A stretch of DNA of 64,000 nucleotides from positions 49,823,626-49,887,625 of the forward strand of contig CM074516.1 in assembly GCA_037379345.1 (NCBI GenBank), written 5' to 3'. Positions 1 through 64,000 of the stretch are shown here, in pieces (position 1 is the first letter of the stretch; every line of letters starts with the position of its first letter). Under the pieces are notes generated by a model. That model saw only the letters and a list, made by a program, of their open reading frames with translations. It was not told the origin of the DNA and did no database searches. A program made the position numbers and the translations under genes. This DNA is from Perna viridis (taxonomy: Eukaryota).

Positions 1-1505
1 TAGTACAGACATTCACATCAGAACTGACAGAGTATACTGACATTCCATTCCATCAGACTATACTGACATTAACAGCAGATCATGACATCAGATTATACAG
101 ACATTCTCACAAGATCATGACATCAGGTAGTACAGACATTCACACCAGATCATGACATTTGTTTCTTCAGACATTCATACAAGAGTGGGGCATCAGATTG
201 TACAGACATTCACACCAGATCATGACATCTGTTTCTTCAGACATTCACATCAGAGCATGACATCAAAATTTACTGACATTCCATTGCATCAGACTATACT
301 GACATTAACAGCAGATCATGACATCAGATTATACAGACATTCTCACCAGATCATGACATCAGATTATACAGACATTCTCACCAGTTCATGACATCAGGTT
401 ATACAGACATTCACACCAGATCTAGATCATGGCATCAGATTGTACAGATATTCACACCAGATCATGACATTTGTTTCTTCAGACATTCATACAAGAGCAT
501 GGCATCAGATTGTGCAGACATTCACACCAGATCATGACATCTGTTTCTTCAGACATTCATACCAGAGCATGACATCAGATTGTGCAGACATTCACACCAG
601 ATCATGATATCAGATTATACAGACATACACACCAGATCATGACATCTGTTTCTTCAGACATTCACACTAGATCATGTCATCAGAAAGTACAGACATTCAC
701 ACCAGGTCATGTCATCAGAAAGTACAGACATTCACACCAGATCATGGCATCAGATTGTTCAGACATTCACACCAGATCATGACATCAGATTGTACAGACA
801 TTCACACCAGATCATGGCATCAGATTGTACAGATATTCATACCAGATTATGACATCTGTTTCTTCAGACATTCATACCAGTTCATGTCATCAGATTGTAC
901 AGACATTCATACCAGATTATGACATCTGTTTCTTCAGACATTCACACTAGATCATGTCATCGGAAAGTACAGACATTCACACCAGGTCATGTCATCAGAA
1001 AGTACAGACATTCACACCAGATCATGGCATCAGATTGTTCAGACATTCACACCAGATCATGACATCAGATTGTACAGACATTCACACTAGATCATGACAT
1101 CAGATGGTACAGACATTCACACCAGATCATGACATCAGATAGTACAGACATTCACACCAGGTCATGACATTTGTTTCTTCAGACATTCACACCAGATCAT
1201 GGTATCAGATTGTACAGACATTCACACCAGATCAAATCATCAGATAGTGCAGACATTCACACCAGATCATGGTATCAGATTGTACAGACATTCACACCAA
1301 ATCATGACATCAACTTGTACAGACATTCACACCAGATCATTACATCTGTTTCTTCAGACATTCACACTAGATCATGGTATCAGATTGTACAGACATTTAC
1401 AGAAATTCACACCAGATCATGGCATCAGATTGTAGAGACATTCACACCAAATCATGACATCAAATAGTACAGATATTCACACAAGATCATGGCATCAGAT
1501 TGTAC
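1..1505. repeat. Minisatellite, 35-bp unit, >40 copies (runs off the window start)
   Basis: acagacattcacaccagatcatgacatcagattgt with a ..catctgtttctt variant; source of ORFs 152-1467. Confidence 0.95.
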
Positions 1506-3289
1506 CAGGCGTCCTGAAGTTTCTTTTGAGTTGAAGTTGTTTGTAACTCCTTTTTAGGAATTATTGCAATTCAATTGAAAAAAAATGACAACATTCATTT
1601 TGATAGTGTGTAACTAGTGCTGTCAGATCTGTAATTACCTGTATACTAGTACATGTATTATTGTAGAGTGGAAGATCATAAGGTCATAAAAGACTTAATT
1701 CTACTTCAGATTTGTTAATTAGAATTTTTGTTTGTCAGCAATATTTTAATAAAATTGATACCAAATGTAACAATGACAATTATTTTAGACAATTTCTGGT
1801 GAGGGACATGGGGAACTGTTCTTTTATTCCTTCTGTCTGAAATACTTTAACAGATTGAAAGAAATAAAGTATTCCTATTAAAATTTCCTTCTATTCTAGT
1901 AATTAGGGCCCTGTCAATATGTGACTGACATCCTCTAGTTTTCACACTATTTGTCTGTCCATCCATTGGTAACAAATTGTGTCTGGGATGTAACTTTGTT
2001 GTCTTTTGTAGTAAACTTTTGATACTTTACAAATTAGAACAGTTCAAGATTATGTGTCATGTACCATATTTGATAAACTTTGACCTTGAACTTAGACCTC
2101 ATGGTCAAATAATGATTTTTGCATGCAAATTTGTGTCCAGACTGTAAATGTTTTGTGTTTTGGTGTTGGCTTCTGGTATTTGGTGTGAGGGTAGATTAGC
2201 TCAAGACTATGTGTCACATGCTATAGTTCAGAGTCAAATAAATAAATTTTGCATAACTGTTTTGCATGATAAACTAAATCTGTTGTGCATGGCTGATGTA
2301 CATGATTTTTACCATAGTAGGGCCCATAGAGATGGATTCCATCTCAATTATAAATATTTTATTCTCTATTTAATGGTAGCCATGGGGACACAAAAAAAAT
2401 GCTCTGTTAGATCATTGATTTTTTAACAAGGATTTTTCTGAAATTATAAATATTACTAGATTTTACACAGTTTTCTTTGCTCTTCACTGTGCCTTATATT
2501 TAAGCAGTTTTGTTCCACCCCTGATTTGAAAGTTATTTTTAATTCAGTTGATTACAAGTATTTAATAGTGATGTAAAGTGCTATCAGATCTGTATATAAT
2601 TTCCTTTATAGAATGAAAGTTAATTAGATCATACAGAATTTACTTATAGATTTTTCTTAGTTATGAATTGCTCTGTGTCATAGGAATGTCTAATTAATCA
2701 GTTATATTTGCTATTAAGTTGCTGTAAACATATTGAGTAATTTTTTGTTTTATAAATAATAGTTTCATTATCTGCAGTAGTAGGGTTCAACATTTACATA
2801 AGTGTCAGTTGTCAGTTTGTAGGGTGGTTATGTTTAATCACAAGAAAGGTTAGAGAAGGGCATTCAGTGTGAAATGATGTATCTACAGTCCAAATAGTTA
2901 AATTTTCAATTTTAACAAATTTAAAACAGGAGATGTACCAAAGGTGCTAAAATTGAATTCTTGAGCCACCAAGGAATGTAGAAATGAACAATGACACAAA
3001 ATGTGTAAGATTTGGTTTCTTGCTTGACTTTAATTTTCAATAAGTTGCACATTCTTGGCAATTTAAAAAAAAAGCTCATTGTGTGCAACATTATAACAAG
3101 TTTCAGAGAATCAGTAATTTATGTGAATTTAAAATAATTTATGTGAGTATAAAAAAAGAACTGACTTCAATATTGAAATTTGGACATCTCTATCAAGTAT
3201 CATGCTGACAAATTATTTTTGAATCCTCCAGTAACTGATAAGTTCTATAGATAAAGTGCATTGTAACCTATCTAAACTGACCCTTCAAT

Positions 3290-4070
3290 CAATCTGCAAC
3301 CTAATAAAATATCCTTCAATATGTTGCTAGCTTTCAGTAACTGTCAGCTTTCTATAATCTGCAACTTTAAAAAATATCCTTCAATATGTTGCTAGCTTTC
3401 AGTAACTGTCAGTATTCTGTAATCTGTAACCTTATAAAATATCCTTCATTATGATGCTAGTTTTCAGTAACTGTTAGTATTCTATAATCTGTAACTTTAT
3501 AAAATATCCTTCAATATGTTACTAGTTTTCAGTTACTGTCCGCTTTCTATAACCTGTAACCTTATAAAATATCCTTCAATATGTTGCTAGCTTTCAGTAA
3601 CTGTCAGTATTCTGTAATCTGTAACCTTATAAAATATCCTTCATTATGATGCTAGTTTTCAGTAACTGTTAGTATTCTATAATCTGTAACTTTATAAAAT
3701 ATCCTTCAATATGTTACTAGTTTTCAGTTACTGTCCGCTTTCTATAACCTGTAACCTTATAAAATATCCTTCAATATGATGCTAGCTTTCAGTAACTGTC
3801 AGCATTCTATAATCTGTTATCTTATAAAATATCCTTCAATATGTTGCTAGTTTTCAGTAACTGTCAGCATTCTATAACCTGTAACCTTATAAAATATCCT
3901 TCAATATGATGCTAGCTTTCAGTAACTGTCAGCATTCTCTAATCTGTAACCTTATAAAATATCCTTCAATATGTGGCTACTTTTCAGTTACTGTCAGCGT
4001 TCTATAATCTGTAACCTTATAAAATATCCTTCATTATGTTGCTAGTTTTCAGTAACTGTCAGCATTCTAT
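3290..4070. repeat. Minisatellite, 65-bp unit, ~12 copies
   Basis: aatctgtaaccttataaaatatccttcaatatgttgctagctttcagtaactgtcagcattctat. Confidence 0.95.
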
Positions 4071-5870
4071 AGTTATGGGTGTTTATGGTTACCAGCATCA
4101 ATGGTTACAGGCGTTTATGGTTAATAATGTCGACGGTTACTGACATCTATTGTTACCTACTTTTATGATACCAGTTTCTATGGTTACCAAATTCCATGGT
4201 TACCAGGATCTATGGTTATAATCGTCTAGGGTAATAGACATCTATGGTTACTGACGTCTGTGGTTATCATTGTTTAAGATTCCTGGTGTCTATGGTTAAT
4301 AAATCTATGGTTATCAATGTTTAAGATTCCTGATGTCTGTGGTTACTGACATCTATGGTTAAGGACTTCCATGGTTTCTGATGTCTATGGTTAACGACAA
4401 TATGGTTACCTACATCTATGGTTACCTACATCTATGATTATCAACATCTATGGTAACTGACGTCTATGGTTACCTACGTCTATGGGTACCTACATCTATG
4501 GTTACCTACATCTATGATTATCAACATCTATGGTAATTGACGTCTATGGTTACCTACGTCTATGATTATCAACATCTTTGGTAACTGACGTCTATGGTTA
4601 CCTACATCTATGGTTACCTACGTCTATGATTATCAACATCTATGGTAACTGAAGTCTATGGTTACCTACATCTATGGTTACCTACATCTATGATTATCAA
4701 CATCTATGGTAACTGACATCTATGGTTACCTACGTCTATGGGTACCTACATCTATGGTTACATACGTCTATGATTATCAACATCTATGGTAATTGACGTC
4801 TATGGATACCTACGTCTATGATTATCAACATCTTTGGTAACTGACGTCTATGGTTACCTACGTCTATAGTTACCTACGTCTATGATTATCAACATCTAGG
4901 GTAATTGACATCTATGGTTACCTACGTCTGTGATTATCAACATCTATGGTAACTGAGGTCTATGGTTACCTACGTCTACGGTTACCTACATCTATGGTTA
5001 CCTACATCTATGATTATCAACATCTATGGTAATTGACGTCTATGGTTACCTACGTCTATGATTATCAACATCTTTGGTAACTGACATCTATGGTTACCTA
5101 CATCTATGGTTACCTACGTCTATGATTATCAACATCTATGGTAATTGACGTCTATGGTTACCTACGTCTATGATTATCAACATCTTTGGTAACTGACGTC
5201 TATGGTTACCTACGTCTATGGTTACCTACATCTATGGTTACCTACGTCTATGATTATCAACATCTATGGTAATTGACGTCTATGGTTACCTACGTCTGTG
5301 ATTATCAACATCTATGGTAACTGAGGTCTATGGTTACCTACGTCTATGGTTACCTACATCTATGGTTACCTACATCTATGATTATCAACATCTATGGTAA
5401 CTGACGTCTATGGTTACCTACATCTATGGTTACCTACATCTATGATTATCAACATCTATGGTAACTGAGGTCTATGGTTACCTACGTCTATGGTTACCTA
5501 CATCTATGATTATCAACATCTATGGTAATTGACGTCTATGGTTACCTACGTCTATGATTATCAACATCTTTGGTAACTGACGTCTATGGTTACCTACGTC
5601 TATGGTTACCTACATCTATGGTTACCTACGTCTATGATTATCAACATCTATGGTAATTGATGTCTATGGTTACCTACGTCTATGATTATCAACATCTTTG
5701 GTAACTGACGTCTATGGTTACCTACATCTATGGTTACCTACGTCTATGATTATCAACATCTATGGTAACTGAGGTCTATGGTTACCTACATCTATGGTTA
5801 CCTACATCTATGATTTTCAACATCTATGGTAATTGATGTCTATGGTTACCAATGTCTATGATTACCAAAC
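4071..5870. repeat. Minisatellite, 16-bp monomers of three variants; degenerate left end
   Basis: tctatggttacctaca / tctatgattatcaaca / tctatggtaactgacg. Confidence 0.95.
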
Positions 5871-5955
5871 ATGTCTATTGTATATGTTACTTATGACTAG
5901 TTAGTCCAAGATTTTTCCTCTATAACTAATTTTGCGTATTTGATTTTGTTTGCAG

Positions 5956-6072
5956 TACGAATCCAGAAAGGGAAGACTGAGATAGTACTTACTAAGGAAA
6001 CAGTCAGTCAATGGAATTCTATAGGAAAACCCTTACAGAAACATAATACATTTAAAATAAACAAAGATATAG
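5956..6072 (+). CDS. CYB5R4: CYB5R4 exon, end of CS domain (117 nt, phase 1/1)
   Basis: tttgcag|TA CGA ATC..ATA G|gtaaat; (V)RIQKGKTEIVLTKETVSQWNSIGKPLQKHNTFKINKDI. Confidence 0.88.
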
Positions 6073-9000
6073 GTAAATATAGACATCTTTACATGATGGA
6101 GGATGTAGTTTTCATATTTAATAGTACTCTATATTTCTATGTTTCCTTGATAGAGAGCAAAGTCATGCTAATGGTAATCTATATGAATGTGAGCTTTAAG
6201 TGACTGGAAATGAAAATAAAATTTTTTTGTGCACCCAGGATTTTGAAAAATAAAAGAAAAAAACAGACTAGACTGGTCACCTCATTCAAATTATTTTGGC
6301 TTGAGTAGTTCAATTACAAAGGACATGATGCCATCTGACCATTGAGGCAAGAATTAAAACTCATGAGTTGTTTCAATATTGATTTCTAAAAAAAATGCAC
6401 AAAACAATTTTTTTCATTTAATAAAAACTATTAGCTTAAAAAATAAAGTGCCATAGCTGTAGCAGGCAGTCTTTGGACAGGTTATACACTCCTCATATCA
6501 TTAAAACCAAATGACATCAGGCTTAATTTTTTCTCCTTCTAATCTATGGAGAAATGTTCTGTTCTTAGAACTGATGTTAACATTTATCTATGCATTATGC
6601 AGTGTTTAGAATTGATTTTTGGCATTAGTCTAAAAATTAACTGAGTGCTTCAATTCAATATTTAGGGTTTGATACACAATGACTACTTTTAATATCTAAA
6701 ACAGTTCAAACCTTGGTATTGACTTTAAGTAAATCCGTGTCATGAGTCATAACTAAGTTGTTACATATTGTAAAATGAAAATATAAAACATATGTATGGA
6801 AGGGAGTGTTAACTCAGATGACTAGAATAATATACTGTGAAAGTACTTTTAATTCGTGGGTTAGGGAAAAAGTTCCTTGATTCTTGTATTTGTTGTTTTG
6901 AAGTTTTCTTTATACACATCAATGAGAATCTCCTCTTTTGCTGGATTTGGCTTGCCCACAAACACCATGAAAATTGGTACCCCACATACTTTCACAACAG
7001 ATTTAAGGTCATCATAACTGTACACTGTTCTGATAAAGTCATCATAACTGTACAATGTTCTGATAGTCATTACAACTGTACACTGTTCTGATAGTCTTTA
7101 CAACTATACACTGTTCTGATAAAGTGATTACAACTGTACACTGTTCTGATAGTCATTACAACTGTACACTGTTCTGATAAAGTCATTATAACTGTACACT
7201 GTTCTGATAAAGTCATTACAACTGTACACTGTTCTGATAAAGTCATTATAACTGTACACTGTTCTCATTTGCTCATTTGCTTTTGTTACTTTGTATGTAT
7301 GATTTTAGTTACTATATGTTCTTTGTTGTGTATGTCGGTTTGTCTGGTCTTTGTCCCTGGATTACATTCTTTTGATTGCTGCTATAACCTTGGTTCCTGT
7401 GATTACACTGAACACTGTTCTGATCTGTTCTTGACTATGTTAACTTTTGTTTTACAGAAACAACATATCACTCATGTAGTTTAGAATCAGTCACTGATAT
7501 TACACATGACAGTAAACTACTGTGTATAAATCTACCTCCAGAACTAAACATGTATATTCCAGTTGGCCATCATGTACATATGCAACATGATATATCAGGT
7601 CAGTAACACATACAATTTACATACAAACACACACACAGATGAACTCAAGTATACATTGGCACACACACATTCTTCAGTATAAATCTACCTTCAGAACTAA
7701 ACATTTATCCAGTTTATATGTAGATACATTTCCAAACAAATTCTACTGTCACCCCAGAGTTGTCTTTCTTCCCAAATGGTAATGTAATTTAGGTATACCC
7801 CTTGAGATCATGTTTGTCCATCTCTAATGTAATTACTTTTTAGGTATGAAAATAGCAAGGAGTTATACAGCTGTGATAAAGTCATTATCTTCGGAAAACC
7901 AAGATGAAAGAGAAGGGAGCATTGTATACCTGATGATAAAGATATACCCAGATGGTGCACTGACACCATGGATTGGTAACTTATCACCAGGTAAGTACTA
8001 ACATTATGGGTAAGGCAGCAGAAACTATAATAAAGTTGTTGAATAATTGTAAAGGTGGCTTACAACATAAATACCAATGAAAAAGTTCAGGCTGGTGGCT
8101 TACATTATAAACACCCATCATAAAGTTCAGACAGGTCATAAATACCCTTGATTAAGTTCATGCTGGTGGCTTGCAACATACATATCCATGATGAAGTTCA
8201 GGCTGGTGGCTTACTACAAAAAGCCCATAATAAAGTTCAGGCTGCTGGCTTACAACATAAATATACATGATAAAGTTCAGACTGGTGGCTTACATTATAA
8301 TAACCCATGATAAAATTCAGGCTGGTAGTTTAAAACTGAAGTTCTATCATAATACCTAAATTACTTTTTTCTGTATGAAGGGTTTAGAGAATTTTTATAT
8401 TTTTTCAAAATTAGGTGATCTAATTGACATCAGTTATCCCGAGGGAAATTTCCAGGAGGAGAGGTTAACAGATTTATCTGACCTGATGTTGTATGCTGCT
8501 GGTACAGGATTTACACCAATGATCAGGCTTATATACCACTGTCTATATGTAGATAATAAACCCGATAGGTGAGTAACTATGGAGATTTTAGAGATCAAGG
8601 CAAGGTTTGAGACCAGCATGGGTCAGGCTGATAAACAAATGTCTGTTTATAGATGAGGTACAACAAAGGTCAGATTACTTACTTGGTTGAGGATACCACT
8701 GCCAATATATGGATACTGTGAAAGTACTATTGTTCATGGGGTACCAATTTTTGTGGTATTCATGGTTAAAACAAAACCAAGAAATTTGGTTCCCAACGAA
8801 AAGGAAATTTCCATTGATGTATTTACTGAAAACCTCAAAACCACAATTTCAAGAATCCACAAATTTGTGTTTCTTCCCTAATCCACAAAAATTGGTATCC
8901 ACGAATTAAAGTACTTTCACAGTAACAAATGAAGTAGTTGAGTTACAATGGAAATTCTATTGTAAAAGCAAAGACAGGGGATCAGGCTTATATTCCATGG

Positions 9001-11651
9001 TCTAACAACTGATAACAAAGTTAAAATAGCTGTAAACTCAGAGTTTGTTAGAAATTCTTAAAATAAAAATAAAAACAGAAACCAAAAGAGGATCACTAAT
9101 TGGTGCAAAAATAGTCAGAATCACTGTAGTGGGAGGGGATGGTAGATTTTGTCCAGAAGATGTTATTCTGTTTATTTATGATGCAATATATAATGAAATT
9201 TTGTCATTATGACACTGGCTAACATTGATAAACGAAAAACAATTGTTATTGTTGCCTGTTGTTGAATTGAATGATTAACACTGCTGTAATGAAGTCTTTG
9301 TTTTCCCTTTATACAACACATTTTTTGTTATGATGATATTTTTCTATATTTTTCAGGAAAATAAAACTTGTGTTTTTCAACAAAACTGAAAAAGATATAT
9401 TATGGCGAGATCAATTGGATGTCCTAGCGAGTAATTTTACCAAGTAAGTGACTGCATTACCTTACAGGACTTAACATGTAACAGATTCAATATAACTGTA
9501 ATTAATTAGTTCTATATATAGACTTGTACTAATCTGTTCAATGTGAGGTTTTTGTAGTTTTACTATCCAAGTGGATATAGCTTCAATGCTGTCCAGGCAA
9601 AAGTGCCCATATTTCACTGACAATAAAATTGTGAATTCTTTGAAAGATTGATCTATCTCTTGTCATGTTAGCTTTCATTTTAGCCAGTTGTCCAGAAGTG
9701 TATGCATCTACTTAAGACTAGTAAATGCGTTTTTTTATTAAAAATATTTATGGTATAAAAATAGGAGATGTGGTATTATTGTCAATGAGATAGTCATCCA
9801 CAAAATACCAAGCAATGAACAAATAAACTTCTACAGTTCACCAAACAGTCAAAACCCATACCATAAAGCAAGATGTAAAAGGCCCCAAAAATGATATGAT
9901 ACATTTCATACAAGACAAAATTCTACCTATAGCAAAAACATAAAACAGATAACAATGAACATAAAAAATGATAACCACTGGGCTACAGGTTCCTGACTTG
10001 GGATAGGCACATAAAGTATGTGGTGGGTTTAAACATGTTTGTGAGCACCCTAACCTGGGGCAATAGTGGAAAAATACAAGTATGTGGTGGGTTTAAATAT
10101 GTTTGTGAGCACCCTAACCTGGGGCAATGGTAGAAGAGTAATCAAGGGAACCAAGGTTATAGCGGTAATCAAAAGAATGTAATCCAGGGACAAAGAGCAG
10201 ACATGGAAAACATACATACACAACATAGAACATAAAGTAACTAAAATCATACATACAAAATAACAAAAGCAAATGAGCAACTCGGACTCCACTAAAAACT
10301 GGGAGCATGGACCAGGTGCACCGGTGGGGTAAGCGTCCTCAGCTTTTCTAGAAACACCCGCCAAATTGCTCATGTAGCAATGTAACCCTGTTCCATAAGC
10401 CTATTTGTTAGAGTTCTAGTGCGAAACAAAAAGTCTGCGTAGTTTCGGCAAGCTCTGGCATAACGTATGAGTTGTGAAAAGTACAAGTATGCGGTGGGTT
10501 TAAACATGTGTGAGTGCCCTAACCTGGGGCAATGGTGGAAAAATACAAGTATGTGGTGGGTTAAATATGTTTGTGAATGCCCTAACCTGGGGCAATGGTG
10601 GAAAAATACAAGTATGTGGTGGATTTAAACATATTTGTGAGTGCACTAATCTGGGGCAATGGTGGAAAAATACAACAATAAATGGAACTGTAAAAATGTG
10701 TTGAATTCGGATTTAACTCTTAAGATTGATACAGAAAACCAACACCTTAACAAAAGACAACAAGCTGTACCTATCTCGAAAGAGTACTGGCTGTTTCTGT
10801 TAGATAGTTCAAAAACCATAAGCAACTGATAAGCACACATAGTTTACTCGAACAAATGTGTCAATAAAAAACATGTCCAACAGGATTTAGTGAAAACATA
10901 TCATAAAATGTCTAAAAAAACACAAGGTCTTCATGCAAATGCCAAGATAAAACGTATTGGCCAGAAGTGGGACACAATTTGTCATTTTTTATATAAATAA
11001 TTTAAGCTATGATATTGTAACTTAATATCGAATTGACACATATATTATTTCTAGTTTAACTATTGAGCATGTCCTGTCTGCAGCAGACGATAGCTGGAAA
11101 GGTCAGAGAGGTCGAATCAACAAAAAAATGATGGAAGATTTTACTCCTGCTGTCAGCTCAAAATTGCTCATCTGTGCCTGTGGACCAACTGGTTTTACTG
11201 ATACAGTTTGTCAGTATGTATTCAGCTCTAGTGTTTCATTAGTTACATCAGGAATTCACATATAAAACTGATAGGGAATTTCTCATTGGAGATTGAATAT
11301 TTATACAATGGTATTTGTTACTTTATTTGACCATAAAAAAAAATTATGATGTATAATGTATGGGGCTGTCGTTGTCTGTAAACATTTTCTTTTTGTGCAA
11401 TAGCATGAATATTAGTTTGCTGATCTTCACAAAAGTTTATAACAAGTTATGGCCCCAACTTTTTTTGGAATCAAAGGCCAAAAACCAGCATTTTATAGAA
11501 TTTAACTAACTTGAGTAGAAGGAATTTTCTCTTTCTGGTTATGTTTAAAGGTGTTCATGAACTAATCTCCAATAACTTTCTCTATATATATTTCAGGTTA
11601 GCTAAAGACCTGGGCCATAAAGAGGACAATATTCATGCATTTCTTGGATGA
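5956..11651 (+). CDS. CYB5R4: Cytochrome b5 reductase 4 (NCB5OR), 3' part; exons 5956-6072, 7458-7598, 7844-7990, 8415-8568, 9357-9443, 11055-11213, 11597-11651
   Basis: Seven GT-AG exons join in phase into one open frame: VRIQKGKTEIVLTKE..WNSIGKPL (CS-domain end), ITHDSKLLCINLP..IPVGHHV, ARSYT (RxY FAD motif), IKIYPDGALTP, AAGTGFTPM, KLVFFNKTEKDILWRDQL, ICACGP, IHAFLG*. This matches the remembered order of vertebrate CYB5R4 motifs. Confidence 0.95.
6833..7000 (-). mobile_element. MITE copy (same family as 8716-8922), partly deleted
   Basis: ta-ctgtgaaagtact left end, tactttcaca right end; reverse-complement similarity to 8716-8922. Confidence 0.75.
7005..7265. repeat. Minisatellite, 28-30-bp unit
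   Basis: gtcattacaactgtacactgttctgataaa; one more partial unit at ~7405-7423 after an insertion. Confidence 0.92.
7266..7408 (+). mobile_element. 3'-terminal fragment of Penelope-like retroelement
   Basis: Collinear with 40520-40665 and with the reverse complement of 10132-10280 (ttgctcatttgcttttgttactttgtatgtatg..ggattacattctttt). Confidence 0.75.
7458..7598 (+). CDS. CYB5R4: CYB5R4 exon, start of FAD-binding domain (141 nt)
   Basis: tttacag|AA ACA..TCA G|gtcagt; (E)TTYHSCSLESVTDITHDSKLLCINLPPELNMYIPVGHHVHMQHDIS. Confidence 0.92.
7844..7990 (+). CDS. CYB5R4: CYB5R4 exon, FAD-binding RxY motif (147 nt)
   Basis: tttttag|GT ATG..CCA G|gtaagt; (G)MKIARSYTAVIKSLSSENQDEREGSIVYLMIKIYPDGALTPWIGNLSP. 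Confidence 0.93.
8050..8330. repeat. Diverged minisatellite, ~40-bp unit, ~7 copies
   Basis: ataaagttcaggctggtggcttacaacataaatacccatg. Confidence 0.85.
8415..8568 (+). CDS. CYB5R4: CYB5R4 exon, NADH-binding GTGFTP motif (154 nt)
   Basis: aattag|GT GAT..GAT AG|gtgagt; (G)DLIDISYPEGNFQEERLTDLSDLMLYAAGTGFTPMIRLIYHCLYVDNKPD; overlaps ORF 8375..8572. Confidence 0.94.
8716..8922 (+). mobile_element. Complete MITE, Tc1/mariner-type (TA target duplication)
   Basis: TA|ctgtgaaagtact ... agtactttcacag|TA terminal inverted repeats, 207 bp, no coding capacity. Confidence 0.85.
9357..9443 (+). CDS. CYB5R4: CYB5R4 exon (87 nt)
   Basis: ttttcag|G AAA ATA..ACC AA|gtaagt; (R)KIKLVFFNKTEKDILWRDQLDVLASNFT. 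Confidence 0.93.
9760..10050 (-). mobile_element. SINE-like interspersed repeat with Nin/Deu-type central domain
   Basis: caggttcctgacttgggataggcacata..gtggtgggtttaa resembles (recalled) the mollusc Nin-domain core gtgcctgtcccaagtcaggagcct; second degraded copy near 51200. Confidence 0.55.
10015..10680. repeat. Minisatellite, ~63-bp unit, ~5 copies, interrupted by a retroelement fragment
   Basis: aaatacaagtatgtggtgggtttaaatatgtttgtgagcaccctaacctggggcaatggtggaa. Confidence 0.85.
10132..10479 (-). mobile_element. Internally deleted Penelope-like retroelement 3' fragment
   Basis: Minus strand reads SQLIRYARACRNYADFLFRTRTLTNRLMEQGYIAT, then jumps to the 3' UTR shared with 40426-40665. Confidence 0.8.
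11055..11213 (+). CDS. CYB5R4: CYB5R4 exon with CGP motif (159 nt)
   Basis: tttctag|T TTA ACT..TGT CA|gtatgt; (N)LTIEHVLSAADDSWKGQRGRINKKMMEDFTPAVSSKLLICACGPTGFTDTVC. Confidence 0.93.
11597..11651 (+). CDS. CYB5R4: CYB5R4 terminal coding exon
   Basis: tttcag|G TTA GCT..GGA TGA; (Q)LAKDLGHKEDNIHAFLG*. Confidence 0.92.
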
Positions 11652-11785
11652 AACTTTCCAATCCATTATTCAAGATGCCTGTAAGGGGCTTACTCATTAT
11701 TTTTTGTATAATTTCTGACTGTGATGTTAAGTTTTAAACTTATTTGTTATTTATTTTGTTTTTATATTAATAGAAAATATAGCAA

Positions 11786-11791
11786 AATAAA
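11786..11791 (+). terminator. Candidate proximal poly(A) signal of CYB5R4
   Basis: AATAAA about 135 nt after the stop, followed by T/GT-rich sequence. Confidence 0.45.
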
Positions 11792-11824
11792 TTATCTGAT
11801 TTTTCTACATGATTGTTGTATTCC

Positions 11825-12610
11825 TTTTTAGCCCAGCTGGCCACAGGCCATGTGACCTAATGCCATCACTTGGCATCTGTCGTCATTAACAATTTTTCAA
11901 AACTCTTCTCCTCTTGACACTACTTGACCAATTGGAGCCAAACTTGGTTTGAATGTTCCTTGGGTATCCTATAAAGTACTGATTTGGATATGTTTGATCC
12001 CTCGAAAAACATGGCCACCATTACTAAAAATAGAACATAGGGGTCAGACAGTAGTTTTTCGCATATATCTCCAAAACCGTTAGGTTTAGCCAAATTCTGA
12101 CTAGGTAAAAGTGTTCAGCATGATGAGATCTATCAATGGTCAAATTTTCATTTTAATCTGCTAAGCCATGTTGGAGTTATTGCCCTTTTTCAACATTTTT
12201 TTGTTGTTTTTAATGTTATCTCTTTCAAAAATCTTCTCCTCTGTCACTACTAGACCCATTAGAACCAAACTTGTTATGAATATTCCTTGGGATATCGTGC
12301 ATAGAACTAATATGGGGATTTTTGATCTGTTGAAAAACATGGCAGCCGTTACTAAGAATAGAACATTGGGGTTGTCACGTGACTCCTTGTAAGTTATTGC
12401 CCTTGAAAGATGAGTAGAGATGTTTTTCTTTTTTTTATTTTTTGGAAAACTATAAGGTAGATAGAAACTTTCCATCTCTGAAATGATTATTATGATTGTC
12501 CTACCAGTCTTCTTGAGTCAAAATTGTTTGACAACTCCTTGTTAAATTTATTGCCCTTAAAAGACAAACTTTAACAAGGTGAGTGATTCAGCTCCTGGGA
12601 GCCTCTTGTT
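11825..12610 (+). mobile_element. Non-autonomous Helentron-associated (HINE/pearl-like) element
   Basis: 5' ttttagcccagctggcc..ggcc..catcacttggcatctgtcgtc, ~330-bp internal tandem repeats, 3' aggtgagtgattcagctcctgggagcctcttgtt (subterminal IR plus short palindrome). Confidence 0.75.
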
Positions 12611-12639
12611 ACTGTGACTTTTTTTGTAGATCAGATAGA

Positions 12640-12975
12640 ATTTTTTTATGACTGTAACCTTGGCCTTGAATGAAATTACCCCAAAATCAATAGTGTTCTA
12701 ACTTATCTGGTTTGTAACAATATCCCAAAGTTCCATTTGACTCCGATGCAAACTCCGTTTTGAGTTTTTGTCCAGAAACCTAATTTTTACAGAAAAAATT
12801 GAAGTTCTCACTAGGGATCTCACTATCCTGGTATGTAACAATATTTCAAAGTTTTGTTTGAATCTGATATAAATTTTTTCAGTCATTGTTCTGAAATTGA
12901 TGTTGATGCACTCCTGCCCGTCTGCGTGCCATAATCAATCATAATAGTCGAGTTCAACTTAGTTCGAACTAGGCT
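12640..12975 (-). mobile_element. Fragment of a second HINE-like family
   Basis: Terminal hairpin tagtcgagttc..gaactaggcta next to a short ccgtctgcgtg tract; typical internal ccaaagttccatttgactc motif. Confidence 0.4.
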
Positions 12976-12977
12976 AG

Positions 12978-14178
12978 ACAAGTGGCTCCCAAGAGCCTGA
13001 ATCACTCACCTGCTTTCAAGGGCAATAACTGTAACAAGGAGTTGTCCGACAATTTTGACTCAAAATATGACTTAGGTAGAACTTATGAGGATCATTTCAT
13101 CAATTCAAGGGCAATAACTCTAACAAGGAGTCATCTGAAAACATTGATCCCCACAAACTTTTGTACCCCTTATCATAAGGATCATATCAACAACTGAAAG
13201 TTTCATTCTATCATAGTTTTCAAGTTATAGGCTGAAAACATAAAAACAAGCCACTTTTTTTTCACCTTTCAAGGGCAACAACTCTTACATAGAGTTGTCA
13301 GACAACTCTGATCCCTTGGAATTATTTATGGGCCTTATTATATGGATCATTTCAGCAACTGAAAGAATTTAGCTAAACCTAACAGTTTAGGAGATATGAG
13401 AAAAACTTCTGACTGACCCCTTTGTTCTATTTTTAGTAACAGCAGCCATGTTTTTTGATGGATCAAAAATCCCTGAATCAGTTCTAAGTTTAGTTCCAAT
13501 CAGTCAAGTTGTGTCAGATGAGAGGATTTTTGAAGAAAATTACATTAAACATAGGTCTCATCATGCTGAACACTTTTACCATTGTCAGAACTGGCTAAAC
13601 CCAAAGGTTTTGAAGATATGTGCAAAAAACTAATGTCTGACCCTTATGTTCTACTTTTAGTAATGATGGCAATGATTTTTGATGGATCAAAATTCCCCAT
13701 ATCAGTTATATGCAGGATTTCCAAAGGAACATTCATACCAAGTTTAGTTCCAATAGTCAAGTAGTGTCGAAAGGAGAAAATTTTGTAAAGAAATAACAAT
13801 AAAAATTGCAAAAAAAATTCGAAAAATGGCAATAACTACAACATGCCTTCACAGATTTAAACAAAAATTTCACCACATATAGATCTCATCATGCTGAACA
13901 TTTTTATCCTGTCAGAATTTGGCTTAACCTAACATTTTTAGAGATATATGCAAAAAACTACTGTCTGACCCCTATGTTCTATTTTTAGTAATAGCAGCCA
14001 CGCTTTTTGAAGTATCAAAAATCCTCACATCAGTTCTATCCTGGATATTAAAAAAAACATTCATACCAGTTTGATTCCAATTGTCAGAGGAGAAGAGCTT
14101 TGGAAAATTATTAACGATGGCAGACGCCAAGTGATGGCCATAGCTCACATGGCCTTTGGCCTCTCCTTGTGAGTGAAA
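12978..14178 (-). mobile_element. HINE/pearl-like element, same family as 11825-12610, opposite orientation
   Basis: acaagtggctcccaagagcctgaatcactcacctg end, internal tandem repeats, gacgccaagtgatggccatagctcacatggcctttggcc end. Confidence 0.78.
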
Positions 14179-14235
14179 TTATGAAAATAAAGATTTAGAG
14201 GGATACCTTACAAGGCAAACCATCCAACTTTGAGA

Positions 14236-14257
14236 TATATATATATATATATATATA
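14236..14257. repeat. (TA)n microsatellite
   Basis: About 11 TA units. Confidence 0.85.
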
Positions 14258-14307
14258 TTTGCACATTATCTTATGTCAGACAACCAAAACATTGAAATTT
14301 AAATAAA

Positions 14308-14313
14308 TTTATT
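14308..14313 (-). terminator. Candidate poly(A) signal of the SASH1-like gene
   Basis: TTTATT on + (AATAAA on -) about 1.5 kb past the stop, at the edge of unique sequence before the transposon block; another candidate at 15270-15275. Confidence 0.35.
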
Positions 14314-14928
14314 ATCATTGTTTACGTAACAAAACACAACAGTACAGTGATCTTTGGCTTTCAGCCATTAACAGAAATGTATACACTACTATGGTATTCC
14401 TGACCATGTCATCATTACAACAGAAGCCCAAGTCAACTCAATTTTCTGCTACTATGGTCCTAAAGTCTTAATTGTTGCGCAAGATTCATCATGCATCATA
14501 AAGAAAAATGATATTACAGTATAAAACAACAACTCTCCTTCTGCATTTGTTAAAAATTCATTACCAAATCAATTTAAATCTTAGTACAAAAGAATTACAT
14601 TAGAATCGCCTTATAAAATGAAGATTGAAGTAACACCAAAAAACAACAGATAACACAATAGCTGTGCTTAGAAGTGGATCTATGATACAAACTGTTCTCT
14701 GGCTATTTGTATGTCCCATTTCTTGTGTGACATCTTTCCGTAAGTAAAATTAAACAACTAAAATTGATTCATATAAAACTTCTTTTAAAAATCTTTTTTT
14801 TTTTCAATTTCATAAAAATAAACTTTAAAAAGTAAGTTTACTTATCTGTAAAAACTTAAAAATTGTACTACTTGTGTTATTTGATAACAAACCAGAAAAT
14901 GTACTTCTTTAATTTCATATACAATATA

Positions 14929-15397
14929 CAGTCAAACCTACGTAGCTCAAACTCTATGAAACCTAGGGTAGCTCAAACTATATGGCACGATTTCTGAAGA
15001 AAATAAATTGGTCCAGTCCAAGTTTGACACGATCATGATGATCACTGATCTCAATGGTCAATTTGTTAGTTCTTTCTTATCATGTTGATTTTGATTTCAA
15101 TTCAAATGCCATCATATTAATATAGTTATGACATAAACAACACCGCAATGACACTTTGATAGGATTTTAGTCATCCTTTCCATTCTGACATTATGACTGA
15201 GGATTTTAGTCATCCTTTCCATTCTGACATTATGACTGGTGAGTTAGAGAAGCTTTTTATCTAAGCAGATTTATTACTACAGGTAACAACACTTCAGTTC
15301 ATATGTTCTACAATGTACACAAAACCAAATGTTATTCTATCCGTTTACTATGGCATGTGTTCAAACCATGAGAATTTGAGTGAGTGAAGTTTGACTG
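14929..15397. mobile_element. Degraded MITE with CAGTCAAAC termini in the SASH1-like 3' UTR
   Basis: ta|cagtcaaacct..gctcaaactc and tttgagt..agtttgactg inverted ends; contains a 39-bp tandem duplication at 15161-15238. Confidence 0.55.
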
Positions 15398-15795
15398 AAT
15401 GTGTATTCGAATTACTTTGCCAAAGGTATGGTATATATGTCTATATTAAGCACTGAACTCCTACAAGAATACATGTACATCTACTATCAGCTATCTGATA
15501 TGAATACCAGTATGTAAGTATTGTAACTCTCTGTAGTAAGTTAATCATTACATTACAAAATGTGTAAAACAGTATACAGAATAAATTAAAAACAACATAA
15601 TAAAATAAAAATACTTAAATAAACATTGCACTTTCTGTCACCAAAATAATATTTAAAAAATCCTCTAAACAATTCATATAACAACCATTACTTTGTAGAT
15701 ATTATCTTCTCACATTATCAAAGTTGCTGATGGTGATAATGGTGTAGTATCAAACTCCAAATATATTTCCAAATTAAACAATAACTCTATTTCAA

Positions 15796-16092
15796 TCAGA
15801 CATGATCTTCCACAGAGTCTGAATTCACAGTAGGATCTCGAGAAGCTGATATTTTTCTCTGGACCCAGTCTAATGCATGTGAAATTCTCCTAACATGACG
15901 TGAACTAGCACTAGTCTTTTCCTTTAATGTTTGGTCTGACATTGTCAATAACTGTTCAAGGGAGGTAAGTCCATTCTGTTTTATTGTTTCTGTGTACATG
16001 GGTAATCCTATTGAGATGAAGAAACCATCAATAGAAGAAATATCTAAATCACAAGCCTTGGAACAGGTGACAGTTATATCTACAGCAGGAAT
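15796..16092 (-). CDS. SASH1: SASH1-like terminal coding exon, second SAM domain
   Basis: tttttcag|ATT CCT..TGA; [51 protein letters not shown]. Confidence 0.92.
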   Translation of the reverse strand: MPAVDITVTCSKACDLDISSIDGFFISIGLPMYTETIKQNGLTSLEQLLTMSDQTLKEKTSASSRHVRRISHALDWVQRKISASRDPTVNSDSVEDHV

Positions 16093-19000
16093 CTGAAAAA
16101 AAAACACACAAAACACTATCAAATATTTCATTAACCAGATGAACTAAAGAAAACTATTTATATTTACATTTTTTGTCCCCCAATGACTGAAGAATTAGGG
16201 CCACTACCCCCAAAATTTCTTCCCAACTTTCTTGTTAAAATAAGGACCTTTGTTCTGAATTTCACTCGGATCCATCAACTAATATAAGGTTCCAGTCTAT
16301 ACTATGACATAGTCCTTGTTTCATAGAGCAAACCTGCTCTTGTCATCATTACAAATCTTAGTGACTTGTATTTTGTATGTTGCAATAAGTTATAATGTAT
16401 TTTGTATAAATCATGATTGTTTGTACTGTCAACCATGTCTCATATGGGGCCCTTTTTGGAAATAAAATCATCTTCTTCTATACAAGTAATTGCGTGAAAA
16501 ACAGGTGTCTAAGAACTTCCACTGCCATTTCATTTTAGGACCATAAAACTTTCACACACTTTTCAGTAAGGAATTTGGGTACTGGAAATTAATGGAAGAT
16601 TGGGGGTAACTTACCACAGGTTTTCTGGAGGTCTTGAGTTGATGAATTCTGATTTGATCAAGTACTATGGCTACACTACTGATGTCTTGTTTAAGTTCAT
16701 CAGAGTATCTCTGTATAAACAATGGAGGTATACCACATGCACCACACTAGAAAACAAATTAAGAAATAACTTAGTAAATGAATTATCTTGTTTTAACATC
16801 CAATATCAGACTATATAAAATAGGCTAGCTAATTTAAACATGAACTACACACTGTATATTTTTTTATTAAATCTTGTATTTTTTTTAAATCAGGAGTTAT
16901 GGTTCTTTACTGGTTTGTATTACTGTTGATATACTACATGATTTACAAATAAATGAAAAAATTAGTCCTATTCTTACTGCTAACAAAATGATTCTCAGGA
17001 TAAAACCCAGACTCTCTATAAGACACAGAAAAGCTATCAGAAAGATACATACATGCAATCAATCAACTTTTTCATATATTCTTTAAATGAAAGAGAGGGA
17101 CTTGAAACAAGTCTAGAAAAAACCTTATTGCTGCTCAATTGGACCTCAAGATTTGTTTTTTCTTTTATTTAACTTCTAAGGATTATAACCAAGCTGTGTA
17201 CTACACAAACCTGTTAAGAGTATGGTTCCAGAGATAACTCTCTAGATGTGTACTATACAAACCTGTGTAGAGTAAGGTTCCAGAGATAACTCTCTAGATG
17301 TGTACTATACAAACCTGGGTAGAGTAAGGTTCCAGAGATAACTCTATAGCTGTGTACTATACAAACCTGTGTACAGTATGGTTCCAGGGATAACTCTCTA
17401 GATGTGTACTATACAAACCTGGGTAGAGTAAGGTTCCAGAGATAACTCTATAGCTGTGTACTATACAAACCTGTGTACAGTATGGTTCCAGAGATAACTC
17501 TCTAGATGTGTACTATACAAACCTGTGTAGAGTAAGGTTCCAGAGATAACTCTATAGCTGTGTACTATACAAACCTGTGTACAGTATGGTTCCAGAGATA
17601 ACTCTCTAGATGTGTACTATACAAATCTGGGTAGAGTAAGGTTCCAGAGATAACTCTATAGCTGTGTACTATACAAACCTGTGTACAGTATGGTTCCAGA
17701 GATAACTCTCTAGATGTGTACTATACAAACCTGGGTAGAGTAAGGTTCCAGAGATAACTCTATAGCTGTGTATTATAAAAACCTGTGTACAGTATGGTTC
17801 CAGAGATAACTCTCTAGATGTGTACTATACAAACCTGTGTAGAGTAAGGTTCCAGGGATAACTCTCTAGCTGTGTACTATACAAACCTGTGTAGAGTAAG
17901 GTTCCTGAGATAAATCTATAGCTTCTGAGGCAAGTTTTGATGCTACTATATTGACTAATGACTTTTTGACTTGTCTATATCCTGCTACAGGACTGGCTGA
18001 GACAGATCCATTCATAGTACGAGGCTTAGGTGAGTCGTAACATGGCACATGATGAGAAGGCGTCTGTGGATTATTATTTTCTGACAAGATTTTTCGATGC
18101 CCATCACTTTGGGTAGACATGCATAAACTAGCACTATCTGATGATACCCTGCAATGGGCATCACTTGGAAGAAATTTTTGGTCGTTATTCGAACTATTTA
18201 CAGGCATATGAATATGTGCACTACTTATAGGTGACATGACCTGAACTGTTGCATCTCTAACAACAGAACCCATCCTGGGAACATTTTTGCGCACAAATGT
18301 CTTGGAAGTTTTACTGTCAATCACAGATTGCTGAGGAATTTTCGAGGCATGGATATGGGTTGAAGGATTTGCTCCGCTAGAGGAGCCACTTGGTGAGGTC
18401 TGAGTTTCTGCATAGGAACAAGTTACAATGTCAATACCTTGATGACTAGAATCACCATGGTTACAATCATCTGCTATACTTCGTTTAATCAGTTCAAATA
18501 CTTCTCTGTCCTCCTCAGAATAATTACTTTCAACTTTATTGGAAGACTCATTTGTCGAAACATGAAAGTTTTCAGGAAGAACATTCTCCTTGTTATTAGA
18601 GAGAAGAGGAAGAGTCTTAGATTGATGATTTCTGTTATGTATATGTTCCCAGCTTGCATAGCAACCAGAATCACGACTAGATGGATATGAACGTTGCTCT
18701 ACAGCAGGTGAAGCACATGGAGGGGTGTACATCAAGTATCTGTTTATATTTGGTATATGGTCCACTGAAACAGAGAACATCAACTAATTATCTCATTGAA
18801 ATCCTCTTAACTGATGCTCTATCAATATTTTAAAATTCAATCCATTTCAATGAGGTTTAAATGAAAACATATACTTAATATCTATCTATAATTTTAAAAG
18901 AGTATTTATTACTTTGCCTATATCTTTTGTCCTAAATCACCTAATTTCTCACCAACTATATCAGAAAGGAAATCTGCTGCAGTAAGAAGCTTGGTTCTTT

Positions 19001-22000
19001 CTTGTTGATCAGTTATATGTAAAGCATTTAAATCATCCTCGTCTAATTCAACAAAACTCTCTAAGTGATCAAACCCATTCTGTACAAAAACTTCTTCCAG
19101 GTGCTGTAATAAGAGATTGATGAAGTATAAGGAAAAACAACTCAGGACCTGACATTCTAGGGGAATAAGTAGATTCTAAGTTATTCCCCTTTGTTCATAA
19201 CACCAAAGTAATACAATAAGTGTGTATAATGTTTTTATTATTACAATTACTGAGAAAAATCCCACATTTAAAATTCAATAATGCTAATTTAATTATTGCA
19301 ATTTTAAGTTTGTCACATTTTTTGCAATATTTTTTTTAAATATCAAATTAGTGATAAATTCATTATCCTTATCCTTCCATTTTCCTGAAGAAAAAAGTTA
19401 TCTAATATTTATAACATCAAAAAACACTACAAATTTGACTAAGCGAGCCTTTGTACCTGAAGTCCAAGTTTTTGTAGAAGTTCAGTAACGTTTTTTGGTT
19501 TAAATTTCTTATTGTTCTTTGGTGCTATGGCCTTCATCTGTGTCAGTCCAGAATGGTGCTCCAGAGGCTCTACATGGGAGGCTTTAAACCAACCATTTCT
19601 ACCGTTTACACTTCCCCAACATAAACCACTGGTTGTCTTGTTCATTACAAATATCACATCCCCTCTCTACAACAGAATAAGATAGATACAACAGCTACCT
19701 TCCACAATAAGATCACATCCCCTCTCTAAAACAGAATAAGACAGATATCTACTTTCAACAATAAGATCACATCCCCTCTCTAAAACAGAATAAGACAGAC
19801 ATCTACCTTTAACAATAAGACCACATCCCCTCTCTACAACAGAATAAGACAGACATCTACCTTCCACAATAAGATCACATCCCCTCTCTAAAACAGAGTA
19901 GGACAGATATCTACCTTTAACAATAAGATCACATCCCCTCTCTACATCAGAATAAGACAGATATAACGGCTACCTTCCACAATAAGATCACATACCCTCT
20001 CTAAAACAGAGTAGGACAGATATCTACCTTCAACAATAAGATCACATCCCCTCTCTAAAACAGAATAAGACAGATATAACAGCTACCTTCCACAATAAGA
20101 TCACATACCCTCTCTAAAACAGAGTAGGACAGATATCTACCTTCCACAATAAGATCACATCCCCTCTCTACAACAGAATAAGACAGATATAACAGCTACC
20201 TTCCACAATAAGAACACATCCCCTCTCTACAACAGAATAAGACAGATATCTACCTTCAACAATAAGATCACATCCCCTCTCTAAAACAGAATAAGACAGA
20301 TATAACGGCTACCTTTAACAATAAGATCACATACCCTCTCTAAAACAGAATAAGACAGATATCTACCTTCAACAATAAGAACACATCCCCTCTCTACATC
20401 AGAATAAGACAGATATCTACCTTTAACAATAAGATCACATCCCCTCTCTAAAACAGAATAAGACAGATATAACGGCTACCTTCCACAATAAGATCACATC
20501 CCCTCTCTACAACAGAATAAGACAGATATAACAGCTACCTTCCACAATAAGATCCCATACCCTCTCTAAAACAGAGTAGGACAGATATCTACCTTCAACA
20601 ATAAGATGACATACCTATTCTTCAAAAATAGCTTCCTTACTTAAACTTTTAAGAGTAAGGCCAAATTAAACCAAGGCCATAATGAAATCAATGTGCTGTT
20701 AGCACTGGAATTTTTTTTTATTCTTGTGAAAGTTGTAGCATGAACAGTTTCAAAGATTACCTCCTGTATAAACACTAGTTGAAATATTTCTAGTGACTTC
20801 TGAAGTATAAACTGTCAATGATATTCAATACGGTTTACAATATTATTTACAAATTTGGTTAAATTTCACCTTTTTCCTAAATTTTTGAACCTGTCAAAAT
20901 GTTAATTTGCATTTACATTCAATAATATTTTACCAGAGTATTTATCCTACATGAATCAAAATAAAACCAATTTCAGCTGAAGAAAAAAATGTGCATGATG
21001 AACATATGATTTTCCAAAACTCAACAATTTTTTCCCCACAAATTCACTGCTTTTCACTTCCTGTTTATTAATCATAAAATATTACTGATAGGATGGAGAA
21101 TTTGACTGATAAGTATGTGAAATAAATGTTTCATGACACATTATTGCAAGAACTAAATTTCCTAAATGCAATTTAACTAAACAGGAGTCCCTCAATCTTC
21201 AGTTCATAAGATTTAAAAACTAGATCTTAATCAATCTGCAGAAATAATAGAATATTTTTGAGCTTGACTATATTTTTGTGTAGTGTTCAAAATTACCACT
21301 TGTATTTCCTTGAAAAATGGTTCCAAATTAAAAAAACAAAACTGGTGCAGGTGTAACATTAGAGACACATATAACTGGTACAGGTGTAGCATTAGAGACA
21401 CATGAAACTGGTACAGGTGTAGCATTAGAGACACATATAACTGGTACAGGTGTAGCATTAGAGACAATATAACTGGTACAGGTGTTGCATTAGACACACA
21501 TAACTGGTACAGGTGTTGCATTAGACACACATAAATCTGGTACAGGTGTAACATTAGAGACACATATAACTGGTACAGGTGTTGCATTAGAGACACATGA
21601 AACTGGTACAGGTGTTGCATTAGAGACACATATAACAGGTACAGGTGTAGCATTAGAGACACATATAACTGGTACAGGTGTAGCATTAGACACACATATA
21701 ACTGGTACAGGTGTAGCATTAGAGACACATATAACTGGTACAGGTGTAGCATTAGAGACACATATAACTGGTACAGGTGTAGCATTAGACACACATAACT
21801 GGTACAGGTGTTGCACTAAACACACATATAACTGGTACAGGTGTAGCATTAGACACACATATAACTGGTACAGGTGTAGCATTAGAGACACATATAACAG
21901 GTACAGGTGTTGCATTAGAGACACATATAACAGGTACAGGTGTTGTATTAGAGACACATATAACTGGTACAGGTGTAGCATTAGAGACACATATAACTGG

Positions 22001-25000
22001 TACAGGTGTAGCATTAGACACACATAACTGGTACAGGTGTTGCACTAGACACACATATTACTGGTACAGGTGTAGCATTAGACACACATATAACTGGTAC
22101 AGGTGTAGCATTAGAGACACATATAACTGGTACAGGTGTTGCATTAGACACACATATAACTGGTACAGGTGTTGCATTAGACACAATATAACTGGTACAG
22201 GTGTTGCATTAGAGACACAATATAACTGGTACAGGTGTAACATAAGAGACACACATAACTGGTACAGGTGTAGCATTAGAGACACATATAACTGGTACAG
22301 GTGTAGCATTAGACACACATATAACTGGTACAGGTGTAGCATTAGAGACACATATAACTGGTACAGGTGTAGCATTAGAGACACATATAACTGGTACAGG
22401 TGTTGCACTAGACACACATATAACTGGTACAGGTGTTGCATTAGACACACATATAACTGGTACAGGTGTTGCATTAGACACACATATAACTGGTACAGGT
22501 GTAACATTAGAGACACTTTAATAAAGCTGAGTGACCATTATTGTAGGGAAATAAAAAATAAAATTCACCCTCCAGCCAATTTTTTTTTCAGAAATATTGA
22601 ATGAGAACCTCGGAATTTTTTTTTTATCATGGCCTTAAGTATTTTATCCCTTACATTTATCTATTACAAGGTTATAAAAGTACATGTTATAATACATGTT
22701 GTGAGTTTGATCATTTGTGATTCTAAAATAAAATGAGGGGTACACAGACAAATAAGCCTAATAAACATGTGGGTGATTACTGAGAACATTATCCTATAAT
22801 TCGGTTACCACTTTCTCTTCCTTTTTGAAGCTGATTTAAGTTTTAAGTAACAAGATAGATTCATATCTAAATAATAATCCAAGTACTTAACACTTTCACA
22901 AGATGGATATCTCTGCAGAGATAGCTAACACCTGGTTATAATTGTGGCAGTTGTGAAGCTTCTAATCCAATTTCCCTTCCTTCATATCTTGTAACTTACA
23001 AATAATTATTTAATTTATAATGCAATTAATACATTATGTATACATATATGTCTAACAAGATCTTTATCTAAAGAACATAATTTACTTCTATACTGAAATA
23101 ATATTATTATACCTTTATCTTGAGGCTGTCTATTGCAATAGTATATTACACCTCTAACTTGAGGATGTCTTTCTAAATAATATAAATATAACATATCTCT
23201 AAGTTGGGGATGGCTCTCTATTAGTTGAGATTGTCTATGTTATAATATACCTGAAGTTTTAAGAAGTCTGTATCAGTTTTGGTAGGTATGAAGTCGGTGT
23301 GAACTTTGACAGCCATAGGACAGGAAGCAACTGAGTTGTCATCCATTGACACAGAACTTTTACCACTCATTGGGCTCACACTTTGTAGACTCCCTATGAA
23401 GGAAAATAAAATCTCAATTGATGGATTATAATGCCCATTGTGTCACTACATCATTATAAATAGAGAATATTATAGAAAGACAAAGTGTCACACTCCTGCT
23501 TCAAACAAGACAACCCTCAAGAAAAAATTACCTTCTTTTTTAAGCATCTGACTTATTGATATCTATCTTAAACAAAAACAGGAGAAGTAAATATCCAAAC
23601 ATAAAAGAGCAGGCATCCCTGTATAAAGTTGTCAAAATCTATTGACTGAGGGAGTTTGGTATACAAGGTACATTAATAAAAACATGTGAAAATATCAATT
23701 CCTACTCAGTCTCAAAAAACTTAAAGGGGATAAGAAGGGAGGAACAAATTTCAGATGAAGAGAGGGACAAATTCCAGATGACTAAGAGCTTATATCATAA
23801 CATTAAAGCACGGCTTACTTGTGTCGAAAAGAAGGGCCTTCCGCTTAAAACTTCTTAAAATGCTCAAATTTTATAGGATAAGAAAGGAAACCACAGTCAA
23901 GTTCTCTAACATTTATCCTACATACTACTGCAGAGTGCAGACCAAAGAATGTCTGATTGATCCATATCCCAAAGAATATCTGATTGATCAATATCCAAAA
24001 AAATGTCTGATTGATCCATATCCCAAAGAATATCTGATTGATCAATATCCCAAAAAATGTCTGATTGATCCATATCCCAAAGAATGTCAGATTGATTGAT
24101 ATCCCAAAGAATGTCTGATAGATCCATATCCCAAAAAATGTCTGTTTGATTCCATATCCCAAAGAATATCTGACTGATTGATATCCCAAAGAATATCTGA
24201 TTGATCTATATCCAAAAGAATGTCTGATTGATTGATGTCCCAAAGAATGTCAGATTGATTTCTATCCCAAATAATGTCTGATTGTTCCATATCCCAAAGA
24301 ATGTCTGATTGATATCCCAATCAATATTAACTGCAGTGGCAAGTTAATAACAAATAATCTAATTATATTTTCCATATTGACTTCATTCATTATCTCCTGC
24401 TTGCTGCGGCTGATGCCCATAAATGTCAGTTTTCGACCAGTTAATGTTGGAGTATAAAAATCTGTCATCAATAATAGAATTACAAGGTGGAAATTACATT
24501 ATTGACCAGTCTACAGAGTTCATGCCCTTGACTTCAAATATGCTGTTTCGTTTCATGGTCTTCAATACAATCAAACATCCAGTTTTTCTCAAAGGTTTCT
24601 TAATCATATAAATTGTTTAAATGGTTGTTAAGCTGATAGATTTCTCCAGGTAATGTTTTCTTAAATGTCTTCATGAGTTTAATTATAAATCTGCTAAACT
24701 ATACTTAAAAATATTTGACGTTTCATTTCCACACCATGAAAGTCAACAACAGAATCTATTAAGATGTGAAACCTATAATTTATTAACTCTGTCATAAACT
24801 GACCATATCACAACAATCTAATCAACACTTTTACCCCAGATATTTGATATTACATTTATGTACATGAGACAATACAATAGATCCACGCCAAAATAACATG
24901 TAACTTGGATCACGCTATTTGACTATGTATCATTTTAGTTCTGATGTAGTAAAAATTTCTTTGTGGTATAATAATAGGTTTTCTTATTCTAATAACACCC

Positions 25001-28000
25001 AATAGATCTATAAAATGTCCAAATATTGGTGGGACACGATAAAATATTGATGTCTAGTGCCATTGTACCATGGTGAAACATACCGTGGTGAAACATACCG
25101 CCATAATATAAAAATTATTAGAGGAGAAAAAGCCACAAGCATGTTGGCTTGTTATCATTGACTTTCCATTATTGTATGGAAACCACAGGCCTTTTAGAAT
25201 ACCTGTGGGTTATTTACATGAATTAGATTGCACAATACTAGGTTGAATGTAAACTTATAGGTCTACATACTAGATACAGGACTGCTGACATAATGCTTTC
25301 CTTGCATGTGGAGTTGTAACAAAAAATATTAATGATACATGTAACACAAAATGTTTGAGACATTTTTCATCATAAATGAAATAAAATAAATTGACTTATA
25401 AACAGTGACAATGGTTGATTTGGAATTCCACCTCTTTTGTTAAAGTTTGTTAAGTTAGTTCAAAGCTTTCTCAAAAATGTGTAAATTGAAGCCAGGAACC
25501 CCCTTTTCTATAATTTGTGATTGAAACCCTCCTTTTATTGACTTACTGATTCCTGTACTGGATCCACTATGGTTACTCTCTGATGAACTGATAGACTTGG
25601 TTGTATCTGTGTTTGTTGGGCAGCACTGAAATCATAAAGTATTTTAATTGTAAGTATAAGATTCTCATTTAATTTCAGTTCAGTATATGGAACAAAATGT
25701 ATGGGAGACGGTAGAAAACAATATTTTGAAACATTCTTTGGCATTCATTATAAATACCCTTTCAAAATGATAATTGTTTGGAAATCATGCAAAATTCTCA
25801 TTATTTATTACCATCATCCTCTATTTTTAAATTAAAATGGCTCTAGATTTTTGACATTATCATCAAAACAATCGTACATATCAAATACCAAAATTACACA
25901 GAAAAACCCTTGCTGATAGCTGGGAGAACATTTTGACATGGTTTATATATATATTGCCATAGTGCCTAAAAAATAAGATATTTCAACTATATTTGAAGGA
26001 AGAGATACTGTACTGGTGTTTATGGTATTAGTCATGACCAGAGCTTCATGTTAATGTCATATTACCATACACTGTTTTCCAGTTTTTAAGACATGTTCCC
26101 CATAAAAAAAAACATTCTCTTATATATGCTGTTCTCCTAGTGGTTCTTATTTGAACAATAAATGGTCCCAAAAGCCTATATGAATGCAAAAAATTGAAGA
26201 GCTATATTCAATAAACAAGCACAGATCTAAACGTGTTTATATCAAGTTTAATCAGAAAATTATTCCATTGCATGATCATCTGTAATAAAAAGATCAAAAT
26301 CTTATGAAAAAGGTTTTAAAGATGCCCCTACGGGAAGATGAAATTTGAAATAGAAAATCAGATAACATTTTATGTTGATTTAGCATCGAATTCAATCAAA
26401 TAGATTTGTCCTAACATTGGTAGGTGTCCTATCTTAGACATTATATCATTGCAGAATATGTGATCCAGATGTGATTGAACAAGAACTTTACAATGTGCTT
26501 TAACTAAGAATTTAATAAGGCATAAAGAGCATATGGAGCTGCATTTCAATATTGTTATTAATATCAGTAAAATTAATCGCTGCTGAATAATTCATTGATG
26601 TGGAAGAGAGACAGGAATATCCATTAACACAAACTACCATCAACTAGCGCTTCCAATCATTGACTAAAATGCAAGTCTACACAAGATGATAAGGGAAAAC
26701 ACTTCATAAAATTAAACATGTGTTGTTAAATGCAATGTTTGTGACAGGTCTATAGTCACAGAATGTTTGCACAGACTGGTATAGAAACAATACCATTGTC
26801 ATCTCTGTAAGATAGTTGGCTAGTCAATTTATTATATCTGGTGTTCAGGACAGACATGACACTATGAAGGAACAGATTTTATCTTGGGATCAATAAACTG
26901 ATGGTTGACATAGCTTTCAGCATTTTGTGAAGCTGTGATTAGCTGCTGGTAGAAATAAGGAAAATGTATCTAATTTAGAAAAGCAAAACAACAGATTGTA
27001 ATAGGCAAAACACAACAAAGAAAATAGATCTTGATAGTCAAGAAAAGGCAATTAAAGTTTCTACCTATGAATAGATTGCCAAACATTTCTATTTGTATGG
27101 CAATAGTCAGCTGTTTCTAACTCTATAGCACAAAAAATGCCTGGTTAATATAATCAACTCCATTGTAAAATAATCTGTACATTACAATATAAACATTCAT
27201 TAACAGTAATGTAGAACCAAAGCTTTGATTTATCTATTACCTCATCTTCATCACTTTCTAATTTACAAAACACTAAAATGTTGTCATTCTAAACACAAGG
27301 ATAAAACGATTACCAGACCAAATAGCACTGTTTACCAGAAAACAGCTTGATCAATTTAACAGACCAGAGTAAAACACATTCAGGACTACAGAAGAAATTT
27401 GTCAATGTCGAAAACTATTCTGTAAACTGTTGTTAATTAAATTTTTGCAGCATCTGTCTTGTAGCTGGTACTTATTGAAATTCCCTCTTGTCAACCAAAT
27501 ATCTCAATTTATTCTTAAAGAAAAAGAATTATTGTCGTGTATAATTGTGACTCAGTCTAGAAAATATCGCTGAAATGTGACAAGTGATATAATATGGTGT
27601 TGAAACACTGCATCATGTGTGAAATGGCATTCCTCCACTCATAATCCAATATACTGAGACACAGAAAGGAGATCAGAAAAGTGCTCAAGTCTAATCCTTT
27701 TATATGAAAACTATTTCATTGTATGAAACTAAATAACTGCAAATTAGATTTTGTATCATTGTTAAATGCATAAATAGCAGAAATTGTTGAAATTAAATAC
27801 TACATTTTAAAACTCTGAAATTTTGAATAACAGTATCACCCATTTTTTTGTTTATTTTTAGTAACCAGTAATATTTTTTCTATGAATCACAACAAAGTAG
27901 GTTACAGGTAAATAATAGTAGTCAAGGAATGCCTGTGTAATCTTATATTTATTTCACTGTTTTTCTGGTAGATTTATTACACAGAAACTAAATCATGTAT

Positions 28001-31000
28001 AAAATAACATGTTGAGACCTTGAACCCAGCTTCGGTTTGAACTTTAGTATCTCTCTCTCTCTTGATCAGGAACCGTGTTAAGAAGAATTAACTCTACTTT
28101 CATTTAGAAGATAACAGAATCCATTTAAGAATTGAAACTTTCAACTAATGCACCATATTTAATCAGATCCCTTGAGAAAACCATAACTCTACAAGTTTTT
28201 GTTTTAAAAGAGGTTCAGACCTTGGAAGGATGATACTGGAACTGCTCATTAAGGACAATTTTCTTTATATGTAGTGCTTAAAGTAATATGGTATTTTGTC
28301 TTTGTATTTCCTTACTGGATGCTAAAGACAATCAGAAGATTATGGTATTACAGAGTGATCAGTGAACAAGAGCTTCAACAAAAACTCAGCTAGGCCTTAA
28401 ACTGAAATCATTCAACAAAATCTTCCACAACTCAGCTAAGTCCCAAAATCATTCAACAAAATCTTCCACAACTCAGCTAAGTCCCAAAATCATTCAACGA
28501 AATCTTCCACAACTCAGCTAAGTCCCAAAATCATTCAACGAAATCTTCCACAACTCAGCTACGTCCCGAAATCATTCAAAAATCTTCCAGAACTCAGCTA
28601 CGTCCTGAAATCATTCAACAAAATCTTCCACAACTCAGCTACATCCTGAAATTATTCAAGAAAATCTTCCACAACTCAAGCTATGTCTTGAAATCGTTCA
28701 ACAAAATCTTCCACAACTCAGCTAGGTCTTAAACTAAAATCATTCAACAAAATCTTCCACAACTCAGCTAGGTTTTACACTGAAATTATTCAACAAAATC
28801 TTCCACCACTCAGCGAAGTCCTGAAATCATTCAAGGCTTCACCATATACTTGTGTACAATTATGGCTCTACTAATTAAATAATCCATAGACTTATACATG
28901 TGGGTCAGTGCATATACATGTATTACAACTGATCATTACATGTACAATGTACCATTATTGTTATAAACACATATCAAGACAGCACATAAATATTAACAAG
29001 AAGTTTTACAATAGAGGTAGAGAAGGCTGTTTTGAAGTCCTTAAATGCATTCTACTAACATCCTACAGACCTACTGTATAGACACACTGTCAACAGGACT
29101 TCCTCTAGTCATATTGTTAGCAAGAGGAAGACAATAAACTTACAAAGCAATTATGTCAAGATCTGTTTAAAAGTGTTCAAATGACCCTGTCACTCATACC
29201 ATACTTATTCTACTGAAATAATGAGTATTCCATCAGTTTCTCATTTTCTGGAATAAACCTTTTGACTTGTAATGAATTCTGTAGAAACATGGACTGATCA
29301 CAATCAACTACCAAAGAAGAACCAAGTCATATTTATCCCAGAATCCTATTGAGACATTTTTCTTACTTGAAAGGTGTCAAGGGACTGCATGATGTCTGTC
29401 AACCCATGATCTAATTATGATTGATGGCTTCCTAAGGGAACCAGTTCTAATTGGACTGATACCAGGTCAAATTTCAACATATTAGCTTTAAAAGGAGAAA
29501 ATTAAAGAACTGTGTAGCGTCAGTAAAGGCCAATTGATAAGTGATTAATTATTTTCTTGACAACTTTCTGAGAAATCATTAGATAAAAGTGCAGTGGTGA
29601 AATATTTAGCACAAAAGTAGAGAATTGATAAGGTCATCACTCAATGGAATAGTCCCTTCATTTTAAACAGAATGGAAACTAGACTTTATTTAAACCAGAT
29701 AAAGCATGAAAAAGAAACATTGTCCTTGTGACTTTTGATTATAATGAGAATGATATAGTATCAAAATATGGATAATAAAGTTGATTCAGATTTTTTTAAT
29801 TTATCACAGAGTAAGTACTTTATACAACGAAATTTAGAATTAACACAGAAATGTTGTTTTTTTTTCACCTGTCAGTTGTTTACTCAATCCACCAAGACAA
29901 ACTAATTTCTTCATTCTCCTTTCTTTCTAATTTAATCATGGTTTATTTCATCTATTACATGGTGTTCTTACATTTCCCATTAGTACAAACAGCTTTGGGA
30001 TATTTACTAATGGCCCAGTACAATGCAGACAAATAAATATGAAAGTCTCAACAATAACATAATACACCATTCTATTCATTTCTGTCAAATTCAATTAGTG
30101 AGATTCTATATGGCTACAATTGACCAATATAATACAATTTGACAAAAGATGACACTTTCCCCCACAAGCTAAAAATGTTTCTTAAGTATATTAAGGAAAC
30201 CCTTTTTCGAAGCTTCAATATCAAAGTAATACACCGAATAATCTGCTTGAATTGCCAATATGAAATTTCTAATCAACTATCTCATTGCATGGAAGTATTT
30301 TATATGACAACCCTCATTAATTTTACAGGATAGCTAAGTAATCCCTTGCTGATCATGAAAGATGAAATATTTTTTGTAGTTTGATAGGCAATTCTGGAGT
30401 GATATATCCTCCCAATTCCATCTTTGTCGTAGGGGTAGTATTTAATCTCCATTCCACCTAATCAAAACTTTCCTACAGAAAGTAAATATTAACCTTTCAA
30501 AACAAACCCATCTTATCAATGGTCTGTGAGAATTTAGTCCTTCCAAACTTATTCCTGAACCTATCTTATCAATTGTCAGTGAGAATAGAATTTTGTCCTT
30601 CCAAAGTTATCCCTGAACCCATCTTATCAATGGTCTATGAGAATTTAGTCCTTCCAATCTTATCCCTGAACCCATCTTATCAATGGTCTACGAGAATTTA
30701 GTCCTCCCAATCTTATCCCTGAACCCATCTCATCAATTGTCTGTGAGAATTTAGTCCTTCCAATCTTATTCCTGAACCCATCTTATCAATGGTCTATGAG
30801 AATTTAGTCCTTCCAATCTTATTCCTGAACCCATCTTATCAATGGTCTATGAGAATTTAGTCCTTCCAAACTTATCCCTGAACCCATCTTATCAATTGTC
30901 TGTGAGAATTTAGTCCTTCCAATCTTATTCCTGAACCCATCTTATCAACTGTCTATGAGAATTTAGTCCTTCCAAACTTATTTCTGATCCCATCTTATCA

Positions 31001-34000
31001 ATTGTCTATAAGGTTTTAGTCCTTCCAAAGTTCTTACTGGGAAGGGGGAGAGCGATTATATACTGTCTTTGGGGAATTAGTTGTCTTTTACTAATGCACC
31101 ATAAAAATAAGTCTACACCATGTACTACAAATTGCAATGTATAAGTGGTGAAGTTTCTTTATACAGAAATCTTAATTTTCAATGTTTCTAATTCATGGAT
31201 ATAAGTAAACCCAATACCTTTTTCAACCTGTGTAAACTGAGATCAAGACAATATGTAGTTCCATAAGTTTTACATTTCTCAAGGTTCTCAGAAATTGTTT
31301 ATTTTTTAACAATATTTATTTTGAGAATATTATAGTTAGTAAGAATGACATCATTGAAGTTTAATCAGGTGAAAAATATCTTTTATGCCGTAATACTGGT
31401 GTCGATAATGAAATCAACAAGGAAATAAACGATCAATAATTTGATAGGAAGACTTATTTAGAAACTAATTACAACTCCAGATATTTTCATTGAAAGAGTA
31501 AAACAGGAAAAATGCATTAATTTGGTATCATTGGGACAGAGAGTTATCACACTGCACCATCTTAATTCAATTTTTTATCCAAAACTTTCTAGAATATAAT
31601 CAGACAGAACATTTTCAATCTAGCATAGAATTTTATGCCACTGAGCATCTTTTTATACAGGGGAAGTTAATGAAGCAAAATGGGCAATTACTTCAGAGAA
31701 ATTTTCAATTATAATTGACTCCCAGTTAATCATACAGACTAATGAAATAACTTGTATAAAACAATTGGTGAGAAATAATTGACCTCCAAATATAGAGGGG
31801 ATGGTACCAACTAAACATTGAGTTGTGGAATAGTTGACCTCCTATATCTATAAAGGGGATAGTACCCTAAAGTTGAGAAAGACCAGTTTGTGTTGTCAGT
31901 TGCTCACTGTACTTCTTGATTGTATTTCTATACATTTAGCTAGCATCTATGTTGAACATGAAGTATGTTTACCGTTCAGATGGATGCTACAGTTGTGAAT
32001 GAAAACAAACAGAGAAGACAAGGAAGTCACCTGTTAATATCATTAACATCTACTATAAAGTTTGTGATCATTTAATACAGAACCATTCATCATTTTCTAA
32101 ATTTAGATACAAGTATAACCTTCTCACCTTCAACCTTGAATGACCTCCAACTTCTGCCTTGACACTCCATGATGGTGGTGAAGTATCTGATGCCATAGAA
32201 ACAGCACTGGAGTTACTACAGTACACAACCTCATCACCTCTAGGAGGCACAAGGTCACTGTGGTTTGGTCCTTGACATTCCATGGATTGCTCTGATTCGA
32301 AAGACAATGAGGATGCATGAGAGGAACTATCATGAACACATGCAAATGTTTTCATTAAATTTCCATGTTGGCATTCTATAGAATGTCCATGCATTTTCAG
32401 TTCATGTGGATTCACTGGAGCGTAAACTCTTGGGCTCTGACTAGGAAGATAGAAATTAACAGGAGACGTTACAGCAGAGCTGGGCATGGTCCGTGTCGGT
32501 GTACAGGAAAGAGACCTTGGAGAATCAGGTGACCTCACAGTGCGATCAAGATGGCTGACACTGTGAACACGTCGATGTTGAAAACATTCAAATCGATGAC
32601 TTGGGTCAGAACACATATTGCGTGAGTTAGTTGAGTCATCAGTCTTTATCTGGCGTAGACACACTCCACATTTCTTTGGGGAATCTGAAAGCACAACAAA
32701 TAATGGACAACTGTTTATAAAAACTTTAATTGAGAGAAGACAACTGTTTATAAAAACTTTAATCGTGTGAACACAACTGTTTATAAAAACTTTGAGAGAG
32801 AAAAAAAGGAACTAAGGACCAACAACCAACTAGTAGAACAGACATTCTAGTGCAAACTCAACGTGGGACTAAACAACAATCATTTTTTTTTTAAATAACA
32901 TCAAATTATGTTAAGATTTCAGTGGAATTATTTCCAGGACCCTTTCAATGTAGTATTAAACAGACAGTTTGACCCAGTAGTTTTCACATTCCCTTCCATT
33001 GAAATCTGACACTTTTGAGTATGAACAGAAAAAAAACTGAAGGCAGATCAACAGACATTCAATGTAGAAGTGAATGGTGCAGTATTGTCTGATGTGGTGG
33101 AGGAAAATAAGTTCATTTATACCAATGTAGAACATAATTGTCTTAAACTATTTGTTTTCTACCATTAACCTATCAGCACTATACCAATACACTGAAGGCA
33201 TTGTTGGCCTCAGATTTACTCTATTCATACCACAATTTTTTTATGGATTTTATATGGTTCAAGCAATAAAGGAAAAATCACAAAGAAATTTGAAAAAAAA
33301 ATTGTCTATCATTAACTTATAAAATTCTTCAGGATTGTTTAATGAGTTATCAAGATGGTATTATACTATAAAATGAGAGTAAATTGATAGGATAAACTGG
33401 TCATGAGAAGCTGTTAACTCAGGTGTAAACGGTAAGAACTGACAATTCCCTTAGGCAATAAAAAAACGGAACTAGAGGCGTTAAAGAGCCTGAATCGCTT
33501 ACTTGGTTTGATAAGCAACATTTTATTTTTGTAAAAGCAGCAATATTTTCTCTTGGATAAAATTCATAATGCTCAAACCTACGGAACAATCATGTCAATG
33601 TCCAGTAGTGTCAAAGGAGAATATTTAAAAAAAAAAACACTTAGTAACATTTAAATAGCGAAAAAACATCAAAAAGGGCAATAACTCCAACATGGCTTAA
33701 CAGATTGACACGAAAATTTGACCACAGACAGATCTCATCAAGCTGAATACTTTTATTCCATGTCAGAATTTTGCTACACCTAACGGTTTTCAAGATATAT
33801 GCAAAAACCCTAGAGTATGATAGCCTTGTAAGTATAGAACTTTATTCAATCAACTGCATTTTATAGAAACTGTTTCCTTGTTAATTGATTGATATTCCTA
33901 ACTTGGTGTCTTATTAGATTGTACAAATATATATATACCAGTGTAGACTGCTGATGGAGACTTGACAGGTCGCCCTTTTTTCTTCTTTCGGTCTTTTTCC

Positions 34001-37000
34001 ATCTACAAGGAAACACAATACAGAGTAGCTTGGGTAAATTTTATAATTCCAAAATTTGATAATCAATTTTGTGCATGTTTTTAATATTTCTAGTTCAGCA
34101 AATAAATATACTTCATTCTCCATGATGAAGTTCTGATTAAAATGGATAACAAATTTAATCCAAAGAGTATTGATAATCTTAGAACTAGAAATCTAAAGCA
34201 TGTGTCTCCGATACACCATATAACAAGAAGGTACCAACAAAAAATCTCCCTTAATTGTTTTCTTTTTATTCAGGCATACACCTTACTGTGTATTTCAGTC
34301 ACCATGATTAGTTCTAATTAGACAAAGCTCACAATTCTAACTTTTAACCACCAAGAAGGACTTAAGAGTGTCCATTTAGAAACCAGGCAGTTCCTATGAT
34401 ATGGATGGCACAGGGTAAAGTTTATCCTGTTGAATTTTTTGTTCCAATGTACTGTTTATATCGTGTATATATATACATTCATTACTACAACAAAATTTTC
34501 AAAATTGACAATGGACGGCTCAGAGAATGGTTTTACACTTCCCTACGAGAGCAACTAAATTTTGCACATAGCGAAAGAGTTTTCTCCCTTTTCAATGAAG
34601 TTCAATGCTATGTAAATCTATTTCTCTTTAACCGTTGCTGTTCATCAAAAACCAACATTCAACTTTGAGAAACGATGCATTTGTGGTACAGATGAAATTG
34701 ATGAAATTTTTTTTGAAACAAAATTTGTAATGTGCCACCCACTGCCTGGTTTTTATTTCATACACTATATGACTAAACAGTACGGGACATTGGAGGTGGA
34801 TAGGACACACTTTAAGAAAATCCCCAATAAGTATGCCCCAGCAGGCCCTAATATGGAATCCCAAAGGGAAATAAAAGAGGTAGAACTTGCAACACATGGA
34901 GAAGATATTTAGAGGAAGAGCCTGAATCTCTCCCTTGATAACCTACATTCTTTTCATTGTAAAAGCGTCCAAGACTTTCTTTGATACAAAACCCATTTTA
35001 TGCAGGAGAAACTTAGGAATGATCAAACTTTGAATTATAAAGTAATTTTAACATCAAAAATAGCAAAAAAGAATGTCCAAAAAAGGATTCGCTCCAACAT
35101 CAGTTAATTGATGATCACAGATATCTCATCATGCAGGACGTCAAAGTTTGACATAACCTAATAATTCAATTTCAGAAGTAACACACTTTCTGAAAAGTTT
35201 TGTAATGTGACTGTGATGTAATGAAACTTTTAATTTAACCTGAATGCCAGTTGTGTGCACTTGAAAATAACCTTCTACCAAGGAGTGTGCACCACATGAT
35301 TAGGAGTTTACATCAATCTTACACAGACTATAATCAGAATAGGGTATAACACCTATTGTAATACTGATCGTATTGGAAACTCTCAAAACTCTCAAAAAGA
35401 GAGAAGTCCACCCATTAAAAAGAGAGAAGTCCACCTATTCACAGTTCTTTTTACATGTCATATTATTTTGGCAATTCACTTCCACAATAACTTGACAGCT
35501 TTAGGAGGTAACTCTAAGGAAAAAGGACAGATTTATTAACAATATGGATGCTCCTTTATAAACTATCAAATGGAGGAACCAAGGAGATTTACTTTCAATA
35601 CAGCAGGCCCCTTTATAAACTATCAAATGGAAGAACCAAGGAGATTTACTTTCAATATAGCAGGCCCCTTTATAAACTATAAAACTAAAGAACCACCAAA
35701 ATTTATATGTATAAACAATATGGCTGGTCAACAATCAGGAAAGTAAGATGACATGCATGCTCAGCCACAATTAAATCACACTTGGCAGAAATCATGGATA
35801 ATTTCCGATATTATGTTAAAATGTAATTATAGTGCATGTTTCAATGTTCGCAAAAAAACAGACAATTAGCTTTCTGATGTCTGCAGTTCATGACAGTCAC
35901 ACCCATCCGCTTGATCCCAATAAAAAATTCAAGATTTTCCACTTCCGACTTTCTCAAATCTGCTTCTAAATTAAGCTATTTATCAAAATTTAATGACAGC
36001 CCAGTGTATTTTACATTGATTTGTGGGAAGTTAACTGTGCTAAAATCAATGGACTTGGCCCATTAATTAAACATGGAGTTATTTCCAGAAGAAAACCCTA
36101 TTTCAGTGTCACACTTGTATTACACTTCATTAATCAAAAGCACCATAAAATCAGAGGTTTTAAGCTCAGATATTGGTTTATATATTCTCATATGGAGGTT
36201 AATGTACATTTTGACCTCTCATGCACATGAAAAATACATTTAGACTACTAAGGTCCAAATTGACTGATTTGCTTCAGAAGAAACTTTGGACATTAGTATT
36301 GTTTTATGAATATATCAACAATTTTAGGCAGTTGCTATGGAGATCCAGTAACAAACCAATTGTTCATTCTGTCCTAGACACGAACTTCAGAAAATTATAG
36401 TCATTTCATTTATCATTTATTGCAATGATTTCCACAGAAAATTTGGGAATTCATTCAGAACTTTTAAGTGATATAACAATTCAGCAAAATCTGAAACCTA
36501 AAAGAGATTGGAAATAATTGTTTTTTTTTCTGCATGCATGGTAGATAGACTTAAATTACTGTCATATTGTTCCTTTTACAGAATGATACCTATTGCCATT
36601 AGATTTCTTTTCCAAAAGATATAAAGAAGTATACCATTAACTTCAATTGACAAAAAAATCACCAGCCAGGATTCCCTAACTCATACTTTCTTAATAAATT
36701 GTAATTAACATCAGACATCACTTTTGTAAACAACATGCCTCTAGAGGGAAAGCCTACATTGATGTTGCTGCCAAACTATTTCTTGCCAACCTTGTTACTA
36801 TAAATATCTTTTCTAGTCTGCACCTTCATTATTGAAACAAGACCAGGGTGATAGTGATTCCAGATTTTACACAATACTCAATTTATTTGCCAAACTTTCT
36901 ACAGGAGCATTGGTTTATCATATATGAGTTCAATTGTACTTTAGTCAGAATATTTACATTGTAAGAAGAAAGTGGAAGAAATCATGTTTTGTCTGTGATA

Positions 37001-40000
37001 TACAGCTCAGTCAATTAAAACTCAACCAACAGGAATAGACAATAAAGAAACTGATGTAACAAAAATATTCCAACATTTGAAAGTGTAAAATGTAAAATGT
37101 TGAAAAAAATATTGCAAAATACTGCATTTTCTCATCACTTTACATAACTTTATTTCCTTTAACAGTCATCAAATAACTTAATTGTCTGAAATGCCAGGGA
37201 AATTATAGATTTAATTACAGCGACTGGTAACAGGCTGAAACATATCACTAATATTCACAATACTAAATGTTGCTGATTTAAAATGGCTCCATCAAATGTA
37301 AGTTTTTGTGACAAATTGTCACTTCAATGATTACATCATCAGTAATAACAGAAGAAGCAAATATGACAGAATAACTATATATGATATATTTCACTGGAGC
37401 TGAAGCATAAATAATTCACCATCTAATTATAGGAAAATCATCCATACATGGTAAAAATGGACATAAAATTCTCAGACTTCGTGTCTCCATGCAATCCTTG
37501 GTATTATGAGGTTTCTGCTTTTTCTTTGGAAACTAAAATCAATTTTCATGTTGCATGTAGAGTCTCACACTATTTGAAAGTGAACCACAGTAAAAAGTGT
37601 TATATCACAAGTATAAAATTATGTGAAAGCAACAAATTGACCAGACAATGTAAATAAGGAAGAAGCTATGGACAGGGATAGGACTGGAAGACAGGGAATG
37701 AGTGTGGGGACAAAAATAGAAGTTAGGGAGAGGGCATAGGAGTAACTAGGGATAAAAATGGGGAATCAGCACCAGAAACAAAGACGGAGACTGGGAAACA
37801 GGGCATTGAATGAGTATAAAATTACCTGCAGTATTTCTTTCCTTCGTTCATCTTCAAACTTTTTCACCTGAAAAGAAAAACCAAAACTTAAAATATTTAT
37901 CTAAATGGTAATAGTATCTACTCACTGAACAAATTACTATTTGTAGTATCTACTCACCTGAACAAATTACTATTAGGTCACAAACTGAGTAAATGAACAA
38001 ATTATGCATTGATGCATTATCAATTAACAAGTTTTACCACTCTGATAAACAGGACTATATCAACTGCCATACCATTTCTGACAATTAAAATAGATCATAG
38101 GTGAGAGATCAACAAACCTAAGATATACCAGGAACAGTATTAACAAATAAGGACTAGAAATCATTAATTCCACTTCCCATAGGCTTCAATGCTAATTTTA
38201 CAATATTCAATGGCTTCCTTGGACTACACCTTAACTTAAACCTACGGAATATATATATTAGCATGATTCTACATATGTTACCTCACAATACTCAGAATAG
38301 CATATGAGGTTAGCAGACTTGGAATGCAGCACTGGTCACCGAAAGTAAAGGGTTTATAAAAAGCAAGGGAAATACCAGGGTTTTCACAAGATAGGGGTAT
38401 ACTTTAGTATTAAGACATCACAATGGTATTAAAAATTTACATTAAAAGAAGAAAAATGCCCTTATGAAATGTGCAGAAATGTTTTCCCTTGCAGAAACAG
38501 TCTTAATTTTTGAAATAACAAAAAACTTTATTCACAGCACTACAATGAACAAGGGACCATTTCGGTGTAGGACTATTTTTGTGTACATTCCAAATGCTCA
38601 TTGGTTGAATTGGTGGAGTCTAACCTAAACAGTCCATTTTTGTCTTCAAAAAAATTAAATAACTATACAAGTAGCTTCTTACAAACATAGTGAATGAATG
38701 TGCAAAGTTTCAGCGAAATTTAACAAGCACTTTTTGGAATATTTGATTCTCAAATAAAGGTTTACAAAGTTGTGCAACCAAAAAAGTGACAATATTCTAC
38801 ACTACTGAAGTGCCTTATGTATTTGCAAGTAACTTTTTCTGAATTATCAGATAAAAAGAATCAACCAATACTTGTTTGACAATATTAGTATGAGTTAGCC
38901 TGAACTTGTGAGTATTTTCTAAAAAGAATATTGACCAAATATTCAGAATTTATATCTTACATGCCTCCCCCCTTTTCTTGATCATGTGTCAAAGCTCTAA
39001 ATGTTTAAATTTTAACATAAAGTGATATATTGGGCTTGTATCTAAAGCATTTTACAAGATGTGGTCAACCAACACATATATCAAGGATAAGTGATTTTTA
39101 TATACACTTTTTGAAAAATAAATAATATTGCTGAAATAATACTCTTTAATAATTTACTTCACATTTTACCAACATATGGTACCACAGCCGACAAATAGCC
39201 ACAATGAAGAAATGTCAACGACAACTACCTGATTGATGAACACAGCAACAGCATTATAAATGGATGTTTTTTTTTTGTTTTTTTGGGGGTTTTTTTTGGG
39301 GGGGGTGAATACATCTTATTTATTGAAAACTGTGAAAAGCTAGTATTGTTTTCCATCCTCTTTTTGTTACAACAGAATTTTGTTCAATAAGGATACAGAA
39401 AACACAGCCTATGGTCAACTGTGCTTCACTAAGTGAAAAACTTGACCTGATCCATCCCTTTTCATGCACTGGTTCAATTTGCAACTTAAATAAAAGGCAG
39501 AGTATATGTAATTGGAATTAACCGTCCCCTTCAGGAAAACCTTATGTAAATTTTATTTCAGATCAAAAACAAAATATTCCAACCTTTAAAGTAATCCACA
39601 GTTGATATTCAGAGAAAACCTTTCCTGTCATTAAGAGAGAACAATCGCACCAGCACATTATTTTCTCCTCAGAACTTCAAATAAATTGAACTTGTATTGA
39701 TTGTTGAGATACCTACAATGTGCTGGGGATGTAATGATTACAATTAAGTTTGATTATAGCATGCAGTTGTTTACCTATAGTTTCCTGTGGATCACACAAT
39801 CAGCCCATTAATTTTCCTGGCTTCACGATTGATTTCAGTAAAATATTAATGACAGACATGCTTAAGGGCGGCTCATTCACAGGAATCATACATACATCTT
39901 CTATAATGTTTTACAACAATTCTATCAAGTCTACTACACTATAACATTTCTATGATTACATCACATCTACCCCAAAGAACTTGAGATAAAGGATACTACA

Positions 40001-43000
40001 GACACGGTGAAGTCAGCCTCATATATTGATCTACACTTAGTGATCGAAGGTAAAGGAAAACTTATAATTGACCAAACTTTACAACAAATGTGATGACTTT
40101 TCATTCAGAATTGTCAACATTCCTTTCATCTGTGGCAACATCCCTTCAGCACCTGCTTATGGACTTTTTATATTACAATTCATACGTTATGCCAGAGCAT
40201 GCCTTAACTATGCAGACTTTTTGTATTGCGCTGGACTCCTTACAATCAGACTTCTGGAACAGGGTTATTTTACTACAAGATTGAAGTCATCACTACAGAA
40301 TTTTTATGGTCATCATCATAAACTTGTGGATCATAACAGTGTATCCATTTGCACCATGAAAACTAATTTATTCAACGGGTCATAGTTTTCCTTCCCTTGT
40401 TTGTCTACCCCGGACATGACTTTTTATGAGCAACTTGGCAGGTGTTTCTAGAAAAGCAGAGGACGCTTACCCTACCAGTGCACCTGGTCCATGCTCCCAG
40501 TTTTCAGTGGAGTCAGAGTTGCTAATTAACTTTTGTTACTTTGTATGTATTATTTTAGTTATTTTATTTTCTTTGTTGTGTATGTCTGTTTTCCATGTCT
40601 GGTCTTTGTCTCTGGATTACATTCTTTAGATTTCCTCTAGACTCTTGATTTCCTTGATTATTCTTAGACACTAATGATGAAACTTCTATTTACAACTAAT
40701 TCAGCTTCCTTCACAACAACAAAAGAAATCCAAAGAGTTGGATGAAGTCACCTGCTAACTGTTCCTATACCAAAGCTGATAATGATGCAGAGAAAACTCT
40801 GGTATAAGTTTAAAGGGAAATGAACTCAAACAAATCAGTTTGTGGTAAACAAACTAAAAAACATGTACTCCTGTAATATTTATAGAGATGAGAGAAGAAA
40901 TGCAGTGTTATCATGTATAATGGCAATAAATACTTTAGAGCTATCATATGTAAATCTATCCAGTTGTGCTCTATATTACATATAAGAACATGTTTCCCTG
41001 TTATCTGAATAAAACAATGCCTAATCTAACATTCTCTTTGAAAATGATGACTAAATTTAAATGATAACAAATCTGAATAATACATGTACATCCTTACATT
41101 AACTTCATTGTCAGTGAGTACTAGGTAATTCTACATTGATTTTCTGGAAATTTTATGAATAAAAACAAAGTCGCAATAAGTTAAAAAAAAATTATGACAA
41201 CAGTTGATTTAAATACTTTCAGTTAATCTGAAAATATAAAGTTTCTGGTCAGCTGTTATCCGTCCTGTACTAAATGAAAATAATGCCTTGGAGAGTTGTA
41301 TTACAAGCATCAGGTGGAATGTAATAAAACACCACAAAAGTACTATAAAGACAGCTTGACACCACCTAGAATGTTCTTTGTACCAAGGAATTACTTCTCC
41401 TGTTGACCATACAGCAGATGTACTTCCCTGAGGGATAGTGGTATATCATTTAATCATAAGAGCAATCAACTGATTACAACTGATCACAGACAGAAGCTAC
41501 ACATACATTACACAGATTGTTACTGTGATAGACAATCTGATAACCATGAAATTACCTACTTCCCATTTGGAAGGCATCATATGATTATAGGCTTTGCCTA
41601 TGGGGGATGGAGCTATTTCCTCTCAAATAACATTTGACTTTGTTGAAAATGTGCTGTGTTGATGATATATTGTTGATGTCTTGACCACCAGAATATACAA
41701 GACTACCTGTAACACATGCAGTGTGTCTTTTTGTAAAGTTCAAACAATTAGTCCTTTCCAAAATACATCACTTCTGACAGAACGATTCTGAGCCACTTAT
41801 GTTTCAGAGTATCTACACATGACATTACTGATGCTCCATTTGTCACAGTGGACAATCTGGTTCTACTGAACTAACTATAAATCTGTTTTACAGTGTACAG
41901 TGATGTGCAGTGATGTGCAGTGATATTCTTTTTGAAGGTTAGGAGTAGGATCAATTCTACATCCACTACAACACCATTACAATTAAAATCTTCTTAAAAC
42001 CATATTGTCATTCTCAGCCATTCTATCGCACTGTTTACATTTTAAACATTTACAACCAAAAGTACTCCTCTAAGCAAGTGGCCCACACAAGGTAAAAACT
42101 AAGAAACTCAATTTATCAAGCCAGCCTAATAAAAGGATTAAAATAAAACAATTCATCAAAAAAGCAAAAAGCATAGACAGTCACTAAAAGAACTGCCTCT
42201 TCACTGAAAAACTATAAATTACTCAAATTTCAATTTAAAAATTGTCAATAGTGATATTTTGTCATTTGACACTGATTCTAAACCACTGAGACAAAAATTA
42301 CAGGCAATTTACTTTTTTCTCTTGGCTTTAGTCAAATCTGCAGGAATCTTGAATTTCCCAATTACTGATATTTGAAATGGAGCCGGTTATGCAAGTGTCT
42401 GTAAAATATTAGCCATCAGAAAGCATGGCTTGTGGTTGATATTTCATCATCAGATTGAATTTCAAGTTCTTCCCAAATAGGTTCATTAATCAACAAATAA
42501 CTTGTTAGTGCCCATTCACTTTCAAATGGCCTCAGATTTATTTTTTTACAATTCTAACATAAAAAGCCATAGAGTTTTGTAGAAAAAATATTAATGACTT
42601 TAATGGATGATGCAATATTTTACAGTTGACAGAAGGAGATATGGAACTAAGCCTGGAAATTTATCAGGAGGCATTTCCCAGATAATTTCTCCATTTCCTT
42701 ATTTGTAATGTCTGGAACATCTGGAATATGTTGAACTGATAACATCATCCACTCACAAGGTAGAGTTCTCTATTACTCTATGAAAACGGAAGTATATACG
42801 AGCAAAAGAATGGACACCCCTATCTTTATATACCCTAAACTTTGCATCCAGGGGTATAATAAAAAGATGGTTGCACAAGGAGATAAAACTAATTTGTCAC
42901 AGAACAATAAGGCAACTAAGATATCCAACAGCTTTAACCAGATGTCCAACGATAAGTCAGAAATGTCTTCTTTTGTAATCAACTGACACTTCCCTAAGAA

Positions 43001-46000
43001 ATCCATTCCCAGAATTTCCCTCTATAAACCTATTCCCGAATTTTCCTATATGTGCCAAGATTTTCCTCTATATAAAAACCTGTTTCCAGATTTCCCTCTT
43101 TCACACATTCCTGAAATTTCCCCCATGGATATGTTCAAAGATTTTCCTGAATCCCATTCTTCAACCTTTTCCCAGATTTCCCTCTTTGTAAAATTTTGGT
43201 ACGAGTCCATATTACATGTTCCTAGAATTCTCTAAAAAAAAAAAAAAAAAACCTCCATAACATGTTTCAAGATTTCTCACTATGGACATATGCCAGGAAT
43301 TCCCTTCATCCCACTTTAAACATGTTCCAGGAATTCCTTTCATCAAGGAGTAAATATAATATGTCACTGAGTAAAAACCTTAAGGAAAGATAACAAACTT
43401 TACAATTGTAAGACAAAAGAAATATTACAATCTTCCATGTTAATTAGACTTTATGTCTGGCAAATCCAACTTCATACTTGTCCTATAGTTTTCATGGAAC
43501 AATAAAATGAGATTTCTCTGTGTATCTCATAACTCTCTTCTGTTCAGAGAGAAAACACAGATTTTAATGACTGAGATACATAAAGTACAATTACATAGAA
43601 ATAGTTGTCATACATGGAATTAATGTGTAAAAGTCTCTTAAAGCAAAATAATACCAGAAACATCTAAAAGAGTTCAGCATGAAACTTGAATATCTTAAAT
43701 GTAATCTAAAAATAGACTGTAATATTTATTGCTTGCAAACTAAATATGTCAGATTCAAGCAAAATTTGATCTGGCTATGTTGAGGAATGCTAAATGTATG
43801 CCAAAAAGGCTGCTTTTTACTACAAATACTTTGTGAAGACAGCGCTTGGGTAAAATGTTGGCTTCTAATTGATAATCCACCACCTACAAATTAAGGATAG
43901 GTGATTTGATAAAAACATGCCAAAGACTATTCCATTAAATAATCTACACACTTTGGTGTAGTTTGGCAAACTTTGTAACAACCAAATGGTTAGCTCATCC
44001 TATCCCTAAATTAAATCAGGTACAGTTCCAACAAATGGCTACAACTTAAATGGTTTGTTCTTAGTAAATTTACAAGAAGTTTACATATTTTTTTTTAAAA
44101 TGAGCTTACAGGATACTCCCATACCCACCTTTGTAAATAAATGATAAAAATATTAACAGCTGTAAAAAGGAAGTTGATGATGTTTCAATCTGAAATAGAA
44201 TCCTATATGGCAAACCTAAACATTTGTCAAAAAGAAAACTGTAACACTAAAGTTGTGGTCAGAGAAACAGATGAAGGGGAAGATACAGCTAACTGGAGGC
44301 TCAAGAGAGCCTGAATTGCTCACCTGGTTAACCATTTGCTTATTTGAAAAACTTGAGGAATGAGACAGGCTAAGTTAAAATCAACTAAATTGTCAAATGC
44401 AAGAAATGCTTTTCATAGCATTTTCATAACCACAATTTTGCTAAAGGCAACAATTTTTGAATTTTTTCTCAAAAACCTGTCTTATGACCCCTAAGTTCCA
44501 TTTTTAGTATAGGCAGCCATATCTATTCACGGATTAAAAATCACAACAGTCATTTTGAGCACAATACACTAAAGAACTATTATGCTTATTTTCATTCAAT
44601 GATCCTAAATGGTTTTAGAGAAGATTTTCAAATTTGCACATGCAAAAACAAAAAAAAAAACTGTTTCAGGGGCCATAACTCCTACATCAGTTGACCAATC
44701 GTTTGGAAACTTTTGGTATTGGTCCATCTCATGATGCTGAACAATATTACACATGCCAGAAATTTGCTAAAGGCAACAGTTTTTGCGTTATTTACGAAAA
44801 ACTGCCATCTGACACCTATGTTCTATTTTTAGTAACGGCAGCCATGTTATTTCATGAATCAACAATCGCAATGGTTGTTATGTGTGGGATACCCTAAGGA
44901 ACATAAATGCCAACTTTCACTGAATTCTGTGCAATGGATTTTGAGAAGATTTTCAAAGTTGCACATGCGAAAAATGCCCAAAAAAAACTGTTTCAGGGGC
45001 CGTTACTCCTACATCAGTTGACCAATCGTTTTGAAAATTTTGGCATAGGTCCATCTCATGATGCTGAACAATATTACCCTGTTGCCAGAAATTTGCTAAA
45101 GGCAATGGTTTTTGAGTTATTTGCAAAAAAACTGCAATCTGACCCCTATATTCTATTTTTAGCCGCCATGTTTTTTCATGGATAAAAAATCTCAATGGTC
45201 ATTTTGTGCAAAACACCCTAAGTAATAATCTTGCCAAGTTTAAAACCTGTCAGTCCAGTAGGTTTGGAGAAGAAGATTTTTTAAAATTTGTCCACAACAA
45301 CGACGGACGCCAAGTGATGGCATAAGCTCACTTGGCTTTCAGGTAGGTGAGCTAAAAAGGGGGTATAACAGAAGTTTTTACAATAATAGACAGATCTTTA
45401 AGTTTTACTTTATCTCTGAAAGTGGAAGGTTTTTATTTTTCATTTCTCACCTTGATAAAGTTCACCTGATCACATATTAGCTGATGTACTTAAAGAAACC
45501 AGGAAATATTTGCCAATTTGTGCAACTTGTCCTTTGAAGAATTGTTTTCGCTGCTGATTCAGTATTTAATACAACAGTTTATCTTCACTATAAGAACATC
45601 TCAACAAGATTGCTGTAATTTTTTCGCTGATCAACTTTTATCTTAATAATAATCTTGACTAAAGAGCAATGATTTTGCTGAAACATTATGTAAGAGCATT
45701 ACAATTAAGTTGCTAAATACAACCTGAAATAAAAGAAGAAATTCTTCTGATATGTGTTTACCAACAGGAAGTAAAATTCCATGGACAGGTTAACAGGTGG
45801 AAAAACATTTTTCTGACACAGTCAGTATAGTTTCGCTTTTTACCCTTTGATCTTAAGGACGCTCTTCAATGGAAATGCAAGTCACCTGATCGCAATCCTG
45901 TTTCCCAATTGGCCAAATACTGATAACTGGCATTCGAAAAAAAAAATGTATCGAAAATTTGTAATTGCATGCCATGTGTTATTTTTTTAAAGAAATGTAG

Positions 46001-49000
46001 AAACTTAGAAATAAAAAAAAAGAAATTATTACTGCATTGGCTATCTTTTTTTAAAGATAGCACTTGTTTTTTATTAATATTATTTAATCAATGTTACTTC
46101 ACTTCATGCAAAAGTGACGGTTTGAGAAGCAAACTCAACACAATGTCACATAAAAAGCCGGAAATTACTAGACTTGTTACATTCTGCCAGATATTTACCA
46201 CCAAATAGAAGTTACACAGTGGATAAACCAGTTCCACTAGGTACATTCTGCCAGACATTTACCACCAAATAGAAGTTACACAGTGGATAAACCAGTTCCA
46301 CTTGGTACATTCAGCCAGACATTTATCACCAAATAGAAGTTACACAGTGGATAAACCAGTTCCACTCATTTCCTTTGTTTAAACAACATAGAGTTAGTCA
46401 CAGAGAAAATTCTCTTTATGTTTTGACTATATCAGCTGGTAATAAATTATAAAGCACTTAGTCTCCTGGTGGTTTATTTACTATCTTATAAAATTATTAT
46501 TACTGCACATTTACTGAGCTAGAGCTATTGCATACAGATTATTACTGAGACTTATTCAATATTTACACATATGAGGGGAGGGTTGAAATTATATCTTGTT
46601 AAACACTTACAGACATGAAATTTTTTTTTAATTGTTTCTCCTAAGATCCTGTTTACCACGACCAGAATCTCAAGATCTGGCCAGAAACTGACTTCAGCAT
46701 CAGATTGACCATCAGAGATCTGATTCAAGGTCTTGTTTACTTAATAAAATCAAAACATTCTGACAATAAATCTACAGAAATGTAATACCCTTCATCAATT
46801 CTGGAATATTTTGCTCTACAAAACATCAAATTAAGTCCCAATCCAAAACATATGATACTCCATTTTAATATACAACAAATAGACTTAAGTTATTTGCCTC
46901 CAAACAAATGACTCTAGACATTAGTTACTATATAAGAAATGTCATTGTGATTCTGGTTTCTATCCTTGCTATATAATTGTCTAAATTAAGTCACCACTTG
47001 AGAGAAATGGTTTGTTGTAGTTGGAGATTTCTGCCTCCACTGAGCAGTATCGATGTCCCTAAGCATATCTGACATGATACATTCTATAAGTATAGACAAG
47101 AAAATTATAGACTATGTGTGATTTACTGTTCTTCCTAAGAAATAAGTGATTTTGTACTCTAAGACCATGATATAGGGGCAGGTTCAAATAAGGTACAGCA
47201 TGGTAAAGACATTGTAAAAACAAACAAGGAGTCATCTGACAACTTTGATTCCTTGGAGACTTTTCTAGGCCTTACAATAAGGATCATTTCAGCAGTTGAA
47301 AGAACTTGGCTGTATATGCAAATATTACTGTCTGTCCCCTCTGTTCTATTTTTTTGTAATAGCTGCCATGTTTTATGCCAGATCAAGAATCCCCACCTCA
47401 GTTCTAAGCAGGATACCCCAAGGAACATTCATAAATTTGACCACAGATAGATCTCATCATGCAGAACACTTTAACCAATTGTCAGAATTTGGCTAAACCT
47501 AACAGTTTTGAAGATATATGCGAAAAACTACTGTTGGACCCCAATGTTCTATTTTTAGTAACGGATGCCATGTTTTTCCACAGATCAAAAATTCCCACAC
47601 CAAATCTATGCAGGATACCCAAAGGAACATTCATACCAAGTTTGATTCCAATTGGTCAAGTAGTGTCAGAGGAGAAGAGTTTTGAAAAATTGATGTCAAC
47701 GACAGACGCCAAGTAATGGCAATAGCTCACATGGCCTTCAGCCAGATGAGCTAAAAAGCAGAGGATACTTACCCTACCTGTGCACCTGGTCCATGCTCCC
47801 AGATTTTGGTGGAGTCAGGGTTGCTCAATTGCTTTTGTTTTTTTGTACATGTTATTTTGGTTATTTCATGTTCTTTGTTGTGTGTGTCCCTTCATTACTT
47901 TCTCTTACCCTTTTCTCACCACTGGGATTCCATGAAGTTTTCTCAATATTTACCAGTTCTGTGACTTGCTGGGTAATCATATTAACCTTACTAACCATTA
48001 ACACTCACCACTTCTATGGCATGCTGTGTAGTTATCTTCCCTTCCTTCACCATTAACATCAGGGCCATTCTGTCATCATCTGACATGGTGATTTCATAAG
48101 CATTAGGGTCACCTGTTAATATAGAACTGACCCAGTGATTAAGCCTTCAGATTTCCGAAAATATCATGCTGACTCCTGAACTAAAATACAGCAGTGTAAA
48201 ATACAGCACTGTAAATAATGAGTAAAGAGCAACTAAATGTCTTTATCATTGTTTTTGTAAGCTCACTGAATCCAAAAATTACTATTGGCTTTTATTTGAA
48301 TTCTGACTATTAAAGTTTCTTTATTCTAGAATATTCACTATGAATTCTGACTATTAAAGTTTCTTTATTCTAGAATATTCACTATGAATTCTGACTATTA
48401 AAGTTTCTTTATTCTAGAATATCACTATGAATTCTGACTATTAAAGTGTGGAGTTTCTTTATTCTAGAATATTCACTATGAATTCTGACTATTAAAGTTT
48501 CTTTATTCCAGAATATTCACTTTGAATTCTGACTAATAAAATGTGGAGTTTCTTTATTTCAGAATATTCACTTTGAATTCTGGCTATTAAAGTATGGAGT
48601 TTCTTTATTTTTGAATATTCACTTTGAATTCTGGCTATTAAAGTGTGGAGTTTCTTTATTCCAGAATATTCACTTTGAATTCTGACTATTACAATGTGGA
48701 GTTTCTTTATTCCAGAATATTCACTTTGAATTCTGACTATTACAATGTGGAGTTTCTTTATTCCAGAACATTCACTTTGAATTCTGACTATTACAATGTG
48801 GAGTTTCTTTATTCCAGAACATTCACTTTGAATTCTGACTATTACAATGTGGAGTTTCTTTATTCCAGAACATTCACTTTGAATTCTGACTATTAAAGTG
48901 TGGAGTTTCTTTATTCTTAAGGACATAAATGTATACATGAAAGTATTTTCTACAGGTATGCACCTTCATGTTGTCTAAAACCCTGTTTTCTTCCTGATCG

Positions 49001-52000
49001 TCTGATACCAATATTACGGAAGAGTTTACCCAGAGTTCCAGACTTCTTGTTGTCTCCAATCGTCTTATCTGAAACAGACAGAATGACTAAGTAATAATAT
49101 CGCCCTTTTATAATGGCTACTTCACACTTTAAAATAAGAAAGATACAAAGTACTTAACTTGTATATATCATTTCTTCAAGGGTTCTCTACAATATTATTA
49201 TCTGTATACACCCAATAAACAAGTAAGGAGTGTACCTACTCCTAAATCTTATAAAGCTTTTATAGCATCTGTAAAGTGGAAATATTATAGTAACTGGATC
49301 TTGTTTCACTAAGCCGTCCTTAAGTCTGTATCATTTCCTTAAACTTTCTATTTCTAAGGTGAGGAAAAGTGTTTCCTGGTATCCAGATACAAATTTTTAT
49401 AGCTCCCTGTTAGGTAATGATGCAACTTCTTTTTGTCATATTAAAAGATTTACACACATATGCTATAACCTGAACATCTATGTATTGTTCTTAAAACATT
49501 GAAATGGTTGGTTTATTCACCATCAAAACAGTCACAGTTTTATATAATGAAACTAACCGATTCAATATTTTTTGCTTATACAGTGTAAATGTATTTAATT
49601 TAAAATTAACCAAGAATTCTTCAGAAAAATATTGCAAAACAAAATATATTTCTTAGATAAAAACAAAGCAGAAATAATAACAATGTATATACAACAAACA
49701 TTTTACTGATAATAAAAAGCTGAGTAAAGAGTGATAATTAGAAGCAGTTTATGGAGAATTAGTTTAATTAAACCTATAACAGTAGAAAACATATATATAA
49801 ACCAGCAGTGATAACTTAAATCATTACAAATACAAAATATAACATGGAGAGCTTTAGTTAAAATAAGGCTGAGGATCAGAGCTCGTAGTAAAGCATGTTA
49901 AAGCAATCATTACTGCAACACGAAATAATTAGCAACAAAACACAGATGCCTTATTATCTTAACAAGGCCAGGTATACTACTGGAGATGCTTTATTATTGT
50001 AACAAGGCCAGGTATACTACCGGAGATGCCTTATTATTTAAACAAGGCCAGGTATACTACCCGAGAAGCCTTATTATTTTAATAAGGCCAGGTATACTAC
50101 CGGAGATGCCTTATTATTTTAACAAGGCCAGGTATACTACCAGTACCTGCCTTATTATTTTAACAAGGCCAGGTATACTACCGGAGATGCTTTATTATTT
50201 TAACAAGGCCAGGTATACTGCCGGAGATGCCTTATTATTTAAACAAAGCCAGGTCTACTACCGGAGATGCCTTATCATTTTAACAAGGCCAGGTATACTA
50301 CCGGTACCTAATATTTTGGTTTATGCCCAAGGGGTATTTTATTAAATTTTATATTGCAATTAAATTCAAAGCTATATATTTTGTTAAACTATTCTATGAA
50401 AAGAAGCAGTATATGAAAGCGACTCTGTATAATGAAGCAGGTTACTAGCTCACTCCATTACCTGATATAACCTTTGGTATACAACATATTCCTATACAAT
50501 ACAGATAAAACATCTATCAGGGGATTACTCTGGGTCAATATTCTACATAGAACATCTATCAGGGGAGGGATTACTCTGGGTCAATATTCTACATAGAACA
50601 TCTATCAGGGGATGGGATTACTCTGTGTCAATATTCTACATAGAACATCTATCAGGGGATGGGATTACTCTGGGTCAAATTCTACATAGAACATCTATCA
50701 GGGGATGGGATTTGCACCACTATGGGTCAAATTCTAGATAGAACATCTATCAGGGGATGGGATTTGTACCACTCTGGGTCAAATTCTATATAGAACAGTG
50801 GGTATACATAAGGACCATCCAGAAATTGCTGAACAATAACCATTTTATGCAAGTTCTCTATGGCTGAATGCCTTGCCTTTCATTGGGACAAACTTCTCAT
50901 GGACTTGAACATTTAACTATCTTATCTTGTACAATGTAAAAGGGCAGTATAAAACCTGGACTGTACACAATTAAGGGGTGTTTAACTTGTATAATTTATT
51001 TCATTGATTTATTTTATATCAAAGGTCAAATATACATGTACACTGTCATGTAGTTTAGTTCTTTTAAACATTTAAATATTTCTTGACCTAAAAATTAGGG
51101 TCCAATTCCCTTTTTTGCATTGACCTCCCTTTTTTCTTACCTTATATAAAAGGGGGTGGTTATAATAACACCTAATAAAACAAGTTTTACATCACAGCAG
51201 ACTTTATGTGCCTGTCCAGAGTCAGAAGATGTTGGTCAATAATGTGTCTTTGTACTGTTATATAACTTTTCAGTTTAATTTTGAAAAAATTGTAATTGTT
51301 TTGTTACCATGGATTTGATTACTTTTGTTGCCATGGCCTTTCAGAGCCAACTAAAAGGTGTCTTTACACTTGTTGAAGACTTTGTGCAGATCTCTGAAAG
51401 TATTTAGGTTATATACTGGTGCAATTGTTACCATATTATTATTTACAACTGAAGAACAAACTGTCCTATCTGTACTAATAAAACTTATTTTAGAAGACAT
51501 TCTCAAGTGAAATACTTTATGACATGATACAACCTTTGTGTTATCTTACAATCTGATTTCATTACCATAAGAGGTTCGTCAATTCTACAATACATCTTGG
51601 ATTATAACGATATTAGATTCTCCTTTCCTACACACTATAGGAGGAAACTGATTTATATCATAAATATCTTTATAAAAATCGTAAATGTCTGTTGTCTACT
51701 TTATATAGGTGAAGCAAGTTGATCTGAAGTGGGATAAAGAGTGATATATCAGTATTAATTCAGACACTTCCATTAAAACCTATGATGCTCAGGTTTTTCC
51801 TCATTTGCCTCCTCTAAGCCTGTCTGAACTTTTGATGTTGGATCAAAGAAGACAATCATCCTGATGAACGAAGTGAAATATTAAACACCAGTCAATTTCC
51901 TTGTCATAACTTGAACAAAAATAAATTACTGATATGTATATAATTTTGTTGGAGATTGATGTCATTTCAGATACTCAAGAATCTTTAATGGAAATGAATG

Positions 52001-55000
52001 TAATAGCTCTATTCACTCAACTTGTTATTTATTCATCATAAAATGTGAAATGGTTGTTTTGATAGTAAACTTTTTCTTCCCTACAGAAAAACCATTTAAA
52101 ATATTTATGACAAATTGTTGTCCAAGTGACTAAGACACCATTTAAGAATTACATCGGAAGTATTCTCTAACTTCCTTGAAAAATTGGATCTCCAAGAAAC
52201 CAATAAATAAATGCTGAGTTTACAGCAAAAAAGCCTTCAGACAATCAACATGGCTGGATCTAAATACAAAATCTTAATAACAAAACTTCAGTTCAACAAG
52301 AAGTGGTCATCTTTTACAAAGTCCATTTTTGGTAAGAGTTATCCTTTCAAAAAGTATTTGTTTGGAGAGAAATGACCGAGACACAATAATCCTACACAGT
52401 TTATAATCAAAGCCTCCTACATTAATCCAAGTTAAAATGACTCAAATAAAATAAATCACAATATTTGGGCCAACACATCTTATAAAATTACACATAAATT
52501 CAATACAATTTATCACATATCTCAGTGCTTACTGAAGGTAGAAATTGATCACAAAATACAATTTCTCTTGAGAGAAGACTGACAACAATTTTCTTGGTGT
52601 TTGCTAAAACACTTAGCGACACTTGTTACCAAAGCTTTCTCAATATTACGCTACTTCAACTTAACAATAATTTCACACATATTCTAAAATCAATGGAGAC
52701 TTTCTGCTTTGATAAAGCTGAGTAAATTTCAGTGTTTTATAACAGATCCACAAAGTATAAAAGACTTTTGATGCATTCATCATAAATATCTATATAAAGT
52801 CATCATACAGTTATAAAAGCTTTTACAGTAAAACCTCTCAATACTAATAGTCTAAACCAGACTTTATTTGAAGTTACTTCATGTCACTTCAAATGTATTA
52901 TTTTGAACCTGGATAAACCAAACACATGTCTAAAGTGAATAAATTCTACAATCCGAAACAGGTTCACAGGTTTTACTGTGGAAGTTTTTACCCCCAAAAA
53001 ATTGAAAAAGACTCTTTTATAAAATGAGAAGTAGATAAAAGAGAGATTTCTTATCACAAAGATTTATGAAAGGTTTACAAATTACCGAACTGATAAAATC
53101 TGGGCAAAAGGAAAGTCTATATAATAAAAGGCGATTTTGACAGATGTACAAAAATAATGTATTTATAGGACTGGTCATTGTTTCACATACTGTCACCTTA
53201 ACAAACCAAAGGGACTTACATGTACATAAGTCTAACATAAGCTTTGTGAAACGATGCCCAAATAAACAAAAAAATCCCATAGTATAAAGGAATAGTGTCA
53301 TCTTCTGAAGCTTTCACAGGCTTATGCTAACTCAAGCCAAGATTTAGTTTTGTCATTTATAAAAGAAGTCTATGTTATTGGCAAGTCATAAACAATGAAA
53401 CTAATCTGTTAAATGTTCATGAAAATTAAATTTAAAAAAATAGTTTCCTTTTCTTAACTAATTAATCACTATTTATAATTAGGGAATTTGAATTTCCTGC
53501 ACTTATGGGCACCAACATGATTGTTTGAGCTGTGACGTCACGAAGTTGGTTTGTAAAGTGAAAGTAAACAGGTAATTGATTAAGATGTCAGAAGAAAGTG
53601 CAAATATGGGACTTTCCCCTATAATTTCAACTCAAAATATACAGAATAAGAGTTGAGGCACTAAGATTAAGCAAATGTCAGACAACATTGACGTACAGTG
53701 GGATTTGCTGCTAGAAGACTTTTATGTCTGAGGAAAATCTAATGGCTATCAGTCAAATTTTTTTTTAAAACATTTCTCTTCTATCATGTGTGCAATCATA
53801 GGCTTGAAAAAGACATGGTGATCAGAAAAATAGGATCATAGAAATATTTACTGAATATTCTCTGTTTACAAATTAATATGCAGTACTTGTATCAGTACTA
53901 AACTGACTTAGTGATGTCATGAGCTATTCGGAAGCTATCAGTAAAAATCAATAAAGTCTGCTTATGATCTTCCTTCAGACAGAAATGTTCTACGAAATGG
54001 CTATCCACGTATATTTCAAAGATTTTGCATAGCCTTGTGCATCTTACAAAAGTGCATTTTACATTAAAGGTTTATATTTATTTTATTACTATATTTATTA
54101 CATTTATTTTTGTTTACATGAGTATGATTTTCCATAAGAGCCTAACTTAATGCAAAGGTGGGTTTCCCTTTAATGTAAGTAATTAATATGTAAGGTGGTT
54201 AATGTAAGTAATTAATATGTAAGGTGGTTAGCTCTTGCTACCGTTCTGTTTGATAACAAGCCTTTAACATGAGTTGTGATTGATGATTAAATGCAACCCA
54301 CAAATTTAAACATTGTAATATATTTTGTTTATTTTCTTTACAAACCACCACTACACACATAAGGTATTTCTCAGGTTATTGATGTTTTTTATAGTAGTAC
54401 CCCCAAGAATAAGAGGAAGTTGTTTCCATGTCAATAAATAAATCTGGAATAGCACATCCAATCCAACACCTTTATAAAGAACATCAAAGACTAAGAACAA
54501 ATCAGTTACTTTGTGTTAGTTCTTGTTCCAACATCAATTCCATCATATTATGAAGATTTTATTGGGAAGTTGATCGATACCAAGGGTATTAAAACTTCCC
54601 TTTTATTCCAATTAGTTTCTCCCTAACTATAAAACTTAGGAACTATTCTACAGAAGGCTTTATATCATGTTACTGATCTTGGACTATTTGTCTGCTTTCT
54701 ATTCCCAGTCTCAATCATATAAGATACTCAATAGTATGATTGTTAAGTTCATATACAAAAGTGTTTTTAAAGAGAATGGTAACATAGACTGTATATGAAT
54801 TTAATTTTCAATGTTAAAACATTTTGATTACAGGGTAATGTCTCTCCAACTATTGAATATTTAATGACTTCACCACTGATTATTCAAAATTTACATGTAT
54901 ATTGAGTTGTACATTTTATACTTATTTTGAAGTATGGTTGGAATTTCAAGGTAGTATTTCTCTGATTCTTTGTCGAGAACTTAGAAGGTTATATTCTAAC

Positions 55001-55864
55001 TTGTATTGTTTTAAATAGTATTTTATAATTCCTCAAAAGTAGCACTAATATATTAAAGAGCAATACTATAAATACTTCTTTATAATGTGTCTGTTATATT
55101 AATTGCGTGGACTAAATTTCCAAATTTTTGGAATTGAAACTCATTAGCAGCTCAGCAGATGATAAAACAATGAAAATACTCTAAAATGGTAGAAGTCTGG
55201 TGAGATCTGTAGACACATATTACATAACACAATAAATCCATAACAAATCTACTGTTCATTTGTTTACTCTGTATATTTAAATGGGATAGATACAATTATA
55301 GTCTTGTTATATTGCAAGGAACATTCATAAAATGTTTACTCATATAATATCATATTGACTACTCTACCACTAAATTGCATTACAAATACATTTATCTATT
55401 GTGTAGAGACAGTACTAAACTTTTGTCTTCATTGTTACAGACTAAGTTCAATATGTTAGAGTAATTTAATATCTTTTTGTCCTCCTAAATTTTTAATATT
55501 AGACTAATGATTTTCAGTAAAAATCTGCATTTTATCTAATTTTCTTTTTTAAATTACTGTGCAAGATATTTGGGTCTACTTGTAGAAAATAATGTATAAT
55601 CATTGATTACAGTAGGTTTACAGTGAATGTTTTTAAACTTGTCCCAAACCTTGGGACTATTTCTATAGCAGACTAAAAATGATAAAGGATGTCAGTAAGA
55701 AAACTGAACACCTACTGATATCCAATAGAAAAAAAAAATAAATCTCCATGAAATAAAGATAGAAGAATTAATATACCTGACTACTATCATACTACATATG
55801 TAAGTGATTACCTGATTCTAATGCCACATAGTCATAGGTCTTCATTGACACATTACCAGAATAC
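15796..55864 (-). CDS. SASH1: SAM and SH3 domain-containing protein 1-like adaptor (SH3, two SAM domains), probably 5'-incomplete; exons 55864-55812 (less sure), 49068-48964, 48112-48009, 37867-37826, 34002-33939, 32684-32128, 25625-25547, 23393-23251, 19666-19457, 19103-18953, 18764-17887, 16746-16615, 16092-15796
   Basis: Phase-compatible GT-AG exons give one open frame with SASH1 hallmarks: [42 protein letters not shown] (SH3), [31 protein letters not shown] (SAM1), [48 protein letters not shown] (SAM2). Confidence 0.9.
16615..16746 (-). CDS. SASH1: SASH1-like exon (132 nt, phase 0/0)
   Basis: ttttctag|TGT..GTG|gtaagt; [44 protein letters not shown]. Confidence 0.92.
17185..17912. repeat. 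Minisatellite, 52-bp unit, 14 copies, overlapping a splice donor
   Basis: tgtgtactatacaaacctgtgtagagtaaggttccagagataactctctaga at exact 52-bp spacing (17205, 17257 .. 17881). Confidence 0.95.
17887..18764 (-). CDS. SASH1: SASH1-like large linker exon (878 nt)
   Basis: ctgtttcag|TG GAC..ACA CAG|gtttgt; within ORF 17866..18783; contains RDSGCYAS and [11 protein letters not shown]. Confidence 0.92.
18953..19103 (-). CDS. SASH1: SASH1-like exon, first SAM domain (151 nt)
   Basis: ttacag|CAC..GTT G|gtgaga; [50 protein letters not shown]. Confidence 0.93.
19457..19666 (-). CDS. SASH1: SASH1-like exon, SH3 C-half and SAM1 start (210 nt)
   Basis: ctgttgtag|AGA GGG GAT..CTT CAG|gtacaa; [49 protein letters not shown]. 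Confidence 0.92.
19652..20620. repeat. Minisatellite, 54-60-bp unit, ~17 copies, overlapping a splice acceptor
   Basis: atctaccttccacaataagatcacatcccctctctaaaacagaataagacagat. Confidence 0.95.
21340..22516. repeat. Minisatellite, 33-bp unit, ~35 copies
   Basis: attagagacacatataactggtacaggtgtagc; source of the 11-aa-periodic ORFs. Confidence 0.96.
23251..23393 (-). CDS. SASH1: SASH1-like exon, SH3 N-half (143 nt)
   Basis: ccttcatag|GG AGT..CTT CAG|gtatat; [47 protein letters not shown]. Confidence 0.9.
23942..24320. repeat. Minisatellite, 27-bp (and 23-bp) unit
   Basis: ccaaagaatgtctgattgatccatatc. Confidence 0.93.
25547..25625 (-). CDS. SASH1: SASH1-like Ser-rich exon (79 nt, phase 0/1)
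   Basis: atttcag|TGC TGC..ATC A|gtaagt; [26 protein letters not shown]; phases bridge the neighbouring exons. Confidence 0.78.
28380..28835. repeat. Minisatellite, ~41-bp unit, ~11 copies
   Basis: aaaatcattcaacaaaatcttccacaactcagctaagtccc. Confidence 0.93.
30505..31030. repeat. Minisatellite, 53-bp unit, ~10 copies
   Basis: cccatcttatcaatggtctatgagaatttagtccttccaatcttatccctgaa. Confidence 0.94.
32128..32684 (-). CDS. SASH1: SASH1-like exon (557 nt, phase 1/0)
   Basis: gctttcag|AT TCC..TTG AAG|gtgaga; inside the 208-aa ORF 32068..32694; Ser/Pro-rich, higher GC. Confidence 0.85.
32707..32793. repeat. Short tandem repeat, ~33-bp unit x3
   Basis: acaactgtttataaaaacttt repeated next to the 32684 acceptor. 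Confidence 0.8.
33471..33810 (-). mobile_element. Truncated HINE/pearl-like element
   Basis: aactagaggcgttaaagagcctgaatcgctt end, plus internal sequence shared with 13800-13960. Confidence 0.7.
33939..34002 (-). CDS. SASH1: SASH1-like exon, basic NLS-like stretch (64 nt, phase 0/1)
   Basis: ccttgtag|ATG GAA..ACT G|gtatat; [21 protein letters not shown]. Confidence 0.75.
34791..34910 (+). mobile_element. RTE-clade LINE remnant (ORF2 C-terminus)
   Basis: Reads [38 protein letters not shown], matching the RTE motif [25 protein letters not shown]. Confidence 0.75.
34912..35160 (-). mobile_element. Degraded HINE-like fragment
   Basis: gagcctgaatc end and gatcacagatatctcatcatgc internal motif, shared with the other copies. 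Confidence 0.5.
35550..35695. repeat. Tandem repeat, ~57-bp unit x2.5
   Basis: cctttataaactatcaaatggaggaaccaaggagatttactttcaatacagcaggcc. Confidence 0.8.
37826..37867 (-). CDS. SASH1: SASH1-like microexon (42 nt, phase 0/0)
   Basis: cttttcag|GTG..CAG|gtaatt; [14 protein letters not shown], positionally matching the LKEYE segment after MVKEKMITIEEALAR in vertebrate SASH1 (recalled). Confidence 0.8.
39958..40665 (+). mobile_element. 5'-truncated Penelope-like retroelement (probably Naiad clade): RT C-terminus plus 3' UTR, frameshifted
   Basis: [25 protein letters not shown]..[fs]..[57 protein letters not shown]; no C-terminal GIY-YIG follows. Confidence 0.8.
43005..43345. repeat. Highly degenerate short-period tandem repeat
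   Basis: Recurrent ccagatttccctct / gttccaggaattcc motifs. Confidence 0.55.
44291..45358 (-). mobile_element. Full-length HINE/pearl-like element
   Basis: aactggaggctcaagagagcctgaattgctcacctg end; ~327-bp internal repeats (tttgctaaaggcaa near 44437, 44763, 45092); gacggacgccaagtgatggcataagctcac..ggtgagctaaaaa end. Confidence 0.8.
46178..46367. repeat. Tandem repeat, 64-bp unit x3
   Basis: tacattctgccagatatttaccaccaaatagaagttacacagtggataaaccagttccactagg. Confidence 0.9.
47220..47756 (-). mobile_element. Truncated HINE/pearl-like element
   Basis: Similar to 13120-14170; ends gacagacgccaagtaatggcaatagctcacatggcc..gagctaaaaa. Confidence 0.75.
47753..47890 (+). mobile_element. Penelope-like 3' UTR fragment
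   Basis: aaaagcagaggatacttaccctacctgtgcacctggtccatgctccc, collinear with 40452-40590. Confidence 0.7.
48009..48112 (-). CDS. SASH1: SASH1-like exon with conserved N-terminal motif (104 nt)
   Basis: attaacag|GT GAC..GAA GTG|gtgagt; (G)[34 protein letters not shown]. Confidence 0.9.
48295..48917. repeat. Minisatellite, 51-bp unit (44-bp variant at left), ~13 copies
   Basis: gaattctgactattacaatgtggagtttctttattccagaatattcacttt; fills most of an 850-nt intron. Confidence 0.95.
48964..49068 (-). CDS. SASH1: SASH1-like exon (105 nt, phase 1/1)
   Basis: ctgtttcag|AT AAG..GAA G|gtgcat; [34 protein letters not shown]. Confidence 0.8.
49944..50305. repeat. Minisatellite, 40-bp unit x9
   Basis: gatgccttattattttaacaaggccaggtatactaccgga. 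Confidence 0.94.
50508..50797. repeat. Minisatellite, ~47-52-bp unit x6
   Basis: aacatctatcaggggatgggattactctgggtcaatattctacatag. Confidence 0.92.
52826..52978. mobile_element. Small MITE with CAGTAAAACCT termini
   Basis: ta|cagtaaaacct ... aggttttactg inverted ends. Confidence 0.6.
55812..55864 (-). CDS. SASH1: Probable upstream SASH1-like exon (53 nt, phase 2/1)
   Basis: attctattttag|G TAT TCT..TCA G|gtaatc; [17 protein letters not shown]; strong splice sites and in phase with the 49068 exon, but no recognised homology. Confidence 0.55.
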
Positions 55865-56001
55865 CTAAAATAGAATAATAATACATTTATAACTGTCATC
55901 TAACAGAATATCTACTTTCTATGATCAAGGAAATGATGAATTTTTGTACAATAATCTAGAGCATGATCTGTAACTTGACAATAAGATTAACATAAACTTT
56001 C

Positions 56002-56215
56002 CTACAGGAACGGAGTGTCGGCAACATCCGTGTACAGAGTCTGAAACAGGGACAGAGTGTCGGCAACATCCATGTACAGAGTCTGAAACATGAATGGAGT
56101 GTCTGCAACATCCGTGTACAGAGTCTGAAACATGAATGGAGTGTCGGCAACATCTGTGTACAGAGTCTGAAACATGAATGGAGTGTCGGCATCATCCGTG
56201 TACAGAGTCTGAAAT
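56002..56215. repeat. Minisatellite, 42-bp unit x5
   Basis: gtacagagtctgaaacatgaatggagtgtcggcaacatccgt. Confidence 0.92.
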
Positions 56216-56267
56216 ATTAATGGCTCAAATTAAATTTGTTTGAATGACATAGTAGTCTTGAAGTAAC

Positions 56268-56925
56268 TGCAAGGCAGCACAGAACGTCTTCCTACTGGTC
56301 ATCGTCATCTACCAAAATAGTGCTGCATTGTAAGGCAGGCACAGAACGTCTTCCTACTAGTCATCGTCATATATATCAATATAGTGGTGCATTGTAAGGC
56401 AGGCACAGAACGTTTTCCTACTGGTCATCGTCATCTATCAAAATAGTGCTGCATTGTAAGGCAGGCACAGAACGTTTTCCTACTGGTCATCGTCATCTAT
56501 CAAAATAGTGGTGCATTGTAAGGCAGGCACAGAACGTCTTCCTACTGGTCATCGTCATATATCAATATAGTGGTGCATTGTAGGGCAGGCACAGAACGTT
56601 TTCCTACTGGTCATCGTCATCTATCAAAATAGTGGTGCATTGTAAGGCAGGCACAGAACGTTTTCCTACTGGTCATCGTCATCTATCAAAATAGTGGTGC
56701 ATTGTAAGGCAGGCACAGAACGTTTTCCTACTGGTCATCGTCATCTATCAAAATAGTGGTGCATTGTAAGGCAGGCACAGAACGTTTTCCTACTGGTCAT
56801 CGTCATCTTTCTATCAATATAGTGATGCATTATAATTACCAACTAAGTCCAGGCACAGAACACCTCACATATTCCTACTGATCATTGTCATCTTTCTATC
56901 AATATAGTGGTGCATTATAATTACA
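56268..56925. repeat. Minisatellite, 62-bp unit, ~10 copies
   Basis: gcattgtaaggcaggcacagaacgttttcctactggtcatcgtcatctatcaaaatagtggt. Confidence 0.95.
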
Positions 56926-58664
56926 AACTAAGTCATTATTTGAGATTTAATAGCTCTATCCTCAAATGTAAAGCCTTACTCTATCAGAAAAGGGAAGAAG
57001 TGTTTGTCATTCAAATGGAAAGCCCATTGATGAGAATTGAAAAAAAATTGCCTTATACAATTTTAGGTGTAAAAGCTATCTCTTTCAATAACATGAACAA
57101 AGCAAAAGTTAAAATAACAATATTGGAAAATACATCTGTGTAAATATTATCTATTTGATTATAAATAGAAAATTGTGTCAAGAAAAGATATTGACTAGCT
57201 AGGACAAATTATATTCCTAGCCCCATAGACTGATTTTTTTGCTGTTCAGTAACATATTATGTTCAATTATACAGTGAAAAGAATGTATTTATTTCTGGGG
57301 ACAATTTCACACTTCAAAGGAAATAATATAACATGACAGATGTTGTGGGTTTAGCCAATGAGGTCTCAATAAGAGGATTTCAGTGGTGACTTTAACACCT
57401 CAATTGTCAAAATCTCTATTGAGAAAGACAGATGTCTAACTTAATAACAGAAAGACTTGTTAAAGTTATATAGTCTTGTCTGTGTTTGTAAAAAATGTAT
57501 AAAAGTTGAGAAATAATTTGAATTGTAAGTGAGAGGTTATAGACCTCTATATTTGAATTAGATTGCTTGGTTATCATTAAAAATCTGTCAGTATTTTTAT
57601 CATGATCATCCACATTTGTAAGAAATACATTTATTAAAATGAAAACAATTTACTCAACAAAAGAAAATTTCTCAATCTAAAATCAATTATTTATATTCCA
57701 TTAGGTCTGCTAACAAATATTTGATCTCTTGTAAGAGGGAAAATACTTTATTTAAATATTTTTCTTATGTTTTTTTTTACGTAAATGTAAATGAGACACC
57801 ATTGGTTCACCTGTATCAGGTATGACTGAGATAGGTGATGTTTATAACAAGTCACCCTGATTTTCCCATCTATATATCCAATACCATGAATGAACAAAAT
57901 TTTTGTCTCAATGGAATAGATTCAATTATATATCAAAGGACATCATAACATAAAGAAAACTTCAGACTAGATATACAGTTTACATCAGGGACAACAGCAC
58001 AGACTATTAATTCTCTTTCCAAAATGATTTTTAAATGTGTTTTTAAAATTGATAAAAAAATTCTTCACAATGGTAAGGGTGTGTGAAGGTGAAGGTGCAA
58101 CATTTTGTAACTTAAAAATGACAATTCACACAAATTTAAGTCAACAAGACTATTAATGGGTAATTCCACCAATAAATTTGCCTATATCTGACAATTCAAC
58201 AATAAACCCGATTTATGGCTATCAAAACATGTCCAGAGATATAAAAATATCTTAAGGGAACAGACCTAAATAGATATATATAATCACATTTTTATTTATC
58301 TTTCACTTTCCAAAACAAAAGCAAAAGAGATTTAACCCACTTGAAATTTTCTTCTGTAATTTTTATTGATAAGGAAACCATTTAATTTGTCACATTAGTT
58401 AAAGATCAAAGGTCTATGAGAAACAAAGTTTTCACAATATTTTCTTACATAAAATCACTCAACTAAGGGATTAATTTGATAACGTAAATTCCTAAGGTGT
58501 GATTTATTCCATGTTGTGAGCCATGATATTACCAATGTTTATTTTAACATTAGTTTTAGTAATCCAAAAAACATTTTTCACCTTTTAATCCAAACTAGAG
58601 TAAATATCAATTGCCATTTATTTCCTTTGGACTTCAAAGCAAGTAAAATCATGCTACAAACTAA

Positions 58665-59131
58665 CAAGTACAGTTTTGATGCCACTTTGTTCCCCAGAAG
58701 TGCCTACATGTACACCACCATCTGAATAATCTACCAAGTACAGTTTTAATGCCACACTGGTTCAAAAGAAGTGCTTCACGTATACCTGAATATCTGTGTA
58801 CGAGATTTGTTCCCCAGAAGTGCCTACATGTACACCTGAATATCTGTGTACAATGTTGGTTCCCCAGAATTGTACACCAGAATATCTTTTCACAACTTTG
58901 GTTCCCCATAAGTGCCTACACGTACACTTGAATATCTGTGTATGTTAGTTCCCCAGAAGTGCCTACATGTACACTTGCATATCTGGGTACAATGTTAGTT
59001 TCCCAGAAGTGCCTACATGTACACCTGAATATCTGTGTACAATGTTAGTTCCCCAGAAGTGCCTACATGTACACTTGCATATCTGGGTACAATGTTAGTT
59101 TCCCAGAAGTGCCTACATGTACACCTGAATA
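58665..59131. repeat. Minisatellite, ~50-bp unit
   Basis: ttccccagaagtgcctacatgtacacctgaatatctgtgtacaatgttag. Confidence 0.9.
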
Positions 59132-59185
59132 TGTTTTCAAGCGACATCTTGTCCCATTACTAGGTTGTTCTTTCATAACATTGCC

Positions 59186-59261
59186 GCTTACTTTACTACT
59201 GCTATGACTGTGCACAGATATTAATACCTGTGTTAAAAGTCATAGCAGTAGTAAAGTAAGC
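59186..59261. repeat. Near-perfect inverted repeat (24-bp perfect arms)
   Basis: gcttactttactactgctatgact .. agtcatagcagtagtaaagtaagc with inner cacagatatt/aatacctgtg. Confidence 0.9.
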
Positions 59262-60039
59262 TGCTCAATGGTCTACTCTATGTACAAAGACATATTCTAC
59301 ACAAAAGGAAGCTGATGATCAAACATGTAATATATAAGTATGTAAGGGTTTTTATATCTGAACACCATGTCTAACCCCTTAAAATATTAACTTCTGTAAA
59401 TTAACAACATGATAGCAACTAGTGATAATACAGTAGACCTGAGTCATATTTAGTCATAAACAAAACATTTGTCTACTATCAGTAGATAAAGAGTAGTTTC
59501 AGATGACCTTTATATCAATCACACCTAAATCTTCTACCATATTTACTTCACCAACATCTATAATCTAAATTTTGACAATTGTAAAATTTATGGTATTTTT
59601 AAGGTAACAGAAGAGAAAATTATTAGCCTCTTTATACAAGGGTAAAATCTGACAGAAGGATTATATGCTATAAACCTGAAAATACCATCTAACACCATGT
59701 AAATACAAAGAATGTTCCTAAGGTCAATTTCATCAAGAAATAGGAAATTATTGTACAATTATTTATATAAAGAAAAAATCAAAGTAAACAGAAAATGATA
59801 TACATGAACAACAAAAACCACCTATTGTTAACAGTACAGTACAACCATCTCTATCCCCTCCAGAAATTCTGGTTCAATACAAAGCTTAAAAATCATGGTC
59901 TGTGTAATGTCATAATAATATAAAGTGGCATAGTTCTGTAAAGTTAGACAGGCGTAACAGGGAAACTTATACATAACTAGTTTTTTGTAAGTTTATTTCT
60001 AATGGATGTTATTAAATAGCCATTAATGAAATAAAATAT

Positions 60040-60355
60040 TAATACTCACACTAACTAGAAACTACTACTCAAACTAACCAAAAACTAAAACTCACACTTA
60101 CCAGAAATTAATACTCACACTAACCCGAAACTAAAACTCACACTATTGACACTAACCAGAAAGTAAAACTCACACTAACCAGAAACTAAAACTCACACTA
60201 ACCAGAAACTAAAACTCACACTATTGACACTAACCAGAAACTAAAACTCACACTATTTTCACTAACCAGAAAATAAAACTCACACTAACCAGAAAGTAAA
60301 ACTCACACTACTGGCACTAACCAGAAACTAAAACTCACACTAACCAGAAACTAAT
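60040..60355. repeat. Minisatellite, 23-bp unit with longer variants
   Basis: aactcacactaaccagaaactaa. Confidence 0.9.
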
Positions 60356-60483
60356 AAATTATTATAGAAGGCTTGGTCATTTTTCTCAACTTAAAATTTA
60401 TCTTGTCAATAAAAAAAACAGTAACAGCTGTGTATGTTAAAGCCTTAGGGTTCAAACAATCAAAAGACCAAATATTTTAAAGG

Positions 60484-60628
60484 GCTGTATAAACCATCTA
60501 TGAAGTAGCTCTGTTAAGACAGCTATTACTGTTAAAACTAAAGTCATTGTTCAATAAAGTGCTGTATAAACCTTCTATGAAGTAGCTCTGTTAAGACAGC
60601 TATTACTGTTAGAACTCAAGTCATTGCT
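60484..60628. repeat. Tandem duplication, ~77-bp period
   Basis: gctgtataaacc..ctatgaagtagctctgttaagacagctattactgtta..aagtcattg twice. Confidence 0.8.
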
Positions 60629-61583
60629 CTAGATTGACACAATTATTGTCTCACTCAGTAAAATAATCACATTATATAGTTATTTTATTCAGTAAAATAT
60701 TCTGTTGATATTTATTGATGATCATCAATTTACCTACATGTATGTAAAACAAATATTCAGGAAAACTGATACAAGTTACATGGAATATTTGGTAGAAACA
60801 GTACAATCCTATTGGAATATTATGTAGCAAACACACCATAGAAACTTAACAGAGCAGTCACGCATAAAAAATCAGACTATTTGAGTATTTTTTTTTACAA
60901 ATGACTGAAGTCTGAATGTCACTGATCCTGCATGAATTCAATGATCATACTGACTACTGTTCAATCAATTCCACTTTGATGTGACAGCTACTTTAAGACA
61001 AATGATCTTGACAATAAAATACAACATATGCCCTGGCTATCAAAACTGTGAGCACCTGCACTACCAATCTGTACATCAAGTCAATATTAAACATTCATAA
61101 GTTCTATAAAACAGAGATTGACAGTAAAATAAGATGTTTAAAAAACTGGGAAGACTTTTGTTTTGCGAACATACCTAAAGGCTATATTCAAGCTGTTCAA
61201 GTCAACAACACCAAATGAACTGGTGTTTTTTCTAAATCAATGAATTCAACCCTCCACAATATTTTCATTAATCAGAAGCACCATATTGAAGACTCTTTAC
61301 TTAGAGCAATAATCCGACAGCAACACAAAACATGGTCTACAACATCCTAAAGGCTACAAAATGACATCAAGTCTAGATAAAAGAGGAAAAATAAAATGAC
61401 AAAAGACAGTGAACAGTTAACAAAACAATGATTTAAGAAATGATGGATGAATGTGAGTGTCATCAGATTAGCCAGTATCCCCGGACTCAATGATAAATGA
61501 CTGCAATCCTTACATCTTTATACCATACAAATCAGACTCTATATACAACTACTTGTACAGAAAACAAACATATAACATACATG

Positions 61584-61865
61584 TACTACATGTAACTGGT
61601 CAGTAATACAAGTCAGCCTCACTACTACATGTAACTGGTCAGCCATACAAGTCAGCCTCACTATTACATGTACCTAGTCAGCCATACAAGTCAGCCTCAC
61701 TACTACATGTACCTGGTCAGTCATACAAGTCAGCCTCACTAAATCATGTACCTGGTCAGTCATACAAGTCAGCCTCACTAAATCATGTACCTGGTCAGTC
61801 ATAAAAGTCAGACTCACTACTACATGTATCTGGTCAGTAATACAAGTCAGCCTCACTAAATCACA
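61584..61865. repeat. Minisatellite, 39-bp unit x7
   Basis: cagtcatacaagtcagcctcactactacatgtacctggt. Confidence 0.92.
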
Positions 61866-63360
61866 TGCCAAGACTGTCATGATTACAGGTGGGGGAGGTT
61901 ATGAGACAATATTTACAATTTACATGTAGATATTAAGCAGGTAGTTAAAGAACTGGGGGTGGGGAGTTTTTATTACAGACATTATTGAGATATCAAGCAG
62001 GTATTTAATAAAATTGCTTATGAAATACACCTACAGTACTAAACCTTACAGTTAATGTGACCTGTACAGTTTGGATTACTGAGTATGTTGTACTTCATAA
62101 TTAAATCATCAATAAATAAATTCTTCTCCTTTGAAAGATTACATCCAAACAATGAATTTTAAAATTGTATACATCAATTATCTTCAGTCGAGTCTTCCAA
62201 AACTTTGTAGTTTTAGACAATTAAGGGAATTCCAAATAGATTCATTCTCTAAAGACAATTATTCATCAAGAAAAGTCAGATAAGAAATGGAGTTATTTTA
62301 CAGTCAGACTTCAGGCGACATTACTAATTCTGATAAGAAAACTGAATGACAGTTTAACATGGAATTTGAAAATGACAAAGCCAAACTTTAAGTTGTGATA
62401 TCTAAAGGAAGAGAATTTGATGAACTAGTTTTAAAACTCTTGGATGCTACAGAAAAAGAACCCTTTACAGCAACTTCCTCAGATGTACCAATGGTATTTC
62501 CAAATATGTATTATTCAAAGTAAAATTCTGAAGATTTGAAGAGCAAAAACTAGCTGCCTGGAAGGAGCTTTTCTAAAGTATGAGTTTCTAACAAATATTT
62601 CTATTTCTTATAGAAGAACATATTTTCAGTACTCTAAACTAAAACATGCTACCATAGACTGTTCATCTATGTTCACAAAAACCCCAAAAACTCTACCAAG
62701 AAATTTAGAACTTTGATCACATCAATCACATGACAAAACAGACATGTATTTTGTTATTCCTGACAGTAAACATTATCTCACAGGAAATAAATGAATATCT
62801 ACAGATTACAGATTTTGACAAGGTAGTAGATGACAGGTAGATTTCAGGTAAAACTGGTAGAAATTTATACCTTGTATTAACACCTGTCTATTTTGATAAA
62901 TGTATCTTATGACTTAAGGTCATTCTGATTATCATGGATATGACAAAATCATGTTTTTCCCCATTTTTCAATTCATGTTTTCCTCATCAATGTTCAAAAA
63001 GTTCAAAATTTCATAGGTAATGGGCAAGGGCTATAATAAGTATTAAGTAGGAAGAATTTTGTCTGACCTCATGTTTCCAATGGGTTTATGGGTTTATACA
63101 CATGTATATCTGAACTTAAAAAACAATAACAAGGAAAATATCATTTTCCCCACACTCATTTTATAGTGATCAATGCAAAATATGTGCAACAGTATAAAAA
63201 GTTAAAATGATCCATAATCGTATTACTCTTGGACCCATGTTCTGTTCTTTTTCTGTCGTTAATAGTTTGCAGGGGAATATCAAAAGGAGTCAATATTTGG
63301 TGAAGTTTAGCATTAGAAAAAAATAACCCATTCAATACTGTTATTGTTACCTTCTCTCCT

Positions 63361-63890
63361 ACTCAGAATGTAGGGTTTACTATCTGTCCCAACTCCCTGA
63401 GCTCCTCAAGACTCAGAATGTAGGGTTTACTTTCTGTCCCAACTCCCTGAGCACCTCAAGGCTCAGAATGTAGGGTTCACTTTCTGTCCCAACTCCCTGA
63501 GCTCCTCAAGACTCAGAATGTAGGGTTTACTTTCTGTTCCAACTCCTTGAGCTCCCCAAGACTCTGAATTTAGGATGTACTTTCTGTCCAAACCCCCAAC
63601 CCTCCCCAAGACTCAGAATGTAGGGTTTACTTTCTGTCCCAACACCCTGAGCTCCCAAAGACACAGAATTTTGTAAGTACTTTCTGTCCTAACCCCCAAC
63701 CCTCCCCAAGACTCAGAATGTACTGTGTACTTTTTGCCTTGACCATCCCTCCTGAATTTAAATGTAGAGTACACTTTCTGCCCTGAACCCAATGGCCATC
63801 CCACCTGACTTGGAATCTATGAAGAACTTTCCATTGTGACCCACCAGTCATACCTCCTGCCTTGGAATGTAAGATGAACTTTCTGCCCTG
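63361..63890. repeat. Minisatellite, 50-bp unit, ~10 copies decaying rightwards
   Basis: actcagaatgtagggtttactttctgtcccaactccctgagctcctcaag at 63361, 63411 .. 63711. Confidence 0.92.
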
Positions 63891-64000
63891 ATTTATCACA
63901 ACACAAGGCATGACTTCCTGCTGTGGTAACAGTTCCTTATCTCCACCTGATAATACCTTTATATACTTATCACACCTGTAAACACCTGTCAGTGCATTGC

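Follow-up and report, generated by a model that had tools for sequence, protein, structure and literature searches.

The closest described systems are the 'mirage' minisatellites of amphioxus, reported for the globin genes BflGb6 and BflGb9 and for Adh3 (PMC3087553), to which troponin C and PGBD5 have been added (PMC3902484). In the available excerpts of these two reports, mirages leave regular splicing undisturbed. Two human loci are also relevant. Intron 7 of F7 contains a 37-bp VNTR whose first unit spans the exon-intron boundary, and its identical splice sites are normally silent, the silence of the donors having been demonstrated by mutagenesis (PMC1557585, excerpt). In CBS 844ins68, the intron/exon junction is duplicated at the 5′ end of the exon, the downstream copy is strongly favoured and the mRNA is normal (PMC2630376, excerpt).

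The window analysed here is a stretch of 64,000 nt of Perna viridis DNA. One of its genes contains an array of duplicated splice acceptors that fits the amphioxus mirages as the excerpted text describes them (PMC3087553). The array consists of head-to-tail units of minisatellite size (54/59 nt, 17 copies) that span an exon-intron boundary, so that the splice signal is duplicated with them. As in the amphioxus cases covered by the excerpts, the authentic site has its copies on the intronic side and continues to be spliced in the regular way. The acceptor-side position is that of BflGb6, the unit size is covered by the range of 10-72 bp given for Adh3, and the copy at the end of the array is unlike those within it, as is also the case at the boundaries of amphioxus mirage clusters. 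Length variation among alleles or cells is a further feature of mirages; the DNA considered here comes from one sample, in the form of short-read contigs.

There are also differences. The host is a mollusc and not a cephalochordate, the mussel array has 17 copies against three to six in BflGb6, and, unlike the amphioxus mirages in the portions available, its units each carry an in-frame AG...GT pair 27 nt apart. As far as the excerpt describes it, the F7 VNTR is a direct parallel of a 52-nt donor array that we found in the same mussel gene; it is donor-side, whereas the 16 extra copies treated here are acceptor-side and known from sequence and RNA contigs. CBS 844ins68, again according to its excerpt, comprises one extra 68-bp copy, whereas the mussel locus holds an array. 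We consider it probable that the mussel array is a boundary-spanning tandem repeat of the mirage type, that the main RNA is spliced at the last, authentic acceptor, and that the 16 extra copies are likely functionless passengers.

Results

Host gene and anatomy of the array

The features discussed below are the following:

15797..55864, minus strand: host gene; its 14 exons within the window make up a single open frame of 947 codons
23251..23393, minus strand: upstream exon, 143 nt, first SH3 strand and what we take to be the RT loop, donor at 23251
20603..20612, minus strand: 5′ edge of the array, a 10-nt stretch with 8/10 positions matching exon bases 19659-19650
19653..20612, minus strand: acceptor-side 'mirage' minisatellite; the intron end and the first 14 exonic nt recur here in 16 extra copies
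19699..19725, minus strand: last of the 16 pseudo-exons, 27 nt followed by GTAG
19457..19666, minus strand: true exon, 210 nt, phase 0/0, authentic acceptor at 19667/19666
18953..19103, minus strand: next exon, 151 nt, SAM domain
17192..17923, minus strand: the gene's second mirage, with a 52-nt unit that repeats the donor at 17887 (14 copies)

The 14 host-gene exons have AG/GT ends; the 5′ exons, including the N-terminal SAM exons, were not found within the window. The 210-nt exon encodes the C-terminal two thirds of the SH3 domain, a linker and the start of the next SAM domain. It gave a Pfam SH3_2 match, and two mytilid homologues, one of them from Mytilus coruscus, share 76-77% identity with it. 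The Mytilus edulis homologue (XP_071134910.1) bears the RefSeq name 'SAM and SH3 domain-containing protein 1-like', another homologue (P0002) has three SAM domains and one SH3 domain, and the PDB matches include SAMD5, SAMSN1, SASH1 and SASH3 among other SAM/SH3 proteins. An SH3 domain followed by a SAM domain, with further SAM domains, is the arrangement of the SASH1/SAMD5-like (SLy-related) proteins, and from its predicted domains the host gene likely encodes an SH3-SAM protein of this kind.

We compared 19 of the 35 cluster members, three of which are fragments outside the exon site. None of the 16 homologues covering the site has an insertion or a missing exon at the position of the array; 15 have the same length there, and the sixteenth, a predicted model, is without eight residues. 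A conserved isoform with a skip or an insertion was likewise not found among the 19. Elsewhere in the gene, a real 30-nt exon (50491-50462, minus strand) resembles a 10-residue segment of P0002, and in Mytilus one isoform of each X1/X2 pair is 10 residues longer than the other, probably through this exon. A 46-nt array at 50521-50797 stops about 30 nt upstream of its acceptor, to which it bears a faint resemblance.

The acceptor TAG/AGAGGG (the slash marks the splice position) is present 17 times on the minus strand: the true copy at 19666 and 16 extra copies whose first 'exonic' bases run from 20565 to 19725. This unit count confirms the 16 decoy acceptors that a first-pass annotation of this DNA had placed before the true one. 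Ten of the 16 units are 54 nt long and six are 59 nt long, each with 40-45 nt of intron and 14 nt of exon. TRF located the array at 19653-20612 with periods of 54 and 113 and 86-90% matches, 113 being the higher-order period. The AG is kept in all 16 extra units, whereas their exonic part, which the annotation had called a 14-nt copy of the exon, matches the true exon start at 12-14 of the 14 positions. Every extra AG is followed after 27 nt by GTAG (16/16). These 27 nt are free of stops and the intron (23250-19667) is in phase 0, as the annotation had it.

The annotation's more detailed description of the unit held for part of the array. The acceptor reads as written in 10/16 units and differs in the other six; the donor is AAG/GTAGAT in eight, AAG/GTAGCY in seven and AAA/GTAGAT in one; and the two peptides it named are encoded by nine units, while seven encode others. 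For the spacing, given there as about 27-33 nt, we measured gaps to the next AG of 27 or 32 nt. The repeat itself is far beyond chance. In its own genome the array stretch had a single match, in a search that skips simple repeats, and we rejected a mobile or dispersed element as its origin on this ground.

Splicing of the host gene in RNA

Sequences from four runs were mapped to the stretch 17830-19790, which covers the true acceptor and units 15-16; a joint or loose end had to be seen in three reads to be listed, and all but five of the loose-end rows were compared. Of these runs, X4 and X12 are contigs from two studies that we guessed to be RNA, and contigs drop rare forms. X21 is the sole raw RNA run, with 108 reads mapped from the roughly 19% of the run that was read.

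In X4 (depth 37) and X12 (depth 58), one long contig each joins the 23251 donor directly to 19666, and the loose letters of these contigs match 23253 onward. The main RNA form therefore uses the last AG, which the annotation had offered as its fallback. Mapping the junctions, as the annotation had proposed, returned the direct joint in X4 and X12, while among the joints listed at low depth for units 15-16 in the four runs none connects the upstream exon to a decoy AG. At the same shallow depth and for the same two units, a joint from a repeat GTAG to 19666 is absent from the joints listed in all four runs. Authentic-site splicing persists in the main form, and minor forms are possible; X21 contains some reads that skip the exon.

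Up to five X21 reads join 23251 exactly to 19103 and so omit the 210-nt exon in frame, compared with 16 inclusion reads (12 + 4), a skip share of 24% (95% interval 8-47% if the reads are independent). The 19103 acceptor thus receives inclusion reads as well as reads from the 23251 donor. About 10 further X21 reads come from array units (8 sense, 2 antisense), and no loose end was listed at the true acceptor in this run, where it may have had fewer than three reads or be among the five rows outside the comparison. Two short introns are almost without X21 reads, and the donor array is without any. The T-rich intron stretch 19288-19323 draws foreign reads and contigs and is probably a fragment of a dispersed repeat.

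These observations bear on the possibility that competition from 16 further acceptors makes the 210-nt exon harder to recognise and causes partial in-frame skipping, with array length as a modifier. The skip reads and the array-derived reads, both from X21, speak for it, and the exon is present in all the annotated isoforms from Mytilus and related species that we compared; because none of these lacks the exon, skipping is not a known conserved event. The evidence, however, comes from one run and from few molecules, with mates and duplicates in the count and patchy coverage, and the X4 and X12 contigs do not contain the skip. With an agreement of 0.95, one of the five could instead be a short read of the inclusion form. 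In addition, the 210-nt exon and the upstream exon share the same terminal 7 nt, so that template switching by reverse transcriptase can mimic the skip with an identical junction. Overall, we regard array-driven skipping as unlikely. If it did occur, the resulting protein would lose most of its SH3 domain together with the beginning of the SAM domain. For the annotation's further suggestion, that SH3 integrity might be tuned by copy number, the one hint in the data is the skipped exon and not an included microexon.

The 27-nt pieces within the units

The annotation had read the array as a nascent, mutually exclusive microexon cassette. In such a reading, the units would be alternative in-frame 27-nt microexons that add nine residues to the SH3 domain. 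It is true that all 16 units present an AG, 27 stop-free nucleotides and a GT in the phase of the intron, and that the gene can handle short exons, because it has the real 30-nt exon, which is probably alternative in Mytilus. Mirage units have also been proposed as possible future exons over evolutionary time, in the excerpted text of Ebner et al (PMC3087553).

Each 27-nt piece is made up of 14 nt of exon copy and 13 nt of former intron, and no more than 32 nt separate the donor of the last pseudo-exon from the true acceptor. The in-frame donor-like site counts as a single chance event, multiplied to 16 by the repeat. The a priori chance of such a site is about 2-6% for motifs of the AG/GT, AG/GTR and G/GTR types; in the gene's non-repeat intron DNA, an in-frame AG/GT is met within 40 nt in about 4% of cases and any in-frame GT in about 56%. 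Scored with a small matrix built from the gene's 13 real donors, the decoy donors reached 0.2-4.5, compared with 5.4-9.6 for 12 of the real donors and -0.1 for the thirteenth; G at position +4 occurs in none of the 13. When matches to the consensus are simply counted, the ranges of decoy donors (5-6 of 9) and real donors (5-8 of 9) overlap, and by pyrimidine content the decoy acceptors appear equal in strength to real ones.

Variants within the 27 nt comprise five amino-acid-changing and two silent ones, at few sites, and suggest no coding constraint. The annotation had also argued that neighbouring units are too close to be spliced together and hence mutually exclusive. From the donor of a unit to the acceptor two units on, the distance is 81-91 nt and the frame of the 27-nt units is kept. 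It is not evident that an intron could not be this short; non-adjacent units could therefore be joined, and the spacing does not imply mutual exclusivity. We also compared branch points between the last and the inner units by eye, and the difference was not convincing. The cassette thus found no support in joints, spacing, variants or homologues. No supporting joint or loose end was listed for units 15-16 at low depth, the donors are weak on the gene-derived matrix, neither coding constraint nor mutual exclusivity is apparent, and the homologues covering the site are without an insertion. We rejected it as the main reading, and use of the units as microexons is very unlikely.

Integrity of the array

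The array is real. Short-read DNA contigs of run X15, which may be the assembly's own sample, link both of its ends to unique sequence, and summed X15 depth over the units is 6-43x single-copy depth, a figure that is not a copy number; because of these joins and this many-fold depth, an assembly artefact, which the annotation had named as a possible refutation, is unlikely. Although we met no long read that spans the array, its units differ from one another in a patterned way and their variants recur among the X21 reads as well as in RNA-type contigs from two further studies, and it is hardly credible that it arose in assembly or is much shorter on real chromosomes.

Mirages elsewhere in the gene and the genome

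The second mirage of the gene, at 17192-17923, keeps the GT in 13 of its 14 donor copies, and its first, authentic copy is the one used in X21, X4 and X12. A general targeting of splice sites by repeats was considered and rejected: arrays make up 14% of the span of the gene, and just 2 of its 27 junctions have been duplicated. In the window as a whole, minisatellites (period of at least 10, at least three copies) occupy about 20% of the sequence, compared with 3.6% of the myosin loci described below. The window also contains a 327-nt tandem pair at 44608-45280 and, by eye, a repeated transposon-like sequence at about 12000-14200, downstream of the gene.

As a control, we inspected by eye the exon matches of two unrelated families, myosin and kinesin, in the mussel's own genome. 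Seven myosin matches had an array at a distance of at most 60 nt; three of them were excluded (two arrays that stop short of the junction and one A-rich run), which left 4 of 95 matches with a mirage, two at acceptors and two at donors. Among the best 30 of 126 kinesin matches, two had a nearby array and one of these was excluded because the match extended into the intron, leaving one mirage. Combined, this gives 5 of 125 matches, or 5 of 250 match ends, about 2% (0.7-4.6%), a rough rate given that match ends approximate exon ends and are partly non-independent.

One of the five is a donor mirage in a myosin gene (L050:6675-7162, on G000:C13), whose 48-nt unit is present in about 10 copies that are 96% alike; the unit is mostly exon sequence and each carries an AG and a GT. 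The others lie at myosin exon ends (two acceptor, one donor) and at a kinesin donor (L037:9423-9544, L040:4525-4694, L054:6981-7500 and L086:1677-1968). Several G000 contigs also contain many similar kinesin fragments (profile positions 134-216 and 59-90; e.g. L076, L078, L081-L083 and L089), a number of them with an internal stop; these fragments are possibly cargo of a mobile element.

Discussion

For the reading that we prefer, a mirage whose extra copies are passengers, a simple course of events can be proposed. The array would have been born when some 54-59 nt were duplicated between a 10-nt stretch of the intron and a similar one near the start of the exon, and the similarity found at the 5′ edge of the array suggests that this was the likely seed of the first duplication. 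Growth may then have proceeded by slippage or unequal crossing-over. The array would be tolerated because the copies accumulate towards the intron, so that one exon stays intact.

The choice of the last AG could be explained by exon definition, since only this AG precedes a full exon with a real donor 210 nt on; the other AGs would have only weak GTAG donors behind them. Read from a decoy AG without its GTAG, every unit runs into a stop within 17-23 codons. Nonsense-mediated decay removes RNAs with premature stops, and RNAs spliced to a decoy in this way would thus probably be destroyed. The same decay would conceal the use of decoy acceptors, a point against the preferred reading.

In the literature searched, where subscription journals were mostly outside coverage, we found no paper on mirages in bivalves. 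For now, the acceptor array simply adds a bivalve case to the known mirages. Together with its donor-side twin in the same gene, it amounts to a neat experiment of nature on the choice that the spliceosome makes among 17 near-identical acceptors. Because no bivalve mirage paper was found, a genome-wide count of mirages in mussels might be new, though descriptive.

The importance of the array would be greater if its length set the rate of skipping, since the published accounts have mirages leaving splicing undisturbed. We give little credence to the idea that a mirage of variable length could serve as a dial for splicing, with more decoy acceptors leading to more in-frame skipping of the SH3/SAM exon. 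Were it correct, the mirages at about 2% of exon ends would represent widespread, unrecognised splicing variation in mussels.
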